From IMG/VR virus record IMGVR_UViG_3300047311_000444, positions 1 to 57,458 of that record: 57,458 bases of DNA. One strand, 5' to 3'. Each line of letters begins with the position of its first letter. Positions within the stretch are counted from its first letter, which is position 1. The DNA comes from a virus. Lineage: Duplodnaviria; Caudoviricetes. Position numbers and translations under genes: made by a program. Positions 1 through 57,458 of the stretch are shown here, in pieces. The notes under the pieces are model-generated. The model did not search any database, had not been told where the DNA came from, and worked only from the letters and a program-made list of their open reading frames with translations.

Positions 1-130
1 CGCGGGATTTAAACCAGCGGGTAATTTGATGCCCAGGGAGAGAGACTGAGAACCTCGGCCAAGTGGGGTCCGATGACGGGTAGATTTTGACCGCGACCCG
101 CGCGGCAAGTGTTGAATCGTTTGTCTTCAT
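1..130 (-). CDS. Partial early protein (MKTNDSTLAARV...), alternative allele of 56415-56651
   Basis: Same leader and first 5 codons (MKTND) as the 56651 gene, then unrelated; runs off the window. Confidence 0.5.
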   Translation of the reverse strand, partial: MKTNDSTLAARVAVKIYPSSDPTWPRFSVSLPGHQITRWFKSR

Positions 131-167
131 TGTCGTTTGTCTGTTCGTTTGTTGTTATACCGTAGGC
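117..167. repeat. 51-bp exact repeat of 56638-56688 (leader and start of first early gene)
   Basis: TCGTTTGTCTTCATTGTCGTTTGTCTGTTCGTTTGTTGTTATACCGTAGGC at both sites. Confidence 0.95.
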
Positions 168-260
168 AATGAACATACCAGCGAGCAAGCCCACAAGATA
201 GTCCGTAATAATACGGGATTTCGCTTGCCCTGGGAGCGAGACCTGTGCGACAAGTCCGGC

Positions 261-782
261 ATGATCACAGCAGCCGACACGGCACCGACAAAACCATACC
301 CGAGACCCACCCAAGAGCAGAAAATAAAAGCTCGCGCCGCATACGTTCAAGGGAAGGGGTCCGCTCGCGTTGTTGCGGGTCTCTTCGGGCTCAATGCAGA
401 GACCGTGCAAGACTGGATCACGGATGAAGGATGGGTGGACATGCGAGCGGATTATGACAAGCGGCAACTTGAGAAGTTGCTCGCTCCCCCGACACCGGCG
501 CCAGCAATCCCGCAAGAGCAGAGCAGCGGAAACCGACAGGTGGACAGACTGTCTGGACAGATGCGTGCGATAGAAGAGCAGATGGAAGGAATGACGAACG
601 CCGATAGCCTTGCCAAGCTCGCAATGGCTCATTCAAAGCTCTTTGACGCATGGTGCGTACTCACTGGCACCCCTAGACCTGGGGTCCGCAAGGTCGCAAA
701 GCCGGGTCGTTCGCTCGCTCCTATCGTGGCGCCTACTGAGTCTACAGCGCAAGCGGTTGAATCACAGCCGCTTCCCGAATAA
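261..782 (+). CDS. Terminase small subunit-like HTH protein (allele A)
   Basis: N-terminal HTH (ARAAYVQG..VAGLFGLNAETVQDW..EGW), coiled coil, C-terminus nearly identical to 56783-57334; ATG 261 matches the MITAA start of the other copy. Confidence 0.6.
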   Translation: MITAADTAPTKPYPRPTQEQKIKARAAYVQGKGSARVVAGLFGLNAETVQDWITDEGWVDMRADYDKRQLEKLLAPPTPAPAIPQEQSSGNRQVDRLSGQMRAIEEQMEGMTNADSLAKLAMAHSKLFDAWCVLTGTPRPGVRKVAKPGRSLAPIVAPTESTAQAVESQPLPE

Positions 783-906
783 TGGCATCACAATGCTTAT
801 TATGTTTCAATCGGGCTTGCTCCTTTCGTAAGTGACTCCTAAGCATGCTTTTGCGCTGGTCTGGACCGTCACCGCGGGCCCAGGGCGGCACCCCCCGCGC
901 GGCGTG
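780..906. repeat. 127-bp exact repeat of window end (57332-57458)
   Basis: Direct comparison; identity stops at 779/57331. Confidence 0.97.
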
Positions 907-948
907 CCCGATCGTATATGACGCCCCCTCTTTTATCGGCAGTGCATT

Positions 949-1266
949 TTACAGCATTCTCTTGGGATTCAACCACTTAATGAACTGCCTTGCTGGACGG
1001 TGAAACCACAGTGCTTCGGGCATCTCGATCGGGACCCCGGCGATGTCGGCTCGGAAGTCGATCATTGCGCGCCAAACTTCGATTGGCATCCACTTGGGCT
1101 TCAACGGTTCAAGGCTCTCGTAGCAGACGTGTCCTATCCAGGCGTCGTCAGTTGGTGCCCAGTCTTTGAGAATCTCGCGATCGAAGTGCGGGGTTTGGTC
1201 GAGGAGGAAGTTGATGTACTCCGAGCAGTCGGGCTCCTCTTTCCTGCGTAAGTTGGGCTCTTTCAC
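949..1266 (-). CDS. Small protein containing a copy of the major capsid protein N-terminal segment
   Basis: FLLDQTPHFDREILKDWAPTDDAWIGHV vs MCP FLFDQSPHFDKDILKDWFPTDDAWIGHV; start uncertain (GTG 1266; ORF open to 1425). Confidence 0.65.
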   Translation of the reverse strand: MKEPNLRRKEEPDCSEYINFLLDQTPHFDREILKDWAPTDDAWIGHVCYESLEPLKPKWMPIEVWRAMIDFRADIAGVPIEMPEALWFHRPARQFIKWLNPKRML

Positions 1267-1302
1267 GTGAGTTACGTCGATTCCTGCAACCGTGTCCGGA
1301 TT

Positions 1303-1323
1303 TGTCCGGGACATGTCCGGGAC
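1303..1323 (-). repeat. Inverted exact 21-bp copy of the putative origin iteron pair at 8472-8492
   Basis: Reverse complement GTCCCGGACATGTCCCGGACA equals 8472-8492. Confidence 0.85.
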
Positions 1324-1329
1324 ATCCTC

Positions 1330-2145
1330 GTAGGTGGAGTTATACCCACGCGCGTTATAGATGCCGTGACAGGAGAGGGCCTTTCGGCGGGCTCCTGCTC
1401 CGCGCCCCATGGTGTTTACTGCCATGGGTGGGCGGACTGTCGGGTTTGACTATTGGTCGCGGCGCTGCGGGGACAGGCGTAAGGACAGCGGTAAATGCCG
1501 TCGACGCGGACCTCTTCGGACTTTGTTGTCGCAGGCCCATGCCCCCCTGCTCGGGGACGGCACGTTGACACATGGCTTGGGCTCAATCAGCGGCCCTACT
1601 GTGACCATGCGTTGGTTATCTGCGTCTGCACTGCTTCGTGCGGATAGCGGGGAAAGGGGTTGTTGTACTCGAGGATGAGCCTGAGCCCTGGTTGTGCTTT
1701 TAGGGGATACCCAGAGCGGCCCTCCCACCTGCGGGCAATTGAAGCGCCAACCGCACCGTGTACGCTCGAAGTGTGCGCCGGGATGGGTAGCTATTTCACT
1801 ACGGGTCCGCAGCGGAAAACGAGTCGATTGGTACCGTGGAGGCGCTTCAAATTGGCGGCACCCCTGATCGGCAGTCTCAGCACACGGGGACTGTCCAGGA
1901 GCCCCGTTCGTTTTGGACACGTGCTTAGCCGGGGATGCCAGAAGATCAGCAAGGGTCCCGCCGAACTGACGGACCAGGACGGGCATAAAACAGGACCCCC
2001 GTTCGGTTCCTCCGACGCCGGGGGTCCTGCCGCCAATGAACCGATCCGCTGCTGGATTCGTGGAAGGGAAGGCTCCAGCGGGCCTTGCGTCTGGTTTCCA
2101 CCCCAGATCAAACCGGCGCACGACCACCATAGTAATGCGCCGATC
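1330..2145 (-). ncRNA. Candidate large structured non-coding RNA (~815 nt)
   Basis: No convincing ORF; more than 12 nested helices, a GAAA tetraloop, a pseudoknot, G-U pairs mostly favouring the minus strand. Confidence 0.6.
1986..2029 (-). terminator. Possible intrinsic terminator (or one helix of the candidate ncRNA)
   Basis: 11-bp perfect stem 1991-2001/2019-2029 followed by only UUUUA on the minus strand. Confidence 0.35.
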
Positions 2146-2317
2146 ACACAGCCAACGAACAGGGATACACTCCTGATTTGCTGCGTGAAAAGGAAGCGCC
2201 GCGCGTTGTTGAAATCTTGGAACGATTTGCCCACCTTGAGCGACGCGCGGCGAAAATGTTACTGTCTGTTCCAGATTCAACGTGGCACTTGTCGCACACG
2301 TGCTCCGGGGTTGTCAA
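2144..2317 (-). CDS. Small hypothetical protein (CxxC)
   Basis: TTGA start/stop overlap with the upstream gene. Confidence 0.35.
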   Translation of the reverse strand: MTTPEHVCDKCHVESGTDSNIFAARRSRWANRSKISTTRGASFSRSKSGVYPCSLAV

Positions 2318-2532
2318 GTGGTTTTCGGCGGGACCTTGGAAAATCTCCGATCCAGGTCCTCCACGGTGATCGTCCGCTGGCGGCGCTTCCAGCCCTTCGA
2401 GTGCCGAAAATGCCAGTCGTTTCCGGGGTCTGGAACTTCCTTCTCCTGCCACGCAACAGTGACTTTGTTCTCGAAGGATGCGGAGCCCCTGATAATACGA
2501 TACCAGCGGACGATGCGGACGAGCTTGCTCAT
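2314..2532 (-). CDS. Hypothetical basic protein
   Basis: MSKLVRIV start 1 nt after the upstream stop. Confidence 0.55.
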   Translation of the reverse strand: MSKLVRIVRWYRIIRGSASFENKVTVAWQEKEVPDPGNDWHFRHSKGWKRRQRTITVEDLDRRFSKVPPKTT

Positions 2533-2533
2533 G

Positions 2534-2851
2534 TCATCGGCGCGGGTATCCCGGCTCACCGATCGGAGCAGTCGGAGCGGGCGGGACGAAATCCTGAGAG
2601 GGCGGCGCGGAGCCGACGCGGGCGCGTGGCTCGCGTAGTCCCGGCTCACTGGCGATGCAAGGTCCGTCGTCACGCTTCAGGCCCGGGTTGACGGCGCTGG
2701 CGAGAAACGACTTTTCGAGCGCTTGCGGGTTTTCCATGTAGCGGCGCAGCGCGTCCAGCAGATATTCCCGGCTCTCGAACACGACGGTTTGACAGCCCAC
2801 GTGACAGACGAATCCGTTCAACACGGGGATGATTTTTATTTCTCGGGTCAT
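2534..2851 (-). CDS. Hypothetical protein
   Basis: ATGA-coupled start MTREIKIIPVLNGFVCHVGCQ. Confidence 0.7.
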   Translation of the reverse strand: MTREIKIIPVLNGFVCHVGCQTVVFESREYLLDALRRYMENPQALEKSFLASAVNPGLKRDDGPCIASEPGLREPRARVGSAPPSQDFVPPAPTAPIGEPGYPRR

Positions 2852-3345
2852 GGGTCCTTTGGTTGTGGTTTTCCGAACAGATCGAAATAACTCTCGGGCG
2901 GACAAAGCTCATGCTGCGGGACCCAGAAGGCGGGGCGATTCTTGGCGTATGGAGAGCCCCAAAGCTCCGGTCGCTTCCCGTCGCGGGCGTACGTCCAACC
3001 CTTGATCACATACGTTCCGTTTTTCCCGCAGACCAGCCAAAAGATTCGGTCGTCAGGATCGGACGGGTGCAGGCGCAGAGCGTAATCATCCTTCGGTGCG
3101 GTGCGGCAATCCATGTCGCCCACGTCGGGACCCCGGAAAATGCCCTTGCCATTCCACGGCAGGCCCAGGAACTTCGACAGCGCCATTTCCCCCAGGATTC
3201 CCTCAATGTGAATTTGCCAGTCGTTGAGAGATTCATCACCGTGGGCGGGCTTGCGGTTCAGTTTGAGGTTCTCAATCTGCCGCGCGATACCCGCTAAGGC
3301 GCAAAGCTCGATCTCTTCGATGGGTAGGACGACGCGCTTGTTCAT
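2848..3345 (-). CDS. Phage hypothetical protein, possible PD-(D/E)XK-like fold
   Basis: EGILGEMAL...PDVG..DCRT pattern; ATGA coupling. Confidence 0.6.
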   Translation of the reverse strand: MNKRVVLPIEEIELCALAGIARQIENLKLNRKPAHGDESLNDWQIHIEGILGEMALSKFLGLPWNGKGIFRGPDVGDMDCRTAPKDDYALRLHPSDPDDRIFWLVCGKNGTYVIKGWTYARDGKRPELWGSPYAKNRPAFWVPQHELCPPESYFDLFGKPQPKDP

Positions 3346-3791
3346 TTCAATAGTGTTACATTGGGCCAACCGGCGTGTTTGTAAAGAGCCGACGCAATCA
3401 CGTCATACCACGCGACTCTTGCCACTCGTCGCACAGACGATTCAATAGCATCGACCAGGATTGATTTTCCCTGCCCGTTCGGGGGCATGTGTGCGCGATT
3501 GTTATCCGGAAAAAAGAGCACAATCAGGGTCCTTTCAACGGCGTCGAGTTGGTCCGGGGCGCAGGGAATAATAACCGCCCGATTCCACTTCATGTGATGG
3601 TGTGCGGTGACTCTGGAAATCACGTTCACCGATTGGCCGACATACACAAACTCAAACACTCCGGTATCTGCAAAATCCACCAGCACGTAAACTCCACAGA
3701 TGCGATCAACTCGCTTGATGACTGACGTAGTCCCGATGTCGACAACAGCGGGCAGGCTGAAGGGTAACGGAGATTCTTGGCGGACGCTCAT
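3342..3791 (-). CDS. GIY-YIG nuclease family protein
   Basis: GVYVL...YVGQS..VISRV..H...E..LI...P.NN motifs. Confidence 0.8.
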   Translation of the reverse strand: MSVRQESPLPFSLPAVVDIGTTSVIKRVDRICGVYVLVDFADTGVFEFVYVGQSVNVISRVTAHHHMKWNRAVIIPCAPDQLDAVERTLIVLFFPDNNRAHMPPNGQGKSILVDAIESSVRRVARVAWYDVIASALYKHAGWPNVTLLK

Positions 3792-4015
3792 TTCAATCCC
3801 TTAATCTCCTTGCTCATCGGTTTGCCGTGGACCGGCGCCGCGATCGCGCCAACCATGGTGAGCAGCGCAGCGACACGCTTGATGCCATTGCGCGCTTTGT
3901 ATTTATTCATCGGCAGGTCCGGATTCTGCGGCAGCGCGGTCTCCAGGAACTTGTTCCGCTCGATCGCCATTTCCGCACGCTGCTCCAGCGTGCCTCTACG
4001 TTTTGCTTGGCCCAT
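3788..4015 (-). CDS. Small hypothetical protein (MGQAKRRG)
   Basis: Coupled ORF in operon. Confidence 0.65.
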   Translation of the reverse strand: MGQAKRRGTLEQRAEMAIERNKFLETALPQNPDLPMNKYKARNGIKRVAALLTMVGAIAAPVHGKPMSKEIKGLK

Positions 4016-4184
4016 GGTATTGTTTTATCCCTCCGGGGGCGGGGGGCGTGATCGGTTCAGTTTCGAACGTCCACCTCCCAGCGAGTCCGTGATCAGTCCA
4101 CACGAAGCGAGGATCAGCGAATTTCTTGTTGCGCTGCCAGATGCGGCGCGAGGACTCGATCGTGAGTTGAAGGAAGGGTGTCAC
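3996..4184 (-). CDS. Small hypothetical protein
   Basis: GTGA overlap with the upstream ORF. Confidence 0.45.
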   Translation of the reverse strand: MTPFLQLTIESSRRIWQRNKKFADPRFVWTDHGLAGRWTFETEPITPPAPGGIKQYHGPSKT

Positions 4185-4318
4185 TTGTTCACCCCATAAA
4201 GGAAGCAAAGAGCCTTGATGATTCGCACCCGCTCCCATTGTCTCGCCGTGTTGAGTATCCTTACAACTTTGGAGTAGTAGTGCATCCTCACTCGCCTTTG
4301 ACGCTTCGGGCTTTTCAT
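4181..4318 (-). CDS. Small basic protein MKSPKRQRRV... (45 aa, not in ORF track)
   Basis: ATG immediately follows the upstream TGA; fills the operon gap exactly. Confidence 0.5.
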   Translation of the reverse strand: MKSPKRQRRVRMHYYSKVVRILNTARQWERVRIIKALCFLYGVNK

Positions 4319-4687
4319 TCAGTCCCTCGATTGAATCCCGCACAGTTTCCAGTTCTTGTGTCCCTGCTTGTTCATCCACGTCTCCACCTTGATCGCGCAG
4401 CGGACGATTTCTCCGGGAACGTCGGCAGCGTTCAACTCGTTGGTCGTGTCGCGCTGGCCCTTGTGGGGTCCCACACGCTGCGGCGTGGAGGGGATCATGT
4501 AAACGCTGTAGTGCAGGCGGGAATCAGCGCGAGCAAAGCCCGCTCCGTCGTGCCATGTCACATCAACCTGAATGCGCTGACGATCAATTTCAAGGACCCC
4601 CAAAACCTGCACATCGGTTGGCACGTTGCCGTTAAAAATGCGGACGTGATCACCACGCTTGAGCGCTTTGGCGTCAGAGATTTTCAC
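4319..4687 (-). CDS. Hypothetical protein (SH3/KOW-like N-terminus)
   Basis: GTGA coupling; LKRGDHVRI motif. Confidence 0.6.
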   Translation of the reverse strand: MKISDAKALKRGDHVRIFNGNVPTDVQVLGVLEIDRQRIQVDVTWHDGAGFARADSRLHYSVYMIPSTPQRVGPHKGQRDTTNELNAADVPGEIVRCAIKVETWMNKQGHKNWKLCGIQSRD

Positions 4688-5190
4688 TTGACCTTGTCCT
4701 CCCAAAATTCCCAGAGACCGTGCAGGATCGGGTGGAAGTTGTGCTGCATCATTTCCTCCTGCGCTTTCTCTTTGCTCCAGCCGTTGCATTGAATGCGATA
4801 CATGCCGACGACGAGCCCTGTCCGGTCCTCCCCGTGCTGGCAGTGGATGAAGATGTTTGTCATCGAAATTCCACCGTAGCGATTGAACACGAAGCCGGGT
4901 TGCAGGGACTCCAGCCCGATCTGCTGCCAGAAATTGATCGGCGCGCGGTAGACCGTCATGCCGATTTGCTCCGCGTAATTGTCGGAGCCCTCACGCTCCG
5001 TGTTGAGTTTGATCACCTTGGTTACGCCAAAGGATTTCAGGTAGTCCCATCCCTCCTTGCTCGGCTGGCCTCCACGCCAAACGCCTGGGCTCACCTTGTA
5101 AAAATTCGGGATTCCGAAACTTGTTGGCTTCGTCGCGCAGGACGTGGTGAGCAGCAGCGCCGCGCCGCCAATGATCTTCAGCAATTTCAT
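4684..5190 (-). CDS. Lipoprotein Cys-based (PTP/dual-specificity) phosphatase
   Basis: HCQHGEDRTG P-loop (CX5R), NFYKV..GVWRGGQP, lipobox-like LLTTSC after a hydrophobic leader. Confidence 0.85.
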   Translation of the reverse strand: MKLLKIIGGAALLLTTSCATKPTSFGIPNFYKVSPGVWRGGQPSKEGWDYLKSFGVTKVIKLNTEREGSDNYAEQIGMTVYRAPINFWQQIGLESLQPGFVFNRYGGISMTNIFIHCQHGEDRTGLVVGMYRIQCNGWSKEKAQEEMMQHNFHPILHGLWEFWEDKVK

Positions 5191-5750
5191 GTCAGACTGC
5201 TCCTTTCGATCGGGGGGAGTGCGTAGAGGATGCCACGCTTGTTCCCTTCCGCGACCTGGTTGTACGAAAGATTGAAGTCCTGATTGATGTACGACAGCGA
5301 CTCTCGGACATAGTCCAGATCAAGGTCCTTGCCTCCGTAACTATCAAATCCCCACGGCTTGCCGGGGACCTTGAAATCGTGGATGATGATCACGCAAGAC
5401 CTCGGGCCAAGCTCAGCGATCACCTTCAACTCGTCCAATAGCGGCCAGTACTCCCCGCCGTGGGCATCAAGGTAGAAGCAAATGGTGGGTCTCAATGGAA
5501 TTTCGGCTGACAGCGTCAGAAGCCCTCTTAAAATATCGGGTGAATTTCCGCACCACTCCGATATTCCAGGCCCCAGATTACGTTTCAAAAATAGGTCGCT
5601 GTTGTTGTCGATCGTGTGAACGTGGTTGACGATCTTTTTCGCCTCGCGCGCTCCGTGGCCTTGATCGGTGCCGGTCTCAATCAGTGTGTTAATCGAGAAC
5701 TCTTCAACGAGTTGCTTGAACTTTTCAACTGCTATGGGGTCGTGGAACAT
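5187..5750 (-). CDS. Class I SAM-dependent methyltransferase
   Basis: IETGT..G, FYLDAH, IIIHD motifs. Confidence 0.75.
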   Translation of the reverse strand: MFHDPIAVEKFKQLVEEFSINTLIETGTDQGHGAREAKKIVNHVHTIDNNSDLFLKRNLGPGISEWCGNSPDILRGLLTLSAEIPLRPTICFYLDAHGGEYWPLLDELKVIAELGPRSCVIIIHDFKVPGKPWGFDSYGGKDLDLDYVRESLSYINQDFNLSYNQVAEGNKRGILYALPPIERSSLT

Positions 5751-5760
5751 GGTTCAGCGT

Positions 5761-5961
5761 TTAGGGGGTTGTTCCGTCCGAAACAGGTTTATGTGCCCAA
5801 TGCTCAGCAAAGTATTTCCGGTTTGCGTTGCAGGCATAGCATGGACACCCAGGCACGTAATGCTCAATTCCTTTTTCCATGAGATAAAGCTCGAAGCCTC
5901 CGAGATCGGCAGGCTCAGGGAATTGGGGTCTTTCGACTGTGACATGCTTGTCCTTTTTCAA
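5761..5961 (-). CDS. Small Cys-containing protein (CPCYAC)
   Basis: TTGA coupling. Confidence 0.45.
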   Translation of the reverse strand: MKKDKHVTVERPQFPEPADLGGFELYLMEKGIEHYVPGCPCYACNANRKYFAEHWAHKPVSDGTTP

Positions 5962-6218
5962 ACCCAGACCTCTTTGATGCAAGGCAGGTCTTCTGGGTCG
6001 CTGGCCAAGCAGGTTAAACCATCGGGCACCAAATCGCGAGCGGCGCTGAGCGTCTTCTGCGGCTGGCCAATCATTTCCATGGGGATCGCAATCACCGCGC
6101 TGTCCAGCCGCATTTCGTGGCGCCGGACAACGTACTCTCCGGGGAAATCGCTCGGGTGTTCGTAGATCACGAACATGGAGAGCTTTTCAACTTTCTGGTT
6201 CAGGGTTTGGTCGCCCAC
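5958..6218 (-). CDS. Hypothetical protein
   Basis: FVIYEHPSDFPGEYVVRR..ARDLVP..DLPCIKEVW, operon position. Confidence 0.65.
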   Translation of the reverse strand: MGDQTLNQKVEKLSMFVIYEHPSDFPGEYVVRRHEMRLDSAVIAIPMEMIGQPQKTLSAARDLVPDGLTCLASDPEDLPCIKEVWV

Positions 6219-6474
6219 GGTGCTTGTTCTTTTGTTGTTCGAGGAAAGAATTATGGAAAGCGTCGATCTGCTCCGGTGTCAAAGTTTTGGCCTCCATCGA
6301 GGCGGCGTTTCCGGATTGTGATTGCCGAAAGTCCATGAAATCTTTTGCCATTTGGTAGACCGGCCACATGGTCGCCCTCTCCCTTTGGGTCGCGGTCTCC
6401 AGCCCCACGGGAATGATCGTCATCGTCGTGACTTGGCCCTCCAACTCCTTGACCTGGATTTTGATTTCAAACAT
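6187..6474 (-). CDS. Hypothetical protein
   Basis: Coupled ORF. Confidence 0.6.
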   Translation of the reverse strand: MFEIKIQVKELEGQVTTMTIIPVGLETATQRERATMWPVYQMAKDFMDFRQSQSGNAASMEAKTLTPEQIDAFHNSFLEQQKNKHRGRPNPEPES

Positions 6475-6724
6475 TGACCTTCTCCCATTGGATAGTTGTT
6501 AACTCTTTGTCAGGCGGCAGCCTTCCGGATTTCAGTATCGCTTCGGCGGCAATGTGGAACGCGCGATCGTTGAGCAATGTCTCTGGCGTCGTGGTTGAGC
6601 GATGATATGAACAAGCGTGAATGTCGGTTTGGTGAATCACAGGCGGGCTGTTGTGGTTGGACCGGAATTCAAAGTTGACCTTCCACTCCGCTTTTTCCGG
6701 ACACTTGTAAAAATCGCAGTTCAC
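6467..6724 (-). CDS. Zn-finger-like hypothetical protein
   Basis: CDFYKC...CSYH; GTGA coupling. Confidence 0.55.
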   Translation of the reverse strand: MNCDFYKCPEKAEWKVNFEFRSNHNSPPVIHQTDIHACSYHRSTTTPETLLNDRAFHIAAEAILKSGRLPPDKELTTIQWEKVNV

Positions 6725-7197
6725 GGAAGCTTTTCGATTTCGTCGGCGTAATCGTTCCACTTCACACCAATCGTTGCGGCGAGCAAGCGTTCAACCCCCG
6801 TGGCGAAGCAATGCTGCCCATGGTATGGAGCGTGCGGGTCGTCTCCCGGCTCGTCCTCATTGCCCACGGCGCGATCCTTCTCAAACTCCATGTCGAATTT
6901 GTCCACAGTCACCTGATCAATACCATCGGACTTGCATAGCATGCACTCAACGAGTTCGTGGACCGCAATCAGCGCTTCCATTTTCCAGGACGGAAGCTTG
7001 CTGACGCGGATATTAAGCGTGACGTTGATCAACGGCAGGTGCTCGCGCCTGCACCCGGCGCACGTGACTGCTTCAACCCGTGGAGTGATGATGCTTTGAG
7101 AGCACTCCTTGCAAAAATAAGTGTAGTCGTAAAACCAGTCACCCACGGTTGCATACCTCTGGTCCTTGTGCTCGATCGTTTCGATGACGATTCTCAT
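6721..7197 (-). CDS. Putative zincin-like metalloprotein with inserted Zn ribbon
   Basis: QRYATVGDW...HELVE...EPGDDPHAPYHGQH..ATGVE; CKEC/CAGC insert. Confidence 0.55.
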   Translation of the reverse strand: MRIVIETIEHKDQRYATVGDWFYDYTYFCKECSQSIITPRVEAVTCAGCRREHLPLINVTLNIRVSKLPSWKMEALIAVHELVECMLCKSDGIDQVTVDKFDMEFEKDRAVGNEDEPGDDPHAPYHGQHCFATGVERLLAATIGVKWNDYADEIEKLP

Positions 7198-7580
7198 GAT
7201 CGCTTGTTCCCGTGTTTGTGCGGGCGGGTTTGGTTGAAAGCGTGTTTGGTGAGGATCGCATGCACAATGTCGATCTTCAACCGCTTCGACGTATCAAAGG
7301 CCCGGATGACGATGTCGGCAAGCTCCTCCTCCGCGCAGGTGAGAGCGTCAAGGCCAACTTCCCGCATCTTCCCCGCCTTGTCGCAGGGTTCATCGAAGGT
7401 CCCATTTCTCCACGCTTCATGAAACTCGCTGATTTCATCGTGCATGTTGTTCGACGTTTGCTCGATGAACGTATGCTTGGTCTGGCCCTTCGGGTGAAAT
7501 CCCTTGTTGACGGCGTTCCGGTGGATTGAAGCAACCAAGTCCTTCAGAAAACAGTGAGTCGTTAATTCGATTTCGGGCAT
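7194..7580 (-). CDS. MazG-like nucleotide pyrophosphohydrolase
   Basis: EISEFHEAWR...EEELADIVIRAFD...K.AFNQTRPHKHG. Confidence 0.8.
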   Translation of the reverse strand: MPEIELTTHCFLKDLVASIHRNAVNKGFHPKGQTKHTFIEQTSNNMHDEISEFHEAWRNGTFDEPCDKAGKMREVGLDALTCAEEELADIVIRAFDTSKRLKIDIVHAILTKHAFNQTRPHKHGNKRS

Positions 7581-7780
7581 GGTTCAACAGCGAGTTGATT
7601 GTGATTGAAAATATGCAGTATGCCGCGATCGTCCTCCACGACGTACCGGCAGGCGCCAGATTTCTTCGTGAACGCACTCATGATCTCGCCCGAAAAGGTG
7701 TAATCGCCCCCGATCTTTCGAACGTGCAGGCCGACCCGAAATAGAAAATCAGTCTTGGGAGTTGTTTGATCGTCGCTCAA
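7562..7780 (-). CDS. Small SH3-fold protein, distantly DfrB/R67-like
   Basis: FRVGLHVRKIGGDYTFSGEI...YVVEDDRGILHIF. Confidence 0.5.
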   Translation of the reverse strand: MSDDQTTPKTDFLFRVGLHVRKIGGDYTFSGEIMSAFTKKSGACRYVVEDDRGILHIFNHNQLAVEPCPKSN

Positions 7781-7789
7781 TCGTCGTGG

Positions 7790-7817
7790 ATAATGAACGA
7801 GCGGCTTGACTTGTCAA
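7790..7817 (-). promoter_or_regulatory. Sigma70-like promoter with operator for the leftward accessory operon
   Basis: TTGACA-16-CATTAT; CGAGC-G-GCTTG at 7798-7808. Confidence 0.6.
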
Positions 7818-8008
7818 CAACAATTTTAGTGAACAACTGGGAACAAGTTTCCATTGACCCCATAGACAACGCATGAGATAACCGGCATGCGACGTTCACA
7901 AATGACGCCACACTTTTTCAACTACACCCTCGGAAACTCGGGTTTTACCGTTCGTCAGAGCGGGATTGTCCCTCGTCGCGCCGGGGGTGTAGTTGAAGGA
8001 GCCTGGTG

Positions 8009-8779
8009 ATGTTCGCCAAAGTTTTTGAGCAGATTCTTGATTCGTCGATAGCTTCCGACTGGCAAATCCGGCACGTATTCGAAGACTTCCTGAAGCTCGC
8101 CAGAAAGGTGGGCTCGGACTGGATCGTCGATATGACGCCGGACAGCATCTCTCGGCGAACCGGGGTCCCGCTGGACATTGTTGAGCGGGCGATCGCAAAC
8201 CTCGAAAGCCCAGACACGCAGAGCCGGACTCCAGATCACGACGGACGCAGGCTTATTCGCCTGGATGAACATCGGTCCTGGGGCTGGATTATCGTCAACT
8301 ACCAAAAATACAGGGAGATCGCTTCCAAGGAGATGGTTCGCATGTCGGAGGCTGAGCGGAAGAAGGAATACCGCAGCCGATCGACTCCCCTCTCCCCCTT
8401 TCCCCCTGTACCCCCTAACCCTTGTACCCCTGTACAGAGTACAGATACAGAAGCAGAGCGGTCCCGTGTTGGTCCCGGACATGTCCCGGACAGACCCTCA
8501 CTGAACAACATGGTTGAATACGGGAAGACCATAGGTCTATCTGTAACAGAATCAACGAAGTGCTTCGATTATTACCAGTCAAACGGCTGGAAGGTAGGAA
8601 GAAACCCGATGAAGGACTGGAAAGCCTCAATTCGTAACTGGTCCCGCAACGTCAATGCAACCACTCAAAAACATAATCCCCCGCGTTATGACAGAAATGC
8701 CACGACCGTCAACGACCCCGACAAGTGGGCAGCAGCCCGAGCCGCCAAAGAGGGAAGAGAAAACCTTCCAGGACTTTAA
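8009..8779 (+). CDS. Phage replication initiator (replisome organiser)
   Basis: MFAKVF..ILDSSI, wHTH, GW.IVNYQKYR; C-terminal FDYYQSNGWKVGRNPMKDWKASIRNW; followed by loader and DnaB. Confidence 0.8.
   Translation: MFAKVFEQILDSSIASDWQIRHVFEDFLKLARKVGSDWIVDMTPDSISRRTGVPLDIVERAIANLESPDTQSRTPDHDGRRLIRLDEHRSWGWIIVNYQKYREIASKEMVRMSEAERKKEYRSRSTPLSPFPPVPPNPCTPVQSTDTEAERSRVGPGHVPDRPSLNNMVEYGKTIGLSVTESTKCFDYYQSNGWKVGRNPMKDWKASIRNWSRNVNATTQKHNPPRYDRNATTVNDPDKWAAARAAKEGRENLPGL
8395..8495 (+). promoter_or_regulatory. Putative replication origin inside the initiator gene
   Basis: Tandem GTCCCGGACA repeats plus CCCCTGTA and TACAGA repeats in the linker, as in lambda O-type genes. Confidence 0.55.
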
Positions 8780-9299
8780 AACCTTCAAGGACCCTACCCT
8801 CCTTCAGATGCTCGGAGCAGCGAAGGCTTTCGTAGATCAGGCCACGGTAGGGGCAATCAGCGCCACTGAACCGTACTGGCTTTCATTCTGTGGCACTGTG
8901 GGAACTGGGAAAACCCTCCTCGCGGACATCACCCTCAGCCAATTGAGGCGAGTGAAAGCGCTTGTTGATCATCCAACATTGAAGTGCGGTATCATTCGAA
9001 AGCACTGGCCCAAGGTGATGACGAGAATTTACAGCGGCGAGTTCTGGCATATCGACGACATGGCTGACGCAAACCTGCTCATGCTTGATGAAATTGCGTG
9101 CGCGAGGGACCCAAACGGAACAGAGCGAGAATGGCTCTGGCGAGTGCTTAGCGCGAGAGCTTTCAAGTGGACGATCATCACTTCCAACTATTCATTGGAA
9201 AAAATCAGCACTCTGATTGACACCAGAATAGCGTCCCGAATGGTGCGCGACGGGTCCGTAGTTATAGCCGCCAACACAGAAGATTTCGCCAACAGGTGA
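8655..9299 (+). CDS. DnaC/IstB-like helicase loader ATPase
   Basis: Walker A GTVGTGKT, Walker B LLMLDE, TIITSN, RIASR. Confidence 0.85.
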   Translation: MQPLKNIIPRVMTEMPRPSTTPTSGQQPEPPKREEKTFQDFKTFKDPTLLQMLGAAKAFVDQATVGAISATEPYWLSFCGTVGTGKTLLADITLSQLRRVKALVDHPTLKCGIIRKHWPKVMTRIYSGEFWHIDDMADANLLMLDEIACARDPNGTEREWLWRVLSARAFKWTIITSNYSLEKISTLIDTRIASRMVRDGSVVIAANTEDFANR

Positions 9300-9302
9300 T
9301 CT

Positions 9303-9485
9303 ATGAAAAAAATCATTTGGAAATTCAAATACATGCTCGCCATCCGAAAACTCTTGGGACTTTCGATCCGGGCGAGTTGGGGAATGTCCGGAAGTGCGGT
9401 TGAGAATTACGGAGACGACATCAATATATGGACTCCACAACAAGCCGCCGAAGAAGAGCGAGACGAATGGCTTGCCTGCTCCTGA
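9303..9485 (+). CDS. Hypothetical protein
   Basis: Operon position; TPQQAAEEE motif. Confidence 0.55.
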   Translation: MKKIIWKFKYMLAIRKLLGLSIRASWGMSGSAVENYGDDINIWTPQQAAEEERDEWLACS

Positions 9486-9496
9486 ACAGGTGAAAT

Positions 9497-9814
9497 ATGC
9501 ACCACCCACCAAAACGCTACACCGACGAAGCTCAGATCATCAAGGACATCGACCGAGCCAAAAAGCGCGTGGTTCGATTAACGAAGCGCGCTGAAAAAGA
9601 GGACGCTGAGGCCGACGAAATGGCGAAGTTGGATGATCCCAGCAACTCCGAAAAAATAACGACTCTCAGGGAGTTCGCCAGAGACGATCGCGACAAGGCT
9701 GAGCGAATCACGAAGACCCGATTGGTGCGTCTCCAGAACACTCTCGCTGCGTTCCGCACTGAGCTTCTGCCTGGAGTGGCCGCTGACAACTCGGTCGTGC
9801 TTCAGCGCAAGTGA
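9497..9814 (+). CDS. Hypothetical coiled-coil protein
   Basis: GTGA overlap with dnaB. Confidence 0.65.
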   Translation: MHHPPKRYTDEAQIIKDIDRAKKRVVRLTKRAEKEDAEADEMAKLDDPSNSEKITTLREFARDDRDKAERITKTRLVRLQNTLAAFRTELLPGVAADNSVVLQRK

Positions 9815-11280
9815 GCGACGAGGCTGAAAATTGGGACAGCGCTCAGCCTGCGGACCTCAAGCGCACACGCCGCGTCCGGAACGGCTCCGGGGCTGCTCCC
9901 GTTGATCGTCTCCCGCCGCATTCAATAGAGTGCGAAACGGCGGCGCTGGGTTGCATCCTTCTCTCGCCAAAGGAGTGCATGGCGGAATCAATCGAAGCCC
10001 TCCGCGACAACGGGCAGGAGTTCTACGATCTTCGTCACCTCACGATCTGGGACGCGCTGGTCGAGATGTATGATCGCGGCATAGTCATTGACGTGATCAG
10101 TCTCCAGCAGCAACTCAAAGACAAGGACATGCTTGAGCAGGTGGGGGGGATCGCCTACCTCTCAGCGCTTCCAGATTCAACTCCGTCCGCCTCCAACCTG
10201 AATTACTACCTCGGTGTAATCGTGGAGAAATTCATCCTCCGAAAAGCCCTTCGGGTTTCCGCTGAGGTTGGCGAGCGCGTCTACACCTACCAGGGTGAAG
10301 TTGACGAATTGATGGACACGATCGAAGCGGACATGCTCAGCATCCGTGGAAGGCGTCAGGAAAATGAGGTTAAGACGATCAAGACGCTTATTCGTGAGAA
10401 CATTTCCACAATCGAGGATTATGTCCAGCGTCAGGGCGTCGTCACTGGAATCCCCACAGGATTTACCGACCTCGACAAGATGACTTCAGGGCTTCAAGCC
10501 TCCGAAATGATTGTGATCGCTGGAAGGCCCTCAATGGGTAAAACCTCGCTGGCGATGAACATCGCGGAATTTGTGTCGCTCGAAGCGAAACTGCCAGTCG
10601 GAGTGTTCTCTTTGGAAATGTCGGCGCCGTCGCTCACGCTGCGTATGCTCTGCTCTCGGGCGCGCGTGAACCTGCGGAGCATCCGGGAGGGATTCCTCGC
10701 GGAGAGAGACGTTCCGCGACTCCGGACAGCCGCCGACCGTTTGATGAACGCCCCGATTTACATAGACGACTCAGGAGCGCTCACGATTATGCAACTGCGT
10801 GCCAAAGCGCGCCGCATGGCCATGCAATACGACATCAAGCTCGCCGTGATCGACTATCTTCAACTCCTGAAATCGACCAACCGCAAGGTGAAGAGTCGAC
10901 AGGAGGAAATCAGCGACATTTCCAGCGGGATCAAAGCGCTGGCAAAGGAACTGGGAATCCCGATCATCGTCATGAGCCAACTCAACCGGGAAATGGAGCG
11001 CGAAAAGAATCGCAAGCCCAGGTTGGCGGACCTCCGGGAGTCCGGCGCGATCGAGCAGGACGCGGATTTTGTGGGAATGCTGTACCGACCGAAATCTGAC
11101 GACGAGGATTCAGAGGAAGACTACAACGACGCCGTCGCGATGAATCTACTCATTGCCAAACAGCGCAACGGTCCAACCGGCGACGTGAATCTGACTTTCC
11201 TGAAATCATTCACGCGCTTTGAAAGTGCGGCGAGGGTGTCCGACGAGGACGTTCCGCAGCAGACTCAATTTCCAACATGA
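9811..11280 (+). CDS. dnaB: Replicative DNA helicase DnaB
   Basis: LPPHSIE, AGRPSMGKT, FSLEM, IDYLQL, SQLNR, DLRESGAIEQDAD, KQRNGPTG. Confidence 0.97.
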   Translation: MSDEAENWDSAQPADLKRTRRVRNGSGAAPVDRLPPHSIECETAALGCILLSPKECMAESIEALRDNGQEFYDLRHLTIWDALVEMYDRGIVIDVISLQQQLKDKDMLEQVGGIAYLSALPDSTPSASNLNYYLGVIVEKFILRKALRVSAEVGERVYTYQGEVDELMDTIEADMLSIRGRRQENEVKTIKTLIRENISTIEDYVQRQGVVTGIPTGFTDLDKMTSGLQASEMIVIAGRPSMGKTSLAMNIAEFVSLEAKLPVGVFSLEMSAPSLTLRMLCSRARVNLRSIREGFLAERDVPRLRTAADRLMNAPIYIDDSGALTIMQLRAKARRMAMQYDIKLAVIDYLQLLKSTNRKVKSRQEEISDISSGIKALAKELGIPIIVMSQLNREMEREKNRKPRLADLRESGAIEQDADFVGMLYRPKSDDEDSEEDYNDAVAMNLLIAKQRNGPTGDVNLTFLKSFTRFESAARVSDEDVPQQTQFPT

Positions 11281-11906
11281 GGGTCCTCATAGCCTGCGAG
11301 TTCTCGGGGGTCGTCAGGCGTGCGTTCAGGGAACGGGGACACGATGCCTGGTCGTGCGATATACTGCCAGCGGAAGACGGAGGTGAACATCTTCAATGCG
11401 ATGCGCTGGAGGTCCTCGGTTGGGATTGGGACCTTATGGTTCATCACGCTCCCTGCACCTTCATTCTGAACAGTGGTTGCAAATGGCTTTACAAAAACGG
11501 CAAGAGGTGGTTGTCGGACGGCACCGAAAACCAGCGCGACCCGGATCGCTGGCGGAAAATGGAAGAGGGCGCAAACTTTTTCAAAACTCTTCAGTCGGCG
11601 CCGATCGACAAAATCGCCGGGGAAAATCCGATCATGGTTGGCTACGCTGTTGAGATCGTAGGGCAGGATTGGACCCAGCGCATTCAACCCTACGAGTTCG
11701 GACATCCCGAGTCCAAGGCAACGTGCCTCTGGTTAAAAAATCTCCAGCCACTCAAACCGACCAAGAACGTGTTTTCTGAAATGGAAAAACTCCCACGAAA
11801 GGAAAGAGAGCGGGTGCATTTTGCGTCTCCGGGTCCAAATCGCGGGCAAGAAAGGAGTCGGACGTTTCCGGGAATTGCTCAGGCAATGGCAGAGCAGTGG
11901 GGCTAA
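11277..11906 (+). CDS. Phage DNA cytosine methyltransferase-like protein
   Basis: MRVLIACEFSG, SCD, catalytic PC (HAPCT), ENP, K.TCLWL, RSRTFPGIA.AMAEQWG. Confidence 0.8.
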   Translation: MRVLIACEFSGVVRRAFRERGHDAWSCDILPAEDGGEHLQCDALEVLGWDWDLMVHHAPCTFILNSGCKWLYKNGKRWLSDGTENQRDPDRWRKMEEGANFFKTLQSAPIDKIAGENPIMVGYAVEIVGQDWTQRIQPYEFGHPESKATCLWLKNLQPLKPTKNVFSEMEKLPRKERERVHFASPGPNRGQERSRTFPGIAQAMAEQWG

Positions 11907-13159
11907 GCCTCAGCGGGCTCCTCTTGCATTTCCTCAACGCATTTGTCGAGGGAATCGGCCTCGGATTCCAAATCGAACCCGCGAACCTGTTCGGCGATCT
12001 CCTTGCACTTGTCAACGGCTTCTTCCGGAGTGTCGCCCAGGGCAACAACCGAACCGATCTGTTTCATCTTCGCGATCTGCGGTATGAAAAAATCCACAAT
12101 TCCGCCGTCGCCCTTCGTGTCGATACGGCAATGGTTGTAAATCTTCAAGTACTCCCGAATATCCTCGGGGAAGCGAATCGGTTGCCAGCGATCAAGAGCC
12201 CATTCTGAGCAGAGCAAAATCTGCGCTCCGAATTTCGCTTTCCACTTCGGTTCAACAAGAGTTCCCTCGGCTCCGTAGAAAAGAACCTCGTCGAGATTCT
12301 CCATCGCCTCCCACATGACTTCACCGGCAGGCGAAGCGTGGCGGCAGGTGAGATCAATCGGGATGTCGTTACGGAGTTCGCTGGAGAATGCGTTGCAGTA
12401 ACCAAGCTCCTTCATCACGGGAGCAACTGCCTTGTTCACTGCGATCAATTCCGGTGGCAGATCATCGTAGTTCGAAACCTTCCCAAAGTAGGACTTGTCC
12501 TTTTGCTCGATCCCCCAGAAGGATGACTTTGGAAACTGTCCGAACACCGAAAAACCGTCGTAGCCGATCTCCTTCGCGTCCGGAATGCTGGCCTCGATGA
12601 TGAACGGCGTGAGGTATTGTAGTCCGCCATATTTCAAATCGAATTCATCAATCGCACCCTTCGCGTCGACGTAGTCTCTTGCGAACCACGTCTCTCCCAG
12701 GCCGCGAAATCCGGAGACCTTCACAAACCAGCCCTTGTCGCTGGGATTGTCCTGGAAGAATTTCCTCAGTGCGGCTGTGCCGGTTACAAGGTGAGACTCT
12801 CCAATGGGGATCGCAGCGGCCTCCAGCCGCTCCTTGGTCGCCCAGCGCGCCAGTTCAAGCTCGGCGCCTAAACCTGATCCCCAAACACGGTATCCGTGAT
12901 CGCGGAGATACTTCTGGAGCCAACCGTCGTGACAATCCGGGAAGCAAATCAAACTGAACTCGTCCACAACCTTGTCGAAGTATTTGATGCGCTCCACCCC
13001 TTTGAGTCCATGTCCAATCAGCAACTCCCGACCGTCAGAAAAGGAGGTCTCCCACGGAGAGAAGTAGCCGACGCGACCAAAAAACTTCGTGCAGAGTTCC
13101 GCGAGGCTCACAAAGAGCCCGTAGTCGTAAAACAAAATGCTATCGTTTTGCAGACTCAC
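11903..13159 (-). CDS. PurD-like ATP-grasp ligase
   Basis: VWGSG...ELEL.RW.TK, WFVKVSGFRG..ETW, FIIE, EIGYDG, SSE..IDLTCR, IGSVVALG. Confidence 0.7.
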   Translation of the reverse strand: MSLQNDSILFYDYGLFVSLAELCTKFFGRVGYFSPWETSFSDGRELLIGHGLKGVERIKYFDKVVDEFSLICFPDCHDGWLQKYLRDHGYRVWGSGLGAELELARWATKERLEAAAIPIGESHLVTGTAALRKFFQDNPSDKGWFVKVSGFRGLGETWFARDYVDAKGAIDEFDLKYGGLQYLTPFIIEASIPDAKEIGYDGFSVFGQFPKSSFWGIEQKDKSYFGKVSNYDDLPPELIAVNKAVAPVMKELGYCNAFSSELRNDIPIDLTCRHASPAGEVMWEAMENLDEVLFYGAEGTLVEPKWKAKFGAQILLCSEWALDRWQPIRFPEDIREYLKIYNHCRIDTKGDGGIVDFFIPQIAKMKQIGSVVALGDTPEEAVDKCKEIAEQVRGFDLESEADSLDKCVEEMQEEPAEA

Positions 13160-13164
13160 AGCGA

Positions 13165-15399
13165 TCAGTTCTCAGACATCGGACTTTTCGGAGTCGCACC
13201 CTGTTTGACTCCGTTGATGAAGGTCTCCGCGACAGCCTGTCCAGTGCGGAGCTTCAAATCAGTCTGACTCTTCTCTTCGTTGTGCCGCTGCTGCTGCACA
13301 AACTTCTGTTCCTTGTGCTGCAACTGCTGCTTGGCTGTCGCGTCCTTGCCCTGGAGCTTCACCTTGAGAATTGCCATCTCGCTTTGAATCTTCGCCATGG
13401 CCTCCGGGTCCTGCTGCGCGCTGGCCTGCTTCGCGGCCTCCTGCTGGCGCTGGGCGAAAGCCCGAACATCGTTCATGATCTTGCCCAGCGTGTCGGCGTA
13501 AACCTTGACCCGAGATTTTTCCTTCGGGTCCTGGGCGATGATCATAATATGCTTGCCGATATACTTCGCGACGTTCTCAAGACCAACCAAATCCTCGGGT
13601 TTGCCGACGCCGCCAGTGGCCTTGATGCGTTCAACAACCTGCCCCATCATTCGCAGGAGCGTCTCGACGATCTCAATGTGGCTCATGCCCTCCTTGGGCT
13701 CCATGTCCGCGCCGAACATCAACGAGCCAAACGACTGCTGGGCGTGATCCACAGAATCCGTGACTTTCGACTTCGCATTGAGCGGCACAAGCCGCGCAGC
13801 CTTGCGAGCGTTGTTCGTAACCGCGAGGACGTAGTCGTGCTTGATCTCCTGCTGCGCGCCGGGATCGAACACATTGACGCGCTCCATGAGTTCGGTCGCT
13901 TCAGCCATTTCGAGCATCCGGTTTCCGTTTCCAAGGACCTGCTCGACTTCGACCTCCCAGCGCTCCGGGTCCAGATATTTCTCGTCCACGCCGTCGTTGA
14001 TGCAGTCGCGCCGGAATTTCTTCACGTCGAAATCGTCAGAATTCTTGATGCCAAAACGACGGGCAATTTCCACGTCCGCGAAGTACTCCTGACGGTAGGC
14101 ACGCCCGAGCATGGACGACATGAGGGAGCTAACCTGAGCGAGAAGGGCCTGCACCTCGTATTTGGTGCGCTCCTTCTGTGTCCCGCTGTCCACATTCTGC
14201 GTGTACATCGAAGCGGTCTCACCCACTCGCTGCTTGAGATTGGACAAAAGACCCTGAACGAGCCCGTCGTTCACCTGGTAGCGCTCCTGCGCTGTAACCA
14301 TGTTCAATCCCTCGGGAAGTAAACCTACAATGCCTTGCAGGACGAGCTTGGTGAGACGATCCCTGTCGGCGGGATCGTTCACCCGGAAGAGCATCATGAG
14401 TTGCTCGAAGACGTGCTGCGTGAACTGACAATTGAGCCGGTTCATGATCCAGACCAGATCGTAAACCAACCACGCGAGCGCTCGGATGGAATGATACTTG
14501 AACGGCGGCACGTTGTTGCCGTCGCCAAACTGGAAATGCACAAAGTTCCCCATGCTCTGAGCAAAGGGCCTCTTCGAAGCGTAGATGAAGCTCGCGGGAT
14601 CGCTGAACGTCTTCCCAGACTGAACGTCCTTGTCGAGAATGAGCTTCCGATGCCAGCCCATTTTTGTGAGCTTCGTCGTCTCCTCCTCCAAGTGGTAGAA
14701 ATCCCAAAACCAAATCATGGGAGCGGAGTCGGCGTCGTAGTAACAAGCGTTTTGTTTATACAACTCCGTCATCTGCTCCGGATTATTCGACCAGTCGTAA
14801 TTCTGCTTATTCGTGTTGAGGTCCTTAAAATCGTTCAGCAATTTGCGAACGCTCTTGAGGTCCCAACCGGGATCAATGTTCTTTTTCTGCTTGGCGAACG
14901 TGCGCTTGAACAATTCCCCCGGCTTCATCCCTCGTCGGAAAGCGATGTACCGGCAATTATCCATCGTGAGATCGGTATCCGTTGGCAGGAGAATGTCCTG
15001 GATTCCCACGAACTGCGGGCGCCACTTGAATTCATCGAACCACACCTTTGCGCCAACGCCATGGAGCACGACCCCACCCCAAACGCAATCCTGCGTGTAG
15101 TAGTAAGCCGGACTTCGGCGCATGGTCTTGTTGATTCGGTTGGTGATTTTGAAACCAGTGTCGCTCTGCTTGTCGACCGGCGCGTCCGGCACAGTGACTT
15201 TGAAAAAGTTCCCGGCCTTGCTGAATGCGTTCTCGTACTGGTTGCGCGCTTGATGCAGCAGGGTGCAGCCCTGCTTGTCGTTGTAGTTGATCAGGATGTT
15301 GTTGTCCTGAGCTTCCTTTTGCGTCCACGGCGGCTCACCATTGAAAAAAGAGTTGAGGAGCGCGCGGTTTGGGGCGCGCGTGACCTCCGCATTCCTCAT
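13165..15399 (-). CDS. Portal protein (possible true start at ATA 15444)
   Basis: 744 aa in the terL operon, helical, Q/K-rich coiled-coil C-terminus typical of podovirus portals. Confidence 0.75.
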   Translation of the reverse strand: MRNAEVTRAPNRALLNSFFNGEPPWTQKEAQDNNILINYNDKQGCTLLHQARNQYENAFSKAGNFFKVTVPDAPVDKQSDTGFKITNRINKTMRRSPAYYYTQDCVWGGVVLHGVGAKVWFDEFKWRPQFVGIQDILLPTDTDLTMDNCRYIAFRRGMKPGELFKRTFAKQKKNIDPGWDLKSVRKLLNDFKDLNTNKQNYDWSNNPEQMTELYKQNACYYDADSAPMIWFWDFYHLEEETTKLTKMGWHRKLILDKDVQSGKTFSDPASFIYASKRPFAQSMGNFVHFQFGDGNNVPPFKYHSIRALAWLVYDLVWIMNRLNCQFTQHVFEQLMMLFRVNDPADRDRLTKLVLQGIVGLLPEGLNMVTAQERYQVNDGLVQGLLSNLKQRVGETASMYTQNVDSGTQKERTKYEVQALLAQVSSLMSSMLGRAYRQEYFADVEIARRFGIKNSDDFDVKKFRRDCINDGVDEKYLDPERWEVEVEQVLGNGNRMLEMAEATELMERVNVFDPGAQQEIKHDYVLAVTNNARKAARLVPLNAKSKVTDSVDHAQQSFGSLMFGADMEPKEGMSHIEIVETLLRMMGQVVERIKATGGVGKPEDLVGLENVAKYIGKHIMIIAQDPKEKSRVKVYADTLGKIMNDVRAFAQRQQEAAKQASAQQDPEAMAKIQSEMAILKVKLQGKDATAKQQLQHKEQKFVQQQRHNEEKSQTDLKLRTGQAVAETFINGVKQGATPKSPMSEN

Positions 15400-15440
15400 T
15401 GTGTCGATTACTGAGCCGACTTTATCCGGCGTTGAAAAGT

Positions 15441-16250
15441 TTATGGTACCTCGATTTCAGCGGGGAGTGGGGTTGAAGGTTTTTCGACTATAGTTCCGCA
15501 TTCAATTTGCGGGTCTGGTAAAAAACTGGAGCGTAGCAATGGCAAAAGCGAATGCGTTTTGTCCCGGTGGAAAATCACAGCCTCGGGCTTGATGAAGTCC
15601 AGCGTCAAAAAGTTCTTGGGAGAATCGGCATCACGGGCCTTCACAAACACAGGCGGCAGTTCCGGCAGGCCCCAGTAGTGTTGAATCAGTTTCGTGTCCG
15701 CAGACTTGGGGACTACCGCTTCAGCGCAACCAATGTCCCACGCGTCTTGACCGCTCCTCACGGACTGGAAGTTCTCGATTATGCCATAGCAGTCCGGGGG
15801 ATAAATTGAACAACCCGTCAAATGAACCTTCGGAAGATCAGGCTGTTTGTCCTGAGTGATCAGAGGCCCCATGAACCGCTTCGGGCAATCGCCATAAACA
15901 TTCTCCAGTTGCTCCAGCCAATCAGGAACAAGCGGCACGCAATCCGGCTCCATCCAAAAGAAAGGCCAGCGGTATTGATCCTGAATCTGGTAGGCCACTT
16001 GCAGGAACATCTTATTGGGAGGCCAGCCGCCTTCTGTTACGGGGACCATCATCGCTTTAACGAAGTTGAACGTCGTCTTTGCCTCCCGCGCCATTTCTAT
16101 TACTCTCTCGCTGGCAATCTCGTCGTCAGAGGCGAGTAGAATGGCTGCTGCCTTTGGCGTGTTGATCTCTGCCATCCACCGAATAATTTGCGCGGCGAGG
16201 TCAACGTCTTTTTTGCAGAAGGGAAGGACTACCAGGAGGGGTGTACTCAT
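15441..16250 (-). CDS. Glycosyltransferase-like protein (GT-A)
   Basis: VVLPF start, FFWMEPDCVPL (DxD-like EPD), HLTGCSIYP, AWD. Confidence 0.55.
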   Translation of the reverse strand: MSTPLLVVLPFCKKDVDLAAQIIRWMAEINTPKAAAILLASDDEIASERVIEMAREAKTTFNFVKAMMVPVTEGGWPPNKMFLQVAYQIQDQYRWPFFWMEPDCVPLVPDWLEQLENVYGDCPKRFMGPLITQDKQPDLPKVHLTGCSIYPPDCYGIIENFQSVRSGQDAWDIGCAEAVVPKSADTKLIQHYWGLPELPPVFVKARDADSPKNFLTLDFIKPEAVIFHRDKTHSLLPLLRSSFLPDPQIECGTIVEKPSTPLPAEIEVP

Positions 16251-16972
16251 ATTGCGGGGCTGTTCTGTTCTGTGACGATCCAGCAAGCGGGTTGCTCCTG
16301 CCGGATTTTGTCGATCATGGGTTGCGGGGTTTCGGATAAAATGTGCTTCAACGGTACGTGAACTTTAGTCGGCAGGTGGCACCAGCAGAGTTCGCAAGTG
16401 TGTAGCTTGTCTTCACCTTCGACGGAGAGTTTGAGATCGTTCTTTTGCTCTGCAAGCAATCGTAGAAACTCGGCTGCCGCTTCAACAGGTCTGAAGCCGG
16501 GGTTGTTAAATTGACAGGGAGTTCCGTTGTTGATCGTCGTGCAGACATTGGCGCGGGCCTGGGAAATCTCGGGATAGACCGGAGTAAGCCCATCACCAAA
16601 CCAACGGCGAATGATGCTCGCACCGTCAACCAACTGTCCAAGACGTTCGGCTGCACCCTGAACAGTTTCCCGGACGTGCTGGGCTGACACCTTGAAAAGT
16701 TTGACCGGCTGAAAGGTAAAAGTCTTTTTTTTTGACTGGACCCAGTTCGGGTCAAAGCCCAGCCGCTCGCACTGTGCGGCGTCGAGGTCTTCAGCGACTT
16801 CCTGGGCGGAAGCTCGGGGCAGACCATTGGCCTGCCTGACTCTCAGAATCTCGGTGACTGCCTCATTGAACGGGGACATTGACCGGAATCTGGCGAGGTC
16901 TTTGCCGTCGTTTCCCTTTTGGATGTACACCCATCCACCTGGAGGAAGTGTGGCGGTTGTTTTAAGTGGCAT
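16247..16972 (-). CDS. Cys-rich hypothetical protein with internal A9 slippery site
   Basis: LPPGGWVY, C..PCQFN, CELCWC, PACW. Confidence 0.7.
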   Translation of the reverse strand: MPLKTTATLPPGGWVYIQKGNDGKDLARFRSMSPFNEAVTEILRVRQANGLPRASAQEVAEDLDAAQCERLGFDPNWVQSKKKTFTFQPVKLFKVSAQHVRETVQGAAERLGQLVDGASIIRRWFGDGLTPVYPEISQARANVCTTINNGTPCQFNNPGFRPVEAAAEFLRLLAEQKNDLKLSVEGEDKLHTCELCWCHLPTKVHVPLKHILSETPQPMIDKIRQEQPACWIVTEQNSPAI

Positions 16973-18773
16973 AGTTCAGACGCTTAGAGCCATAGAGCTT
17001 TTCCAACTTTCTCCTGCGTTCGTCAAGCCATTTGTCGCTATCGTTCTCGATCATTATCACGCCAAGCTTCTGCAAAATGAACCCACGACGGCGCGCTCCC
17101 TCGATCGCAGTAACAAGCCAGTCGTAGAGATCGGGGCTCACTTTCATCCTCTCGCGGGCCTTTTTGTCGTGTTTACTCTCCACAAAATACTTGTTCCCCG
17201 CCGCTGTGCCGTACTCGCGCTGACATCCCTCCCTCATAACATCATCGGGCAATTCCCTCAACTGGTCGCTCTCGATCACGTAGCGGCTTGTCATCCAAAG
17301 CTCCGAAACAAAATCGTAGTAGTGCTCGTCGCAGCGCTTGTGCCGACGCTGCTTTGTTTGCTCGTCAACTATGAACAGATCATGCCGTACGGGACGGCGC
17401 GTTGGTTTCCCTCCGAATTCAATCGGGACGGGAACCGAACTCCCGAACACTCGGGCAAACGCTGAGCCAAGAGTGCCGCGTCCGGTTGAGTCATAAAATC
17501 CGTTCTCCACCAGAATGCCCTCCTGGTCCATGTCGCGCTTCACAAACTCTGCAATCTGGTCCTCTGGAATTTTGTCCCCTCGAATGTTGACTGGAATCAG
17601 TTTCGGCGGATTCACCTTGATGATCTGTCGCCCCTCAAGATCGTTGCCGACTTCAATGGAGCCTCCAATACAGCGGTCCCCGCCAGTGCCAGAGTAGGCA
17701 GCGTCCACAGCGTAATACTTTTTGCGCTCACCAGAGCCCCACACTGCTTTTTCAAGAGCGCGGTGCTGGACGCACAGGTCGCGCGTGATCACCCGTCGCT
17801 CCAGTAAGCCGGTCTTCATCACTCCGACTGCCTGAGAATAATACTGCTGGGAATCCTTGCTCCAGAACGCCTCGACCTCGTCAATCGACTTGCGATTGAT
17901 CATGTATGGGTAACGAGGTGGTTGATCCTGCGGGAAGTCGTTGTTGGGAGAATCAGTGCCGACAAAGTTGATGCAGCGGCCTCCGGGATATTTCGTGTCC
18001 CAAGTAGTCGTCTTCGTCGGTTCAGCCAAACTTGTCCAACCGCTCTCGGGCTCGCAGATCATTCCGAGTGGGTCCATGGGGTCGATCGGATTTCCCATGA
18101 ACACACCCTTGAAGTCCGGATTGTTTTTCAAGTTCGAGACGGAATCCAGAAAGGTGATGCCCATCAACTGGCACTCGTCAGCGAACAAGCGAACGCGCTT
18201 CTGTTTGATGCCGACGTATTTTCCCAGCCCGACGTAGCGTCCGCTCTGCAAGCAGGGAATGCAGATGATCCCCCGCGTGAGGACGCGCGCTCGATCGTCT
18301 TCCTCGATGTCGTCCGTGGCAATCGCATGAATGGATTCAAGGACAGTGCCGGGGAGATAATCGAATCGCTCCCGGCCACGGTTGTAGAGGTCCTTGATCT
18401 TCCCCCACACTCGAAGCTCCAGGCCGCGAACGTCGGTCGAGGAAACCAGCGTGCAAGTGTTCTCCGGGAAAACCCAATAGTCAGTCAGGGCGAATTTGGC
18501 CCCGGAGTACGTCTTGTTGGAACTGGCGGGACCCATCATGCCAGTGATCGTGTTTTGAATCTGCTCCTGCAACGAAAGTTCAGCCCAGCGATGCCAATCG
18601 TCTTCGGGCCAAATCAGCGTCATTGCGCGCTTGTAGTGTTCGAAAAGTCCCAGCCCGATTTCGCCGCGTTCGCCCTGCCACTTCCCGCCCCGGCGAATCA
18701 TGTAAAACTCTTTTTGGAGGTCGTCGGTTTCGGGGGTCCAGTCGAGACCGTACTTTGCTATTTTGTTTGACAT
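16962..18773 (-). CDS. terL: Terminase large subunit
   Basis: Walker A-like GPASSNKT, Walker B LFADE, MGNP, nuclease VDAAYSGTGGD, YDSTGRG, SPDLYD; start MSNK at 18773. Confidence 0.9.
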   Translation of the reverse strand: MSNKIAKYGLDWTPETDDLQKEFYMIRRGGKWQGERGEIGLGLFEHYKRAMTLIWPEDDWHRWAELSLQEQIQNTITGMMGPASSNKTYSGAKFALTDYWVFPENTCTLVSSTDVRGLELRVWGKIKDLYNRGRERFDYLPGTVLESIHAIATDDIEEDDRARVLTRGIICIPCLQSGRYVGLGKYVGIKQKRVRLFADECQLMGITFLDSVSNLKNNPDFKGVFMGNPIDPMDPLGMICEPESGWTSLAEPTKTTTWDTKYPGGRCINFVGTDSPNNDFPQDQPPRYPYMINRKSIDEVEAFWSKDSQQYYSQAVGVMKTGLLERRVITRDLCVQHRALEKAVWGSGERKKYYAVDAAYSGTGGDRCIGGSIEVGNDLEGRQIIKVNPPKLIPVNIRGDKIPEDQIAEFVKRDMDQEGILVENGFYDSTGRGTLGSAFARVFGSSVPVPIEFGGKPTRRPVRHDLFIVDEQTKQRRHKRCDEHYYDFVSELWMTSRYVIESDQLRELPDDVMREGCQREYGTAAGNKYFVESKHDKKARERMKVSPDLYDWLVTAIEGARRRGFILQKLGVIMIENDSDKWLDERRRKLEKLYGSKRLNYAT

Positions 18774-18825
18774 CGGACTGCGGAAGAGGACTCTAATCTT
18801 GGCTTGACCCCGCAGCCAGAAAAAT

Positions 18826-19602
18826 ATGAGTACGCCAAAATCTTGCTGTGCCCCCTGCCCCGATGTTATTACCGTCAACATTCCCGGAGTAGAAGGTCCC
18901 GATGGAACGGACGGGAAGGACGGAACGAACGGGCTCAACTCTTTTACGAACACCACTGCCGACTTCGTCGTTCCAGGTCTCGGCAGCGACGTGACTATCA
19001 ATGTCGTCGACTCCACTTGGATGCTTCCAGGGCAAACCGTCTTCATCACTGGCGCTGGTAACTTTACCGTAGTCTCCAAACCGACGACGACCAGCGCCAC
19101 TCTGAACTATGACAACGTGGGAGCAAACACCGCGACCGGAAACACAATTAGCACCGGCGCCGGGGTCTCGCCCTCGGGAAAAATCCTGACGGCGCTCCCG
19201 CTGACTTCGAATTATCAATCGGGTGGATCGCAGGCCATGACGATCACACCCGCGCAAGTCCTCAACGGGACGATCACTCTGGCGGCTGCTGGGACATACC
19301 TTCTTCTGGCAACTGGACGATTCGATTTCAGCATTGCTACTTTCAACAGCGAGCAAATCCTGACGTTCAAACTTCGACGAACGAACAACACGCCTGGTGA
19401 TGTCGCGAACGCACTCGCCCACTTCGATACCGGCCTGACAGTCCTGGTGAGCAAAACCATGGCAGTCATCCCGCTTCCCCCGGTGAGCTACACCGCGACG
19501 GCAGGAGACATCATTCAGCCGTTCGCCAGTCTCAACGGATTGCCCTACTCGGGAAGCTTGATCGCTGTCGAGGTGGGCGTCATGGCTGTTCGGATTTTCT
19601 GA
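18826..19602 (+). CDS. Virion fibre/spike protein (short collagen-like G-x-x repeat, beta-sandwich C-terminus)
   Basis: GVEGPDGTDGKDGTNG; ITLAAAGTYLLLA; Thr/Gly-rich. Confidence 0.6.
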   Translation: MSTPKSCCAPCPDVITVNIPGVEGPDGTDGKDGTNGLNSFTNTTADFVVPGLGSDVTINVVDSTWMLPGQTVFITGAGNFTVVSKPTTTSATLNYDNVGANTATGNTISTGAGVSPSGKILTALPLTSNYQSGGSQAMTITPAQVLNGTITLAAAGTYLLLATGRFDFSIATFNSEQILTFKLRRTNNTPGDVANALAHFDTGLTVLVSKTMAVIPLPPVSYTATAGDIIQPFASLNGLPYSGSLIAVEVGVMAVRIF

Positions 19603-19604
19603 GC

Positions 19605-21635
19605 ATGGCCAAAGAAAAGGAAACGCCGACTTGGATTGACGGATTCACCCAACTTGACGCTGGGATGAATTCCGGAGTGGCCCCGCAGATTCTCCCGAGA
19701 AACCAAGCCGCGTTTGCAACCAACTGCACCTTCCGCGGGAACTTCGTCACCGATCGACCTCCTGTAAGGCAAGTCACCTTGGACTTCGGTGGAAATGCTT
19801 CCACCCAGCAGAATTTTGAAGACAAACTTTTTCAAGGCGCAACGTATTTTAACCCGGACACAGGAACGCAGGCATTGGTTGCGGCGATCGGTGGTCGCTT
19901 GTTCGATTGCTCGATTGAGGGAAACGTAGCCACTGTCGTTGACGCGACTGTTCCGGGTGATCCCAATCCTTCAACCGTAACACAGGCATGGCTCTGGCAA
20001 GCGGAGTCCTGGATCATCTGGAATGACGGGCAGAGCGTGCCGGTGTTTTACAATCGCGTGCAGACAGCCCGACGATCAAACTCTAACGGCTTCACGTACG
20101 GATTAACCACAAATGGAGGCTTCACTGCTCCCCCTGTAAATCAGTACGCCGTCGTCTTCTTCACTGGAGGCAACATGCCACCAATCGGCGGCACCGTTTT
20201 AATTGGCGGCGCTCAATATCAGTTCGGAGGATATGCCCTTTCCGTTGGAATGCCGAACCCCGCTGTGGGCGGAACCTTTCCCACGTTCAAAAATCTCACT
20301 GACATACCGGGAACGGTTTACGGCAATGGAGTCTCCGTAAAGAGCATCGGTGGAGGCGGCACCGAATTGCCAGTTGGACGCATGGGAGCGTACGGCATGG
20401 GTCGCAACTGGATTTCTTTGCCGGACGGGAAAAGCTTCCTCGGTGGAGACATTGTCGGCAGTAGCACCGGCACTGCTCAATTCAATTTTCGTGATGCGGT
20501 GCTCAATGTCGCCTCCAACCCATTTTTGGCCGCTGGTCAAACCTTTACCGTTCCGGGACAGAATCAAACGATCAACGCCATGTGCTTCGCCACGACGCTG
20601 GACGTGTCTCTTGGCCAAGGACCCCTTGAGGTTTACACCGCAAACACGGTCTTCAGTTGCATGTCTCCGGTGGATAATTTCACGTGGACAACGATCACGA
20701 ATCCGATCCTCACAGAATCACTGATCGGCGCTGGTGGGCTCGGGCAGAATTCCACGATCGCTGCGAGCGGAGACACTATCTCACGCTCCCTCGATGGAAT
20801 TCGATCCCTGATTCTTGCGCGCCGCGATTTCGACACGTGGGGCAATGTGCCAATCAGTGAGGAAATGCTTCGCGTGTTGCCGGATGACGCCGCCGCGCTG
20901 CTGCAATACAGCAGCGCTTTGGTCTTCGATAACCGGATGCTCATGACGTGCATCCCCACCACCGGAGACAGAGGTGTCTATCACCAGGGTTTGATCGCAC
21001 TCAACTTCAGTCCCGTGAGTAGTCTTCGCGGCAAGCAGCCCTCGATCTATGATGGACTTTGGACCGGCCTCAACATTCTTCAACTCGTCAAAGGACTCTT
21101 CCTTGGGGTCGAGCGCGCGTTTGCATTCACCTTTAACCAGACGACCAAGAAAATTGAACTCTGGGAAATCCTCCCCACCAGCAAAACGAACCACTTCGAC
21201 AATGACACGATTCCAATCACTTGGTCCTTCGAGTCTGCGTCACTGATGCGGCAGGTGAAGGGCAAGGGAGAATTCGAACTGTGCCGCCTGATCGACGGGG
21301 AGATTTACGTCTCCGACGTGATTGGTACCGTCAACTTTCAAGTGTTCTACCGACCCGATTATGACGATTGCTGGCACAAGTGGCATGAGTTCAGTGTATG
21401 TGCCAAAAACACAGAGCCGGGAGCACCGTTGCAATACCGGCCCCGCCTCGGACTTGGAACCCCTGACATTACTCAATGCGACCCCACAACCAACAAGCCG
21501 TTTGCTATTGGAAGATTCTTTGAGGTTCGCGTGCAGGTTTCGGGGCATTGCGTAATCAAGGGGATGTTGATTAAAGCGTCGAAAGAGGACGAGCAGGAGT
21601 TTGCTCCCCAAGTCTGCGACCCGATTTGCACATGA
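19605..21635 (+). CDS. Tail tube/nozzle (DNA stabilisation, P22 gp10/T7 gp12-like) protein
   Basis: GMNSG..P..LP.NQ....NCTF start, beta-rich 676 aa, position before adaptor and ejection genes. Confidence 0.6.
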   Translation: MAKEKETPTWIDGFTQLDAGMNSGVAPQILPRNQAAFATNCTFRGNFVTDRPPVRQVTLDFGGNASTQQNFEDKLFQGATYFNPDTGTQALVAAIGGRLFDCSIEGNVATVVDATVPGDPNPSTVTQAWLWQAESWIIWNDGQSVPVFYNRVQTARRSNSNGFTYGLTTNGGFTAPPVNQYAVVFFTGGNMPPIGGTVLIGGAQYQFGGYALSVGMPNPAVGGTFPTFKNLTDIPGTVYGNGVSVKSIGGGGTELPVGRMGAYGMGRNWISLPDGKSFLGGDIVGSSTGTAQFNFRDAVLNVASNPFLAAGQTFTVPGQNQTINAMCFATTLDVSLGQGPLEVYTANTVFSCMSPVDNFTWTTITNPILTESLIGAGGLGQNSTIAASGDTISRSLDGIRSLILARRDFDTWGNVPISEEMLRVLPDDAAALLQYSSALVFDNRMLMTCIPTTGDRGVYHQGLIALNFSPVSSLRGKQPSIYDGLWTGLNILQLVKGLFLGVERAFAFTFNQTTKKIELWEILPTSKTNHFDNDTIPITWSFESASLMRQVKGKGEFELCRLIDGEIYVSDVIGTVNFQVFYRPDYDDCWHKWHEFSVCAKNTEPGAPLQYRPRLGLGTPDITQCDPTTNKPFAIGRFFEVRVQVSGHCVIKGMLIKASKEDEQEFAPQVCDPICT

Positions 21636-23146
21636 GCAAATGCGATCCATGCAAAGTGATTTCGGAATGCCTCCAGTTCCCGCTGGTGTTCTACAATCTG
21701 AACGTGGGAAAGCACTACACCAATCCCACTCTCGGATTTCAAATCACGTGCCCCAACGGAAGTATTGTCACTCAGTACGTTCAGGCTGGGACCGTAAATT
21801 TCACACTGCCGTTTCCTCCAGGATTCACCGGAGATTATCCCCCGCTGGTGCTTGGCTGTGCCGCTGGTGGAAACATTGTCCGGAACATTCCGTCAGGCGC
21901 GACCCAGGATCAGATCGACGTGATTGTCAATGAGATGATCATCACTTGCGCCCGAGCGATCGCAGAACAGCAGGCCAGTTGCACAGCACCCAACCCCGCG
22001 TCCAATGATGTCGTCTATTTCAATCACCCGTGCCCCAGCGGAACTTTGACGCTGTCGGTGACTCCTCCTTCCTGGATCACTCTTGACTCAGCGAACAGCC
22101 GACTCGTTGGAGCGGCTGGCACGTTCACTTCAAGTTCAAAGTCGGCAGCAAACGAACTCGCCCAGGACGCGCTGAACGGCTACGGAAATCAGCAAATCGG
22201 TCTCGGCACTCTCTCTTGCTCGCTGCCGTGCCCCTCTCAGATTGGAACGATCGCCTCAGTTCAATCGGGAACGGAATATAGCTACACTCCGACCCACACG
22301 GCGGCTGTGCAGAGATTGGTGGAGGCGGACATCATTACTCCCAAATTGAACTTCATCAATACGGCTCTCGGCACTGTGATTGCGTCACCCGTGTTCAAAG
22401 GCGGGAGATTGGGCTGCTTCGCCGCGTCACAAAACCATTTTTTCCTGAACGACGCGAACACCGCCAACAACATCGGGGTGTACGACCAAAATGGCGGATT
22501 CGTGGCAACCGTGGCGTACCCAGATGCTCCCAGCGACCCGGTTTACAGTGCAGCGCAAGATCGAGTTTACGTCACAACTCTTCCAGGCTTCACCCATGTC
22601 CGCGGAGTCAACCCCACTACCAATGCCATTGTCAGCGACGACAACCTTGGGGCCAACTACGCAGCGGGGCCACAACTGTTCAACCTGAATGAACGACTGG
22701 TGTTCAAAGGATTTCTTTTTTTCGACGCCATGTTTTTCTTCGACATCCCCAGCATGGCCCTTGCCGGAAATGTTCCCATTCCCGGAGGATTCGCCGGTGG
22801 AGCGTGTTACGCCCCCAACGCGGGCAAATACCTCGTCGGCGCTTTCAACTCCGGAACATTCAACGCGGAGGTGTGGCAAATCAACTCGACGACGTTTGCC
22901 GTTGAGCATGTCTACACCCCCACGGACATAGGCGACGGCGTCTTCACCCTGGAGTACAATCCGGTGACGGGAAAGGTTGTGGGCAAGCAGGCGTTTTCAG
23001 GCCCGCTGCTGATCATTGACCCTTTGGCTCTGACGATCGTTTGTGAGATTCCGCAGGTGAGCGACATCAACGCAGTCATTGACGAATCGACCGGAAAGAT
23101 TTATACGGGAGATGACGGGGCTCAGCAAACCCTGATTTACCAATAG
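21632..23146 (+). CDS. Virion protein with Cys-rich N-terminus and C-terminal beta-propeller (putative receptor-binding)
   Basis: Repeated Y.P...K.Y.. blades (YSAAQDRVYV, YAPNAGKYLV, YNPVTGKVV, DESTGKIY). Confidence 0.55.
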   Translation: MSKCDPCKVISECLQFPLVFYNLNVGKHYTNPTLGFQITCPNGSIVTQYVQAGTVNFTLPFPPGFTGDYPPLVLGCAAGGNIVRNIPSGATQDQIDVIVNEMIITCARAIAEQQASCTAPNPASNDVVYFNHPCPSGTLTLSVTPPSWITLDSANSRLVGAAGTFTSSSKSAANELAQDALNGYGNQQIGLGTLSCSLPCPSQIGTIASVQSGTEYSYTPTHTAAVQRLVEADIITPKLNFINTALGTVIASPVFKGGRLGCFAASQNHFFLNDANTANNIGVYDQNGGFVATVAYPDAPSDPVYSAAQDRVYVTTLPGFTHVRGVNPTTNAIVSDDNLGANYAAGPQLFNLNERLVFKGFLFFDAMFFFDIPSMALAGNVPIPGGFAGGACYAPNAGKYLVGAFNSGTFNAEVWQINSTTFAVEHVYTPTDIGDGVFTLEYNPVTGKVVGKQAFSGPLLIIDPLALTIVCEIPQVSDINAVIDESTGKIYTGDDGAQQTLIYQ

Positions 23147-23147
23147 C

Positions 23148-24173
23148 ATGCTTACTTTTGGAGATTGCAAGGCGAGTCGGCAGATCATTTCTGCCGCTGC
23201 CGCGTGTCCAACGAGTGACGCCTTCCGGGACTACGTCAATCAGGGAACCGACATGCTCATGAAGCGTGGGAATTTCTGGGGAACGGTTCAACCCTTGCAA
23301 GTCTGCGTTTCAAATCAGTGCATCACGTGGAATCGGTACGTGGGAACGGTGCTCGCGACCAACGTGTGCCGCTCAGCGTCTCGTCCTCAAAATAACTGGA
23401 GCGCGTTCGTCCCGATTGGACCGATGGGGATTCGTGGAGACGGTTTCGGATTTGGCCACGGTGGTTGCACCGGCGATCTGGTCCTTGAGAATGTCGGCAC
23501 CAGTCCCGTGTTCAATCAGGTTGCTTGCTCGAAAGCCTTCTACGTTCGCGCCTACCCCTCCGTGCGTGCCGACGTGGGCAAGAAGATCAGGATTTTCGGG
23601 ATCGACAGCAACGGTCAAACCATTCTCACCAAGAACGCTGACGGGACATGGTCCGAAGGCGTTGATATTACGATCGCGATCGAGTTCGCCTCAACGCCGA
23701 TGCTGGTGGGGGAGATCACGCGAGTTATCAAGGAGCCCACTCAGGGCGTTGTGAGACTGTTCCAGTACGACCCCGTGGAGAACGTGCTTGTTGATTGCGC
23801 CGTTTACGATCCCTCTGAAACCAATCCGGATTACAGAGTCTCCCGCCTCCACGGATTTGTTGGACGCGGCTGTTGCAATTGCTCTGGAGTGAAAAGCATC
23901 AAGGCCCTTGTTAAGCTCCAATTCATCAAAGTCCAAGTGGACAACGATCTGGTGATTATCGACAACGAGGATGCGATTGCTTTGGCGATTCAGGCGATCA
24001 AAGCCGGTGAGTCCGGAAAAGTCGGCAAGTCTGCCGCCTTCGAAGCCTCTGCAATCCACGATCTCAATTTGCAGTTGAGGGACAAATTCCCCCTCGACCA
24101 AACTCCAATCAGTTACAATCCATTTGGCACGGCAATCCCCGCTGGTCGAGCTATGATCGGGAGGATTATTTAG
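23148..24173 (+). CDS. Putative head-tail adaptor protein
   Basis: Helical N- and C-termini (YVNQGTDMLMKRGNFWG; AIALAIQA) around a beta core; position. Confidence 0.5.
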   Translation: MLTFGDCKASRQIISAAAACPTSDAFRDYVNQGTDMLMKRGNFWGTVQPLQVCVSNQCITWNRYVGTVLATNVCRSASRPQNNWSAFVPIGPMGIRGDGFGFGHGGCTGDLVLENVGTSPVFNQVACSKAFYVRAYPSVRADVGKKIRIFGIDSNGQTILTKNADGTWSEGVDITIAIEFASTPMLVGEITRVIKEPTQGVVRLFQYDPVENVLVDCAVYDPSETNPDYRVSRLHGFVGRGCCNCSGVKSIKALVKLQFIKVQVDNDLVIIDNEDAIALAIQAIKAGESGKVGKSAAFEASAIHDLNLQLRDKFPLDQTPISYNPFGTAIPAGRAMIGRII

Positions 24174-24176
24174 CCT

Positions 24177-24800
24177 ATGGCAACCAACCCACTCTTCAAA
24201 TCAGTTGGGGGAGGAACATCAACCGGGACTTACAATCCTTCGCCCTCGCCGCGCACTGGACAAGGTGCTTATGGTTTGGTGCCTGGAGCCATTGGCCTGC
24301 CGAATCCATCGGCGGACCTCGCTGCCGTTTATCCGAATCTGACAGGGCAAAACGCACAACTGTCCAAGAATATCATGGGGGAACTCAGCGGCGAGCTTTC
24401 TCCTGAGACGATCAAAACAATTCAGGATCAAGCGGCTCGCTTCGGCGTCATGAGCGGCAGTCCTCTCAGCGGTTTTGCTGGAGCAGCGGGGCTGAAGAAT
24501 CTTGGGCTCTCGGTCGAACAGCAGCAAAAGGGGGGGCTTGCCGACTACCTCAATGCGATCACCGGAATTTCGAAGACGCAGACAGTTTCTCCGGAGCTAC
24601 AGACCGAGACCGCTCTGCAAAATTCAGTCTTCAATGCGGCTCCCGACCCCGCAATGGCGGCAGCGCAGCAGCAGAAGCTTCTGGACAAGTACCTCCAGGA
24701 AACCAAGGGTCCCGCTGGCGGCACAGTTCCTCAGGGGGTAACGAGGAGAAACATTTACCCCGGCAGTGCCGAATGGGGTGGTGCGCCATTTGATATTTGA
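24177..24800 (+). CDS. Putative DNA ejection (internal virion) protein
   Basis: G/A/Q-rich, first of three genes preceding a 1.5k-aa protein. Confidence 0.55.
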   Translation: MATNPLFKSVGGGTSTGTYNPSPSPRTGQGAYGLVPGAIGLPNPSADLAAVYPNLTGQNAQLSKNIMGELSGELSPETIKTIQDQAARFGVMSGSPLSGFAGAAGLKNLGLSVEQQQKGGLADYLNAITGISKTQTVSPELQTETALQNSVFNAAPDPAMAAAQQQKLLDKYLQETKGPAGGTVPQGVTRRNIYPGSAEWGGAPFDI

Positions 24801-24802
24801 TT

Positions 24803-25645
24803 ATGCCCTACGTACCGCCATGGCTCGACATCAAGCCCGCTGACTTCACGCAGGCTGCGGAGGCTGGCGCGAGGATTGGGACACAACTTTCCAGCATTGC
24901 GACAGACGCGCAGGTTGCCCGCGAGCGTATTGCTGCATCGGCTGCGGAAAATGCGTCACGTGTGGCCGCTGGAGCGGAAGAGGCCGCAGCACGCAGGGTG
25001 CAAGCAGCGCAGGAATCGGAGTCCGAGCGTCAATTGCGCCAGTGGGAAAACCAGCAGCGGATTCAGATGGAGCAACAACAACTCTCCTCCCAGGAAGGTC
25101 GCTCAGCCGCAGAGCTTGGGCAGAAGACTGCTTACGAAGGTGGATTGCTCAATCTCCGGAGCGCGGCCAACGACATCGCCCAGCAGCGCGCAGACATCGC
25201 TGCGGGCAAGGCTGGAGACACTGGCGGGAAAATGACTCCGCTGGACACTCACATGCTGAGTGACGCCCTGATTCGTCGACGGCAAGCGCAAGCGGCAATC
25301 ACGAAAGCCTCTGAGGATATTTCAACCGGAGGACCGAGTCGCGACATGCTCTCGAAGCTTCGAGCGGCTGAAGCAGACATTGACTCGCTGACGAAGAAAT
25401 ACGCGGCGCCTCCGACTGCTGGCACGGGAACGAATCCGGCGATGCAAGAGGGTGCGCGCGTCAGAAGCAAAACCACTGGCCAAATGGGAACGATCAAAAA
25501 CGGGGACGTGGTTTGGGACGCTGCTCCCGCGGCGCCTCCCCCCGGCGCTCTTTACTCTGGTCTTCCCGGAGGCCAGCCCGTATCGTCCGGGAATATGTTC
25601 ATGGGGGCGAATCTGCCCGCGCTGACGGAGCAGGGTGCCCAGTGA
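24803..25645 (+). CDS. Putative DNA ejection protein
   Basis: A/Q-rich coiled coil. Confidence 0.55.
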   Translation: MPYVPPWLDIKPADFTQAAEAGARIGTQLSSIATDAQVARERIAASAAENASRVAAGAEEAAARRVQAAQESESERQLRQWENQQRIQMEQQQLSSQEGRSAAELGQKTAYEGGLLNLRSAANDIAQQRADIAAGKAGDTGGKMTPLDTHMLSDALIRRRQAQAAITKASEDISTGGPSRDMLSKLRAAEADIDSLTKKYAAPPTAGTGTNPAMQEGARVRSKTTGQMGTIKNGDVVWDAAPAAPPPGALYSGLPGGQPVSSGNMFMGANLPALTEQGAQ

Positions 25646-25646
25646 T

Positions 25647-28600
25647 ATGCCCGCAACAAATTTCGATGATCTGGAGGTGCTCCCTCCGGAGTCTGACGTA
25701 GGACCGATTCAAGTCGGCTCTCTGTTGCAGAAGCCTTTTGTCCCGCCCCCGTTCACGCCGCAGGAGATCAACATCGTCGGAGGTCAAAAGCCCCCACTCA
25801 CTGGCGGCGCTCTTCTCAACAAAGGAATTGCGGCGCTTCCCCCGGACTTGCAGGACGTGCTGACGAAGCAACTCCCGCAGGTGAGCAAAGCGATTGGAAG
25901 CTCCACTGAAGCCGTTGGGAATCTCGCTGTCGGCGCGCTGTCGGACCTGGGGCAAAACATCGTTTCACCCGAAGAGGGTTATCACACGGAGAATGTCCAG
26001 ACGGCGCTCAACAACCCGATCATTCCCATGCCAGCGCGACAGGGAGAGGAGCGGCTCGTCGTCACTCCCGGCAAAGGCGTTGAGAGCGTTCGCAAACAAA
26101 TCCCAGCGCAAGACATCGAGGAGCTTCCGACGTACGCGGACGTTCGCGCGGCACCTGGAATGAAGATTCCATTGATTGACACGCCGGTTGCATCCGTCGC
26201 CCAAGGCATCGTCAAGAGCCTTCCGCAACTTGCCCTCACCGCAGCCGGTGGAGAAGTGATCGGAACTCCTGCCGCCGCTGCCGCCGTTTTTGGATCAACA
26301 CCGCAGGGCTTCGACCCCAAAGCCGCCGCGATCGCCGCTGCGCTGCCGTTCGCTGGCAAGTACAGCGGAGAGATTGCTGGAGCGATCGCCAAGCAGTTCG
26401 GTGTTGAAAGCTCGACGGCGCTCAACTGGATCAAGGGTGCGGCTGGAACCGCAGGACCGGCTGCGGGTCTTATCGCCGAACAGGAGACGGAGATCAGCAA
26501 GCTCCCGAAAGACCAGCAGCATGAAGCCCGCATAAATATGTGGGCGAACATTGCCGGACAACTCGCGCTCGGCCCCATGGGGGTTGAGTTCGAGCGTGGC
26601 GGCGCGCCGCGAGCAGAGGCAGGTCCGGAAAAGATTTCCGTCGAAGGCCGACAACTTAAACCCCGCGCTCCGGAACTTCCGGAGATCAAACCAGGAGAAT
26701 TCTATGCCCTTCACCAAGAAACAGCACAACCTTTTCGAAGCCTGCGCGAAAGGATCGGGCAAGATGTCGGTCAAGTGCCCACCGAAGAAGGTGGCGGCGC
26801 GGCTGGCGTCAGAGGGAGTGAAGAAAAGCCCAGTCCGGAGTCAGGGGCACGCGCTGGCGAAGTACGCGCAACACCTGTCGAACAGGTAACAGCATTCACC
26901 AAGGCCCTTGATGTCACTGGGCAGCGTCCGCCCAGCACAGAGGAGTCCCATGCCGCAGGAATGCAATCCAAGACGGTCGCTGATCTCGACCATTTGATTG
27001 AGGCACAGCGGCAATTGAGGGATAAGAAAACTGCGGCGAGCGATCGGGCGAAATCGGCAACCAGCCCCGAAGCGAAAATGGCGGCATTGAACGAGGGCAT
27101 GGGCGCGGCGACTAAAGGACAACTTCCACGTGAAGCGATCGAAGCGGCGACAAATACTGGAAGCGCTAAAGAGGGTGAAGGCACTCGCAACAATCTCGGA
27201 GAACGTCCGCTTGATTGGCGCAACAACCCAGAAGCAAAGGACTGGCTTCTCAAAAACGGAGCGGAACTCTGGGGCGAGAAAAGCGAGCAGTGGAAAAACT
27301 TTCAGGCAGAGGCGGCAGCGCACACTCCTGAATCGAAAGGGGGTGTTGTCAGTGAAGAAACGCAAAGGCTCCAAAAAGAAAAAGGGGTACTGAGTCCCGA
27401 AGTTCAAAATGTGATGGAGTCTGAGGCTGCGAAGGACGCTCCCCGAAACCCGAACAACTTGGAAGTCGTCCAGCGCGGCCTCGGACCAAATGCTCATTGG
27501 GCAGTGATCGACCATGGGAAGGGCGACGTTGTCGCCACTTTTGGAAGCAAGTCATTGGCCGAACAGCAATTGGCCGACATGAAGGGCCAGAAGACTATTG
27601 ATGTTGAATCCAAGGCAATGGGTGCTGGCCCCGGCGCTCAAACGATCGGTGAGGAAGGCAAGCCCGAACTCGCCCAACTCACCGACGCTCTCCAAACCAT
27701 GGCAGAGCAGGGCAAGGGAAAACCTCAACTCAAGCGCGCGTACAGTCTCGGAGAGCAGTTCCAGCAGTTGAAAGCCCCCGTGCTGAAGGGCATCACCGGA
27801 CTGAAGACCGCAGCGCAATCCGCAAAGCTCAGCCTGACTCGCCCCACGGCATGGACTGGATTCAAAGCCGCATTGGGCGAGCGTCAACTTGCGCTCAGCG
27901 AATCGACGCTGAACCTGAGAGACTTCGTCGACAAGGCAATGCGTGGAGTGCCCAACGCGCTCGATCGCGAAGCGATTTCCAATTACGTGGACAACGGCGG
28001 AGACCGGCAGAAGCTTCTCACTGCGATCGCGGAGACCGATCCCAAATACGAAGCGGGCTATCAGCGGGCGCTGAACCTCCCGCCCGAACTCCGAAACGTC
28101 GCGGAAAACATCCGGAACTATTTCGAGTCTCGGTTGCAAGACGCGATCGACGCGGGAATCCTTGAGGACGGCGTCGAGGATTACATTCACAGATTTTATG
28201 AGAAGGATTCTCCTTGGAAGTCCGGTGTCATCTCCGAGATTCGGAGTGGAGTGTTCACCGGCAAGCCTGCATTGGCAAAGCAGCGAATTTTTCAGTACGA
28301 CTACGAAGCGGAAAAAGCGGGCTACAAGGTCAACAAGGATTTCTCTCAGCGCGTTGCCGCCTACGATTACTCGCTCAACAAAGCGATCGCTGATCGAAAG
28401 TTCGTCAAAGATTTAATGCAGTGGAAAATGAGCGACGGTCGACCCGCGATCGACGTGGGAGGCCGCGCTGACAAGGTTGGCGGAGTGGGAACTGACGCAG
28501 CGTTCCTGATCAAGCCACAGTACCGCCCCCGCCTGGAGGCCAAGCCGGGGATGACGCCCGCAGAGCTTGAGCAGGTGAGATTGAACGACCGAAGCGAATA

Positions 28601-30215
28601 CGTGCCTTACGATCACCCCGCGCTTCGAAAATGGAAATGGATGACGGTTGACGCTGAGGGCTCTCCGATCATGGTCCAAGGCGACGTGCTTGTTCATAAG
28701 GATGCAATGCGGGACCCAAGGAATCCGCTCAATCAACCGATCCCGGCAGTGTTCGGAAAATCCGCCGTCCGCAATTTCAAACCATGGGGAGTTCCTGTTG
28801 GTCGCGCCGCGCTGCTGGGCAGCAGCACCGTTAAGCAAACGATGCTGGACCTTTCTGGATTCCATCCGGTTCAGATCACAATCCACGGGCTGGAACATCG
28901 AGCCAATGTCCCGCTTACTCGCTGGTCCGCCAACATCACGGGAAGGTCGTTCAAAGCGATTGATCTCAACGACCCGGTTCAACGATCGCTCGTCTCTCAC
29001 GGGCTCAACGTCGTGGATCACAGCGGCCTTGAAGCCTTCTCGGAGGGCGTCTCCGGTGGAGGCTCCTCGCTGTTTCGAAAAGTGCCGTGGTTGGGAGACA
29101 AACTCCAGACGTATCAGCATTGGCTTTTCCAGGATTACATTCCTCGCCTGAAGATGGAAATGGCGACTCATGCTCTGGAGAGAAACCGGGCTGTGTATGC
29201 CAAAGACCTCGCCTCCGGGAAACTCACAGAGGACCAGTTGCTCCATATCACCGCGAATCAGGCCAATGCCGCGTTCGGTGAGTTGAATTACGAAATGATG
29301 GGACGCAACAAGACCTTTCAGGATGGTTTGCGGCTGGCCTTCCTCGCCCCGGACTTTCTCGAAGCTCGCGGACGTTTCGTCGGCCAAGCATTGAAGGGTT
29401 ACGGTCGCGAGCAACTCACGGCGCTCACGCTGGGCGCGGCCACGCTGTACATCACCGCAAGGATGATGAATAAAATGATCAGCGGCGAATATCACTTCGA
29501 GCCCGAACACGCTTTCGATGTCATGCACAACGGTCGCGCTTATTCGATTCGAACTGTCCAGGGCGACTTGCTTCACTTGGCGTTCAATCCCCGAAGCTTC
29601 GCCTACACCCGATTGAATCCCGTCACGACGAGAACGCTGTTCGAAATCGGCACTGGGCGAGACCAATTCGGAAGACCCCGCTCCGCGCTTGATCAAGTCA
29701 AAGACTTTGCCTCAACGATTGTCCCGATCTCCATTCGTGGAGCGCTCAAGCAGCCTGAGCAAAAATGGTGGGAGGGATTCATCAACAGTCTCGGGGTGAC
29801 GGAGCGCCGCGCAACGGCATCGGACAGCGTTTACAAGCTCGCCGACGATTTCAAAAAGAAGCACGGCATTCAAGAGCCGGGTGAGTTCATTTACGATCCC
29901 GAGAAGGACCCGTATCGCGGAACCAAACTGGCCTTGATGTTCGACACTCCGCAGAGCGCAGCCCAGGAAATGAAGCTCGCCGTGGACAAGGGCGCAACCG
30001 ACTGGAAGCACATTGGAGCTTACTTCAACGAGTTCGGCAAAAAGCCCTTCACTGGCAGCAAGGCACGCGAGAAGGATTTCTGGAACACGCTGAGCCCCGA
30101 TCAGCAGAAAATCTACAAGGACGCAGTCAACGAGCGTCTTAAAATGCGGAAGAATGCCGCCGAAGCGTTCAAGATTCTTCGAGCGGAGCGGGATCAGCAG
30201 CAACAAACTCCTTGA
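25647..30215 (+). CDS. Large internal virion/ejection protein
   Basis: ~1520 aa, A/G-rich helical, C-terminal AN.AFGELNY..G...LAPDFLEAR...GRDQFGRP pattern of large polyvalent virion proteins. Confidence 0.7.
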   Translation: MPATNFDDLEVLPPESDVGPIQVGSLLQKPFVPPPFTPQEINIVGGQKPPLTGGALLNKGIAALPPDLQDVLTKQLPQVSKAIGSSTEAVGNLAVGALSDLGQNIVSPEEGYHTENVQTALNNPIIPMPARQGEERLVVTPGKGVESVRKQIPAQDIEELPTYADVRAAPGMKIPLIDTPVASVAQGIVKSLPQLALTAAGGEVIGTPAAAAAVFGSTPQGFDPKAAAIAAALPFAGKYSGEIAGAIAKQFGVESSTALNWIKGAAGTAGPAAGLIAEQETEISKLPKDQQHEARINMWANIAGQLALGPMGVEFERGGAPRAEAGPEKISVEGRQLKPRAPELPEIKPGEFYALHQETAQPFRSLRERIGQDVGQVPTEEGGGAAGVRGSEEKPSPESGARAGEVRATPVEQVTAFTKALDVTGQRPPSTEESHAAGMQSKTVADLDHLIEAQRQLRDKKTAASDRAKSATSPEAKMAALNEGMGAATKGQLPREAIEAATNTGSAKEGEGTRNNLGERPLDWRNNPEAKDWLLKNGAELWGEKSEQWKNFQAEAAAHTPESKGGVVSEETQRLQKEKGVLSPEVQNVMESEAAKDAPRNPNNLEVVQRGLGPNAHWAVIDHGKGDVVATFGSKSLAEQQLADMKGQKTIDVESKAMGAGPGAQTIGEEGKPELAQLTDALQTMAEQGKGKPQLKRAYSLGEQFQQLKAPVLKGITGLKTAAQSAKLSLTRPTAWTGFKAALGERQLALSESTLNLRDFVDKAMRGVPNALDREAISNYVDNGGDRQKLLTAIAETDPKYEAGYQRALNLPPELRNVAENIRNYFESRLQDAIDAGILEDGVEDYIHRFYEKDSPWKSGVISEIRSGVFTGKPALAKQRIFQYDYEAEKAGYKVNKDFSQRVAAYDYSLNKAIADRKFVKDLMQWKMSDGRPAIDVGGRADKVGGVGTDAAFLIKPQYRPRLEAKPGMTPAELEQVRLNDRSEYVPYDHPALRKWKWMTVDAEGSPIMVQGDVLVHKDAMRDPRNPLNQPIPAVFGKSAVRNFKPWGVPVGRAALLGSSTVKQTMLDLSGFHPVQITIHGLEHRANVPLTRWSANITGRSFKAIDLNDPVQRSLVSHGLNVVDHSGLEAFSEGVSGGGSSLFRKVPWLGDKLQTYQHWLFQDYIPRLKMEMATHALERNRAVYAKDLASGKLTEDQLLHITANQANAAFGELNYEMMGRNKTFQDGLRLAFLAPDFLEARGRFVGQALKGYGREQLTALTLGAATLYITARMMNKMISGEYHFEPEHAFDVMHNGRAYSIRTVQGDLLHLAFNPRSFAYTRLNPVTTRTLFEIGTGRDQFGRPRSALDQVKDFASTIVPISIRGALKQPEQKWWEGFINSLGVTERRATASDSVYKLADDFKKKHGIQEPGEFIYDPEKDPYRGTKLALMFDTPQSAAQEMKLAVDKGATDWKHIGAYFNEFGKKPFTGSKAREKDFWNTLSPDQQKIYKDAVNERLKMRKNAAEAFKILRAERDQQQQTP
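26704..26889 (+). CDS. Overprinted small basic protein MPFTKKQHNLFEA... (61 aa) nested in +1 frame
   Basis: GGAG 6 nt before ATG; resembles phage MPFKSKAQ-type small proteins. Confidence 0.55.
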   Translation: MPFTKKQHNLFEACAKGSGKMSVKCPPKKVAARLASEGVKKSPVRSQGHALAKYAQHLSNR

Positions 30216-30240
30216 CGGCAAGCGGCTTGTTTGTGATAAC
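30212..30240 (+). promoter_or_regulatory. Promoter-like element with CAAGC-G-GCTTG operator
   Basis: TTGACG-17-GATAAC; palindrome at 30219-30229. Confidence 0.5.
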
Positions 30241-30266
30241 ACAAGCCATGCGAACCCGCGCGCACT

Positions 30267-30557
30267 ATGATTGAGCCCAAGCAGCAATTTCTCTCTCAGT
30301 TACCGGCAGAGTCAAATTTCAGAAACGTGATCATATCCGACGTGTTTCAGAGGGCTCTGATACTGTCGTTCACTCAACTCGCCATTGAGACGATTTCTCC
30401 GGAACAACTGAAGGGGGCAAAGCGATTCGTGGAAATCCTCACCGACATCGGAACCCCGTCCGCCCCACCAAAAGACTTTCCGGACAAAAAGCTTGATCAC
30501 TCGGTATTTCATTCACCGCAAGAGCAGCCGAAAAAGACAAAGAAGAAAGCAACATAA
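30267..30557 (+). CDS. Hypothetical protein preceding scaffold
   Basis: QLKGAKRFVEIL helix; TAATG coupling to scaffold. Confidence 0.7.
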   Translation: MIEPKQQFLSQLPAESNFRNVIISDVFQRALILSFTQLAIETISPEQLKGAKRFVEILTDIGTPSAPPKDFPDKKLDHSVFHSPQEQPKKTKKKAT

Positions 30558-31855
30558 TGGCAGAAGTAGCATCACCCCCAGCCGCTCCAGCGGCAGCCCC
30601 TCCGACTCCCCCGCCGTCGTCTCCCCCGAGTGCGCCGCCAGCGGCTCCCGCTGCCGCGCCGTCCGGAGAGGGCGAAGGTCCTGGATCATTTGACAAGTTC
30701 GACACTGCCTTTGAAGACCTCGGGCAAGACACTCCCCCGCCGTCAGGGACTCCCGCCCCGGTACGCACTCCGAAGGCACCGGCGAAGCCTGCCGCCACAC
30801 CCGCGCCAGCCAAGCCAGCCGGGACGACTCCTCCGGGAGAATTCGAAGAGGTTGAGGGAATCCAGGTCCCCCGTTTTAAAAAGGACAGCGAGTTTCGGGG
30901 TTGGGGTCTCGCGGGCTATAAAAAGGCCAAGCAGTTGGAGACCGATCTCAACACTCTCCGAGCACAGCACCAGCAGATGGAGCAGGAGCACCCGAAGACC
31001 AAACAGGAGCGTGATGCCCTCGCCGCGCGCTTGGCTGACATCGAAAAGAATTTCAACGAAACGTCCGAACAGATCAAGTACCTCAATTACGAGCGCTCCA
31101 GCGAATACAAGGACAAGTACGAAACGCCCTACCGCAAAGCAGCGTCCGCTGCGTACGAAGCCGTAAAGCAGTTAACAGTGACGGAACCCGACCCGACGCA
31201 GCCGCCGAATCAGGACGGAAGTCATCCAACTCGGGAGCGTCCTGCCACGGAAGCAGACTTCGACGAAATTTATCAACTTCCCCTTGGTCCCGCCGCGAAG
31301 CTCGCGAGCAAAAAGTTCGGCCCCGAACTCGTCGGCACGATGATGCAACACTGGCACAACATCCGGACGCTGGCCAAAGACGCAACCAACGCGCTGAAGG
31401 ACTGGAAAGAAAAGGCGTCACAGCGCGAGAAGGCGGAGTCGGACCAGAAGACCATACAAGAGGGCCAGATTCAGGAAGCGTGGACGACAGTGAACAAGCG
31501 CATGTCGGAAGACCCTCGCGGCGCGGACCTGTGGGCAGAGGTGAAGGACGACAAGGAAATCAACGAAGCGATCGGGCAGGGATTTGCTCTCGCCGACCGT
31601 CGTTTCTCCAACGACTACGCAAAAATGTCACAAATGGAGAAGATCGTTCTCGATGCTTCAATCCGTCACCGGGTCGCGGCCTTTTATCGTTTACGGGTCG
31701 AAAACCAGCGGCTCAAAGCAGAGCATGCCCAGGCTCTCAAGGACCTTGCCGAACTTCGAGGTAGTGGCCCCGGAGAGCCTGGGACTCCCGGAGGCGGAGA
31801 GCAACCCGCTGGAGAGTCCAAGGGCGCAATGGCTGAGTTCGATGAGAAAATGTGA
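30557..31855 (+). CDS. Capsid scaffolding protein (putative)
   Basis: P/A-rich N-terminus, long charged coiled coils, short C-terminal helix AMAEFDEKM. Confidence 0.65.
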   Translation: MAEVASPPAAPAAAPPTPPPSSPPSAPPAAPAAAPSGEGEGPGSFDKFDTAFEDLGQDTPPPSGTPAPVRTPKAPAKPAATPAPAKPAGTTPPGEFEEVEGIQVPRFKKDSEFRGWGLAGYKKAKQLETDLNTLRAQHQQMEQEHPKTKQERDALAARLADIEKNFNETSEQIKYLNYERSSEYKDKYETPYRKAASAAYEAVKQLTVTEPDPTQPPNQDGSHPTRERPATEADFDEIYQLPLGPAAKLASKKFGPELVGTMMQHWHNIRTLAKDATNALKDWKEKASQREKAESDQKTIQEGQIQEAWTTVNKRMSEDPRGADLWAEVKDDKEINEAIGQGFALADRRFSNDYAKMSQMEKIVLDASIRHRVAAFYRLRVENQRLKAEHAQALKDLAELRGSGPGEPGTPGGGEQPAGESKGAMAEFDEKM

Positions 31856-33315
31856 GGAACTGCTGGATCACACTCGGCGCGTACGGTGACTGCTGCAACA
31901 CGCTGCCGCTGGTCCTCCACGATTTCCACCTTGGCAATCGTCCCACGATGATGATCGCTCGGGAGTTTGCTGGTCTCCTTGACGGCGTCTCCTACTGCGA
32001 GCGGCTTGTCTACGAAGGGGATTACTCCCAATCCGCAAAGGCCGCTGACGAAGCTCAGGCCAGCGGAAAGTTCGACAACATTTACCTGTGCCAGTGCTAC
32101 GGCACGACCGTTGAACGAGCAACCGACTCGTACGCGAAAGAAGCGTGGAGGCTCGTCCAGCGTCTTCACCTGTGGGATCAGTTGCCGCTGGTGTTTGATC
32201 GAAGAGACAGGGAGCGGGAGAAGAGGCAAGTTGAAGAGTTGGAGAACGATCCAAAATATCGCCGCGCAAACCCCATAGTGCTGGTTTCTCGCTCCGGGAG
32301 GTCCTCCCCATTTCACGATTGGTCTATGCTGATCCTGGCCCTTGGCTCCTTGGTGGAGGACTTCAATATCGTGGACGTGTCCGACATGCGACTCCACAGG
32401 TTTTACGACATGCTTGGATTGATGGAGAAAGCCGTTGTTCTGGTCTCCACTGACAGCGGATTACTTCACCTTGCTCAAGCGATTCCTTCGCTTCCAGTCA
32501 TTGCCCTCACGACACACTCTCCCGATTCATGGCATGGGTCTCCACGTCGGGGCAGTCATGTGTTCAATTGCCGGTACAACGAATTTAGAGAGCGCCAGAA
32601 TGAGATTCCGAACGTGATCAGAAGAATAATGTCCGGCTCAAAGATCAACCGGATTGTTCACGTCTATTCCGATTTCGATCACCGCGCTGAGGATGCAGAG
32701 TTCCGGTTCAACGTGGCGCGCCTGTCGTGGAAGCGGGAGTACGGTCTAACTGATTGGCTCCCGACTCCCGTCCACGACAAGACGCTCAACCGAAACGCAA
32801 CCGTGGTGGGAGAGAAAAAGCCTGCCCCATTCTTGAAGGATATTTTGGAACGCGGCGCGGAGATCGCAGCCCCGGACGACATCATTCTTTTTACCAACGA
32901 CGACACGAACTTTGCGCCGAACTTCTCCGTGGATTTGAAGCAGTGTATGGCAAACCATGATGCCATTTGGGGCTCCAGGATGGAACTGAATTACATCAAG
33001 TCCCCTCCCAGCCGGGAGGAAATGTCCAGAGGCTACAAGCATTGCGGCGCCGACGTGTTTGCCTTTCGCAAATCATGGTGGACAAAGCATCGCGATCGGG
33101 TCCCGGACTTTCTTCTCTCGTTCGAATGCTGGGACCTGTCGTTGAGGACCCTGATAAATATCACTGGCGGCGCGGAGGCTGAAGGGCTATGCGCTCACCA
33201 GATTCATACCTCGCATTGGCACACGGCGGAGCACCGAGAGTGTACCGGAAACCTTTACAATCGCCACTTGTGCCAAAAATTCTTTTCGGATAACCGTATG
33301 GGATGGCCAGCATGA
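31852..33315 (+). CDS. Two-domain glycosyltransferase (GT9 heptosyltransferase-like + GT-A)
   Basis: LGAYGD...LP, VSTDSGLLHLAQA (GT9); ILFTNDD, GADVFAF, WD (GT-A). Confidence 0.8.
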   Translation: MRNCWITLGAYGDCCNTLPLVLHDFHLGNRPTMMIAREFAGLLDGVSYCERLVYEGDYSQSAKAADEAQASGKFDNIYLCQCYGTTVERATDSYAKEAWRLVQRLHLWDQLPLVFDRRDREREKRQVEELENDPKYRRANPIVLVSRSGRSSPFHDWSMLILALGSLVEDFNIVDVSDMRLHRFYDMLGLMEKAVVLVSTDSGLLHLAQAIPSLPVIALTTHSPDSWHGSPRRGSHVFNCRYNEFRERQNEIPNVIRRIMSGSKINRIVHVYSDFDHRAEDAEFRFNVARLSWKREYGLTDWLPTPVHDKTLNRNATVVGEKKPAPFLKDILERGAEIAAPDDIILFTNDDTNFAPNFSVDLKQCMANHDAIWGSRMELNYIKSPPSREEMSRGYKHCGADVFAFRKSWWTKHRDRVPDFLLSFECWDLSLRTLINITGGAEAEGLCAHQIHTSHWHTAEHRECTGNLYNRHLCQKFFSDNRMGWPA

Positions 33316-33599
33316 ATGAAGAAACCATCAAGCAGGCTGACGATTTACACTGTCCAAAGTGCGAAGGTGAAATTGCATACGTCCAGGACATACAAAATCC
33401 GCAGCCAATCACCAAGGGGAACATCATTGTTTGCGGTCACTGCGGTACCATCTGCAAGGTGGGGGACAGCAACCTGATTCAGATGACAAAGGAGGAGTTG
33501 GATTCTCTCGACAAACAGTCCAAGGCGATGTTAGCTCTAGCCGCTGGTGCTGTGATGACTCAGATCGCCAAGCGGCGAGCCGGTATCAGCGAAAACTGA
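33312..33599 (+). CDS. Zn-ribbon protein
   Basis: CPKC...CGHC. Confidence 0.65.
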   Translation: MNEETIKQADDLHCPKCEGEIAYVQDIQNPQPITKGNIIVCGHCGTICKVGDSNLIQMTKEELDSLDKQSKAMLALAAGAVMTQIAKRRAGISEN

Positions 33600-33609
33600 A
33601 AGGCTCCCT

Positions 33610-35430
33610 ATGAAAAAGATCGCAGTGGTTTGCGCCTGCCTGTTGGCGCTGGTCAAAAGCATGGGCCAGCAGTCTCCCTACGGCACTGGCCTGATCCAAC
33701 AACCCAACGCCGCGTCCGCAAGGAATTATCTCGGGATCACAGGTGGAGGACCGGGCACAGTCACCAGTTTTTCGAGCGGCAATCTGTTTCCCCTGTTCAC
33801 GACGTTTGTTGCCACTCCAGGCACTACTCCCGCACAGTCATTCGCTCAGGTGAGTCAAAATCAAAACCTCGTCTTCGCAAGCCCGAATGGTGCGCCGGGA
33901 GTGCCCACCTTCCGCGCGCTAGTCTCCGCCGACATTCCAGCCGCGCCAAGGACTTCATTCACGAATCACTCTGACGTTGTTCCCACGACCCTGAATCCAG
34001 GCGACATTATTGCGTACAACGGAGCGGGAGCGTGGACGAATGGACCACAGGTAACAGCGGGAGGCTCCGGAACCGTAACCAGTTTCAGCGCGGGAACCCT
34101 CTCACCTCTGTTCACGACGAGCGTTGCGAATCCGACAACGACCCCAGCCCTGTCCTTCGCGCAGGTAAGCCAGAACGCCAACCTGTTTTTCGCGAGCCCT
34201 GACGGAGTGTCAGGAAATCCCTCCTTCCGAGCGATCGTTGCGGCAGACGTTCCCAGAACTCCGTTCACGAATCATTCAGACGTAGTGCCGTCAACACTCC
34301 AGCCGGGAGACCTTATGGCTTACAACGGGGCGGGCTCTTGGACAAACGGTCCTCGCGCTTCAGGAGGCGGCTCAGTTACGAGCGTGGCCCTCAGCGCTCC
34401 ACAGGCATTTTCAGTTTCCGGCTCTCCGGTGACAACGAGCGGCACGCTGACGTTTGCTCGCGCGAACGACGATAACTATCTGGGATTTGGTGTCACCAAT
34501 GCGGGCAATGTAATCACGACAAATCTTCAGGCTCAAGTGATCACAAATACCGGAACAGCAAGCGCGCCGTTCGTGTACACCGACTCTGGCGGCAAGCACA
34601 AGACCGGCATCGTTGGTCTCGGTCTGACATTTGATTCAGCGTCGGGAACACTCTCGAACTCAAATCCAAATCAGGTGAGTCTCCCTGGATTGCTTGTTCG
34701 TCCAGTGAGCGCTTTAGTCAACGGCACTCTTCAGGCGCCTACATTTCCCGATGACGACACTTACTACTTCGACGAAGAATTTGACTCAGCGATTGGAACA
34801 ACCGCTGGCCAATTCGGTAAAAACTATTGGAACGTAGTCGCAGCGGGTGGAGGAGGCGGCGCCTCACTGGGAACTAGCAACGAGCCTCCGCATTACGGAG
34901 TGGCTGTAATTTCCAGCCCGACAGGAGCAACCTCAAGCGCGAGCTTCGCGCAAACAGCGTCTTCGCTTTTACTCCCCTACCCGCAACTCGGGTTGAACCC
35001 CAACTGGCTTTTCCACGCTGTCTTTCGTATTGCAACCACGAATCAAGGCTCGATCTATCGCATCGGATTATCTGATACGAGTTTCTCCGCCTTCACGTCC
35101 TCGATCTCTCCCAGTAATTGCGTGATGCTGCGATGGGACAAGAATAAGAACGACCCGAACAATTTTGTTTTCGAAGCATGCAGCAACTCTATCCGGAGCA
35201 CCGCAAACAGCACTGTCAGGCCGAATACGAACAACTGGGTCAAGCTCACGATGATGTCTACGAATGCCGGGACAGTGCTCTGCTCAGTCAATGGAGAAAG
35301 TTGGGTCACTCTGACAACTATCCCGGTCGCTTCAATGTGCATCGTGGCAACTACGGCAGTCACCAACGCGGTGCAAGAGTTTCTTTGGCTCGACCGACTG
35401 TCCTTCATGGCATCCTCGACGGGAAGATGA
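33610..35430 (+). CDS. Fibre-like repeat protein with N-terminal signal peptide-like segment
   Basis: MKKIAVVCACLLALVKSMG; GTVTS and ASPNG..G.PTFRAL..ADIP fibre motifs; lectin-like beta C-terminus. Confidence 0.65.
   Translation: MKKIAVVCACLLALVKSMGQQSPYGTGLIQQPNAASARNYLGITGGGPGTVTSFSSGNLFPLFTTFVATPGTTPAQSFAQVSQNQNLVFASPNGAPGVPTFRALVSADIPAAPRTSFTNHSDVVPTTLNPGDIIAYNGAGAWTNGPQVTAGGSGTVTSFSAGTLSPLFTTSVANPTTTPALSFAQVSQNANLFFASPDGVSGNPSFRAIVAADVPRTPFTNHSDVVPSTLQPGDLMAYNGAGSWTNGPRASGGGSVTSVALSAPQAFSVSGSPVTTSGTLTFARANDDNYLGFGVTNAGNVITTNLQAQVITNTGTASAPFVYTDSGGKHKTGIVGLGLTFDSASGTLSNSNPNQVSLPGLLVRPVSALVNGTLQAPTFPDDDTYYFDEEFDSAIGTTAGQFGKNYWNVVAAGGGGGASLGTSNEPPHYGVAVISSPTGATSSASFAQTASSLLLPYPQLGLNPNWLFHAVFRIATTNQGSIYRIGLSDTSFSAFTSSISPSNCVMLRWDKNKNDPNNFVFEACSNSIRSTANSTVRPNTNNWVKLTMMSTNAGTVLCSVNGESWVTLTTIPVASMCIVATTAVTNAVQEFLWLDRLSFMASSTGR
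33754..34353 (+). repeat. Two ~100-aa tandem repeats in fibre gene (33754-34047, 34069-34353)
   Basis: GTVTSFS.G.L.PLFTT...FTNHSDVVP.TL.PGD..AYNGAG.WTNGP twice. Confidence 0.9.
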
Positions 35431-36137
35431 AATACATCACTGGGACCGGGTATTTCGCGAAGCCCAATTCCGGAGCGGAGTGGTTTTACAGGCTGTGGTG
35501 GGACAACATTCACAAGTACTCCAAACCGGAACGGGTCTTCATTGTCGGCATGGGCGGTTGTTCAATCCCGGCTGCTCCTGGGAGTTGGGTTGAGATCGAC
35601 GGGGACCTTGGGCACGTCCACGACATCCTGAATCGTATCAAGCCGTACCCGTATTGCGCGTGTGGGGTTGCCCTCTGCATTCTCGCCCTGATCGCCTACT
35701 CCAACGAATGCGATTTTGTTTACCACGAACAGGACGCTCTCGCGTTTGGTCCCTACGTTGAGAAAATGTATGAGGAGATCGGTGACGGGCAGTTGATCAT
35801 GGGGAAGCAGCGAGGCCAGCCTGTGGCAAACAGCATCATGCTTGTTAAGCATTCATTCCTGCTTGAGTTCGTTACGTCTTGGCTTACGAGTGAACCGGAG
35901 ACCAGTCCGGACAACATCGGGGAGCACAAGTTTGGGAGGTGGGCAGAGCGAAACAACAAGCTCCGGTTTTACTCGTTCGGTTACGATCGGGACCGTCCCT
36001 TCAACGCAGACGATCCTGTATGGCATGCCCAGAAGTTCAACAAGGAGGAATTGGAGCTATTAAAAAGCAAGGGGCTTGTTGACTTCGACTCGATTCCTGA
36101 TAGCATTTCCAGGTTTTCGAACTGCCCCGAATTATGA
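35427..36137 (+). CDS. Glycosyltransferase-like protein (GT-A)
   Basis: DFVYHEQDALAFG (ExD); ATGA coupling. Confidence 0.55.
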   Translation: MKYITGTGYFAKPNSGAEWFYRLWWDNIHKYSKPERVFIVGMGGCSIPAAPGSWVEIDGDLGHVHDILNRIKPYPYCACGVALCILALIAYSNECDFVYHEQDALAFGPYVEKMYEEIGDGQLIMGKQRGQPVANSIMLVKHSFLLEFVTSWLTSEPETSPDNIGEHKFGRWAERNNKLRFYSFGYDRDRPFNADDPVWHAQKFNKEELELLKSKGLVDFDSIPDSISRFSNCPEL

Positions 36138-36907
36138 AACTTCACATTGTCACGATCGTCCTGGACGGCATGCCAACTCTCCCGGCGCTCTTCTTCAACT
36201 TCAATGCGCTCAAGGTCGACTGGCATTGGACCATCATTGAGGGAGCCGCAGCGAATACATCGTGCACTTACTGGTGCAACAAACAAGCCCCTCGTTTAAG
36301 CGAGGATGGCACGCATGAGTTTTTGCAGATGATCAGCAGTCACCCTCGCGTCAGGATCGTTAGTACGGTGTTCTGGCCCGGAGGCAAGGTTCAGATGTTC
36401 AATCACGCGCTCGACCAGATCAAAGAGGAGGGCGTGCTGCTTCAGTGTGACGCCGACGAGGTTTGGCAGGCGTGGCAACTCGATAGGCTTGTAGACGCCT
36501 TTCGCTCGGACCCAAGCATTGGCTCTGCTCAGTTCGTTTGCCGGTACTTTCTCGGGGTGAACATCCTGTCAGCAACTCCCAACACGTACGGGAACAAGCC
36601 CGATGAATGGCTCAGAGCATGGCGTTTCACTCCTGGGGATAAGTTCCTTTCACATGAGCCCCCCAATCTCCACCAGAGACAGCCGGGGCATCGGATCAAC
36701 CCGGAGTGGTTGGCGATGGAGGGGCTCATGTTCGACCATTACGCTTACGCCTTCCCCAATCAGGTCCAGTACAAGGAGCAATTCTACGGTTACAGGAATG
36801 CCTTCAAGGGCTGGCAGTCGCTCCAGCAGAACAAACGCTGGCCAGTGAAGCTCAAGGAGTTTTTCGGGTGGGTGGACGATCGGGCGACGGCGGAACCACT
36901 GAAGTGA
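36134..36907 (+). CDS. Glycosyltransferase family 2-like protein
   Basis: TIVLDG, IIEG, SEDGT.EFL, LLQCDADEVW, FDHYAY. Confidence 0.8.
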   Translation: MKLHIVTIVLDGMPTLPALFFNFNALKVDWHWTIIEGAAANTSCTYWCNKQAPRLSEDGTHEFLQMISSHPRVRIVSTVFWPGGKVQMFNHALDQIKEEGVLLQCDADEVWQAWQLDRLVDAFRSDPSIGSAQFVCRYFLGVNILSATPNTYGNKPDEWLRAWRFTPGDKFLSHEPPNLHQRQPGHRINPEWLAMEGLMFDHYAYAFPNQVQYKEQFYGYRNAFKGWQSLQQNKRWPVKLKEFFGWVDDRATAEPLK

Positions 36908-37210
36908 TCATTTCTGCGGCTCGCGACCTTCGAGGACCAAATGGTGATAGTGGCACAGCCAAACGACTTCGAGGGGCTTCGTGTAATCAATGTGGTGCGG
37001 CTCAGTCTTTGGATTGCCGCAGGCTTCGCATATTCCCCGTAGAATCTTGCCCCTTTTGAGATAAACGTGCAGGTACGATCGAGCGTTTGAGCGGAGACGT
37101 TGCTCTGTCGTAAGTGGATGATTTGGCCTCCAGTTACGCATATATTTTGCGTGGCAGTTCCAGCAGTTTCTCTGTCCCGGACGTGCCTCATTTCCGCAAG
37201 CGCATGTCAT
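36908..37210 (-). CDS. HNH-type/Zn-finger endonuclease-like protein
   Basis: CEACG...PHHIDYTKPLEVVWLCHYHH; inserted antisense among late genes. Confidence 0.75.
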   Translation of the reverse strand: MTCACGNEARPGQRNCWNCHAKYMRNWRPNHPLTTEQRLRSNARSYLHVYLKRGKILRGICEACGNPKTEPHHIDYTKPLEVVWLCHYHHLVLEGREPQK

Positions 37211-37253
37211 CACTCCACGCAAACACCTTCTTTTCCGATTGTCGAGAAAGTTG

Positions 37254-37419
37254 TTGACTCCATCCGTAAAAATACGGATTGTCACGTCGAGATGTAAAAG
37301 GGTTGCTGGATTCTTCTCTCCAGCAGGCAGGACGGCGCTGCCCCAAAAATCGGCCTGTGTAGGAAACGACCCCGCGTAACCGCTCGCGCTTTGGCGCGGC
37401 AAACACAGACCGAACAGTT
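37254..37419 (+). promoter_or_regulatory. Capsid promoter and structured 5' leader
   Basis: TTGACT, palindrome ATCCGTA-AAAA-TACGGAT (37262-37279), hairpins TGCTGGA/TCCAGCA, GGCAG/CTGCC, TCGG.CTGTGT/ACACAG.CCGA. Confidence 0.45.
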
Positions 37420-38751
37420 ATGGCAACCTGGAATTGCGCCGCATTTTTCGACTTTCTCTTTGATCAAAGTCCCCACTTCGACAAGGACATCCTCAAGGAT
37501 TGGTTTCCCACAGATGACGCCTGGATCGGCCACGTCGCGACCATCCCGTGGGATTCTTTCACCGGCACAACGCATGTGTACGATCACGTGCATGTTGGCG
37601 CCCCCGACCTGAGCCAAGCCTGGGACACCTTCGATACCCAGAGCACGCAATGCGTGACGAACGCTTGCACGCCGAAAGCAATCTCGGTGGGCTGGGGATC
37701 GACGCGGAAGACCTACAGCCGCGAGCGCAAGCGCTACGAGACGAATGTTCTCTGCTTCGACCAGATGAACACGCGCGCCAAGGCCAAGCAGCAACTCGCG
37801 GAGATCATCCGGGGCATCAAGGACCTCACGAAGATGATCTGGAGCGATTACATTCGCCGCAACTCCCTGATGCAGTCGCCCACGCTTTACATCGCTGGCG
37901 CGGCTCGCAACACCGTGGCGATCACTCCTGCGATGTTCACGGGCGGCATGGCGACGATCGTCCTCGGCAGCGACGGGCTGTTGCCGACGAGCACGCTGAC
38001 GATCCAGTATCTCCAGCGGTTTTACGAACTGCTCCAGGGCAACGGTTACTTCAAGTCGAAGTACGTTCCCAATGGCGTGTTCAAACTGATCACCGACCCG
38101 ATCTCGACGCAGCAGTTGATCGAGATGAACCCGGCGCTCGTCTCCAACTTCAAGTTCACCGACTTCACCCGAGGCGGCGAACTGTTCAAGTACGGCATGA
38201 GCAAGGGCATCGGAAACTTCGGCATCGCCTGGGATTTGTTTCCGGCGCGCTTCTATCCCAAAAATGACGGACACGGAACGCTCGTCCGTGTGTGGCCCTA
38301 TCTGAATCAGGCCGCAACGATCGGTATCAAGCCGGTCTTCAATCAAAAGTGGGTGGACGCGCCGATTCAATACAGCCCGATCTGGCACCCGGAAGCGATG
38401 AAGCGCGCCGTGCCGGAACTCACTCCGGTTCATCCGGAAATGCCCTTCCTCACCCGCGACCTGGGCGGCAAGTGGAACTTCACGGGACCCGACAGCGACA
38501 CGATCGTTGTCACGGACCCGACGACCGGCCAAACCTGCGTGATCGACAATAAGGCGCGCAATCAGGGGCTCTGGTGGGCGGACTTCGAATCCGGTTTCAA
38601 GTTCGAGTATCCGGAATGGACCGCTCCGATCCTCCACCTGCGCGAACCCGGCTGCGTCGTGGACAATCCGGTCTGCACCACGGCACCGGCTTACGTCGTC
38701 CAGGACTACTCGGACGTGAATCCGGTCTGCACCGAACTGGGACCGTTCTAA
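37420..38751 (+). CDS. Major capsid protein (putative)
   Basis: 443 aa, strong high-expression codon bias, own promoter/leader and 3' hairpin, downstream of scaffold. Confidence 0.75.
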   Translation: MATWNCAAFFDFLFDQSPHFDKDILKDWFPTDDAWIGHVATIPWDSFTGTTHVYDHVHVGAPDLSQAWDTFDTQSTQCVTNACTPKAISVGWGSTRKTYSRERKRYETNVLCFDQMNTRAKAKQQLAEIIRGIKDLTKMIWSDYIRRNSLMQSPTLYIAGAARNTVAITPAMFTGGMATIVLGSDGLLPTSTLTIQYLQRFYELLQGNGYFKSKYVPNGVFKLITDPISTQQLIEMNPALVSNFKFTDFTRGGELFKYGMSKGIGNFGIAWDLFPARFYPKNDGHGTLVRVWPYLNQAATIGIKPVFNQKWVDAPIQYSPIWHPEAMKRAVPELTPVHPEMPFLTRDLGGKWNFTGPDSDTIVVTDPTTGQTCVIDNKARNQGLWWADFESGFKFEYPEWTAPILHLREPGCVVDNPVCTTAPAYVVQDYSDVNPVCTELGPF

Positions 38752-38759
38752 TCAATCTG

Positions 38760-38798
38760 GGGCGGGGGTGTGATTGCTGCGGGGCGTCACACCTCCGT
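38760..38798 (+). terminator. Strong hairpin after capsid gene (stabiliser or terminator, no U tract)
   Basis: GGCGGGGGTGTGAT...GTCACACCTCCGTC, 14 bp with G-U pairs. Confidence 0.5.
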
Positions 38799-38815
38799 CG
38801 CCGTAAGCGACGACA

Positions 38816-39193
38816 ATGGCGAGATCATACATGCAACCACGGACGCGGCGGCGCATGGCCGCTGCGGAAAATCCGATGGGTGAGGGCCAGAACAGTGAAC
38901 CGACCGGCGAGACAATGGTGGACCATCCTATTGACCCCGCTCCCTCGGGAACTCCTGCTCCCGCCGATGCTCCTTCGATCTTCGTCAAAAAGGAAATGCT
39001 TGGTGGCAAGGACTGGAAGGCGGGCGAGGAGATCGTTTTCAAAATCAAGGCGATCGACCCGGAAACTGGTGAGGCTGAGCTTTACTACGCTCCCGAAAAA
39101 GCCGGTGACGATCACATGGAAGAGCCCGCCGACGCAATGAGCGCAATGGACAACAAATTTCCCGCCGATCAAGGCGGGGCTGGAGGTTACTGA
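38816..39193 (+). CDS. Acidic hypothetical protein
   Basis: KAGEEIVFKIKAIDPETGE beta core with disordered ends. Confidence 0.7.
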   Translation: MARSYMQPRTRRRMAAAENPMGEGQNSEPTGETMVDHPIDPAPSGTPAPADAPSIFVKKEMLGGKDWKAGEEIVFKIKAIDPETGEAELYYAPEKAGDDHMEEPADAMSAMDNKFPADQGGAGGY

Positions 39194-39196
39194 TTT

Positions 39197-39583
39197 ATGG
39201 CTATCAACTGCGATCTGAACGCTCTCCTCGCCCTCTCAAAGTGCCTGGAGGAAACTTGCACGGCGGAAGAGGAACGCCTCGCCATTGACCTCTATGCTCG
39301 TATCGTCGAGCTTCAGGCGTCGGGTGGCGCTGACTACCGGAATGCAATGACGCTTCTGGCCAACGACGCGAAGCAGTTCCAGGTCTTGTTCAAAAATCAG
39401 CGTCAGGCGATCGCGCTGGCGATTGATCTCCAGAACGTCGTTGCCGTTGCTCCTTCATTTTCGACGGACATCAACGCTCTCAAGGCCGGGGCGAAGTGTT
39501 TCGAGTGCTGGGGAAGCGAGTTCAAAAAGAACGTGCTCCTATTCCTCAAGTGCCAACTCAATTCGCTCGGCAAGCCTGAATAA
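39197..39583 (+). CDS. Cys-module protein 1 (putative capsid decoration)
   Basis: C/TD.NAL...(S/A)KC..; ends FLKCQL. Confidence 0.65.
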   Translation: MAINCDLNALLALSKCLEETCTAEEERLAIDLYARIVELQASGGADYRNAMTLLANDAKQFQVLFKNQRQAIALAIDLQNVVAVAPSFSTDINALKAGAKCFECWGSEFKKNVLLFLKCQLNSLGKPE

Positions 39584-39585
39584 GC

Positions 39586-39708
39586 ATGGCGTGCGACGTT
39601 CAATCTGCGGCAGACGGAGCGGCTTGCTTCGAGTGTCTGTCGGAGAAGGAACTCTTGGTGCTGAAACTTTATCTGCTGTGCCAATGGCTGGCAGTTTTGC
39701 AACCGTGA
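39586..39708 (+). CDS. Cys-module protein 2, 40 aa MACDVQSAADGAACFECLSEKELLVLKLYLLCQWLAVLQP (not in ORF track)
   Basis: Fills the gap exactly; homologous to its neighbours. Confidence 0.75.
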   Translation: MACDVQSAADGAACFECLSEKELLVLKLYLLCQWLAVLQP

Positions 39709-39709
39709 T

Positions 39710-39934
39710 ATGCCAATCTCCTGCACACCTGAAGACCTCGCCGCAGCCGCCAAGTGTTTTTCCTGCCTGGATACTCAGTCCATGCTCGCGATCCAGACGT
39801 ACCTGCTCGCGGTGATCGCTGGCGGCTCGACCGACCCCGGAGTCCTCGCAGCGCAGGCCAAGGCGTTCCAGGGGCTCAACGGCAGGCAACTTGAAGTCCA
39901 GAGCTTTCTACTCTGTCAGATCGTTAATAAATGA
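39710..39934 (+). CDS. Cys-module protein 3 (two modules)
   Basis: SCTPEDLAAAAKCFSCL...YLL; TDPGVLAAQAKAF...FLLCQI. Confidence 0.75.
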   Translation: MPISCTPEDLAAAAKCFSCLDTQSMLAIQTYLLAVIAGGSTDPGVLAAQAKAFQGLNGRQLEVQSFLLCQIVNK

Positions 39935-41808
39935 TCTCATGCAGCCCAACCTCTTTGAATCAGCAAGCGGCTTGCTTGGAATGCTTAGACGATAAGACGC
40001 TGGCAGGTGTCCGGACTTACTTAATGTGTCAGTGGGCAAATGCGGGAGGAGGTCCGCCTCCCGGACCATCAACTCCGACCAATCTGCTGATTTCCAACAG
40101 CACCACAAATGGAAACATCATCCTGAACTGGACCGCTGGAGGACCTGCTCCGACGACTTACGAGGTTTGGGTGAGCATCAACGGCGGGGCTTACGCGCTG
40201 TTGAGCACGGTGGGCGGAGGAGTCACGACCTACACCGATACCAATGCAATGGGGGCTTCGGACCAGTGGTACTACGAAGTCCGTGCGTGCGATGGGGCAA
40301 CCTGCTCGCCGTTCACCGACCCGGCTGGAATCTTCAACGGATTCACGCACACCGTTAACACCGGACTCACTGATTACACGTTCCCATTTTTGCAATTCGT
40401 GTTCGGAGATTTCTTCGTCCAGAATCAGGCAGCGATGACAACGGTGTCGGTGCCGAAACTAAGGAAATGCACCGGGCTATTCGTCGTGAATGCCATGCCG
40501 GTGTTGACGAGTCTGGTGACGACCAGTCTTCAAACATGCACGATTTTTGCGGCCAACCTTAATACGGTGTTAACCTCAATCAGCGTGCCCGCCTTCACAG
40601 CGAACTCCTTGACCGGATTCTTCTTTGGTGATTGTCCCGCATTGCAGTTCTTGTCTGCCCCAGCATTGACAACCGTGGTTGGTGATTTCGACGGGAGAAA
40701 CAACGGAGCCATGTCGAGTATTGCTGTCCCGCTTCTGGCCACAGTATCCGGAGACATTTTCTGCCGATTCGCTTCCTCCCTCTCCTCTGTGGATTTTTCG
40801 GACCTCACCTCGGTCACCAACATCAACTTCGAATCCTCCGGGGGTTTCGCTTGTTCGTTTCCATCACTCACCACCGTAAGCGGCAGCATGGAATTCACCG
40901 GAAGTTCGATCAGTTCCCTCGATGCGAACTCTCTCACTTCAATTGGAGTGGAACTGAATCTTACTTCGTGCGGCAACCTTATGACGCTTTCGATGACGAG
41001 CCTCACCACGGTTGGGGTTGATATACTGATCGACTGCAACCTGCTCACCACTGCCACACTCACGTCGCTGCAAACTGTTTCTTCGGGAACCAACGCAGTG
41101 CCGACCCAGTTCCAGATCACTGCACCGAACCTGACTTCATTGAACCTGTCGAGCCTCACAAGTATCGGACTGGCCAGCAGCAATGCCAGTTTTGGATTAA
41201 CACTCAGCGTGGCATCCCTTGTAACGGTGAGCCTTCCCGCTCTTAATTCAGTAGCGGGAGCAACGTCAATACGTTCAGGCATTGGCCCCGTAAATTTTTC
41301 TGCCCCTGCGTTGACCACAACGGACGGCGATATAGATTTTTCAACGAACACGGTGATTGCCTCGCTTACTCTCACTGCATACCAGACCAACGGGGAACTT
41401 TTCACCCTCTCGGGCTGTACTGCTATCACGTCGCTGTCACTGCCCAGCCTCGTCTCAGTGGTTGACACATTGCGGTTCGACGGTTGCACTGCTCTGACGA
41501 GCGTCAGTTGTCCTTCTCTCACGACGATCTCTAACATCGGGCTCAATCCATTTGGATCAGCGAACTGCCCGCTGCTCACCAGTGCCAACTTTCCTGTTCT
41601 GGTCTGTGCGGATGGTCTCGTTTACGATCTTGCCGGTTGTGCGTTGGCTGCCGCATCGGTAAATCAGATGCTTCACCGTGGAGTTGTGAGCGGGACTACC
41701 ACCGGAACCTACAATCTCAACGGTGGAACAAACGCCGCTCCGTCCGGCGCAGGTGTCGCGGACAAAGCCACACTGATCGGGCTGGGCAACACGGTAAACA
41801 CGAACTGA
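39931..41808 (+). CDS. Cys-module + FN3 + leucine-rich (L-domain/BspA-like) repeat protein
   Basis: SCSPTSLNQQAACLECL...YLMCQW; PTNL..ILNW..YEVW..YYEVRA (FN3); many L.S.S.P.LT.V.G repeats. Confidence 0.75.
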   Translation: MISCSPTSLNQQAACLECLDDKTLAGVRTYLMCQWANAGGGPPPGPSTPTNLLISNSTTNGNIILNWTAGGPAPTTYEVWVSINGGAYALLSTVGGGVTTYTDTNAMGASDQWYYEVRACDGATCSPFTDPAGIFNGFTHTVNTGLTDYTFPFLQFVFGDFFVQNQAAMTTVSVPKLRKCTGLFVVNAMPVLTSLVTTSLQTCTIFAANLNTVLTSISVPAFTANSLTGFFFGDCPALQFLSAPALTTVVGDFDGRNNGAMSSIAVPLLATVSGDIFCRFASSLSSVDFSDLTSVTNINFESSGGFACSFPSLTTVSGSMEFTGSSISSLDANSLTSIGVELNLTSCGNLMTLSMTSLTTVGVDILIDCNLLTTATLTSLQTVSSGTNAVPTQFQITAPNLTSLNLSSLTSIGLASSNASFGLTLSVASLVTVSLPALNSVAGATSIRSGIGPVNFSAPALTTTDGDIDFSTNTVIASLTLTAYQTNGELFTLSGCTAITSLSLPSLVSVVDTLRFDGCTALTSVSCPSLTTISNIGLNPFGSANCPLLTSANFPVLVCADGLVYDLAGCALAAASVNQMLHRGVVSGTTTGTYNLNGGTNAAPSGAGVADKATLIGLGNTVNTN

Positions 41809-41809
41809 T

Positions 41810-42484
41810 ATGAAACGCACCGCACCATTCCTCCTCGTCGTGCTCTGCATGGCTGCATTGGCAGCGCACAAGAAAGTCCAGTCTCCCAAGGATGCGGAGC
41901 AGTCGTCTACTGCTGGCGCCGTCATGACGAACAGGACGGTCGCTCAGTCCTCGATCTCCAAGGCCCCGCCGTCCCCGCTGTCGTTCATCGTTCTGCCTCC
42001 GCCCCGGACAAATCTTGTCACTCATAAACTCTTCGCGTGGGACGAGGACCCGGACTTCCAACCGCTGGTGATGTTCTACACGATTTACATGGGCACCAAT
42101 GCGGGGGTTTACATTTGGTCTGACACGACTACGAATCTCACCTACGATTTCGCGCGCACCAATTGGGCGGAGCGAATCGCAAGACACTTCGTCACGGTGT
42201 CAGCGACGGACGAGTTCATGCAGGAGACGGACGTATCCAACGAGATTCACTTTCCAGCGTTCGACGCCGATCACGTGAGGATCACCTGGACTGCCAACTG
42301 GCCGATCTGCACCCTCTGGTATGAATATGAGGCGCAAGGGACTCCGGGAATGGGCTACCAACTGGCAGTGCTCCACTACACGAACGAGTTTGACGAGTTC
42401 ATTGACAAGTCCCTGCCTGCGAAGTTTTACTATTTGGACAAGCCTGATATTCTAACAATCACCTTGTTCAATCCCAACCCCTGA
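41810..42484 (+). CDS. Secreted FN3-like protein
   Basis: Signal peptide; FAWD...YTIYMGTNAGVY...FVTVSA...SNEI. Confidence 0.65.
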   Translation: MKRTAPFLLVVLCMAALAAHKKVQSPKDAEQSSTAGAVMTNRTVAQSSISKAPPSPLSFIVLPPPRTNLVTHKLFAWDEDPDFQPLVMFYTIYMGTNAGVYIWSDTTTNLTYDFARTNWAERIARHFVTVSATDEFMQETDVSNEIHFPAFDADHVRITWTANWPICTLWYEYEAQGTPGMGYQLAVLHYTNEFDEFIDKSLPAKFYYLDKPDILTITLFNPNP

Positions 42485-42505
42485 CGGTTCAACTTCAAAG
42501 AATAG

Positions 42506-42829
42506 ATGATAAAATTCGTGAAGACTTGGGTGCTAAAATATCCTGTGAAACTTGGTTTGGCGTTGCAAAATTTCGGGCACTACCTAATGGGCATTAGCGC
42601 GGTGTCCTACATCTCCGGAAACCACGCCACGGTGATGGAGGTTGCGATCATTGTCGGCTTCTTCATGGGGGGCGTCGGCCAATTCATCTCGACACTTTTT
42701 ACCAACGGCAGGAGTGTGGACATCGCGGCGCCCGTGATCGCGGAAACGACGGTTCAAACGACCCTCAAGTCTGCTGGCGCAAAAATCGTTGACGCTCCCG
42801 AAAAAACGGAGCAACCTGCCGCATCATGA
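42506..42829 (+). CDS. Putative holin
   Basis: Two hydrophobic helices, end of late operon. Confidence 0.45.
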   Translation: MIKFVKTWVLKYPVKLGLALQNFGHYLMGISAVSYISGNHATVMEVAIIVGFFMGGVGQFISTLFTNGRSVDIAAPVIAETTVQTTLKSAGAKIVDAPEKTEQPAAS

Positions 42830-43206
42830 AAACTCGAATCCTTCCAGTTCTCCTGCTCGCAATGCTGTTCATCGGTTGCGGGACCTTGTACACCGGCACA
42901 GTCACATTCACGCAGATCGCGGACGACACGCAGAAGCAACTCGCCCAACTGTGGGTCCAGGGGAAGATCACCCCGGAAATGGACGTGCAGATTGGCAGGG
43001 CCAACGAGCGGTATCGGGCCTCCGCTGCGGTCGCGGCCACGGCGCTTGTTGCTTACAAGAACGGTGGCAGTCAGATGGCGTACGTGAACGCCCTGATTGC
43101 CGTGCGCGCTTCGCTGGACGGTTTGGTGAACTTGATCGCTCCGCTGATTGAGAGCAATCAAGCCGTTGCCCTCAAAAAGAAAATCGCAACTGCAACAAAA
43201 CTATGA
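42826..43206 (+). CDS. Lipoprotein, possible spanin component
   Basis: Lipobox LFIGC after hydrophobic leader; helical. Confidence 0.55.
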   Translation: MKTRILPVLLLAMLFIGCGTLYTGTVTFTQIADDTQKQLAQLWVQGKITPEMDVQIGRANERYRASAAVAATALVAYKNGGSQMAYVNALIAVRASLDGLVNLIAPLIESNQAVALKKKIATATKL

Positions 43207-43457
43207 TCAACCCTTCAACAGTAACCTTGGTGGAGTCCGTGGCCAAAGTGGTTATCGACTCCGTGCTCGCCTTCCTCAAGGACGCTCAGAACGGCGGCGC
43301 CACGATCGACGACGCCATTGCAGCGCTTCAGGCGGCTGAGGGAAAGACCTGGGAGCAATACAAGGCGGAAGCGGCTGCTGCGGCAGGCGTGACTATTCCG
43401 GCTCCGACTGAAACTCCCGTCACCACAGGGGGAGAGGCAACTCCCAGCCCTTCATAG
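43203..43457 (+). CDS. Small helical protein, possible lysis accessory
   Basis: ATGA-coupled to the lipoprotein. Confidence 0.5.
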   Translation: MINPSTVTLVESVAKVVIDSVLAFLKDAQNGGATIDDAIAALQAAEGKTWEQYKAEAAAAAGVTIPAPTETPVTTGGEATPSPS

Positions 43458-43839
43458 CCGCGTCAGCAATACACTCGAATTCTCCAAAGGCTCTCACCAC
43501 GAAAATGACGTGGGAGAGCCTTTTCATTTCCGCCATCCACGCGAGTTGCTCAGTACTCAACTTTCCAGTCTTGGATTTTACCTCTATGCAGATCGTCTTC
43601 CCATTGGGAAAGAAAATCGTGAAGTCGTGAGCGCCAGTCGCGATCGTGGACCTGCGATCGGTGCGCGCGTGGATGTACTTGATTCGTGGACTTTGCCGGT
43701 TGCACCACGCAATTATCTCGTCGTGTAGCTTTAGCTCGTCGGTTGTCGCAGGGTAGGATTGATCTGGCGCTGGACCACCAGCAAGACGCAACCGACGCCT
43801 CCGCTCGTAATCGTCGTACTGTTGTTGTGTGAACGTCAT
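43420..43839 (-). CDS. VRR-NUC domain endonuclease
   Basis: E..LH.EII.W, GAHDF, IEVKSKTGKLSTEQ..W, VVR. Confidence 0.85.
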   Translation of the reverse strand: MTFTQQQYDDYERRRRLRLAGGPAPDQSYPATTDELKLHDEIIAWCNRQSPRIKYIHARTDRRSTIATGAHDFTIFFPNGKTICIEVKSKTGKLSTEQLAWMAEMKRLSHVIFVVRAFGEFECIADAAMKGWELPLPLW

Positions 43840-43966
43840 GGCCGCACGATGGGACACCCCGCTGTCCAGACCCCGCCGCGCTTCCGAATCGAACGGATTT
43901 GCGCCTCCCGGCCCATCGGAGCGGGTTGCGTTCTGTTACGCAAGCGGGATGCCCCACGGTGCGGCC
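43840..43966 (-). ncRNA. 127-nt structured RNA element with tRNA-like T-loop
   Basis: 24-position terminal stem (1 mismatch, 3 G-U) enclosing three hairpins, including TCCG-TTCGATT-CGGA. Confidence 0.65.
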
Positions 43967-44575
43967 TCATGGCACGCTCAGTCTAAAGTATTCCTGGTCC
44001 GCTGCACGGTTAAAGAGAGCAATCTCCTTGGAGTAGTTCGTGAAGATCGCCTGCCCCTGTGGATTGAATCCCACGACGACGGAGTTGCTCGGCTGACTGT
44101 AGTTCGGCATTCCGCCCACTGTTCCAAAGCTCAAGTAGACGTGCAAGGGAATCTGCTGCCATGTCAATTGATTGGTCGAGCAATGCAGCGTCGCTTCGAA
44201 GTAGAGCGCGAAGAGGTTGCCCTGCTCGTCCGTCCAGCCGTTCGTTGAAATATCGCTGTAGTCGATCGAGGGAGAGACCAGCGTGATGATGGGTCCGACC
44301 GGAATTATCACAACAGGCGGCTCGTTCGTATTGGTGTCCGGTGCGGGATGGTGTGGCGGGGGAGGAGGGTTGTCAACGGGCAGATGTTTCCGGCAGAAGT
44401 TATACAGCGCGGCCATGACTACGACTCCGATTCCAATGGCGAGTAAACCGATGACGCAGCCGGGGCCGCACGCCGTCACGTCTTCAGGTGGAGGGCTTGC
44501 TTTGACATCCGGAACCGGGAGGACAATCAGTGCCGTTATCAGCATCATGGACAGAGCCAGAATGAGGGATTTCAT
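43967..44575 (-). CDS. Secreted/membrane protein
   Basis: Signal peptide, TM helix, Pro linker, STNQLTW...YFRLSVP ending. Confidence 0.7.
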   Translation of the reverse strand: MKSLILALSMMLITALIVLPVPDVKASPPPEDVTACGPGCVIGLLAIGIGVVVMAALYNFCRKHLPVDNPPPPPHHPAPDTNTNEPPVVIIPVGPIITLVSPSIDYSDISTNGWTDEQGNLFALYFEATLHCSTNQLTWQQIPLHVYLSFGTVGGMPNYSQPSNSVVVGFNPQGQAIFTNYSKEIALFNRAADQEYFRLSVP

Positions 44576-44765
44576 AACGATTCATGGTTTTGAGTTTGAG
44601 CAGGTACAGGAGAACGAAGGAGTTGATGACTGTGAGAATTGCAGTCATCACCAGGGTTACGGACAGGAACACGTACACAGGGAAGTGTTCCCTGCGAATC
44701 GCCAGGAGCAGGAACGACACGGCGAAGGCGAGGAGAAAAAATGCACAGGCGAGTTTGAGTTTCAT
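44484..44765 (-). CDS. Small membrane protein
   Basis: Two hydrophobic helices; ATGA coupling. Confidence 0.55.
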   Translation of the reverse strand: MKLKLACAFFLLAFAVSFLLLAIRREHFPVYVFLSVTLVMTAILTVINSFVLLYLLKLKTMNRYEIPHSGSVHDADNGTDCPPGSGCQSKPST

Positions 44766-44944
44766 AAAGTGTCGATTGCTTTCCCGAATATGAGCACGCC
44801 CTCTGGTCTATTTTCAGTTTTGTAACCAAGGCGATGGAATTTGATTCCAATCGAGGGCGGCACGATAACTCCTGGTTGTCCAGCCTTGAATTTGTCGACG
44901 TATTTCTTCAAGGACCTAAACTCACGCATTTCGGCCTTGCTCAT
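44762..44944 (-). CDS. Hypothetical protein
   Basis: ATGA-coupled on both sides. Confidence 0.55.
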   Translation of the reverse strand: MSKAEMREFRSLKKYVDKFKAGQPGVIVPPSIGIKFHRLGYKTENRPEGVLIFGKAIDTL

Positions 44945-46092
44945 AAAGTGTCGATTGATTCCTGAGCCCGCTTCTCTTCAATGAAGGGCTGCAACTGTCC
45001 GCGCACGAAACCGTCCGCGACCTTTTTCGCCCAGCCCTGATCTCTCCGGAGCGCGTCCACCAGTTCACCCTTTGAAAACGACAACGAGGCCCACAACTCT
45101 GCCTCTGAAATGTTATACTTCTGCCGCAGGAAATCAAATGCCTCCTTGGTCTTGACGATCGGGTCCAGTCGTCGGCCTGGAACCTTGGTGAGCCCTATCG
45201 CTGTCAGGTCCTCGTCGCTCAGCGTCTTCAGTCTCGCCTTGACTGACTCCAGAATCTTGACGATCACTCCAGCACGGCGATGAACAAGCGCGAGGTCCTC
45301 GTTCGTCATCTGCTCCACCAGGAATGCAATGTCCTTTGGCGAGGCCACGTTGATCTTCTGATTGACGACGCTGGGGAGTAGAGCCCACGCAGCGGCCTCG
45401 CGGCAGATGGATTTGCACGGACAGTAATTGCAGTGATTCCCAGCAACACGCTGGGCATCGGGCTGCTTGGATAACCAGACCGCTTGAAAGATCGCCTCCT
45501 GAGACTTCTCCAGATCGCTCGGGAAGTAGTCCGTGAAGTCGAGTCGATCACTTGTCGCGATCGGTTTGACGAAGCCCACGCGCACGCTCTGCACGCCGTT
45601 GTGCTCCCTCCAGATCAAAACACCTTGGACTCGTAACTGCCAATTGCGTTGCGACGGTGTGAGATTCCAGGACCAGCCCGTTTTCCAGTCGCAGATCAAA
45701 ACGTGGAGCGCGTCGTCCGCGTCCCAACCCAAGTAGTGAACGTCCAACTTGGCTGACACTGCACGTTCCGCGCTGTCATCGTGAAGCCAGAGGCGAAGCT
45801 CTCGGGCACCCTCTTCGTAGCGAACGAGGTTCATCTGGGAACGCCACGCCGCAATGAGCTTTTCCTCGTACTCACGTCCCGCCGTGTAAATTTCGAACTC
45901 GTCCAGATCAAGCTCCACAGCGCTTTCCGTCTCCCGCGCTTTGTGGATTCGCTCGCCCACGGGGGCAAGGTCGTCTACGACTTCGACGACATTGTCCGGC
46001 AGTTCCGCCTTGAGATTTGGCTGGCCTGGGCAGGCGACTACGATCTCGAAGGACGAAGCGCTGGGGAGGTCGAGTCGCTCAAGGTCTTTCAT
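44941..46092 (-). CDS. PD-(D/E)XK Cas4-like/DUF2800-type exonuclease
   Basis: SASS...CPG, G.RIH, E, D, DWKTG, QL, GNHCNYCPCKSIC. Confidence 0.8.
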   Translation of the reverse strand: MKDLERLDLPSASSFEIVVACPGQPNLKAELPDNVVEVVDDLAPVGERIHKARETESAVELDLDEFEIYTAGREYEEKLIAAWRSQMNLVRYEEGARELRLWLHDDSAERAVSAKLDVHYLGWDADDALHVLICDWKTGWSWNLTPSQRNWQLRVQGVLIWREHNGVQSVRVGFVKPIATSDRLDFTDYFPSDLEKSQEAIFQAVWLSKQPDAQRVAGNHCNYCPCKSICREAAAWALLPSVVNQKINVASPKDIAFLVEQMTNEDLALVHRRAGVIVKILESVKARLKTLSDEDLTAIGLTKVPGRRLDPIVKTKEAFDFLRQKYNISEAELWASLSFSKGELVDALRRDQGWAKKVADGFVRGQLQPFIEEKRAQESIDTL

Positions 46093-46382
46093 TTCTTGCC
46101 CTTGGCCTTCGGCTTGAAATTATCCCAACCCGACGACGGCGACTCCTCCATGTCTCCATTCTTCCAGTCCTGCGCTTCGATAATTGAGCTTTGCTCGCCA
46201 TCGTCATAGTCCTGCAAAAATTCGTCCGTCGTCGTGTCTATGTCGCCTTTCAGGTATTCAATCTGAAAGTCCACCTTCTTCCAGTTGTCATCACCAAATG
46301 CGGTGAAGTGTGGAATGTAGGACTTGCACGCCTTCAGCGCTTTGATTTCGGCGTCGATTTCGGCTTGGGTTTTTTCGCTCAT
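46089..46382 (-). CDS. Acidic hypothetical protein
   Basis: KTQAEIDAEIKALK...TAFGDDN. Confidence 0.65.
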   Translation of the reverse strand: MSEKTQAEIDAEIKALKACKSYIPHFTAFGDDNWKKVDFQIEYLKGDIDTTTDEFLQDYDDGEQSSIIEAQDWKNGDMEESPSSGWDNFKPKAKGKK

Positions 46383-46386
46383 AGAA

Positions 46387-47013
46387 TCATGGCACAAAGC
46401 CGATCAACCGCAGCGGGTACGGTCCTGACGGCAGGTTGGTTGGAAAATAGATCGTGAAACGGTACGCGGAACTCACTGGCGGGAATGGCACCGTGACGGA
46501 CCCGGCGCCGCAGCCGGTGTCACCGAATCTGCCCGCGTAAATAAACTTCGTGTCCGTTCGACCAGTCCCGTCCGTGGCGACAAAGATGGTCGTGTTGTTC
46601 GTGTCCGGATTCCAGCCGAACGCTGGCGCGCTCTTGATGTAGTTGGCAAGACCGATGTAGGAGCCGGGGCAACTTCCCACGTTGTTCACGTCCGGAATCG
46701 GCACAGACCAGACCAGAAAACCGTCCTCCTGCTTGCCCTGATAAAACGCTGCGTTGGTCGACACGGGAAGAACGTCCGACACGAAAAGCTCCGCGCCGTC
46801 CGCTCCGATGAAGTTGGTGCCCACCAAGACAGTGTTCGTGCTTGTTAAATCAAAGCGTCGATAGACCCCGTAAATGTGATTCGAGTCAGTGCCCGACACG
46901 CCCAGGGTGACGGTTCGCAGGCCAGCACTATCCTGGAAGGAAGCAACGCGGATTGTGAAGTCGTCGGCAAGGAGCAACGACGGAGCGAGGATTAGGGCAG
47001 CGGCAAGTTTCAT
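46387..47013 (-). CDS. Secreted beta-rich protein
   Basis: MKLAAALILAPSLLLA signal; YGVYRRFDLTSTN...TNAAFY. Confidence 0.65.
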   Translation of the reverse strand: MKLAAALILAPSLLLADDFTIRVASFQDSAGLRTVTLGVSGTDSNHIYGVYRRFDLTSTNTVLVGTNFIGADGAELFVSDVLPVSTNAAFYQGKQEDGFLVWSVPIPDVNNVGSCPGSYIGLANYIKSAPAFGWNPDTNNTTIFVATDGTGRTDTKFIYAGRFGDTGCGAGSVTVPFPPVSSAYRFTIYFPTNLPSGPYPLRLIGFVP

Positions 47014-47270
47014 GCGGTAATGGATTTTTGGGGATCGTCTTCGAACAATTTTATCGGGAGGTAGCCAGCAGCAGCATCGGCGCGCTCGGCGACGTACACC
47101 GCAACCAAATGTTGCTTCTTGCCGCACCCTCCGCACTGAAAAGTAAACGGCGCAGCCTTGTCTCGCGCAATCTGGTACTCAGTCCCCAGACCGATCTCGT
47201 CCCTGAGTGCGCGAAATCCACACGGACAGAGACTCAGACGCTTGAGCGTAACCTTTTCCAATTCCGCCAT
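47010..47270 (-). CDS. Zn-finger protein
   Basis: CPCG...CGGCG. Confidence 0.6.
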   Translation of the reverse strand: MAELEKVTLKRLSLCPCGFRALRDEIGLGTEYQIARDKAAPFTFQCGGCGKKQHLVAVYVAERADAAAGYLPIKLFEDDPQKSITA

Positions 47271-47273
47271 AAA

Positions 47274-48482
47274 TCACCCCCTGATCTTCGGCAGGATGTT
47301 GTGGAAGCCCTTCGCCAGCGTGAGCAGTTTCGCGTCGGATAACTCGCCCAGTTTCTTGTTCGCGGCCTTGGCGATGTTGTTGGCGCGGCAGTATCCCATG
47401 ATCTGCTCCTCAGTGACGCCGGATTTGGCCATTAAAAGTCGGAGAGACTGGAGCGCTTCCGTTTCATTCGTGTTTGCGTTCGGAACGGAAGCAGGAGGGG
47501 AGGGTGCTCCAGTCTCAGCCGGTGAGCCCACGGACGGAGCGGGTTCAGGCTCCGTTTTGGAGGGTGTGGGCTCAGGATTCGGGGTGTTGGCCGCGGCTGC
47601 CGTGGCTGAGGCAGGCGTTTCGGGGGCTGCCGGTGTCTTCGGAGCCTCCTTTTGCTCTGCGGGCTGCGGCGGGGCCTGCGGCGGCTTCTCGGCAGATTTT
47701 GCCTGTTCGGTCGTGGTTGTGGTGGACGCTGTACGCCCGCCGACCTCGGGAGTCTTGGCCGCGACCGGGAAAGCCTCTTCAACGGTCGTGTCCTGTTCAT
47801 TGATCGCGGTCTTCAGTCCGGTGAGCACCAGCAGTTGATCGTCGGTGACTTCGCTCCAGCCTTTGACGCCCAGGACCGCAAATACCCGATCGTCCGAAAC
47901 CTTGATTTGCTTCAACCACTGCCTTGCACGGTCCCGGCGCTGCTCGATCGTGGCAACCTCTTTGTTGATCACTGCACGGGCGGCTTCGATGATGGATTTG
48001 CAGAGGGCCTTCGGGACGACCTTGAAGACTGCATCCCGGTAAGCCTTCGCGAGACATGCCTTGGCGACAACTGCACGCTGCGATTCGGAGTAAGGGGTCC
48101 CATCAGTCTTTACGGTTGGCTCAATGCACTCGGACTTCCCTGCGTAGTTGCTCTCCAGGTCGTGGGCAACTCCTTCGCACTTCACATAGCGGGGGGTCTG
48201 CTCAATGATTCGAGACGCAACACGCAGGTTGCCGTAGCACGCGGCAACGATCTCAGCAAAACGAATGCTGGCGCCCTCGGCAGTCTTGCCGCCTCCGACC
48301 GGACGGGAGTAGATGCAACTCTCAGCAGTTTGCAGGTCCAGAGTCGCCATGTTGTGGGCTCGCTTTTTAAACATTTCCAGACTGCGAGGGTAAGCGTGCG
48401 CCGTCGCTACCTGGGAATCAATCTGCGCTCGTTCAATTGAGGTAATGACGGAGGGTGCGAGGAATTCGAGTTCGTTGCTCAT
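47274..48482 (-). CDS. Putative single-strand annealing/recombination protein
   Basis: QVATAHAYPRS..., EGASIRFAE...YGN core, P/A/T-rich linker; near exonuclease. Confidence 0.55.
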   Translation of the reverse strand: MSNELEFLAPSVITSIERAQIDSQVATAHAYPRSLEMFKKRAHNMATLDLQTAESCIYSRPVGGGKTAEGASIRFAEIVAACYGNLRVASRIIEQTPRYVKCEGVAHDLESNYAGKSECIEPTVKTDGTPYSESQRAVVAKACLAKAYRDAVFKVVPKALCKSIIEAARAVINKEVATIEQRRDRARQWLKQIKVSDDRVFAVLGVKGWSEVTDDQLLVLTGLKTAINEQDTTVEEAFPVAAKTPEVGGRTASTTTTTEQAKSAEKPPQAPPQPAEQKEAPKTPAAPETPASATAAAANTPNPEPTPSKTEPEPAPSVGSPAETGAPSPPASVPNANTNETEALQSLRLLMAKSGVTEEQIMGYCRANNIAKAANKKLGELSDAKLLTLAKGFHNILPKIRG

Positions 48483-48485
48483 AAT

Positions 48486-48794
48486 TTACTTGAGAGTATC
48501 GGCTAGGACCTTGGACAACGGCTGTCCATTGCTCAACTTTTCCCGGAACGTGCGCTCGGGCACACCAAGCTTTTTCGCCCACTCAGCGATCGTCCTGGTC
48601 TCACAGCCGCACACGATGACACGAATCCCTTGGCTGTTCGTCCTGAGCTTCGCGTCGGCGAAGCGCTTGATGTTCCGTGCACGACTGGAAGCTTTGCCCG
48701 CTCTGCTCTTCTGGGCTTTGCTTCCCGCCTTGCCGCCAATGCTGCCGATCTTCTGAAACCACTTGCGGAGATTTGAGGGTGCGTTGATTGACAT
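48486..48794 (-). CDS. DNA-binding protein (KGG-like + HTH), repressor candidate
   Basis: IGSIGGKAGS; TIAEWAKKLGVPERTFREKL; own promoter. Confidence 0.55.
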   Translation of the reverse strand: MSINAPSNLRKWFQKIGSIGGKAGSKAQKSRAGKASSRARNIKRFADAKLRTNSQGIRVIVCGCETRTIAEWAKKLGVPERTFREKLSNGQPLSKVLADTLK

Positions 48795-48807
48795 ATCGTG
48801 GGGCAAG

Positions 48808-48836
48808 AAACTAGCCAGTTGTTCAATCGGTGTCAA
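48808..48836 (-). promoter_or_regulatory. Sigma70-like promoter
   Basis: TTGACA-17-TAGTTT, 13 nt before ATG 48794. Confidence 0.6.
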
Positions 48837-49071
48837 CAAGTTTGTTGTTCATGCGCTCCGACTCTCGCTTCAGGTCCATAAACCTACGGACGGCGCCGAT
48901 AAAATTCATGCCGTAAGGTCTGTGCTTCCAGTGCGCCCAAGCCATGTGTAGGTGACGACATAGCCCGCAGAATGGCCCCTGCTTGTTCACCTTAGCGGCA
49001 TTCAGACTCTTCAGAGCATCCGTGTCGTTGCACTCCCACTTGTAGCCGCAGAGATCGCAGGTGAGTTTCAT
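48823..49071 (-). CDS. Zn-finger protein
   Basis: CDLC...CGLC; ATGA coupling. Confidence 0.6.
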   Translation of the reverse strand: MKLTCDLCGYKWECNDTDALKSLNAAKVNKQGPFCGLCRHLHMAWAHWKHRPYGMNFIGAVRRFMDLKRESERMNNKLVDTD

Positions 49072-49655
49072 TTCATCGCGTGAATTATTGCGCCTTCCTG
49101 CGCTACTGCCATTTTGATTCCCAGGAGATGCCCATGGCAGCGGATATGCACGCAATCTCCGATGTCGCCAACTTCGCAAAGCTCGTCTCTGAACACTTCG
49201 GACCCATTCCGCGAGAGCCAGTGGTGCCAGTCGCCCTTCCTTGCATAGCAAGGGTCCTCAACTTCCCGGTATCGCTTCCTCAATTCTTCATCGCTGGACA
49301 GTAGCTCACGCAAGCGCTCCTGTGCCCTTCTCTGGTCCCAGCCGCGAAATCCCCTGCCCGTCTCAGAGGCACAGCACTTGCCCGCGAAGTAGTCCAGGTC
49401 ACAGCCTGCGAGGAATTCCCAAGTGAGCCAATCGCGCGGCCACGCATAGACCGCTTCGCCAATGTCACCGTGAACTGCGAGGACGTTGCGGTCGATTAAG
49501 TACCGGCAGCAGTAAACGCCGCTCCCCGGATTCATCCACGTGAGGGTTTGCACGGTGTTTTGAGAGTCCAGCCCAAGCCGGGTGAACTGAGCGGCGTGAT
49601 TAGGAAACCACTCCTTGCGGATTTGATCTGCTTGCTGTTCGAGTGTGTTGTTCAT
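49068..49655 (-). CDS. Phage hypothetical protein
   Basis: LAVHGDIGEAVY..DLDYFAGK..ASE. Confidence 0.7.
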   Translation of the reverse strand: MNNTLEQQADQIRKEWFPNHAAQFTRLGLDSQNTVQTLTWMNPGSGVYCCRYLIDRNVLAVHGDIGEAVYAWPRDWLTWEFLAGCDLDYFAGKCCASETGRGFRGWDQRRAQERLRELLSSDEELRKRYREVEDPCYARKGDWHHWLSRNGSEVFRDELCEVGDIGDCVHIRCHGHLLGIKMAVAQEGAIIHAMK

Positions 49656-49852
49656 GTGTCTATTCCTTTGAGACTTGATTTGTATGTCCTGCCAATAACC
49701 CAATACAGAGCGCGGAGTTTTGACTCCACAGAAATTTGCTGTAATGCGCGAGGGGCATTTATAGGAACTGAGGCCAAGCTCCCGGTAAGAATGTGAACGT
49801 TATCGTACTCGATCTGATCTATCTCGCGTTTAATTTCCGCTTCGCTTCTCAT
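49652..49852 (-). CDS. Hypothetical protein
   Basis: MRSEAEI...ALYWVIG; coupled. Confidence 0.6.
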   Translation of the reverse strand: MRSEAEIKREIDQIEYDNVHILTGSLASVPINAPRALQQISVESKLRALYWVIGRTYKSSLKGIDT

Positions 49853-50181
49853 AAATTCATTTCCTTGCACTTCTCCTCCCATGCTTCATCGGTCGCTGCA
49901 CGAAGCAGGCCGATTGCACGAAAGAATTCAAGTTGCACGTTGCGGGCTCCTCGGCACAGCCGTTCGGGTCCGGTGGACTTCACGGGGATTGCGTCCTGCG
50001 TGCCGGTGGAGTGGCAAATCCTGGAAGCTTCGGAGAGAGCGCTCATGCCTAACTCTGTGCGGAGGTATTCGTAGGGTGATCCTTCTCTCCAAGGGCAGGT
50101 CTTGCACATTTCCTGCATGACGGGGGCACGCTTGCTCGTCACAGGCTTACCGCCCCAGCAATTTCCGTGAGGGTATTTCAT
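49849..50181 (-). CDS. CxxCP...CH...C Zn-binding protein
   Basis: CKTCPWR, ICHST, LCRG. Confidence 0.65.
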   Translation of the reverse strand: MKYPHGNCWGGKPVTSKRAPVMQEMCKTCPWREGSPYEYLRTELGMSALSEASRICHSTGTQDAIPVKSTGPERLCRGARNVQLEFFRAIGLLRAATDEAWEEKCKEMNL

Positions 50182-50582
50182 CGCGGGGTCTCCTTCAATT
50201 GCATTCGAACTTGCGGGTTGTTCAATTCGGTTAAGGCCAATGCACGAACCTTTTCGGGCGTGAGATACCGCTGCACGATTTCGATCTGCAAGCCGGTGTG
50301 GTGTGCGTAGAACTCCGCCAGCGATTCGAAAGCGTCCGGACCCGGAGGGAGGGAAAGCAATGCACGGGGCACCTGCACGCCCAGGTTGGCGCGCATGATC
50401 GCGGCGCCAGCGCACTGCGAAACTTCATTGACGTTCGTTTCCTTGCCCCGGTAGTTCGCGGAGCAATGGCAGGGCAGCCAGAACGGGAGCACGATTTGCC
50501 CCACGTAGACTTCCGGGGCGGACCCGCCCAGGTTGCCGGGTTCAATCGTCCGGCTGAACGGACATTCTTTGCAGGGCTTCAT
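50178..50582 (-). CDS. CxxCP...CH...C Zn-binding protein (DUF6283-like)
   Basis: PCKECPFSR, PCH, QCAG. Confidence 0.65.
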   Translation of the reverse strand: MKPCKECPFSRTIEPGNLGGSAPEVYVGQIVLPFWLPCHCSANYRGKETNVNEVSQCAGAAIMRANLGVQVPRALLSLPPGPDAFESLAEFYAHHTGLQIEIVQRYLTPEKVRALALTELNNPQVRMQLKETPR

Positions 50583-50635
50583 TGTTTCAAATCACCTGGG
50601 CGAGCGCGCAGAACGCTGCCCAGGTCCGGGGCGGT

Positions 50636-51577
50636 TTAAGCAACGGCTGCGGCTGGGGTCTCGCTGTCCTCGCTGAAATCGAATCGGCGGGCGGGCCTCT
50701 CCGTGATCATCTTTTCAAGCTCGCCTTGAATTTTTACGAATTGCTCGCGAGTCGTGTCCTTGACGCTGGCGAATTCGCGAAGCTTCTGGGGTGTGACTCC
50801 CTCAAGGACGGTCTTCGCTTGCGCTACCAATTGCGCAAGCTCTACGTCCCCCATCATATTGCGCTGGCTGAACGTATCAATGAATTGTTGAATGTTCCCG
50901 ATCATCGAATCACGGAAGACCTTGGGCTTTTCCCCAGGTTCAACAGCAAGCTTGCTAACAGCGTGCGAGAGTAATTCCTTGAACCCCTCACGGAGCGCTT
51001 GCAAAATCTGCTCGCCAGCATCCGCGAATTGCTTTTCCATTTTGTCTTGCTCCGCTTGCCGCAACTCTTCCGGCAACCCTTCCGGAACACTAAAGGCAAT
51101 CCAGTTCCACGATATTTCGAACATGCCGGAAAGTTCCTTCACGCTGGGATAGTCGCTCGCGTTGAATTGCTCCCCAAGCTTGCCCTTTGCCTCTTCAATC
51201 TTCGCGGGGAACACCGCAACAAGATTGTTCGTCAAAACGGCAAGCTCAGTCTGGGCTTTCCGCATGCGGGCTTCAATGGCTGCAATGCCGTCCTTGCCTA
51301 CAAGTTGAAAGCCCGTCTTGAAAAAGGAGGGAACGGTTTGCTCATAAATCCACTTTTGCAGCCCGCCCAGGAAAGTGCAAATGTCCTCGTATTCTTTGGC
51401 TTTGATTAGTTCCTTGGTTAAGTGCAAGCGCTCTTTCGTTTGCTTGTCCTGGGTTGCGTCCTCGTTCGTTGTGATCTTCGCCATGTTACCTTTGCGGCGA
51501 TTCCCCCAGCGGCAAAACGTAGTAGTGAAGCCCACAGCGTTTTTGAAGCGGTCAAGGTCAATTGTTTTCGTGCTCAT
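50636..51577 (-). CDS. DUF3150-like early protein
   Basis: WG..K, K.LI, F..SDYP, F...W...VP, KVFRDS..N...F..F...N. Confidence 0.6.
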   Translation of the reverse strand: MSTKTIDLDRFKNAVGFTTTFCRWGNRRKGNMAKITTNEDATQDKQTKERLHLTKELIKAKEYEDICTFLGGLQKWIYEQTVPSFFKTGFQLVGKDGIAAIEARMRKAQTELAVLTNNLVAVFPAKIEEAKGKLGEQFNASDYPSVKELSGMFEISWNWIAFSVPEGLPEELRQAEQDKMEKQFADAGEQILQALREGFKELLSHAVSKLAVEPGEKPKVFRDSMIGNIQQFIDTFSQRNMMGDVELAQLVAQAKTVLEGVTPQKLREFASVKDTTREQFVKIQGELEKMITERPARRFDFSEDSETPAAAVA

Positions 51578-51600
51578 TTGATTTTGTTCTGTAGGTGCCC

Positions 51601-51629
51601 AACTTAACGGGCGGCTTGTTCGTTGTCAA
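51601..51629 (-). promoter_or_regulatory. Early sigma70 promoter with operator
   Basis: TTGACA-ACGAACAAGCCGCCCGT-TAAGTT. Confidence 0.75.
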
Positions 51630-51783
51630 GCGGGTTTTCTATCTTCTGTTAAACCGCAAACGCTGCATTGGCGGCTGAACTTACGGACCCGCCAAACGTG
51701 ACGGGCGGGCTTGCAAACCCATTTCGAGACCCGTTGCCGCTTTGGGGGTTTGGGCTTGTGAAGCAATAATGACTTAAAAATTT

Positions 51784-52017
51784 TCAATTGTTTTGGAATG
51801 GCCCGCTGTGCCAGTAGTCTAATTGCTCCCGGACCTCGTTAAGCGCTTTGATTTCGGCGTCAACGGTTGCCTTGAGACTGGCGAGTGCGTCCGTTGCTCC
51901 CTCGTTTTCAACGGCGGCTTGCAAGCTCGCGAGCGCGCGGTTTTGCTCCGGGGTAAAGCTCAGGTTCGTTCGGAATAGGCTCAAGACTTCAAGAGCGCAA
52001 TCGTGGATTGTTCGCAT
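51784..52017 (-). CDS. Small coiled-coil protein
   Basis: ORF in operon. Confidence 0.5.
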   Translation of the reverse strand: MRTIHDCALEVLSLFRTNLSFTPEQNRALASLQAAVENEGATDALASLKATVDAEIKALNEVREQLDYWHSGPFQNN

Positions 52018-52397
52018 AAGATAACTCCGTTTTCGTCGACAATGCACCGCAAGGTCTCTTCTGCGGTCAACAGGTCAACGGGCAGGTTGTTTGTTCGGGT
52101 TAAAACTTGCTTAACTATCCGGTGCCAGCCGTCAATGATGACAAAGCCCGCCGGGGTTGTGGCGATAATTAGCGGCTTGTTCAAATCGGTTTGCATCGCA
52201 TAGGTAAAGCTCAACGTGCGGGCATGCGGATTTGACCTTATAGCCTGTGCCGCATCTGCGAGACCAAAGGGCAAAGCCGCTTGCGGTTGCGGTCTCGCTG
52301 CGATGATTTCCATAGCGCGCGGAATTAAAAAGCGCACAACTCCAAGGGGGCTTTCCCAGTGGTACACTTGCACCCGTTTGATTTCTGCAATGATCAT
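51981..52397 (-). CDS. ParB/sulfiredoxin-like domain protein
   Basis: PLII...IIDGWHRI. Confidence 0.65.
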   Translation of the reverse strand: MIIAEIKRVQVYHWESPLGVVRFLIPRAMEIIAARPQPQAALPFGLADAAQAIRSNPHARTLSFTYAMQTDLNKPLIIATTPAGFVIIDGWHRIVKQVLTRTNNLPVDLLTAEETLRCIVDENGVILCEQSTIALLKS

Positions 52398-52403
52398 AAG
52401 CGC

Positions 52404-52619
52404 TCAATGTGTGTGATGTTCCCCGCCGTGCTCATGATCATGCGAGTGCGTATGTCCGTGCGCGTGCGGCTTGCGCTTCCGCTCCACAGCCCCGCCCGCG
52501 AGTCTTGCCATGTCCCGCAAAAACGCTTCCGCGTTTGCATGGTTAGGCATTGAGACCTTGTCCGTGCTGGACTTAATTGTCCCGTCCGGAAGGATTTCGA
52601 TTTCAATCGTGTCGCTCAT
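52404..52619 (-). CDS. DUF2997-like small protein with His-rich tail
   Basis: IEIEILPDGTI; PHAHGHTHSHDHEHGGEHHTH. Confidence 0.6.
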   Translation of the reverse strand: MSDTIEIEILPDGTIKSSTDKVSMPNHANAEAFLRDMARLAGGAVERKRKPHAHGHTHSHDHEHGGEHHTH

Positions 52620-52622
52620 AAA

Positions 52623-52910
52623 TTAGTCAAAGTTGAATTTGCGTCCGGTGCCCCGCACAGGTTCAGGGCGGGTCCGGGTCGCTGTCGCTGGCATTGTTTC
52701 GCTGTACCGCTTAAAACTCTTCGCGTGCGCGTCCGCTTGCCCCAGGGCCACAAAGCGGACGTGCTTACAGGTCCGCACCGTGGCCCGCTTGAATTTCCAT
52801 CCTGGGCACTCGCAAGACGTGGACCCGTCAACGTAGAGCAAAGTCTGATAAACCTTGCCGGGAGCGCTCGAAGACTCAAAAAGCCAAACCGCTGCAATGT
52901 CCGATTTCAT
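52623..52910 (-). CDS. SWIM zinc-finger protein
   Basis: ESSS..GKVY...SCECPGW...CKH. Confidence 0.75.
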   Translation of the reverse strand: MKSDIAAVWLFESSSAPGKVYQTLLYVDGSTSCECPGWKFKRATVRTCKHVRFVALGQADAHAKSFKRYSETMPATATRTRPEPVRGTGRKFNFD

Positions 52911-53176
52911 CGGCGAATAACTTGGTATTTAAAAGGAGCGGTTTGCTTGAGCGTCCAGCCGTACTTGCGGGCTTGAGACTTCACAACTTCAGCGGAATAC
53001 GCTTGCCGGACTTGCTCCCTTATCGTGTCCACGTTTCCGGACCCGGAAATAACAAGCTCGCCGTTGACGTATTGAACAAAGCCCCCCATACCAAGGGCGT
53101 CAATGGCGAGCGCTGCCAGCGGAGGGTCAAGCTTGCCAATGTCCACTTGCATTGTCTGAATCGAATCACAGGGCAT
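52907..53176 (-). CDS. DUF1257/Ycf35-like small protein
   Basis: QAYSAEVVKSQARKYGW; directly after Ycf46-like ATPase. Confidence 0.55.
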   Translation of the reverse strand: MPCDSIQTMQVDIGKLDPPLAALAIDALGMGGFVQYVNGELVISGSGNVDTIREQVRQAYSAEVVKSQARKYGWTLKQTAPFKYQVIRR

Positions 53177-53179
53177 AAG

Positions 53180-54664
53180 TTAAACTCCAATCTTGCGTTG
53201 ACCCGTGGCAGCGTCCGCAGTCCTTGAATAAACACCGGCTTTGCTCGCTGAAATAAAGCGACCGTTCGCCAGCGTCCGCAAGCTTTCAACTTGGTCCGGA
53301 GCGCTCACAGCAACCGGGACGATATAGCGCGCGGCTTCTGCCAAGGACAAGCCCGTCCTTGAAGCCATATCGCAGCAAGCTTTAATCTCTGCCCCCGTCC
53401 AGTTATCACACTCCGGAAGCGGGTCATTGAAAGTCCCGTCCGGGAAAAACTTTTTGACATACATTGGCCAGATTTTGGCCCGTTCCTCTTCGCTGGGCAG
53501 GTCTACAAAAAACGTCCCCAGAGAGAAGCGGCGCCGCAACTCCGGGGGCAAGCTCGCGATTTTGTTACAAGTCGCAATGAACAGCCCTTTGCCCTGTGAG
53601 ACCGCTTTAAAAACTTCCATCGCTGTTCGAATTCTCCGCTCGCTCTCCCCGACAAGTGAACCCTTCATTGCTCCGGTATCAATCGCCACAACAGGGCAGC
53701 CCGCCACGTTCCCCGCTGCTTTGGCGATTGCGGACTTCCCCGTCCCCGGATGCCCCAGAAGGATGATTCCCGGAATGTTCAGGTCTTGCATGACTTTCAG
53801 AAAAACTTGCAATTGGTCTTGTGAAGTCCCGGACGTATCGCCAGCGCTCCCGGCAAGGCCCTTTTCTATTTCGTCAATGAAGCCAATGCAGCGCACCGGA
53901 GTTTTGCCGCTTGTTAAAACGCGAGTCAAAAAGTCTTTCAGGTTGCCCAGCCCGCCCAGGTCCGCAAACGTTTCCCCGCCCGTCCAGACTTGCAGCCCCG
54001 GAGTCTGTTCGATCATCTTGCGCTTGCGCTCCCAGAGTGCCCCGCAGTCGACTCCGGACTTTGAAACGGACATTGCAAGGACTTGTTCGGCGGCAAACGC
54101 AGAGAGACCGCGAAGCGTGTCAATAACCCTGGGCTTGTCCCCGTCGACGTTGCAGGGCACGGACGCTGCAATGCTGTCCACGATTGCGGAAAGTTCCGTT
54201 TCGTCCGGCAACTCTTCCGTGATCACTAAAACGTCTTGCTTGAGTTCAGCCGGGAGCGTCAATGCTGGGCACAGCAAAACAAGCGTGCATTGCTTTGACT
54301 TGAAAATGTCCCGCAAGTTCCAAAACCCTTGCAAAATATCTACCGTGTCAATGAACCGCTGCGCGTTGTGCCAAAAAAAGATTGAATTCTCCGGGGCACG
54401 CTCCGCAAGGACTTTCAGGCACTCGGCGGGGTTCAAACATTCAATCCCGTTCGGGTTCACTGTGGCCACAAAGCGCTTGCCCCGTTCGGACCCGAATACG
54501 GGGACAAGACCGCGCATAACATCCCACTCGCAAAGGGTGATTTCGGAAAGCTTGCCGTTGAGTTGCTTTAAGCAATTGGCAATTGTCTGGGCGGGGTCCG
54601 CCGATTCGATAGCGCAAAGCGGGACGCTCGCGCGGCGTATGGTTTTAAATTGTGCGGGGCTCAT
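53180..54664 (-). CDS. Ycf46-like AAA+ ATPase
   Basis: LPAEL, TFADLGGLGNLK, GIILLGHPGTGKS.IAKA, GSLVGESE, ATCN..SLPPELRRRF..FFVDLP, WTGAEI. Confidence 0.85.
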   Translation of the reverse strand: MSPAQFKTIRRASVPLCAIESADPAQTIANCLKQLNGKLSEITLCEWDVMRGLVPVFGSERGKRFVATVNPNGIECLNPAECLKVLAERAPENSIFFWHNAQRFIDTVDILQGFWNLRDIFKSKQCTLVLLCPALTLPAELKQDVLVITEELPDETELSAIVDSIAASVPCNVDGDKPRVIDTLRGLSAFAAEQVLAMSVSKSGVDCGALWERKRKMIEQTPGLQVWTGGETFADLGGLGNLKDFLTRVLTSGKTPVRCIGFIDEIEKGLAGSAGDTSGTSQDQLQVFLKVMQDLNIPGIILLGHPGTGKSAIAKAAGNVAGCPVVAIDTGAMKGSLVGESERRIRTAMEVFKAVSQGKGLFIATCNKIASLPPELRRRFSLGTFFVDLPSEEERAKIWPMYVKKFFPDGTFNDPLPECDNWTGAEIKACCDMASRTGLSLAEAARYIVPVAVSAPDQVESLRTLANGRFISASKAGVYSRTADAATGQRKIGV

Positions 54665-54694
54665 ATCGTTTGTTTTAGTTTTACTGTGGCGAGC

Positions 54695-54723
54695 AATCTA
54701 GCAAGCCGCTTGTTCGTTGTCAA
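54695..54723 (-). promoter_or_regulatory. Early sigma70 promoter with operator
   Basis: TTGACA-ACGAACAAGCGGCTTGC-TAGATT. Confidence 0.75.
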
Positions 54724-54821
54724 GAGTTTAAAAAGGTGCCCGTCCCGTAAGTGCAAGACGAACCTTGAGCTTGCCGGGACGGGTGCCCCAGGGGACAAAC
54801 GAGAACCCCAGGGCGAAAGGG

Positions 54822-55361
54822 TTAAGGTGCTCGCCGCTCGCCGCGCATAAACGCGCGCCACTGTTCAGCCGCAAGTTGAGTCTTGAAGCGTGCGTACTCT
54901 ACAGCAACCGCGTCCCGTCCAACTCCACAAAGCGCTCGCCACGGATACTCAGGGCAAGCCGGGTCGCTTTCAATCACGATAGTTGGCAGAACATATCCGG
55001 GGTGTCTGTAGACTTCGCGACCGTCGACAAGCAATCGCACAATGCAGTCGCACAGGATTGCCGGACCCCCGGACGATTGTTTAGACTTCAGGAGCAAGAG
55101 GACTTTGACCGGACCCGTAGACCTGCCCAGGTATCCGGCAACGTCATTCTCTTCAAGCCAATCTTTCCCGGTAGTGGCATCGCCCAGGAACAAGCGCACG
55201 TACGCTTTACTGGCAAAGGCCGCTTCGAGCGCTTGAACTACAGGGCGCGGCGTTGTGTCGTGGTAGTACGTTCCGGACGGTTCGCGAACATCGCGGAACT
55301 TGACGCCGGTTGGACCCGTCCATTCGTGGACAGCCGGACCTTGTGTCGTTGCATTGCTCAT
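54822..55361 (-). CDS. Phage early hypothetical protein
   Basis: VRLFLGD..TGKDWLEE.DV.GYLGRSTG...SSGG.AIL. Confidence 0.7.
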   Translation of the reverse strand: MSNATTQGPAVHEWTGPTGVKFRDVREPSGTYYHDTTPRPVVQALEAAFASKAYVRLFLGDATTGKDWLEENDVAGYLGRSTGPVKVLLLLKSKQSSGGPAILCDCIVRLLVDGREVYRHPGYVLPTIVIESDPACPEYPWRALCGVGRDAVAVEYARFKTQLAAEQWRAFMRGERRAP

Positions 55362-55447
55362 TGTCGTTTGTCGCTTTTGTTATTGGTTCAGTCTGGGCTT
55401 TTGCCCAGCGCTGGCGCCGCGACCTGGGGCCACGGCGCCGCCGCTGT

Positions 55448-55729
55448 TCAAATGCGGTGCGCCGCTTCGAATTGTTTACGTGCCGTGCTCCACCGCACCC
55501 CGGCTTTGCGCGCGTCCCGTTTCGCCTGTGCAAGCTTCTGCCCATGCCACAGGGCGGCCATGCGGTAAAGGTCCGAAAGGGCCACAACGTACCGCGTGCG
55601 CTTGCCTTTCAGCCGCAGTCCGATGAGCGCTTCAGACTGCGAACCTGCTGGCGCAATGGTTATGAGCACCGCGCGAGACCCGATACGCTTCGCGGTCTCA
55701 CGTGTGACGGGCTTTTCCAGTTTCGTCAT
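55448..55729 (-). CDS. Basic hypothetical protein
   Basis: MTKLEKPVTRE...IGLRLKG.R. Confidence 0.65.
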   Translation of the reverse strand: MTKLEKPVTRETAKRIGSRAVLITIAPAGSQSEALIGLRLKGKRTRYVVALSDLYRMAALWHGQKLAQAKRDARKAGVRWSTARKQFEAAHRI

Positions 55730-55935
55730 ACCCCCTTCTCTTTTTCCGCTTCAATGAAAGCCCAGCCGCGCGGCGCCGCTGCGGTCTCGCACTCCGCTTT
55801 CAATATCTCAAGCAAGACTTCGCAGTCGTTGAGTGAGTCGACGGGGTCTCTGTTGGCGGTCTCTGCCAGCGCTCGCTTAAGCCAGAATGAAGCGGCTGGG
55901 CATTGCATGACACGTGCGCGCGTTGTCTTACTCAT
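55726..55935 (-). CDS. Hypothetical protein
   Basis: SFWLKRAL....RDPVD..ND.E.L; ATGA coupling. Confidence 0.65.
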   Translation of the reverse strand: MSKTTRARVMQCPAASFWLKRALAETANRDPVDSLNDCEVLLEILKAECETAAAPRGWAFIEAEKEKGV

Positions 55936-56159
55936 TGGCCCCTCGCTTTCATCCCGTTCAGAAACCAGCGGTTGCCAAGCAAGAGACCGTGCCGCCCATG
56001 CGTGCCGATAATCACGCCCAAGGCGTACCGTTGCCCGCACAGTGCGGGGATAACGGCGCACAGAAACCAATTGTGCCGATTGCAGAACAATCCCGCCGTG
56101 GCGAGCAGCGGGCCAAAGTTTTTGTTAAGGTTTCTCATAAGCTCAAAAGCAGTGAACAA
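55932..56159 (-). CDS. Hypothetical protein
   Basis: Fills the gap; start uncertain. Confidence 0.4.
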   Translation of the reverse strand: MFTAFELMRNLNKNFGPLLATAGLFCNRHNWFLCAVIPALCGQRYALGVIIGTHGRHGLLLGNRWFLNGMKARGQ

Positions 56160-56418
56160 AACCCTGTGAGTCTTCGCGCAAGTTCAAGGTGCGTTTCTTG
56201 CCCAGCCAGCGGAGCAATTCGGATTTGAAAGCGATGTCCGGATCCGTGGTATTGAATGCGAAGCGGAAAGTGAACACTTCGCCATTGTCTCTGTCCGCCA
56301 TACCTTCGAGCGCAAGCCCCCAAAAGTAGGGAGCGAAAACGGGCTCACCCTCAAACTTCCCCGGCTGTGTGATCCGCTCGCCATTGTTCTGGTAGTCGCA
56401 TTGTGGGGTGTTGCTCAT
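56143..56418 (-). CDS. Hypothetical protein
   Basis: PGKFEGEP...YFW...EDSQGFV. Confidence 0.65.
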   Translation of the reverse strand: MSNTPQCDYQNNGERITQPGKFEGEPVFAPYFWGLALEGMADRDNGEVFTFRFAFNTTDPDIAFKSELLRWLGKKRTLNLREDSQGFVHCF

Positions 56419-56651
56419 TGTGCCCCTCCTTCCATGCCGAACGTATTCAGAGTGTGTAAGTGATCACTGGCGCACTGGGGCTTTGAGAGCTTTTGCACAG
56501 TGGAATTGCCTTTGCTGTCATAGGTGACGCGCACAAGGGTGAATTTGCCATGTGCAACGTTGTGCCCAAGGGAGGAATCCCCAGTGCGGGCTTTCAATCG
56601 CTTCATAGCAGAGACCAAGTCCGCAAGCGTCAGTTTGTCGTTTGTCTTCAT
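56415..56651 (-). CDS. First early protein (MKTNDKL...)
   Basis: A-rich leader GACAAACGACAATG. Confidence 0.6.
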   Translation of the reverse strand: MKTNDKLTLADLVSAMKRLKARTGDSSLGHNVAHGKFTLVRVTYDSKGNSTVQKLSKPQCASDHLHTLNTFGMEGGAQ

Positions 56652-56782
56652 TGTCGTTTGTCTGTTCGTTTGTTGTTATACCGTAGGCTGTCAACATACA
56701 GGAGAGCAATCCACAGCACAATCCGCAGTAGTACGGACGAAAGGGCTTGCCCTAGGCGAAGAGTCTGGGGTATGGAAAGGGC

Positions 56783-57334
56783 ATGATCACAGCAGCCGAA
56801 AGCCCCCCGCCAGCACCCCCCAGGATTATCCGTAGGCGCCCCACGGCAGAGACAAAGCGCAAGCTCCGGACAGACTTTGTGCAAGGTCGCGGTTCAATGA
56901 CAAGTCTGGGGCTCAAATACGGGGTCTCTCTCACCAGCGTTAAGGCATGGGCTAAGCGGGAAAAATGGAGCGAGCTTAAAACGGCGTTCAGTGAGCGAGC
57001 GCTTGAGAACACAGTCCTGCCAGTACCAGAACAGCCCGCAAGCTTGCCAGTACTCTCGCCACAGCAAACCCGAATTGCCAGAGTCGAAAGAGAGCTTGAA
57101 CGGTTGGAGCTTGCCATGGACAAGGCCCATGCGGAAGACGGCACGTGCAACGCGCAAACCGTTCGCGATGTAAGTGCCGCGCACTCAAGACTTTTCGACG
57201 TATGGTGCACCCTCACAGGAACGCCGCGACCTGGGGTCCGGAAGACTGTGAAACCGGGTCGCTCGCTCGCTCCTATCATTGCGCCTACTGAGTCGACAGC
57301 GCAAGCGGTTGAACCTCAGAAGCTTGGCGATTAA
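56783..57334 (+). CDS. Terminase small subunit-like HTH protein (allele B)
   Basis: FVQGRGSMTSLGLKYGVS..SVKAWAKREKW HTH; C-terminus AHS.LFD.WC.LTGTPRPGVRK shared with 261-782. Confidence 0.6.
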   Translation: MITAAESPPPAPPRIIRRRPTAETKRKLRTDFVQGRGSMTSLGLKYGVSLTSVKAWAKREKWSELKTAFSERALENTVLPVPEQPASLPVLSPQQTRIARVERELERLELAMDKAHAEDGTCNAQTVRDVSAAHSRLFDVWCTLTGTPRPGVRKTVKPGRSLAPIIAPTESTAQAVEPQKLGD

Positions 57335-57458
57335 TGGCATCACAATGCTTATTATGTTTCAATCGGGCTTGCTCCTTTCGTAAGTGACTCCTAAGCATGC
57401 TTTTGCGCTGGTCTGGACCGTCACCGCGGGCCCAGGGCGGCACCCCCCGCGCGGCGTG
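57332..57458. repeat. 127-bp exact repeat of 780-906
   Basis: Direct comparison. Confidence 0.97.

Follow-up and report, generated by a model that had tools for sequence, protein, structure and literature searches.

A small accessory gene of an uncultured soil phage carries a maintained copy of the N-terminal arm of the major capsid protein

The small ORF and its neighbourhood

The DNA analysed here, which is referred to throughout as the window, is the whole of a 57,458-bp IMG/VR virus record, an uncultured soil phage with a completeness rated at 96%. On its minus strand lies a small open reading frame (ORF), one part of which repeats the N-terminal arm (N-arm) of the major capsid protein (MCP) specified elsewhere in the window (Table 1). 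The longest minus-strand frame, from an ATG at 1425 to position 949, would specify 158 amino acids, and in that numbering the arm copy occupies residues 66-100. The 105-amino acid reading, which we adopt, is discussed with the control region.

Table 1. Features of the small ORF, the capsid protein gene and the second arm-bearing gene. Positions are those of the window except where a locus is named.
Feature	Position	Strand	Remarks
Small ORF	949..1266	-	105 aa plus stop; GTG start at 1266
MCP N-arm copy	1126..1230	-	35 codons; residues 13-47 of the 105-aa protein, corresponding to MCP residues 5-39
C-terminal domain	952..1125	-	58 aa; no relation to MCP
Swappable cassette	940..1288		about 350 bp; about 330 bp of unrelated sequence in G002
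Tandem palindrome GTCCCGGACATGTCCCGGACA	1303..1323	-	upstream cassette edge, 37 nt before GTG 1266
Major capsid protein gene (MCP)	37420..38751	+	443 aa; HK97 fold by model
MCP N-arm segment	37432..37536	+	residues 5-39; paralogue of the ORF arm
P0139	L025:10001-10393 (G005)		130 aa

The part of the protein that follows the arm contains the motifs WMPxEVW, IDFRxDIAGxPI and KWLNPKR, and ends in a basic tail. An AlphaFold2 model of the ORF computed from the single sequence is helical at low confidence (pLDDT 46), and these C-terminal 58 residues are probably a novel Trp-rich, helical domain. Neither Pfam nor PHROG had a match for the ORF or for the two related proteins P0138 and P0139 described below; the ESM Atlas had no usable match for the ORF, and tblastn against phage isolates matched neither the ORF nor the MCP (50,697 phage records in the case of the MCP). 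An assembly artefact was ruled out, since the exact protein is found on 22 contigs and the stretch occurs in 24 runs; none of these 24 is an RNA run.

The minus-strand block in which the ORF lies also contains a gene for a tyrosine/dual-specificity phosphatase-like protein (4684-5190) and one for a MazG-type pyrophosphatase-like protein (7194-7580), which fits the accessory operon to which an initial annotation, made by a model from the letters of the sequence, had assigned it. Proteins resembling DUF1804/phrog_4151 DNA-binding proteins are encoded near opposite ends of the record (87-782 and 56783-57334, both on the plus strand); they may be paralogues, or a sign of the point at which the contig was opened.

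The capsid protein

The MCP matched no Pfam or PHROG family at E ≤ 1, except for a sub-threshold match to DUF1731. A word-index search returned 152 homologues at E ≤ 0.001, none of them named and mostly of about 440 amino acids, many being located on contigs of 50-59 kb. From 120 of the 152 we picked 51, spread over the identity range and with preference for long contigs, which together with the query make up the alignment of 52 sequences used throughout. The AlphaFold2 model derived from this alignment (pLDDT 77, pTM 0.77) displays the long spine helix and the strands of the HK97 fold. Foldseek comparison of the model with the PDB gave 257 matches at E ≤ 0.001, those listed all being phage capsids, with the capsid of N4 as the best [8e-11; 9e99_A]. 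On this predicted structure the 443-amino acid protein is an HK97-fold MCP, recognised by fold only, as the initial annotation had supposed when it named the capsid protein as the partner of the ORF.

Residues 1-39 of the MCP are without secondary structure in the model and precede its first strand (residues 40-44); the segment shared with the ORF is therefore the N-arm. Its residues 5-39 are acidic, with seven Asp. The similarity between the two proteins stops exactly where the folded body of the MCP begins, and the small protein, the alignment of which is limited to its residues 13-47, is without the folded P and A domains.

No gene for a scaffolding protein or a prohead protease was identified within the window, and no recognisable portal, protease or scaffold gene adjoins the MCP gene. 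Small ORFs that follow the MCP gene (38816-39583) and the block at 19605-25645 are candidates for assembly partners. Directly upstream of it, and divergent, is a gene for an endonuclease (36908-37402, minus strand) [phrog_2340; 5e-11] with a Cys/His-rich, HNH-like pattern. Weak glycosyltransferase-like matches were obtained in 31852-33315, 35440-36137 and 36134-36907 [GT9, 1e-4; GT2-like, 6e-4], between a repeat-rich 606-amino acid fibre-like protein and the MCP gene. PDB sequence searches with three neighbouring large proteins gave no match. Among 185,579 species genomes the sole match to the MCP family, at 48% identity and with one copy of the arm, was on L047, a phage-sized contig of 54,852 bp binned with a Candidatus Binatia MAG, and hints weakly at the host.

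Comparison of the two arms

BLASTP aligned the ORF with the MCP over 35 residues without a gap, 24 of them identical and 31 similar [pair E 4e-17]. The core of the copy, FLLDQTPHFDREILKDWAPTDDAWIGHV, is encoded at 1126-1209 on the minus strand and is identical to MCP residues 12-39 at 23 of 28 positions; this match had been reported in the initial annotation, which placed it at about 1127-1216, and it is confirmed here. These two are the only copies of the arm in the record. Outside the 35 codons no alignment is found, and in the next 35 codons beyond the arm 26 of 105 nucleotides are identical, in agreement with the earlier statement that the flanks are unrelated to the MCP.

At 12 of the 23 identical residues of the core the two genes use different codons. 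A comparison of synonymous and nonsynonymous change against the MCP segment, the check suggested when the copy was first noticed, gave by the method of Nei and Gojobori a saturated pS of 0.95-0.98 and a pN of 0.12-0.16 (0.98 and 0.16, respectively, over the 35 arm codons), although a saturated pS alone is no proof of selection, since a fragment from a diverged MCP lineage would look alike. All 14 arm columns which are at least 90% conserved in the 52 MCPs are kept in the ORF copy, and none of the 11 differences between the ORF and its own MCP falls on them (hypergeometric P = 8e-4). The best match of the ORF arm among the 52 MCPs is 27/35, compared with 24/35 for the resident protein; since other MCPs are no more distant than its own, nothing points to co-evolution of the copy with the capsid of the phage itself. 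Judged by these comparisons, the N-terminal third of the ORF product is an ancient paralogue of the MCP N-arm.

Antisense control of the MCP mRNA was considered and ruled out, both copies being sense. The idea that the copy is a silent cassette from which the MCP gene is converted was likewise ruled out, as 72 of 105 nucleotides are identical and there is no long identical run.

Homologues and population variants

The 105-amino acid reading (GTG 1266) was searched with HMMER against 1.84 billion representative proteins, and 12 matches were obtained at E ≤ 0.001. The best [2.5e-23] is P0138, also of 105 amino acids, which is 52-54% identical over residues 12-104 and possesses both the arm and the C-terminal domain with its WMPxEVW, IDFRxDIAGxPI and KWLNPKR motifs. 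When the C-terminal domain alone is compared, 26 of 50 residues are identical [2e-15]. P0138 starts MKTESC, which puts the Cys of the arm at residue 6, the same position as in the MCP. An intact P0138 at 52% identity shows that the arm and the C-terminal domain make up an old, maintained gene under purifying selection, and not a recent fragment.

The 90%-identity cluster to which the window ORF belongs, one of the two that form the family, comprises 13 distinct sequences, found on a total of 47 contigs. In 12 of these sequences the arm is the same, and the C-terminal domain accounts for every replacement (K111N, I115L, R125H and A129S) as well as for an alternative tail. P0133, the 13th, is a 54-amino acid product with a frameshift upstream of GTG 1266; this is the sole frameshift, and no frameshifted or truncated cassette ORF was seen among the 13 variants. 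The contigs of four runs, which are too fragmentary for a dN/dS estimate, yielded one variant piece with one synonymous and two changed codons.

P0138 is encoded on six contigs of Logan assemblies, of which the longest has 9,037 bp. Neither the genome context of P0138 nor further members of the family were found in the viral, metagenome or genome contigs searched. A word-index search for short proteins carrying the MCP arm found none, and was insensitive, since it also missed the known positive P0003. Among the other HMMER matches, P0083, P0147 and P0148 are full-length MCPs. P0140, P0141 and P0143 match the MCP over 35-75 residues before departing from it, and were set aside as probable frameshifted or truncated MCP calls; P0142 and P0144 are spurious, being repeat proteins with summed weak matches. 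P0145 and P0146, on contigs of 1251 and 1078 bp, were considered as a second stand-alone family and rejected, as both are probably MCPs from a divergent clade, truncated at the 3' end; the last residues of P0145, APDMTKGWNVFD, resemble MCP residues 61-72.

A cassette absent from related phages

In G002, a 44.8-kb record whose MCP is 100% identical to that of the window, the flanks of the cassette are 98-100% identical to those of the window, and between them a different sequence encodes an Arg-rich ORF (L010:1501-1803). The comparison of the two thus presents a discrete, ORF-sized unit exchanged between conserved flanks. A third variant of the cassette is represented by P0005 and P0137. The products of the alternative cassettes are small, very Arg-rich (MKMTRKRLRR...) and without a family match; since those of this slot (P0004, P0005 and P0137) are without the arm, it is not a site reserved for combining an arm with a payload. 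One soil run shows a lower contig depth inside the cassette than in its flanks, and one contig skips 960-1248 by a joint (959 to 1249) of uncertain origin.

The ORF is absent from all 12 related records, which were searched with the 158-amino acid frame (G001-G004), the MCP (G005) or the 105-amino acid ORF (G006-G011 and G012) as query. Eleven of the 12 have the arm in their MCP only, and G005 also has P0139. Since G002 does without the ORF and its MCP is 100% identical, the ORF is not needed to build the capsid. The region is mosaic as a whole, since the flanking genes at 87-782 and 2848-3369 are also missing from G001, G003 and G004. These comparisons of related genomes show the ORF to be an accessory gene on a mobile, dispensable cassette.

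The initial annotation had held the conservation of the arm to be at the protein level, and P0138, together with the constancy of the arm among the variants, upholds this. It had also proposed that relatives lacking the ORF, or showing its decay, would mark a captured gene fragment. The gene is indeed missing from the 12 related records, which shows it to be dispensable and cassette-borne but not to be a decaying fragment; no decayed or frameshifted cassette ORF was seen.

Within the window a stretch of about 1.1 kb (approximately 1430-2530), 93-99% identical to G002, has no credible ORF, and positions 1680-1938 and 2524-2822, absent from G002, point to further small indel cassettes. Rfam had no match in window positions 600-3000.

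Start codon and candidate control element

The upstream side of the cassette adjoins 46 codons that G002 has at 100% identity and that are read into three different ORFs. Variants in this stretch include V3L, Y23N, N42F (two adjacent base changes) and the frameshift of P0133, and one contig has several small indels in it. We infer that the 46-codon stretch is non-coding and that translation starts at GTG 1266; a start near the arm is also indicated by P0138, which begins five residues before the arm Cys.

The 21-nt tandem palindrome at the upstream edge of the cassette has one other exact copy in the window, at 8472-8492 on the plus strand, with no match expected by chance. That copy is located 19 nt before the ATG (8511) of a replication-type gene, and both copies are oriented alike relative to the downstream gene. 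The palindrome is a candidate for a shared operator or promoter element. A simple consensus scan found no sigma-70-type promoter at the upstream edge of the cassette, and downstream of the ORF there is no clear terminator, the fold being no better than that of shuffled sequences (z = -0.4). The octamer TCCGGACA, expected 2.4 times, is present 11 times.

A second arm-bearing protein

G005 is a complete phage of 55,865 bp with terminal repeats, and its MCP is 47% identical to that of the window. Its P0139 opens with 44 unrelated residues, continues with a copy of MCP residues 2-65 and closes with a further 25 unrelated residues. The copy is identical to the G005 MCP at 38 of 61 positions (pS 0.95, pN 0.24) and has in common with it the lineage-specific PNDCSLY and IGHF. 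The gene, which overlaps the stop codon of its upstream neighbour and the start codon of its downstream one, lies inside a block of large genes, and the ORF directly downstream of it is the orthologue of window 23148-24173 (40% identity, E 4e-79). The flanks of the copy are unrelated to the C-terminal domain of the window ORF. On these sequence relationships P0139 is a second, independently built arm-bearing protein in a related phage. Its N-terminus, MKRRDFFKFLVGA, resembles a twin-arginine export motif, which is odd within a block of large phage genes.

The arm is thus found with two different bodies, that of P0002 and P0138 and that of P0139, and is preceded by 12 residues in the window ORF and by 44 in P0139. 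The majority residues in the MCPs are F14 (44/51), D23 (39/52) and F29 (46/52); all three stand-alone arms replace F14 (L/C/L), D23 (E/E/E) and F29 (A/A/Y), a signature drawn from three sequences only, two of which share ancestry. With a maintained gene and a second example, the term "capsid-arm mimic" of the initial annotation is a fair structural description.

Proposed role and alternatives

We propose that, as the capsid assembles, the small protein docks through its arm onto the partner of the MCP arm, a reading which we favour but hold tentatively, judging it somewhat more likely to be wrong than right. In P22 the scaffolding protein binds the acidic N-arm of the coat protein (PMC9965877), and in 80alpha it likewise binds the coat N-arm (PMC5644958); in these two phages the arm is the scaffold site in the procapsid and later reaches into neighbouring subunits (PMC9965877, PMC5644958). 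T4 loads diverse internal proteins by way of a conserved capsid-targeting sequence (PMC3012670). By analogy, the arm of the ORF would be a docking peptide mimicking that of the MCP, and would bind the partner of the latter on the inner face of the assembling procapsid, the candidates being the scaffolding protein and the surface with which a neighbouring MCP subunit receives the arm. Docking would bring the C-terminal domain into or onto the capsid, and the loss of two conserved Phe (F14 and F29) would keep the small protein from being an element of the lattice. Every binding step here, and any packaging of the protein, is an inference. The docking proposal is favoured by the constraint on the copy, which resembles that on a working arm since the 14 conserved columns are kept and pS is saturated; by the position of the arm Cys in P0138, which suggests that position matters; by P0138 and the population variants, which mark the ORF as a gene and not as debris; by P0139, which indicates that stand-alone arms recur; and by the replacements of F14, D23 and F29 common to the three stand-alone arms. 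The location of the ORF in the accessory minus-strand block, away from the MCP gene, counts against it. So do the armless alternative cassettes of the slot, where the T4 parallel would lead one to expect arms joined to other payloads; G002, with an identical MCP and no such gene; the failure to identify a scaffold or prohead-protease gene; the small size of the family; the poor specific fit of the arm to its own MCP; and the narrow, three-sequence basis of the F14/D23/F29 signature. Prediction of a complex between MCP residues 40-443 and the 105-amino acid protein scored 0.00, which, from a run without controls, is no verdict.

The same arm could be aimed at the host rather than at the capsid. 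CapRel and Lit/Gol are instances of immunity triggered by MCPs, and anti-defence genes tend to sit in hypervariable accessory regions. A free arm might bind a host sensor of the MCP arm and block it, or soak it up early in infection, and we regard such an anti-defence decoy, the first suggestion of the initial annotation, as unlikely though well worth keeping in mind. The gene does occupy a hypervariable, dispensable cassette of an accessory block, and MCPs are established triggers of bacterial immunity, as reported for Avs7 and Dsr1 (bioRxiv 10.64898/2026.01.04.697583); the arm, moreover, keeps the conserved epitope with F14 and F29 altered, as a non-activating competitor might. However, the sensors described in that preprint read the folded MCP through extended interfaces and not an arm peptide, and one would expect a sensor to be activated, not silenced, by a free trigger epitope. 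A decoy also leaves unexplained both the conserved 58-amino acid C-terminal domain and P0139, which is located inside a block of large, late-type genes, and no precedent for a capsid decoy was found in the literature searched. If instead the arm competed with the arms of the MCP for the scaffold or for contacts with neighbouring subunits, the small protein would inhibit or regulate assembly, the other two functions suggested in the initial annotation, either poisoning that of co-infecting relatives (exclusion) or delaying that of the phage itself. Having kept the residues conserved throughout the family, and not being specially matched to its own MCP, it could engage the assembly machinery of any relative, and the changes at F14 and F29 are what a chain-terminating subunit might show. 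There is a parallel in CpmB of SaPI1, which competes with the 80alpha scaffold at the coat N-arm and so redirects assembly (PMC5644958). Yet a family-invariant target would include the MCP of the phage itself, for which no self-immunity feature is apparent, and the conserved C-terminal domain is again left without an explanation; we give this reading a slender chance.

The opposite view, that the protein has no function and is a by-product of illegitimate recombination, the open frame of a captured MCP fragment being incidental, draws on the closest relatives, which are without the ORF, on the recombinational activity of the slot, and on the lower depth in one soil run and the contig that skips most of the cassette; the codon differences, too, could partly stem from capture out of an unsampled MCP lineage. 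We think it very improbable. P0138 retains the arm and the C-terminal domain in an intact frame at 52% identity, none of the 13 variants has a broken cassette ORF, no close donor is present among the 52 MCPs (best 27/35), and P0139 repeats the pattern relative to the MCP of its own lineage. The probability not taken up by docking and these three alternatives falls to functions that we have not thought of. A broader statement, which we put forward as an outside chance, is that the family has at least twice turned its own capsid N-arm into a stand-alone mimic, which keeps the family-invariant residues, has lost the two conserved Phe and would thereby compete for the partner of the arm without being built into the shell; in its boldest form that partner is a host sensor.

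Relation to known systems

The T4 capsid-targeting sequence is about 10 residues long; it is no paralogue of the MCP and is removed by the prohead protease, whereas the ORF carries a 35-residue copy of the MCP arm. In other respects the T4 internal proteins (IPI-III and Alt) are similar to the ORF product, being small, diverse and dispensable, with a variable payload, and they are directed to the assembling head by a short conserved peptide at their N-terminus (PMC3012670). CpmB of SaPI1 is a small protein that intervenes in assembly by imitating one side of the coat-scaffold interface, of which the coat N-arm is the centre (PMC5644958), as the ORF arm would; it is encoded by a satellite that parasitises the phage and imitates the C-terminus of the scaffold, whereas the ORF is encoded by the phage and imitates the coat side. 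In this likeness the coat arm is what is imitated, and a scaffold contact in the present phage is assumed from P22 and 80alpha.

T4 gp24 is a paralogue of gp23. As here, an MCP duplicate has been retained in the same genome under selection; paralogues of the gp24 type, however, keep the whole HK97 fold and are subunits of the lattice, whereas the ORF has the arm only, joined to an unrelated domain. The roles of gp24 and gp23 are treated in PMC3012670. The ORF also resembles a moron in that the cassette is an ORF-sized unit between near-identical flanks with a candidate regulatory element upstream. Moron-type cassettes are small units in phage genomes, consisting of an ORF flanked by a promoter and a stem-loop. 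In encapsulins, which are cellular compartments, a short terminal cargo-loading peptide docks cargo inside an HK97-fold shell; these peptides are usually C-terminal and do not come from the shell protein itself.

The literature searched contained no example of a free-standing protein made from an MCP N-arm, and the ORF appears to be a new form of mimicry or reuse of an assembly interface, differing from its nearest analogues, CpmB, the T4 targeting sequence and gp24. The N-arm of HK97-fold proteins has been known as an element that binds scaffold and links subunits, not as a portable module. Taken together, the data suggest that phages may be able to put part of their shell protein to a second use, either as an address tag or as a competitor. 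Should the arm serve to direct proteins to the capsid, it would offer a natural loading tag, defined by sequence, for an N4-like shell; should it compete for the scaffold or for a host sensor, it would represent a new class of mimic, and were the partner an arm-detecting host sensor, this would be the first case of an anti-defence protein derived from part of its own trigger. The replacements at F14, D23 and F29 offer concrete positions at which these roles may be probed.

Follow-up and report, generated by a model that had tools for sequence, protein, structure and literature searches.

Within a conserved non-coding block of a soil phage genome, we put at an even chance the presence of a structured RNA of ~170–240 nt that would be transcribed from the minus strand and end in a terminator, serving as an attenuator or as a 3′-end RNA. 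This RNA matches no Rfam family and is, on the best reading, new. A terminator-like site is present and is exceptionally stable, and a coding signal is absent. Judged from the sequences of natural variants, compensatory changes maintain the pairing of one hairpin (A) and of a loop-loop helix (B), which genuinely points to selection on base pairing, though in a small part of the block only; the evidence overall is thin, coming from one lineage and two covarying pairs. The window analyzed here is the entire 57.5-kb (57,458-bp) phage record in IMG/VR, which is of soil origin, and the runs listed as containing the sequence comprise 24 DNA runs from soil and rhizosphere and no RNA sequencing run. 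The phage has few recognizable genes.

The block (1289–2220, minus strand) is 98–99% identical to the corresponding region of a relative, L003, except for one 258-nt indel, and its two ends coincide with recombination junctions in the comparison with relatives; a second relative, contig X24, likewise diverges before 1289. The region around it has a mosaic make-up, with indels and exchanged genes, and the flanking genes lie on the minus strand. Immediately past the 1289 junction, the downstream gene (949–1266, minus) is exchangeable, a different arginine-rich 50-aa ORF taking its place in L003 and X24. At the other end, a hypervariable spacer (2221–2306, minus; ~35% difference from L003) separates the block from the gene just upstream (2314–2533, minus), which encodes a small basic protein of 72 aa, differs from L003 by 5 substitutions (four of them at third codon positions) and gave empty results in both a homologue and a family search. 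The original prediction had called this the largest stretch of the operon to lack a credible gene, and this is confirmed: no frame in ~1430–2310 has coding-like codon usage, and the codon-usage score of the block is at most 0.02 in all six frames, compared with 0.26 ± 0.12 for true genes (minimum −0.01). Low divergence was rejected as a sign of constraint since patches of equal conservation abound in the rest of the L003 alignment, where 17 of 190 aligned 200-nt windows contain no difference at all.

The terminator-like site (1985–2029, minus), identified in a genome scan, has the structure of an intrinsic terminator, a stem-loop plus a U run on the minus strand: 11 uninterrupted base pairs, 9 of them G-C, form a G+C-rich stem (2029–2019/2001–1991), and TTTTAT (1990–1985) follows. 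Its hairpin (1991–2029) is the most stable of 28 hairpin-plus-T-run sites genome-wide (−28.2 kcal/mol vs. −26.2 kcal/mol for the next), and the site is invariant across all relatives seen. It was missed by a terminator scan because its 17-nt loop exceeds the limit of 3–8 nt used there. A scan of 700–3000 for sigma-70-like promoters found no sites, by rules from which those of the host may differ, as may its terminator rules.

Directly upstream on the minus strand, and adjoining the terminator-like hairpin, lies an element of two hairpins whose loops are predicted to pair. The first, Hx (2090–2107, minus; predicted, 5 bp, 2107–2103/2094–2090), bears in its 8-nt loop the 5′ half of helix B (2096–2101), and the 3′ half (2060–2065) lies in the 17-nt loop of the second, hairpin A (2051–2079, minus; 6 bp, 2079–2074/2056–2051). 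In natural variants the pair 2053/2077 of hairpin A changes from T-A to G-C and the pair 2099/2062 of helix B from G-C to C-G, while in an alternative register of hairpin A, termed A′ (2046–2051/2076–2081), the partner of 2077 is 2050, itself altered in those same haplotypes. The bases at 2050/2053/2062/2077/2099 are T,T,G,A,C in the window, G,G,G,C,C in L003 and G,G,C,C,G in the X24 and X21 contigs; all three haplotypes allow 2077 to pair with 2053 or 2050 and 2062 with 2099, with perfect 6-bp helices throughout. All helices other than hairpin A and helix B never vary. These include a predicted hairpin farther upstream, H1 (2112–2144, minus; 10 bp, 2144–2135/2121–2112, with a small inner stem and 2 G·U pairs on the minus strand only), whose invariance gives it no covariation support.

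When 14 random substitutions were placed across the block, at least two compensatory pairs in helices of at least 6 bp arose in 2.05 × 10⁻⁴ of 200,000 trials, and when 5 were placed in the same 60 nt (local null, 300,000 trials) two disjoint pairs arose at frequencies of 1 × 10⁻⁴ (helices of at least 6 bp) to 7.9 × 10⁻⁴ (at least 4 bp). Both covarying base pairs were seen among 3 haplotypes from a single phage population, and changes that look compensatory can also be obtained by template switching in DNA quasi-palindromes, without RNA selection. Minimum-energy predictions for the element are unstable. Folded alone, 1939–2230 (minus) is predicted to pair 2077 with 2061 and 2062 with 2076 in a hairpin that the variants break, so the supported model cannot be read directly off the energy optimum. 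If hairpin A is imposed and the nucleotides of the loop-loop helix are kept free, the predicted energy is only 1.3–2.5 kcal/mol worse than the unconstrained optimum, and the loop-loop duplex is predicted to contribute −8.9 kcal/mol.

The original prediction had gone further and read positions 1330–2145 as a single RNA of ~815 nt with a pseudoknot. All 13 complementary pairs that it named are present with no non-pairing position, all 5 imperfect positions are A·C on the plus strand and G·U on the minus strand, as it had implied, and the hairpin near 1625–1644 does carry one T·G that favors the plus strand. As a whole, 1330–2145 folds better than its shuffles (z = −3.24 for both strands, none of 20 shuffles being equally good), to be read against a control that covered the initial 29.4 kb of this genome in 100 window-strands, each 300 nt long and shuffled 15 times, in which the mean z was −0.32 (SD 1.27) and 4 of 100 window-strands reached z ≤ −3.2. 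One of these four falls in the region under study itself. The expectation of folding beyond that of shuffles holds for part of the region only, namely 1939–2230 (z −2.81 minus, −2.46 plus) and 1330–1679 (−2.46 minus, −0.71 plus), while 1680–1938 (−0.86 minus, −1.17 plus) folds no better than shuffles. Two predicted hairpins lie at 1370–1428 (minus): the one at 1397–1392/1375–1370 closes GCC-GAAA-GGC, with a GAAA loop readable on the minus strand only, and the one at 1428–1422/1412–1406 has a natural variant (1419) in its loop.

The stretch 1680–1938 (259 nt, minus) is optional, being present in the window, in the relative L004 and in the four (of 24) metagenome runs compared and absent from L003 (a net 258 nt). 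Seven of the 13 helices lie in it or reach into it, among them the pseudoknot (1892–1897/1914–1919), the complementarity of which is genuine but which lies wholly in DNA that folds like its shuffles and that L003 does without. Covariation, proposed with the prediction as a check, is found as compensatory change in the element at 2046–2101 and supports no base pair elsewhere. What survives of the single ~815-nt RNA is the non-coding character of the region and selected pairing in a small part of it; telling against its unity are the terminator-like site, which would split it, and the lack in L003 of 7 of its 13 helices.

The sequence data appear to favor the minus strand because of the G·U asymmetry, the difference in folding z between the strands of 1330–1679, the minus-strand orientation of the flanking genes and the smaller number of pairs that natural variants break in the whole-block fold (1 pair with p ≥ 0.86 on the minus strand, 6 pairs with p ≥ 0.89 on the plus strand).

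Searches for known families agree with the impression of the original prediction that the region resembled no known class by eye. At gathering score, Rfam had no match anywhere in the window, and at E ≤ 10 the segments 800–2900, 1960–2240 and 1270–2000 returned chance-level rows only, with no GOLLD or ROOL and no riboswitch or leader family; a related motif outside Rfam is conceivable in the supplementary list of PMC5737381. The best Rfam row, the Caulobacter sRNA CC3552 family, scored 21.6 bits, below its gathering score of 50, and was rejected. ARAGORN detected no tRNA genes in the 57,458-bp record. No DNA similarity was found in phage records or in plasmids, relatives of the block in IMG/VR amount to two contigs of the same lineage, and none of 81 pattern matches among JGI metagenome contigs was confirmed. 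The sole match in a species-genome search, a Caulobacter chromosome locus, was anchored on an 8-residue search word only (32% identity) and was judged spurious.

Neighboring genes were also used as search guides: ORF 949–1425 led to one locus, the helicase gene to four loci, all close relatives, and a 173-aa neighbor to seven viral loci and ten metagenome loci (37–57% identity). The five more distant of the seven viral loci (33–52% identity) have tightly packed genes and no large gap, and neither blastn nor nhmmer found similarity to the block in these five or in the ten metagenome loci. A covariance model of the element (R1, 2150–1980) recovered itself and same-lineage copies only in the window and 19 loci, and nothing real in seven further loci. 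Degenerate patterns searched in viral contigs picked up six extra contigs for the hairpin A loop and one for the Hx loop plus linker, and these were read as chance because in all seven the match is confined to the 17–22-nt pattern. No distant homologue of the block was found in any of these searches, and it is known from one soil phage lineage.

The following mechanism is proposed as the likeliest. The block appears to sit inside a minus-strand operon of small accessory genes, and its upstream quarter (~2220 to 1985, core 2144–1985) would encode a folded RNA comprising, in order, the stable H1, then Hx and A joined by the 6-bp loop-loop pseudoknot, then the strong intrinsic terminator. This element would fold on the nascent minus-strand transcript and set its 3′ end. 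The two-hairpin fold with its closing helix would occupy 2041–2046 and so block a competing hairpin (2044–2031/2018–2003), whereupon the terminator (2029–1991) would halt transcription at the U run, releasing a stable structured 3′ end or a 3′-derived small RNA. If the fold were open, the competing hairpin would form and transcription would read through the remaining leader of 560–700 nt into the exchangeable downstream gene. The competing hairpin (2003–2044, minus; −20.4 kcal/mol) is antiterminator-like as predicted from one sequence, in which it excludes the terminator stem (−30.9 kcal/mol) and shares 2041–2044 with the possible closing helix. In this scheme the strand, the closing helix and the antiterminator alternative are inferred, as are the role of 1289–1984 and any ligand or protein throwing the switch.

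Three kinds of known system resemble the proposed RNA in part. Riboswitches of the purine type terminate transcription and have two hairpins in loop-loop contact, and the element is like such a riboswitch or attenuator in that it has adjacent hairpins with pairing loops, in that the 3′ strand of its possible closing helix would overlap the competing hairpin, and in that this competing hairpin would exclude a strong terminator directly downstream. It differs in belonging to none of the Rfam riboswitch families, in its larger loops (8 and 17 nt), in a closing helix and switch that are so far conjectural, and in neighboring genes that suggest no ligand; moreover, the next start codon lies ~720 nt past the terminator in the window and 460 nt in L003, which is unusually far for an attenuator or riboswitch. 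Small RNAs derived from 3′-UTRs, and structured mRNA 3′ ends, share the terminator of their operon. The element is like these in following the stop codon of a small gene (2314) and ending in a strong terminator, the interval from ~2220 to 1985 being ~240 nt, and unlike them in that conserved non-coding DNA continues for 560–700 nt past the terminator and that no processing site, promoter or target is known. Finally, the put sites of HK022 and the nut sites of lambda are phage antitermination RNAs in early operons, and by analogy the two-hairpin element could be compared with them, being placed in what may be an early or accessory operon, directly before a terminator, with small basic proteins encoded on either side. 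No sequence or family evidence links it to put or nut, and a loop-loop contact is not a known feature of put.

It is unlikely, though conceivable, that the whole block (~2220–1289, minus, 930 nt with the optional 258-nt domain) is one large structured ncRNA (670–930 nt) of a new class, similar in size to GOLLD or ROOL, in which the terminator-like hairpin would be an internal helix that is read through and the loop-loop helix one of several tertiary contacts. The 890–930 nt without a coding signal, the many local hairpins, all of them confirmed, the overall folding z and the GAAA-capped hairpin at 1379–1388 fit such an RNA; the sharp recombination junctions at the block ends suggest that the block moves as a unit, and optional domains are frequent in large RNAs. 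Helices predicted at 2034–2031/1985–1982 and 2049–2041/1977–1969 would enclose the terminator, on the minus strand only and with 3 G·U pairs, and if real they argue for a longer, read-through RNA. Against this, the 11-bp G+C stem followed by UUUUAU should halt a bacterial polymerase at ~1985, the optional 259 nt fold like shuffles, and the 47 pairs that join 1680–1938 to the remainder in the optimum fold of the window are impossible in L003. Covariation outside 2046–2101 is nil, and neither an Rfam match, nor a nearby tRNA, nor a homologue turned up in the collections searched.

GOLLD and ROOL are described as large ornate RNAs of phages and prophages, often near tRNAs (Weinberg et al., 2017, PMC5737381; Kretsch et al., bioRxiv 10.1101/2024.12.08.627333). 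Like them, the stretch is phage-borne, several hundred nucleotides long, gene-free, dense in hairpins and provided with at least one pseudoknot-type contact, with no protein partner known. Unlike them, it has no match to an Rfam model even at E ≤ 10, its covariation backs two helices only, where those families have many multistem junctions and covariation-backed pseudoknots in one long transcript, it is split by a terminator-like site, it lacks 258 nt in one relative and it is confined to one soil lineage; the phage also has no tRNA genes, where tRNA proximity is a tendency of these families and not a strict rule.

Similarly improbable is a DNA-level element, consisting of regulatory or replication sites, or a recombination scar or spacer, in which hairpins act or arise in DNA and the compensatory changes were templated by quasi-palindromes or entered with a small patch of recombination. 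The block ends in the near-palindrome GTCCNGGAC, present twice in tandem at a spacing of 11 bp (1304–1323, from repeat analysis), and an identical 21-nt doublet in the opposite orientation (8472–8491) lies beside repeat-rich DNA within the gene at 8006–8779, a short way upstream of the helicase gene; there are 10 occurrences of the motif where 1.23 would be expected. The mosaic surroundings fit this reading as well, and the G-C to C-G and T-A to G-C changes are uninformative about strand. On the other hand, a helix between the loops of two hairpins is a typical RNA tertiary contact with no obvious role in double-stranded DNA, the G·U asymmetry favors one transcribed strand, the terminator-like site is strand-specific, and templated mutation as a rule turns imperfect palindromes into perfect ones, whereas the two helices in question are perfect before and after the change.

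We regard it as rather improbable that the block is functionless, a decayed relic whose G+C-rich sequence happens to fold well and whose two paired changes coincide by accident. The recurrence of folding this strong in about 4 of the 100 window-strands sampled, the unexceptional divergence of the block and its restriction to a single phage lineage are compatible with such a relic, but two disjoint compensatory pairs are rare even under the local null, 0.9 kb of useless DNA is rarely kept in a phage genome, and the block has been retained with sharp borders while its neighbors were exchanged.

Least credible is a protein, encoded by ORF 1450–2280 (minus) or as a small membrane peptide starting at 2234 (minus): the net 258-nt indel relative to L003 equals 86 codons and leaves ORF 1450–2280 open, public gene callers annotate that ORF as a 226-aa or 197-aa protein (two such predicted proteins are public) and ORF 1791–2234 contains a hydrophobic stretch, but the codon-usage scores of the two ORFs are −0.157 and −0.09, G+C by codon position in ORF 1450–2280 is 0.66/0.58/0.56 (about 0.6/0.4/0.7 in real genes) so that position 2 exceeds position 3, the reverse of real genes, no Pfam or PHROG family matches it, its only two hits among 1,835,955,588 representative proteins (99% and 90% identity) are from the same lineage, and in L003 ORF 1791–2234 has no start codon before the hydrophobic stretch and a Gly-to-Arg change within it. 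The codon-pattern conservation that the original prediction named as telling against an RNA is seen in ORF 1450–2280 as a weak synonymous excess (6 of 13 substitutions, with 26% expected by chance) and not in codon composition or outside homologues; 4 of the 6 synonymous changes are exactly at RNA-paired positions, and the 7 non-synonymous ones include two Trp-to-Ser, compared with 14 synonymous and 2 non-synonymous changes in a control gene.

Hardly any work has gone into the structured RNAs of soil phages, and the terminator-ending element proposed here has a fold that is backed by compensatory variants from a wild population, including a tertiary-type loop-loop contact, and that belongs to no Rfam family, so that probing and termination assays would have in it a concrete object that is small and inexpensive to study. 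Should the element gate read-through into the exchangeable gene, it would illustrate the control of accessory cargo in phages of this kind, and if the whole block were one RNA, it would represent a new class of large RNAs, the equivalent of GOLLD and ROOL in a phage and a habitat quite unlike theirs.

The phage genome, a complete IMG/VR record of 57,458 bp that is classed as linear (CheckV completeness 96%), occurs in soil and rhizosphere metagenomes, and its proteins have few family matches, which include a DnaB-like helicase, a methyltransferase, a pyrophosphatase, a tyrosine-phosphatase-like protein and an exonuclease. The record ends (1-906 and 56521-57458) form an imperfect direct repeat, 88-91% identical in its best parts and with a DUF1804-like DNA-binding gene in each copy (87-782; 56783-57334), whereas only one copy stands at this place in the relative G001; the record could thus represent either tandem paralogues or a circular genome that was closed on two strain alleles. 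A minus-strand run of small genes from ~7580 to 949 contains, in an accessory operon, a MazG-like pyrophosphatase (7194-7580, minus; phrog_3301, E 9.4e-23) and a tyrosine/dual-specificity-phosphatase-like protein (4684-5190, minus; Pfam Y_phosphatase2, E 3.5e-11). Near the far end of this run is the gap without a credible gene that was originally predicted, the largest of the genome, and it is real, since no frame of the six scores above 0.02 across ~1430-2310 in a codon-usage measure trained on 19 long genes of the phage, in which true genes reach 0.26 ± 0.12. Its upstream edge is a 72-aa gene (2314-2533, minus), considered real because, in comparison with a relative, third codon positions hold four of its five substitutions, and at its downstream edge the coding signal begins near 1266-1314.

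The key evidence, for selected base pairing in a small part of this stretch, comes from natural variants in contigs of four metagenome runs aligned on 1200-2600. In addition to 1419C>G and the joint change 1836G>A and 1837T>G, a linked set of five substitutions (2050T>G, 2053T>G, 2062G>C, 2077A>C and 2099C>G) was found in two runs from different studies, while L003, a contig of the same lineage, has only 2050, 2053 and 2077. The 2053/2077 pair, in the predicted helix 2051-56/2074-79, goes from T-A to G-C; in a shifted register (2046-51/2076-81), 2077 pairs with 2050 instead. The 2062/2099 pair goes from G-C to C-G and belongs to a further helix of 6 perfect base pairs (2060-65/2096-2101), one absent from the original prediction. 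All five clustered substitutions are thus explained by pairing, and none of the haplotypes has a broken pair in the cluster. When 14 substitutions were placed at random in the block, two or more compensatory pairs in helices of at least 6 bp arose in 2.05e-4 of 200,000 trials, and when five were placed only inside the 60-nt region of the cluster, two disjoint pairs arose at frequencies of 1e-4 (at least 6 bp), 2.8e-4 (at least 5 bp) and 7.9e-4 (at least 4 bp) in 300,000 trials. In a two-sequence alignment the one pair visible as variable is changed on both sides, and each of the 46 pairs in the proposed structure is a standard one in both sequences.

Read on the minus strand, the element would begin with two predicted hairpins, H1 (2144-2135/2121-2112) and Hx (2107-2103/2094-2090), and after a 10-nt linker continue with hairpin A (2079-2074/2056-2051), which, like helix B (2060-65/2096-2101), has compensatory variants. 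Helix B joins the Hx loop to the A loop and so constitutes a loop-loop (kissing) pseudoknot. If hairpin A is imposed on the fold while the nucleotides of helix B are left free, the energy is 1.3-2.5 kcal/mol above that of the unconstrained optimum, and the helix B duplex has an energy of -8.9 kcal/mol. Located 21 nt beyond hairpin A is a perfect, G+C-rich 11-bp stem (2029-2019/2001-1991) followed by TTTTAT, and this terminator-like site (-28.2 kcal/mol) is the most stable of the 28 hairpin-plus-T-run sites found in the genome; its 17-nt loop is longer than the terminator scan allows, which explains its absence from the results of that scan. The runner-up (-26.2 kcal/mol; ~54682-54734, minus) is between an ATPase gene (53180-54664, minus) and ORF 54765-55568 (plus). 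Until the 3' arm of the terminator is made, the region would fold as an alternative hairpin (2044-2031/2018-2003, -20.4 kcal/mol) that is mutually exclusive with the terminator stem and that would have nucleotides 2041-2044 in common with a helix that may close Hx and A. Such a chain of exclusions, predicted from a single sequence only, would be what an attenuator or riboswitch relies on.

All 13 of the complementary pairs originally proposed are present with no non-pairing position, and the five imperfect positions are indeed A.C on the plus strand and G.U on the minus strand. The compensatory changes carry no strand information; the minus strand is favored by the G.U asymmetry, the folding of 1330-1679, a GAAA loop, the U run and the orientation of neighboring genes. 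On the whole-block fold, natural variants break six pairs at p >= 0.89 on the plus strand, versus one on the minus strand at p >= 0.86, where a further pair has a compensating change and another survives as G.U. Predicted folds shift with the segment chosen, and when 1939-2230 (minus) is folded alone, the optimum pairs 2077-2061 and 2062-2076 in another small hairpin that the variants contradict. The anticipated excess of folding over shuffled sequence holds for the whole 816 nt (1330-2145; z = -3.24 on either strand, 0 of 20 shuffles as good), for 1939-2230 (z -2.81 minus, -2.46 plus) and for the minus strand of 1330-1679 (-2.46, against -0.71 plus), but not for 1680-1938 (-0.86 minus, -1.17 plus). 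In a control that covered the first 29.4 kb of this genome on both strands in 300-nt windows (100 window-strands, 15 shuffles each), the mean z was -0.32 (sd 1.27) and four cases reached z <= -3.2, one of them within the gene-free stretch itself. Given the uneven z values and this control, folding energy alone is modest evidence for structure, and none for the middle third. The lowest control value (-4.43, plus, 7801-8100) spans a divergent intergenic region (7744-8006) with an inverted repeat (7908-7933/7981-8006).

All relatives found for the block (1289-2220) belong to one lineage. Identity with L003 is 99% over 1289-1679 and about 98% over 1939-2220; L003 lacks 1680-1938 (a net difference of 258 nt) and has another gene after 1289, while L004, a second contig of the lineage, is 99.4% identical from 1749, where it ends, onward. 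The metagenome contig X24 combines the 1680-1938 stretch with the L003-type downstream gene and diverges exactly before 1289. From these break points, the block behaves in sequence comparison as a unit bounded by sharp recombination junctions. Its low divergence is uninformative, as elsewhere 17 of 190 aligned windows of 200 nt are likewise free of differences. No real wider relatives were found in phage and plasmid records, IMG/VR, JGI metagenome contigs or species genomes, nor by searching 1.84 billion protein representatives or using a covariance model or degenerate patterns. The alternative gene directly past the junction (L003 5860-6027; the loose end of X24 before 1289) is an extremely arginine-rich 50-aa ORF with a good ribosome-binding site. 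The 85-nt spacer 2221-2306 differs from L003 by ~35% between flanks that are 98-99% identical, has a few conserved islands, and may be either a patch that came from some distant lineage or a promoter region. The 299-nt stretch 2524-2822 is missing from L003 (counterpart region 4669-5094), which fuses the first 11 codons of ORF 2534-2851 in frame to the 72-aa ORF.

Other repeats occur in the genome. The near-palindrome GTCCNGGAC occurs 10 times (1.23 expected; 0 of 100 shuffles reach 10), in tandem doublets at 1304-1323 and 8472-8491 and at six single sites; the doublets, with copies 11 bp apart, have an identical 21-mer in opposite orientation, and the motif looks like a binding site for a dimeric regulator or initiator. 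At 8400-8500, TGTACCCC / CTGTAC type repeats adjoin the doublet within ORF 8006-8779, just upstream of the helicase gene, making this a candidate replication origin within an initiator-like gene. Gene 949-1266 (at 1126-1214) and the region of ORF 37282-38637 (at 37448-37536), where the make-up by codon position is odd, are connected by an inverted repeat of 89 nt with 73% complementarity; this is probably what was originally termed the capsid-mimic ORF.

The original reading of the stretch as non-coding, structured and minus-strand-leaning stands; its extension to one giant 815-nt molecule is unsupported, and we consider a single large RNA of a new class across the whole block unlikely. The proposed molecule contains the genome's strongest terminator-like site. 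Seven of the 13 helices, including the pseudoknot then proposed, are in or across 1680-1938, which has no folding signal and is absent from a 98-99% identical relative, and 47 pairs of the window's optimum fold connect that stretch with other parts and are impossible in that relative. In its favor, the terminator hairpin is enclosed by predicted helices that form on the minus strand only, and no alternative explanation is at hand for the other 560-700 nt of sequence that is conserved and non-coding. That the stretch encodes protein after all is more improbable still: ORF 1450-2280 (minus) is covered by public gene calls of 226 and 197 aa, stays open across an indel that is a multiple of three relative to L003, and has a weak excess of synonymous substitutions (six of 13, 26% expected) that bears on the codon-pattern conservation raised at the outset, but four of those six are at RNA-paired positions, two of the seven non-synonymous changes are Trp-to-Ser (control gene 2848-3369 has 14 synonymous and two non-synonymous), its codon usage (-0.16) and G+C by codon position (0.66/0.58/0.56; real genes roughly 0.6/0.4/0.7) are not gene-like, and its only two matches among 1,835,955,588 protein representatives are from the same lineage. 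The hydrophobic ORF 1791-2234 (minus) has in L003 no start codon ahead of the hydrophobic stretch and a Gly-to-Arg change inside it.

As originally supposed, the structured RNA matches no known class: Rfam 15 gave no match at gathering score in the whole window and, at E <= 10, nothing but chance-level rows in three sub-ranges. GOLLD and ROOL are described as large RNAs of phages and prophages (ROOL averages 581 nt, GOLLD often exceeds 800 nt) with many junctions and pseudoknots and often with tRNAs nearby (PMC5737381; bioRxiv 10.1101/2024.12.08.627333). The stretch resembles them in its phage location, similar size range and pseudoknot-type contact, but is without a covariance-model match, broad covariation or tRNA context (no tRNA genes were found in the window). 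More than these large RNAs, the supported part resembles a sensing fold of two hairpins plus an expression platform, or a structured 3' end, and it is outside every described class of either. We would put at about even the chances that the element is a structured regulatory or 3'-end RNA of the phage that belongs to no described class.

Follow-up and report, generated by a model that had tools for sequence, protein, structure and literature searches.

Overall organization of the locus

The window, that is, the whole 57,458-nucleotide stretch that was analysed, is a 57-kb soil phage record. Between ORF73 and the core of ORF158, it contains a gap without a credible gene. Positional base periodicity is absent from ~1341 to 2240, and a codon-usage signal is absent in all six frames over positions 1321-2340; the gap noted in the preliminary description is therefore real. 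A second long stretch of low periodicity occupies positions 54976-57150. All genes flanking the gap lie on the minus strand, on which ORF73 (2314-2535; stop codon TGA at 2316-2314) is the last clearly coding gene upstream. The position-specific base composition of ORF73 is significant (chi2 p 0.007), its synonymous-codon score is positive, and 4 of its 5 substitutions relative to the relatives fall at codon position 3. Only near-identical homologues of ORF73 were found. The G+C content is 0.60 over positions 1001-3000, with no A+T-rich unwinding region nearby. A consensus scan of 800-3000 yielded no sigma-70-like promoter, and ARAGORN found no tRNA or tmRNA in the window.

The relatives of the region consist of two near-identical contigs (93-99% identity). 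One of them, L003, lacks a net 258 nt between positions 1680 and 1938, yet the two blocks on either side (1289-1679 and 1939-2225) are 98-99% identical, at least as much as the flanking genes. The 24 sequencing runs listed as containing the sequence are all DNA runs from soil and rhizosphere. Beyond this lineage, a blastn search of the region against 50,697 phage records returned no match, IMG/VR scans that used a degenerate probe built on the gap ORF, or the T2 terminator pattern (described below), recovered only the two known relatives, and metagenome scans with the gap ORF and with ORF158 recovered none. A match in a Caulobacter genome from a GTDB scan was rejected as a chance seed, antisense to a real gene and without an nhmmer match. 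Complete records of five further phages, four that share the iteron and one (L008) that encodes an ORF173 homologue, were compared with the region; only the iteron was matched, in four of the five. Distant phages with a 51%-identical ORF173 homologue carry tightly packed small genes downstream of it and gave no nhmmer match to the region.

The preliminary description had proposed a giant ornate RNA of ~815 nt at positions 1330-2145 that matched no known class by eye. The absence of a known class is borne out by covariance models: none of the 4227 Rfam families, including GOLLD, ROOL, group I/II introns, RNase P and tmRNA, matches, even at E values up to 10. The whole window gave 0 Rfam matches at the gathering score. 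Only chance-level matches were obtained for 800-2900 (four; E 1-7.6, 12.7-21.6 bits) and for 1975-2320 (one; E 1.3).

Distribution of pairing and folding energy

The helices listed earlier exist in the sequence. Those at 1370-75/1392-97, 1406-12/1422-28, 1884-89/1902-07 and 1892-97/1914-19 were read directly at these coordinates, and those at 1495-1502/1556-63, 1579-86/1681-88 and 1857-64/1932-39 are each 7/8 Watson-Crick. The lone mismatch of each 7/8 helix is C.A on the plus strand and G.U on the minus strand. An inverted-repeat search independently recovered 1739-48/1841-50 and 1991-2001/2019-29, and a complement search recovered 2051-56/2074-79 and 2114-20/2136-42.

Comparison of stem counts with shuffles did not bear out the description of the interval as 'packed' with pairs above the chance level. 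Eight perfect stems of at least 7 bp within 130 nt are observed versus 5.3-6.0 in shuffles, and at least as many occur in 21/100 (plus strand) and 23/100 (minus strand) shuffles. The sole unusual stem is the 11-bp stem, which is matched in 1 of 100 shuffles. When G-U pairs are allowed, the minus strand is mildly enriched (30 stems versus 19.6 expected; 4/100 shuffles) and the plus strand is not (51/100 shuffles). In the block between the terminator-like hairpins T1 and T2 (described below), the G-U counts favour neither strand.

The folding signal sits at both ends of the interval and not in the core. Taken as a whole, the interval beats its shuffles, with z values of -2.88 (minus) and -3.42 (plus) for 1330-2145 (70 shuffles) and of -4.12 (minus) for 1426-2313, the latter from 20 shuffles only. 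The 560-base core (1426-1985), which contains the listed 10-bp helix, nested domain and pseudoknot, gives z values of only -0.74 (minus) and -0.20 (plus) with 100 shuffles. The segment affected by the indel (1680-1940) gives -1.15. At the upper end, 1980-2262 yields -2.79 on the minus strand (1 of 200 shuffles as stable) and -4.33 on the plus strand (0/200), and at the lower end 1285-1440 yields -3.47 (0/200 as stable). Because the folding energy of the core is no better than that of shuffles, a result that the preliminary description had named as refuting its proposal, one ornate 815-nt RNA is not supported.

Hairpin block between T1 and T2

The upper end of the interval, read on the minus strand, begins directly 3' of the ORF73 stop codon with a hypervariable patch (2226-2305) that shares by eye about two-thirds identity with L003, between flanks of 98-99% identity. 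The net length of the patch is the same in L003, with internal 1-nt indels. The changes in this patch are not adenine-specific and a second copy is lacking in the window, and a diversity-generating retroelement template was rejected on these grounds.

Two large terminator-like hairpins bound the block that follows; both lie 3' of ORF73, on the strand of that last clear gene. T1 (2252-2197) was identified as inverted repeat I1 and is seen in both the minimum free energy (MFE) and consensus folds. Its 10-bp G+C stem (2252-2243/2206-2197) carries a variable top of 36 nt, and CUUCCUUUUC comes directly after the hairpin. The stem is of the kind expected of an intrinsic terminator, and the U run is interrupted (CTTCCTTTTC). 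The 5' arm of T1 is invariant within the hypervariable patch, yet it stands in another reading frame in L003, which indicates conservation at the nucleic-acid level. T2 (2030-1984) combines a perfect 11-12-bp G+C stem and an inner 4-bp helix with an immediately following UUUUAU, so that it has the sequence of an intrinsic terminator: a G+C-rich stem-loop with a T run (TTTTAT) at once after it. Its hairpin (2029-1991, inverted repeat I3; -28.2 kcal/mol) ranks 1 among the 44 hairpin-plus-T-run sites in the genome and is identical in both relatives. The T runs after T1 and T2 are found on the minus strand only.

Four smaller hairpins are arranged between T1 and T2. H2 (2188-2144) has a 9-bp base (2188-2180/2152-2144), H3 (2143-2113) is formed by 2142-2135/2121-2114 with the ATG at 2130 in its top, and H4 (2107-2090) is formed by 2107-2103/2094-2090 with 2101-2096 in its loop; all three are seen in the MFE and consensus folds. 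H5 (2081-2046) is formed by 2079-2074/2056-2051, with an alternative register at 2081-2076/2051-2046. When T1 and T2 are left out, the hairpins between them reach a z value of only -1.55 on the minus strand (17/200 shuffles). On the plus strand the T1-T2 block forms an equally good fold, and its z value there is better than on the minus strand. By eye, no convincing antiterminator alternative was found.

Paired substitutions and a crossing helix

The loop of H4 is a perfect 6-bp complement of the loop of H5 (2101-2096/2065-2060), and the two could form a kissing loop or an H-type pseudoknot. Natural variation supports this crossing helix, helix 2051-56/2074-79 and its alternative register. The pairs 2053:2077 and 2050:2077 change jointly in L003 and in a contig from run X24, and one X24 contig, in which 2053:2077 is changed too, has C-G in place of G-C at the pair 2099:2062. 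Every one of the 5 changes that a single natural haplotype shows between 2050 and 2099 lies in a compensatory pair; the probability that 5 random changes would yield at least 2 such pairs is P 1.5e-5 to 1.6e-4. Within 1986-2225, six sites vary, five of them in compensatory pairs (2053:2077, 2050:2077 and 2062:2099); the sixth, an L003 substitution at 2153, falls in the bulge of H2. Helices 2051-56/2074-79 and 2060-65/2096-2101 cross, and each carries a compensatory change, observed in one or two haplotypes. The three helices listed earlier at this end (1991-2001/2019-29, 2051-56/2074-79 and 2112-21/2135-44) are retained as parts of an upper-end structure with complementarity kept by paired substitutions, and not as parts of one 815-nt RNA.

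The covariation is drawn from two haplotypes, L003 and one Logan contig of depth 5, with the reads of four runs represented as Logan contigs that give variant letters only. RNAalifold counts one compensatory pair, in H5. The outcome of energy calculations depends on the fold: positions 2053 and 2077 are paired differently when 1940-2313 is folded alone, and on the minus strand the natural changes did not disturb stability clearly less than random changes did (fraction 0.087 by MFE, 0.175 by reference-structure energy). Each supported pair is of the Watson-Crick type whichever strand is read. Compensatory pairs were observed only within 2046-2101, with none in the core, as judged from two relatives of 93-99% identity. 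Template switching in DNA replication can also generate paired changes in short inverted repeats without selection on RNA.

The core and its open frame

The core (1983-1450, minus strand) shows no excess folding and is open in the frame common to ORF73 and ORF158, ending at TAG 1452-1450; the open frame also extends through the T1-T2 block. The segment absent from L003 (1938-1680; net 258 nt, equal to 86 codons) includes both the 10-bp-helix domain (1739-1850) and the pseudoknot domain (1857-1939) of the proposed large RNA. Both complements of the proposed pseudoknot (1884-89/1902-07 and 1892-97/1914-19) exist, but they are absent in L003, correspond to a diverged patch in the variant P0011 and lie in the segment with a z value of -1.15, and the pseudoknot was not retained. 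The only repeat that might mark the indel segment as a tandem duplication is an 18-nt one (1896-1913/1991-2008), and this origin was rejected.

The open frame raises the possibility that the minus strand encodes a genuine but atypical protein in ORF 1450-2130 (or 1450-2280), with the hairpins, including T2, in or beside the mRNA of that ORF. The product would be an orphan protein, rich in arginine and proline and probably disordered. We consider this explanation rather unlikely, although several observations favour it. The frame contains 1 stop in 296 codons over 1426-2313, and its 287 stop-free codons are reached in length by 0.5% of 2000 dinucleotide shuffles (P 0.005); the codon-aligned antisense frame is likewise depleted of stops. 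The L003 deletion removes a whole number of codons, and the frame-shifted patch of P0011 in the 1680-1938 region later returns to frame. Codon position 3 accounts for 7 of the 11 substitution sites that lie away from the indel junctions, as compared with 19/25 (ORF173) and 4/5 (ORF73) in real neighbours; 6 of the 11 are synonymous, and the minus-strand A-to-C changes are all at position 3 (5/5). Annotation pipelines call a hypothetical protein in the relatives; six variants measure 225-226 aa and a seventh 197 aa, and none of the called variants is truncated. The codon-pattern conservation that had been named as a test of the large RNA is therefore present in ORF 1450-2280 in a weak form (a one-stop frame, in-frame indels and 7/11 substitutions at position 3).

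Other properties of the frame are unlike those of a gene. Three-base periodicity is absent (chi2 8.3 per 828 nt versus 35.8-121 in 24/24 trusted genes), and the synonymous-codon score is -0.059, whereas it is positive in 24/24 genes of the phage. The amino-acid composition (R 12.3%, P 11.2%, C 3.3%, Y 0.4%) is that of a random G+C-rich translation. No homologue outside the lineage was found among 1.84 billion representatives, Pfam, PHROG and PADLOC gave no match, and the ESM Atlas model has a pLDDT of 0.26 and a pTM of 0.13. Furthermore, T2 would fall at about codons 34-49 of the form starting at ATG 2130. Four of the seven position-3 sites (2050, 2053, 2062 and 2077) are also explained by RNA pairing, the partner site 2099 is a non-synonymous W-to-S change, and the conserved T1 arm lies in different reading frames in two genomes. 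Whatever its status, the core is a clean test case of a common annotation problem, a pipeline-called long open frame without codon periodicity.

Two further frames were rejected as genes. ORF 1791-2234 (147 aa, with a hydrophobic stretch) has no database match; only one of the 11 sites of the ORF276 count is synonymous in it, the others being non-synonymous and mostly radical, and L003 has a stop in that frame at the deletion junction. In the plus-strand ORF 1660-2691, the substitutions fall at codon position 1, and there is no family match.

Hairpins, iterons and the cargo gene

At the lower end of the interval, three hairpins (1436-1399, which encloses two ATGs; 1398-1369, with a GAAA-tipped top; and 1365-1329) stand upstream of an iteron/operator cluster at 1293-1324. 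The hairpin segment next to the iteron is 99% identical in L003. The cluster comprises two full 11-bp units, TGTCCGGGACA, and a degenerate third. Exact 11-mers are located at 1303-1313, 1314-1324 and 8482-8492, and a copy with one mismatch at 8471-8481, so that the iteron 21-mer recurs at 8471-8492, beside the replication module. ORF 8006-8776, which adjoins this second copy, has no Pfam match. Protein P0020 points to three iteron copies in one variant, and the copy number therefore varies. Phased GGGACAT arrays are also present in four other, unrelated IMG/VR phages (L016, L017, L018 and L020), and in one iteron-bearing phage the array lies ~570 nt from a DnaB-type helicase gene.

The homology to L003 stops directly after the iteron cluster. 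In the window, the cluster is followed by a cargo gene, the core of ORF158 (949-1290, minus strand), with a codon signal that is positive from 961 to ~1320 only. This gene is replaced by two other genes in the relatives (P0003 and P0004, with alternative C-terminal parts), so that three different genes stand after the iteron across the relatives. The preliminary description had placed the large RNA, the iteron and a 'capsid-mimic ORF' (949-1425) in one cassette. The 'capsid-mimic' label is unsupported: the ORF has no Pfam, PHROG, PADLOC or PDB match. Since relatives carry different genes behind the iteron, the gene at this place is not a constant member of a cassette.

Interpretation of the interval

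We interpret the interval, read on the minus strand, as a composite, mosaic region at the end of an operon that contains a new but modest structured element, and assign this reading a probability of about one half. The upper part (2313-1984), made up of the variable patch, T1, H2-H5 and T2, would form the 3' untranslated end of the accessory-gene operon upstream. Selection for nucleic-acid structure in its hairpin block (about 200-270 nt) is supported by sequence comparison. The block most likely works at the RNA level, with a transcript that would end at T2 and determine the share of stopping versus read-through. It would then be an attenuator or a structured 3'-UTR, and it might be set free as a small RNA derived from the 3' end. 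The middle part (1983-1450; ~530 nt), which has no excess structure and is partly dispensable, may be a spacer or a young atypical ORF. The lower part (1440-1290) would present three hairpins and 2-3 copies of the 11-bp iteron before an exchangeable cargo gene, and the iterons probably place that gene under a putative iteron-binding protein. In a more specific form of the proposal, which we regard as clearly unlikely, the block at ~2190-1985 (H2-H5 with the crossing helix, then T2) would found a class of its own among cis-acting, pseudoknotted phage RNAs. It would work either as an attenuator that senses a ligand or a protein or as an antiterminator that needs no partner, and would gate T2 read-through into the downstream stretch and the iteron-controlled cargo gene.

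Two further explanations concern the nature of the structured nucleic acid. A single ornate non-coding RNA of ~800-1000 nt, of a new class and with losable peripheral domains, could span the whole gap; the z values of the whole gap, the absent coding periodicity, the mild minus-strand enrichment of G-U-containing stems, the paired changes that back some helices and the high identity of both blocks to L003 are consistent with it. The same region, however, has a core that folds like its shuffles, loses 1680-1938 in a close relative although 33 MFE pairs cross the borders of that segment, and is without a GOLLD, ROOL or other Rfam match or a homologue beyond the two near-identical contigs. Moreover, the proposed RNA would have to run through T2 (2029-1991 plus UUUUAU), a strong terminator-like hairpin that is predicted to cut the transcript ~120 nt from its minus-strand 5' end. 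A giant RNA is thus highly improbable; it would have been notable, but the evidence reaches no further than a block of conserved hairpins of roughly 200-300 bases closed by T2.

Alternatively, the hairpins may act as DNA, in single-strand initiation, primosome loading or other replication or packaging structures, and the paired changes would then reflect maintenance of DNA hairpins or template-switch mutation. The Watson-Crick nature of the supported pairs on both strands and the plus-strand folding, which is at least as good, fit this explanation, as do the variable copy number of the 11-bp unit and the recurrence of the 1293-1324 iteron in the replication-module control region, in phased arrays of other phages and, in one of them, near the helicase gene. 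It is nevertheless decidedly unlikely, given that the T1-T2 block lies ~700 nt from the iterons, that the gene-strand T runs after both big hairpins fit transcription terminators, and that the surroundings are G+C-rich and devoid of an A+T-rich unwinding region. The composite operon-end region thus remains the preferred reading.

In natural soil populations, pairings of the terminator-proximal hairpin block, including the crossing helix, are kept by paired substitutions. The block occupies a junction prone to recombination, at which the accessory genes that follow an iteron are exchanged. Should it control read-through, it would offer a case in which a phage cargo ('moron') gene is regulated at the RNA level.

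Comparison with known systems

GOLLD and ROOL, which have Rfam families, are described as large ornate RNAs (PMC12286853). The present region resembles them in its location in a phage genome and in its several-hundred-base gap without a coding signal, but it differs in the lack of a covariance-model match, of excess folding in the core and of tRNA genes in the window, and it is found in one narrow lineage only. The lower end resembles the replication iterons of phages and plasmids, with tandem 11-bp units in helical phasing that reappear where the replication module begins and form longer arrays in other phages; in contrast to these, the 1293-1324 copy lies 7 kb from the replication module, before an exchangeable accessory gene.

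The upper end is closer to transcriptional control elements. As in riboswitch or attenuator leaders and 3'-UTR small RNAs, a pseudoknot-capable domain lies directly upstream of a strong terminator hairpin, and an ATG (1986-1984) follows the U run with an open frame onward. Such leaders differ from the present block, which matches no aptamer family and is conserved within one phage lineage only. Tandem intrinsic terminators are matched by the G+C-rich perfect stem and UUUUAU of T2 and by the 10-bp G+C stem and U-rich run of T1, although T1 differs in its 36-nt variable top and interrupted U run. Simple tandem terminators need no inner hairpins, whereas here ~165 nt of conserved small hairpins and a crossing helix lie between the two.

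Genomic context and coding signal of the gap

The window, a whole IMG/VR phage record (57,458 bp, estimated completeness of 96%), has near-identical DNA in 24 sequencing runs, all of which are DNA runs from soil and rhizosphere. The phage is poorly characterized: four of ten large proteins match PHROG families (a DnaB-type helicase, an exonuclease, an ATPase-like protein and one family of unknown function), and no tRNA or tmRNA genes were found in the window. The two ends of the record (117–906 and 56638–57458) are diverged direct copies that are 88–91% identical and cover a DUF1804-like gene. This arrangement suggests a circular or permuted genome, with two strain variants joined in the assembly, and not a true terminal repeat.

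Small overlapping genes of the minus strand, ORF173 (2848–3369), ORF105 (2537–2851) and ORF73 (2317–2535), lead up to the gap, which closes this run and is followed by ORF158 (949–1425). The preliminary description placed here a candidate giant ornate noncoding RNA of ∼815 nt (1330–2145) in a stretch without a credible gene. The absence of a gene signal is real. Position-specific G+C is flat over ∼1341–2240 and strongly periodic in the flanks. Log-odds scores for codon usage, with 15 long genes as the training set, are positive only from 961 to ∼1320 in the ORF158 frame and from ∼2340 onward in the upstream-gene frames; in between, all six frames score zero or below. A second long stretch of weak three-base periodicity (54976–57150; 450-nt windows) may contain additional noncoding sequence or short genes whose frames differ.

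The evidence favours reading the region as three joined parts. The first would be the tail of the upstream operon, structured and bounded by terminators, with a crossing helix other than the pseudoknot originally proposed; the second, a stretch that is dispensable and may or may not code for protein; and the third, a hairpin-and-iteron leader preceding an exchangeable cargo gene. Among the three parts, evidence of selected structure is observed only in the upstream-operon tail. We infer the strand, termination and any regulatory role of the region.

Folding energy and stem density

The folding signal of the gap comes from its two ends. The gap (1426–2313) yields z-scores of −4.12 (minus strand) and −3.10 (plus strand) against 20 shuffles, and the interval of the proposed RNA yields −2.88 and −3.42, respectively, against 70 shuffles. 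At the ends, the z-score is −2.79 (minus) and −4.33 (plus) for 1980–2262 and −3.47 for 1285–1440; 200-nt windows of the flanking coding sequence score between about 0 and +2. The core between the hairpin blocks (1983–1450) lacks a structure signal. The 560-nt interval 1426–1985 folds no better than dinucleotide shuffles (z −0.74 and −0.20; equally good folds in 23/100 and 42/100 shuffles), and segment 1680–1940, which reproduces the two proposed domains when folded alone, is matched by 31 of 200 shuffles (z −1.15). The window contains no Rfam match at gathering score, and permissive searches of 800–2900 and 1975–2320 returned only chance-level matches; GOLLD and ROOL, large phage noncoding RNAs of the size class first proposed here, are among the families without a match. 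The giant RNA is unsupported; its core and proposed pseudoknot fail the tests that the preliminary description itself had suggested.

The helices listed for that RNA are present in the sequence but not at a density beyond chance. Eight perfect stems of at least 7 bp within 130 nt compare with 5.3–6.0 in shuffles, and at least as many were found in 21/100 and 23/100 shuffles. The 11-bp stem is the only unusual perfect stem (1/100 shuffles). Stems with G-U pairs allowed are mildly enriched on the minus strand (30 versus 19.6 in shuffles; 4/100) and not on the plus strand (51/100). A plus-strand hairpin at 1640–1697 (−19.2 kcal/mol) is followed by TTTT.

Relatives and mosaicism

In IMG/VR, just two other contigs contain the region. 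One is 99% identical to the window as far as it reaches, and the other, L003, is a mosaic. Just after the ORF73 stop, L003 is diverged with internal 1-nt indels (2305–2226). It then shows six differences over 2225–1939, lacks 1938–1680 (net 258 nt; the 3′ part of the plus-strand hairpin lies inside this segment) and is 99% identical over 1679–1289. Homology ends directly after the tandem 11-mers (1303–1324); L003 continues there with another gene that has a ribosome-binding site of its own. No further homologue of the region was found in the phage collection, in one genome scan, in two metagenome scans or in the complete records of five other phages (four with the iteron and one with an ORF173 homologue), and ORF73 and ORF158 are likewise restricted to this lineage. 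A classical test for covariation would need more diverged homologues than these two contigs.

Upstream, both relatives (L003 5499–5838; L004 5475–5814) contain an extra ∼340 bp between ORF173 and ORF105 (window 2871/2868) that the window lacks and that appears to encode a small cysteine-rich protein. L003 also lacks window 2524–2822 (299 nt), which fuses the first ten ORF105 codons in frame to ORF73 (P0001, 79 aa).

The upper hairpin block

The upper block (2313–1984) contains two large hairpins, T1 and T2; on the minus strand, but not on the plus strand, a U-rich run follows each of them. T1 pairs 2252–2243 with 2206–2197 and is followed by CUUCCUUUUC. Its 5′ arm is unchanged within the diverged patch, yet L003 reads this arm in another frame, so its conservation is at the nucleic-acid level. 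Of the 44 sites in the genome that combine a hairpin with a T run, T2 (2029–1991, then UUUUAU; −28.2 kcal/mol) is the most stable. The 3′ half of T2 recurs within the indel segment as an 18-nt direct repeat (1896–1913 and 1991–2008, 16/18 identical); its two copies do not share a reading frame, and the repeat is therefore at the nucleotide level. The P0011 variant is diverged exactly at the 1896–1913 copy.

Between T1 and T2, single-sequence and consensus folds agree on four small hairpins, H2–H5. L003 carries substitutions at 2050, 2053 and 2077, and one contig from sequencing run X24 carries the same three plus 2062 and 2099. The 2053:2077 change preserves helix 2051–56/2074–79, the 2050:2077 change preserves the alternative register 2046–51/2076–81, and the 2062:2099 change preserves the perfect 6-bp helix 2060–65/2096–2101, which links the loop of H4 to that of H5 and crosses H5. 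At least two compensatory pairs would arise from five random substitutions with a P of 1.5e-5 to 1.6e-4; the sixth variant site of the block, 2153, lies in a bulge. This is good evidence that complementarity in the upper block is maintained, although it comes from only two haplotypes, of which one is a contig of depth 5. The compensatory pairs are Watson–Crick and thus compatible with either strand, or with DNA, and template switching within inverted repeats could leave the same pattern as selection. On their own, the inner hairpins reach a z-score of only −1.55 (minus strand), and natural and random changes did not differ clearly in their fold-dependent effects on stability.

Coding status of the core

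A single minus-strand frame runs through ORF73, the gap and ORF158 (2535–949), interrupted only by TGA (2316–2314) and TAG (1452–1450); no sign of stop-codon recoding was found elsewhere in the genome. This frame has one stop in 296 codons over 1426–2313, a run length reached by 0.5% of 2000 shuffles.

That the core frame is a real gene is possible but rather unlikely. The L003 deletion corresponds to 86 codons, the P0011 variant has a frameshifted patch after which the frame is restored, and annotation pipelines call the frame in relatives as hypothetical proteins of 225–226 or 197 aa. Substitutions fall at codon position 3 in 7 of 11 sites and are synonymous in 6 of 11, a count that leaves out 2225–2222, 1938, 1676 and 1674 (adjoining indel junctions) and 1419 (outside the ORF); neighbouring genes show 19/25 (ORF173), 4/5 (ORF73) and 4/11 (ORF105) at position 3. 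However, four of the position-3 changes are paired sites of the upper block, and longer forms of the ORF would contain T2. Three-base periodicity is absent (chi2 of 8.3 versus at least 35.8 in 24/24 genes), the synonymous-codon score is negative, and the amino-acid composition is that of a random G+C-rich translation. The predicted product has no homologues or family matches, and its ESM Atlas model has a pLDDT of 0.26.

The lower hairpin block, iteron and cargo gene

In the lower block (1440–1290), three hairpins are followed by the repeat unit TGTCCGGGACA, present in two full copies and a degenerate third. The same 21-mer is also found at 8471–8492, at the head of the plus-strand replication module. 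The 20-mer GTCCGGGACATGTCCGGGAC occurs in four otherwise unrelated IMG/VR phages within 10–11-bp phased GGGACAT/TGTCC arrays (L016 820–980; L017 10190–10350; L018 860–960; L020 490–650; compare window 8380–8510). The L018 array is ∼570 nt from a DnaB-type helicase gene, and those of L016 and L017 adjoin a homologue of the window ORF at 8006–8380 (38–39% identity). These arrays probably represent a shared origin or operator system.

The variant protein P0020 is the exact outcome of one extra 11-nt unit at the iteron site, and iteron copy number therefore varies. The extra unit throws the 46 "N-terminal" ORF158 codons out of frame with the ORF158 core, which suggests that 1290–1425 is a leader and not coding sequence. 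At this junction (949–1290 and its equivalent in relatives), the gene behind the iteron is of one of three unrelated types (P0012, P0003 and P0004), which marks a gene-exchange hotspot.

Follow-up and report, generated by a model that had tools for sequence, protein, structure and literature searches.

A cysteine-patterned helical-hairpin module repeated in four genes close to the capsid gene in an uncultured phage, and its possible role as a virion anchor

Introduction

Four consecutive genes near the capsid gene of an uncultured phage appear to be built from the same short cysteine-containing module, which stands bare in three of them and precedes a long cargo region in the fourth, raising the question of what this module is and what it may do for the virus. 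The genes lie on the plus strand of IMG/VR record IMGVR_UViG_3300047311_000444 (Duplodnaviria; Caudoviricetes), whose 57,458 nucleotides are here called the window. A first inspection of the sequence (the original prediction) had proposed a capsid-docking helical bundle in which bare modules act as adaptors and fused modules display interchangeable adhesins.

Three phage systems offer terms of comparison. As described in the cited accounts, protein pb10 of T5 joins an alpha-helical N-terminal capsid-binding domain to an Ig domain, and Hoc of T4, a surface adhesin, joins a capsid-binding domain to a string of variable Ig-like domains (PMC5292684). In the Agrobacterium phage Milano, the linking proteins LP1 and LP2 are disulfide-bonded through N-terminal cysteines to a minor capsid protein, LP1 carrying in addition a C-terminal Ig domain (PMC10491603).

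Results

A repeated module in four coupled genes

A module of about 40 amino acids had been predicted in four consecutive genes, and a profile HMM, tblastn and alignment agree in finding it in four plus-strand open reading frames. Protein A (39197-39583, 128 aa) comprises three modules without cargo (39200-39307, 39332-39445 and 39455-39568, or residues 2-37, 46-83 and 87-124 in the alignment), protein B (39586-39708, 40 aa) is a single stand-alone module with all four cysteines (residues 1-36), and protein C (39710-39934, 74 aa) is made of two modules (39713-39820 and 39824-39928, aligned residues 2-37 and 39-73). Protein D (39931-41808, 625 aa) carries one module with all four cysteines at its N-terminus (39931-40041, residues 1-37) and cargo behind it. 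The unit measures about 37 aa, and the aligned copy numbers of three, one, two and one in A to D coincide with those expected beforehand, including the stand-alone 40-aa gene. The four genes form a tightly coupled block: the start codon of B lies 2 nt past the stop of A, that of C 1 nt past the stop of B, and the stop of C is overlapped by the start of D (ATGA).

An HMM built from the third module of A, B, the first module of C and the module of D was searched against the 1294 six-frame ORFs of at least 25 aa in the window. It recovered the untrained second module of C (i-E 1.4e-5) and first module of A (i-E 7.5e-3), which excludes chance as the source of the repeat, and no unrelated ORF among the 1294 was significant (best E = 1). 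Similarly, tblastn of C against the record found the N-terminus of D (E 5.7e-7) and B (E 1.6e-3). The second module of A, which contains no cysteines, was missed by the HMM and appears as a third helix-loop-helix in the AlphaFold2 model of A.

That model (128 aa, pLDDT 88) consists of three helix-loop-helix hairpins, one per module, with helices at residues 7-17/24-41, 51-61/66-84 and 92-103/107-123, in keeping with the helical nature ascribed to the module at the outset. The unit of about 37 aa would accordingly be read as a hairpin in which a CxxC turn joins a short helix to a longer one, with cysteines spaced C-x10-C-x2-C-x13/14-C. The consensus motif first proposed holds for the four strong copies; across the family at large its cysteines are optional.

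The module lies outside described families

The suspicion that the module belongs to no described family is supported by the absence of a match in Pfam, PHROGs, NCBIfam, the PDB and BFVD. By sequence, nothing was retrieved from the first three; the module profile returned one chance-level match in the PDB (E 0.64), and BFVD gave module matches only at E of 3.2 or above. Foldseek with the module fold found 0 matches in the PDB, and the best VIA-align score against 48,161 chains was a Z of 4.3 over 40 residues, covering one hairpin. An ESM Atlas search for A and tblastn searches of GenBank phages with the capsid protein and a three-module protein likewise returned nothing. To date, every phage seen to carry the domain is uncultured and about 52-58 kb in size.

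A large family with interchangeable cargo

At E<=1e-3, a module profile search among 1.84 billion sequences identified 1527 representative proteins, of which 408 score E<=1e-10, an uncatalogued protein domain of at least about 1500 sequence clusters. Among 8000 scored candidates, 154 matched at E<=0.01, and every source name given was 'hypothetical protein'. Of 257 proteins, 244 have a first module that starts no later than residue 10. The 257 contain one (24 proteins), two (147), three (20), four (31) or five (35) copies, followed by Gly/Pro linkers and variable cargo or by nothing: the tail past the last module is at most 15 aa long in 88 proteins and exceeds 150 aa in 100. A GGSTDP peptide linker is found within multi-module chains.

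Of 117 long relatives scanned, 29 contain recognised Pfam domains, all of binding type, namely LamG (11), fn3 (11), LRR-type (7), Ig-type (3) and K1-lyase_C (2), and no enzyme domain was found by Pfam as cargo in the 117. The check suggested with the original prediction, an HMM of the module and a catalogue of what is fused to it, thus yielded a large family whose cargo is indeed interchangeable. Bare-module and cargo-bearing forms coexist as well, both in the window (A, B and C against D) and among the relatives.

Sixteen homologues of A were identified, down to 24% identity. The arrangement of B is repeated in a separate record (L004), and another genome (G004) carries a stand-alone 41-aa module gene; elsewhere, three-module proteins of 109-115 aa show the cysteine pattern of B plus C, the module pieces being fused in some genomes and split in others. 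For the five-module proteins, genomic context is provided by two short JGI contigs only; on the 1-kb contig L024 an acidic protein gene is followed by a five-module gene. Searches for related loci found none in IMG/VR with P0005 and P0001, and none in GTDB genomes with P0008. An equation of modules 3-5 of the five-module proteins with an orthologue of A was dropped, as the A profile fits any three consecutive modules in varying register.

The cargo of protein D (40042-41808) comprises a Gly/Pro linker, a beta-rich FN3-like stretch at about residues 50-137, BspA-type leucine-rich repeats and a conserved C-terminal tail (GGTNAAPSG...TVNTN). The FN3 plus LRR content attributed to it stands for the LRR part, which matches Pfam LRR_5 twice (E 4e-7 and 2.9e-8; 30.4 and 34.1 bits against a gathering cut-off of 27.7), and falls short for FN3: Pfam fn3 is absent from residues 40-144 at E<=1, the best beta-sandwich families there reaching E 0.024-0.27. 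Relatives do carry a significant fn3 at the same place behind their modules. Residues 363-575 of D are replaced in P0075, a 570-aa variant from a phage with an identical capsid protein. In two genomes (G002 and G004) the LRR part is a separate gene, and both LRR proteins end in the C-terminal tail of D.

Cysteines covary across whole arrays

Across 657 modules, occupancy was 0.45 for Cys1, 0.85 for Cys2, 0.80 for Cys3 and 0.41 for Cys4. Cys2 and Cys3 occur together in 517 modules, are both missing in 94 and stand singly in 46. The numbers of Cys1 and Cys4 are equal in 231 of the 257 proteins (mean 89 and maximum 115 in 2000 shuffles). Of the 232 multi-module proteins, 163 have Cys1 in their first module and 176 have Cys4 in their last, and the 168 middle modules have Cys1 in 16 cases and Cys4 in 17. 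A Cys1/Cys4 staple would nevertheless be dispensable, since 53 of the 257 proteins have neither.

Cysteines are also conserved within individual families. All six cysteines of A are invariant in its 16 homologues. Protein C has Cys1-3 in its first module and Cys4 in the second only, and C5, C16, C19 and C69 are at least 90% conserved in a 44-sequence alignment of its family. The single-module family of D (22 sequences) has three invariant cysteines (C4, C15 and C33) and a fourth, C18, that is at least 90% conserved, a Gly-rich linker coming next.

Such covariation suggests an array stapled by two cysteine pairs, in which Cys2 and Cys3 would lie at the turn and Cys1, ahead of the first helix of the first module, would pair with Cys4, located towards the end of the helix that closes the last module. 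Either disulfides or shared metal sites may form these staples. That Cys1-4 of one module make up a single Zn(Cys)4 site was rejected, because the model separates Cys1 from Cys2 by the whole length of an 11-residue helix. No gene of the window was recognised as coding for a thiol oxidase or a thioredoxin-like protein, so that disulfides would form after release, or else the sites would bind metal.

Gene order around the capsid gene

The modules had been placed just downstream of the capsid gene, a position that the fold of the product of 37420-38751 (plus strand) corroborates, with one acidic gene intervening. By its predicted structure this product is a major capsid protein of the HK97 fold, whose nearest match is the N4-type coat; a scaffold-like gene lies upstream of it. 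The AlphaFold2 model (pLDDT 73, pTM 0.75) contains a helix at residues 119-151 and a hairpin at 92-107, in line with the long spine helix and E-loop hairpin of that fold, and Foldseek matched it to 266 PDB entries at E<=1e-3; all of the 32 listed are phage capsid or virion reconstructions, the best among them being the N4 capsid (9e99_A, E 5.3e-11, TM 0.51/0.57). By sequence, the protein has no Pfam, PHROG or PDB match, and a direct search of the record with Pfam Phage_capsid_3 and Phage_capsid_4 found nothing; its identity follows from the fold match and from look-alikes in the Atlas. In a 40-sequence alignment of its family C6 and C78 are invariant, and C83, C112, C419 and C437 are at least 90% conserved.

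Between the capsid and module genes lies a gene (38816-39193, plus strand) for an acidic protein of 125 aa without cysteines, which has no match in Pfam or NCBIfam and is a candidate decoration protein or docking partner. Acidic look-alikes occupy the same place in seven relatives (G001-G005, L024 and L025). The order capsid then module genes was found in all 11 contigs where both are visible, comprising the window, L004, G001-G007, a MAG contig (L014) and a JGI contig (L025), and is kept at 34-48% capsid-protein identity. These contexts all belong to one capsid-protein lineage, so the order may reflect shared ancestry and not function. Other fibre-like genes of the window encode a collagen-like protein of 258 aa (at 18826) and a protein of 606 aa (at 33610).

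Discussion

A proposed virion anchor

We put at about one in two the probability that the module is a stapled hairpin anchor which displays exchangeable adhesins on the virion, most likely bound to the head. One to five tandem hairpins would form the N-terminal anchor of phage virion-surface proteins, behind which a flexible Gly/Pro linker would lead to swappable LRR, FN3, LamG or Ig domains or to nothing. A, B and C would then be bare anchors and D an anchor bearing an LRR adhesin, the four being made from one translationally coupled block adjoining the capsid gene. The anchors may bind the capsid surface or a head-proximal structure, unaided or jointly with the acidic protein, in the manner of pb10, Hoc and the Milano linking proteins. 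A head location is suggested by the order of capsid, acidic and module genes in the related contigs; that the proteins are virion components, where they dock, how their cysteine pairs are linked and any contact among A, B, C and D are what we infer. A complex prediction for A, B, C and residues 1-45 of D, with D as the scored partner, gave 0.04 against a mark of 0.32 in a run made without controls, a score that speaks for binding as little as against it.

Against binding at the head, swapping of distal cargo is equally typical of tail receptor-binding proteins and head decorations. It is conceivable, though somewhat unlikely in our estimation, that the modules do not fasten capsid decorations but anchor tail or neck fibres (receptor-binding proteins) at the end next to the virion, with the bare-module proteins serving as adaptors of a branched fibre base, for which phages carrying several tailspikes on one adaptor provide a model. 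The distal LRR cassette is indeed exchanged between phages with identical capsid proteins, and 2 of the 117 relatives carry as cargo K1-lyase_C, a domain found at the C-terminus of tailspikes. Furthermore, the succession of a module protein and a separate LRR protein in G002 and G004 is the kind of division that adaptors and their fibres typically show, and fibre-like genes follow the module genes in G004, G005 and L014, as far as N-terminal motifs judged by eye indicate. However, the cargo domains are mostly of monomeric kinds (FN3, Ig, LamG and LRR), and no trimeric-fibre Pfam family was recognised. The module genes always keep close to the capsid gene, but the window has its candidate tail-fibre genes (18826 and 33610) elsewhere; a weaker point is that no similarity of the module to a solved fibre anchor was found in sequence or fold.

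The head-bound anchor also admits a bolder form, which we regard as unlikely, in which the capsid bears one uninterrupted array assembled from the hairpins of separate chains. Each chain would be bonded through Cys4 of its final hairpin to Cys1 in the first hairpin of the following chain, this bond replacing the GGSTDP linker, and neighbouring CxxC turns would share a metal or a disulfide, so that A to D would make a covalently stitched plug-and-socket scaffold by which this phage lineage could attach any adhesin to an HK97-type head. Stapling within a chain and stitching between chains agree equally well with the cysteine covariation.

Doubtful, in turn, is a rigid stalk or oligomerisation domain without any docking role, A, B and C being separate small structural or regulatory proteins of shared ancestry. 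Self-closed chains would suit the balance of Cys1 and Cys4 within 231 of 257 proteins, and the structural neighbours of a single hairpin are generic dimerisation hairpins (Z 3-4.3), yet a stalk leaves unexplained the extreme N-terminal position of the module in 244 of 257 proteins, the retention of bare-module genes beside cargo-bearing ones in every genome, and the fused or split state of the pieces between genomes. Finally, that A to D are not virion parts at all, and are for instance late-expressed, host-directed or intracellular cysteine-rich adaptors, would agree with a module devoid of annotated relatives but is very improbable, given that the genes lie within a plus-strand block holding capsid and fibre-like genes, that the cargo is of adhesin type, that the module proteins read start directly with the module and show no signal-peptide-like stretch, and that capsid synteny persists at 34-48% capsid-protein identity.

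Significance of the module

The family follows a recognisable grammar of an N-terminal position, one to five hairpins, two covarying cysteine pairs, a flexible linker and swappable binding domains. Were the module a capsid or virion anchor, it would provide a handle to annotate the adhesin repertoire across an environmental phage lineage, a further case, besides Milano, of cysteine-based cross-linking in phage particles, and a very small (37-aa) candidate tag for phage-head display; the stitched array, if real, would amount to a display system of a new kind, covalent and self-assembling. Thanks to the cysteine covariation, mass spectrometry of recombinant protein can test the bonding pattern directly.

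Comparison with known systems

The module proteins have the architecture of pb10, and the likeness is one of architecture only. In both, a small alpha-helical anchor at the N-terminus leads through a linker, Pro-rich in pb10, to an exposed binding domain, and just as the anchor of pb10 is conserved and its solvent-exposed Ig-type domain belongs to the part that varies, so here the cargo varies behind a conserved module. As described, however, pb10 is anchored by one five-helix domain that has neither cysteines nor a tandem repeat, whereas the module proteins comprise several paralogous anchors per genome, with 1-5 repeats and cargo that can reach about 650 aa. The searches by sequence and by fold linked the two in no case, pb10 being absent among the best 50 VIA-align rows. 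Hoc differs further: its anchor is C-terminal and is described without a repeat or a cysteine pattern, whereas 244 of the 257 proteins have the module at their N-terminus.

Milano LP1 and LP2 are similarly paralogous small capsid-surface proteins, the Ig-type domain of one pointing off the shell in the published description. Capsid-protein cysteines are bonded in Milano, and six are conserved in the capsid family studied here. The Milano bonds, which are to a separate minor capsid protein, were seen by cryo-EM. The module anchor is a hairpin repeat, unlike the Milano linking proteins, and no homology to the latter was detected in the PDB-wide profile search.

Stapled hairpins are familiar outside phages. 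Plant alpha-hairpinins, as described, share with the module, as modelled, a helix-loop-helix and four cysteines, and the covariation in the module fits an outer Cys1-Cys4 and an inner Cys2-Cys3 pair. The mitochondrial twin-CX9C CHCH domains are disulfide-stapled alpha-hairpins as well. The module spacing is nevertheless neither CX3C...CX3C nor CX9C...CX9C, and its outer pair would span a whole multi-hairpin array, unlike those of alpha-hairpinins and CHCH domains. Alpha-hairpinins are secreted peptides and CHCH domains belong to mitochondrial proteins, whereas the modules are parts of phage proteins.

A repeated module in four consecutive genes

Four plus-strand ORFs, A (39197-39583, 128 aa), B (39586-39708, 40 aa), C (39710-39934, 74 aa) and D (39931-41808, 625 aa), form a consecutive, gapless run in this linear IMG/VR virus record of 57,458 bp (CheckV completeness estimate 96%). 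Because only 2 nt separate the stop of A from the start of B and 1 nt the stop of B from the start of C, while the ATG of D overlaps the stop of C, they are probably translated as one coupled block. The original prediction that all four share a module was borne out. Once seven candidate units were aligned, a module of ~37 residues was clear, with the family consensus S-C-D-P-x-x-L-A-x-x-A-K-C-F-x-C-L-(7)-V-Q-T-Y-L-L-C-Q-I-A. A profile trained only on the third unit of A, on B and on the first units of C and D, and run against 1294 six-frame ORFs (minimum 25 aa), retrieved the untrained second unit of C (i-E 1.4e-5) and first unit of A (i-E 7.5e-3), the next ORF having E = 1; a tblastn search of the record with C matched the N-terminus of D (E 5.7e-7) and B (E 1.6e-3). 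The four-copy profile missed the cysteine-free middle unit of A, which forms a hairpin in the structure model. Regarding the FN3 and LRR domains earlier assigned to D, a BspA-type LRR region is significant in Pfam, and FN3 has no significant Pfam match.

The AlphaFold2 model of A, based on an alignment of 16 A-like proteins (mean pLDDT 88, pTM 0.69), contains six helices, which pair into three helix-loop-helix units (7-17/24-41, 51-61/66-84 and 92-103/107-123), each module being predicted as a short helix, a CxxC-bearing turn and a longer helix. Of the four consensus cysteines (Cys1-Cys4, with Cys2 and Cys3 forming the CxxC), Cys1 lies two residues ahead of the short helix and Cys4 about six residues short of the far end of the long one, so that, from the secondary-structure string, both would be in register within the antiparallel hairpin. 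Foldseek returned no PDB match for this model at E<=10, VIA-align against 48,161 chains gave only generic hairpins (best Z 4.3 over 40 residues), and nothing was significant in BFVD (E>=3.2). No model for the module exists in Pfam, PHROGs or NCBIfam, no match was found among PDB sequences or GenBank phages, and our literature search, for a module that has no name to search by, found no description. The domain is undescribed across all libraries searched.

Family size and architecture

The module is common in metagenomes. A word-seeded profile search identified 154 proteins at E<=0.01 among 8000 scored candidates, every source-supplied name being 'hypothetical protein'. HMMER, run exhaustively over 1.84 billion cluster representatives, yielded 1527 matches at E<=1e-3, of which 408 reached <=1e-10 and 4 reached <=1e-30. 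Architecture was inspected in 257 sequences. The first module starts no later than residue ten in 244 of them; one to five copies occur in 24, 147, 20, 31 and 35 proteins, respectively; and the last module is followed by <=15 aa in 88 proteins, 16-60 aa in 48, 61-150 aa in 21 and >150 aa in 100. In single-module proteins the module usually leads into a poly-Gly linker and a short conserved tail of ~45 residues, and proteins of 109-115 aa found elsewhere carry three modules whose cysteines combine the patterns of B and C.

Cysteine pattern of the hairpin arrays

Over 657 modules, Cys1 is present in 45%, Cys2 in 85%, Cys3 in 80% and Cys4 in 41%. Cys2 and Cys3 occur together in 517 modules and are both missing from 94, with Cys2 alone in 42 and Cys3 alone in 4. 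Cys1 and Cys4 are balanced per protein, not per module: their counts are equal in 231 of the 257 proteins (mean 89 and maximum 115 in 2000 shuffles), a figure that, like the other cysteine statistics, is inflated by sequence kinship. Among multi-module proteins, the first module carries Cys1 in 163/232 and the last carries Cys4 in 176/232, while middle modules retain Cys1 in 16/168 and Cys4 in 17/168, these positions being mostly Thr and Ala inside the linker ...YLLAVIAGGSTDP... The pattern recurs across subfamilies only 24-40% identical. All six cysteines are invariant in the A family (16 sequences); C5, C16, C19 and C69 are at least 90% conserved in two-module proteins (44 sequences), and in single-module proteins C4, C15 and C33 are invariant and C18 at least 90% conserved (22 sequences).

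We read this pattern as two putative staples, with Cys2-Cys3 as the inner pair at the turn and Cys1-Cys4 as the outer pair. The outer pair would either close the array of its own chain or link one chain's end to the beginning of another; the pairs could be either disulfides or metal sites. It is unusual for a cysteine grammar to extend over an array of several hairpins. The window yielded no recognisable thiol oxidase or thioredoxin. Disulfide networks are documented in particles of phage Milano (PMC10491603).

Exchange of the cargo behind the modules

A Pfam scan of 117 long members (53 at E<=1e-3 and 64 at E<=1e-4) recognised domains in 29 and none in the other 88, comprising Laminin_G_3 (11), fn3 (11), LRR-type (7), Ig-type (3, He_PIG included) and K1-lyase_C (2); no enzyme domain was found in the 117. 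The cargo is mobile. In a second record (L004) whose capsid protein is 100% identical to that of the window, D has 570 aa, with residues 1-362 nearly identical and 363-575 replaced, with indels. In two related genomes (G002 and G004) the LRR part is a gene of its own immediately behind a two-module protein.

All LRR cargo proteins, fused or separate, share an end of ~45 aa, ...GGTNxAPSGxGxxDKxxLIxxGxTVxTN (41656-41805 in the window; 8468-9454 and 9744-10580 in locus L006; the reverse-strand LRR gene of L012). The separate LRR proteins start with MITPDFIGQxYKDTxxGxxWRANS and the module proteins preceding them end with CENxEGxGDPT; the two motifs may be matching junctions of a split gene.

Linkage to the capsid gene and proposed role

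Gene 37420-38751 has no annotation at the sequence level. The AlphaFold2 model of its product (40-sequence alignment, pLDDT 73, pTM 0.75) matches HK97-fold capsid proteins, with 266 PDB matches at E<=1e-3 in Foldseek and the N4 capsid at the top (E 5.3e-11); look-alike clusters in the Atlas, partly with Phage_capsid_3/4, agree with this fold match. In the 40 aligned sequences of this family (alignment A6), C6 and C78 are invariant and C83, C112, C419 and C437 at least 90% conserved. To our knowledge, six conserved cysteines are unusual among HK97-fold coats; they would fit a Cys-linked shell or bonds to the module proteins.

The capsid gene is followed in the window by a gene for a 125-aa acidic, Cys-free protein and then by A. 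The order capsid protein to module genes was found in 11/11 contigs where both are visible, namely the window, L004, seven IMG/VR genomes of 52-58 kb (G001-G007, five with terminal repeats), a 54.9-kb MAG contig and a 3.2-kb JGI contig. Binning of the MAG contig with Candidatus Binatia is a weak hint to the host. The small acidic protein was read in seven relatives (G001-G005, L024 and L025), and directly precedes a five-module gene on the 1-kb contig L024. No other genomic setting of the module was seen among these contigs, which take in a minority of those encoding four- and five-module proteins.

We propose that the hairpin array would act as an N-terminal anchor, the binding domain hanging behind it on a flexible linker, and that each phage would deploy a set of bare anchors (the three-module A type and the two-module C type) with at least one cargo-bearing anchor. 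The strict capsid-gene linkage leads us to place this anchor on the head first, and we give the reading as a whole a probability of roughly 0.5; that the array instead anchors a tail or neck fibre we consider rather unlikely. The hetero-oligomer of A-D originally predicted is possible but unsupported.

A conserved anchor with an exchangeable adhesin is a principle already known on phage particles. In T5 pb10, a small alpha-helical domain at the N-terminus binds the capsid and is followed by a Pro-rich linker and an Ig domain (PMC5292684), and Milano has two paralogous linking proteins whose N-terminal cysteines are bonded to a minor capsid protein, one of them carrying an outward Ig domain (PMC10491603). 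The arrangement proposed for the module proteins follows the anchor-plus-cargo logic of these head decorations.

Other genes of the phage

Neither a large terminase nor a portal was recognisable in the record by Pfam or PHROGs. Between the glycosyltransferase and capsid genes lies a minus-strand, Cys/His-rich ORF of 164 aa (36908-37402) with no Pfam match, and in locus L008 another gene (7353-7877) is inserted between those for the capsid and acidic proteins; both look like mobile insertions adjoining the capsid gene.

Adjoining the module genes are variable proteins of a second class, which start with a hydrophobic, signal-peptide-like N-terminus and carry diverse cargo (41810-42484 and 33610-35430 in the window; 2265-4205 and 4533-6746 in L005; 10586-11146, 11347-12072 and 12018-12851 in L006). 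A repeated fibre-like N-terminal region, '...ARxYLGI...GTVTSFS', is common to a 606-aa window protein and the 737-aa protein of L005, and may represent another kind of N-terminal tag within this variable zone.

Cysteine is absent from all 2447 residues of four consecutive predicted proteins in 24177-31855 (207, 282, 1526 and 432 aa), while it makes up 1-4% of most other phage proteins; the four proteins' Ala/Gln/Pro-rich or coiled-coil-like character suggests internal, ejected or scaffolding proteins. Two glycosyltransferase-like genes (31852-33315 and 36134-36907), which lie within the structural block and shortly precede the capsid gene, have weak Pfam matches (Glyco_transf_9, E 1.2e-4; GT2, E 6e-4, below cut-off), and virion glycosylation is a possibility. 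A tail-fibre candidate separate from D is the 258-aa product of 18826-19602, which has a short run of collagen-like G-x-y close to the N-terminus (GVEGPDGTDGKDGTNG) and matches PHROG 31840 (function not assigned; E 6.8e-15). The record also contains a tyrosine/dual-specificity phosphatase-like gene (4684-5190, minus strand; Y_phosphatase2, E 3.5e-11) and a DUF1804-like gene (87-782; E 2.2e-4, below cut-off).
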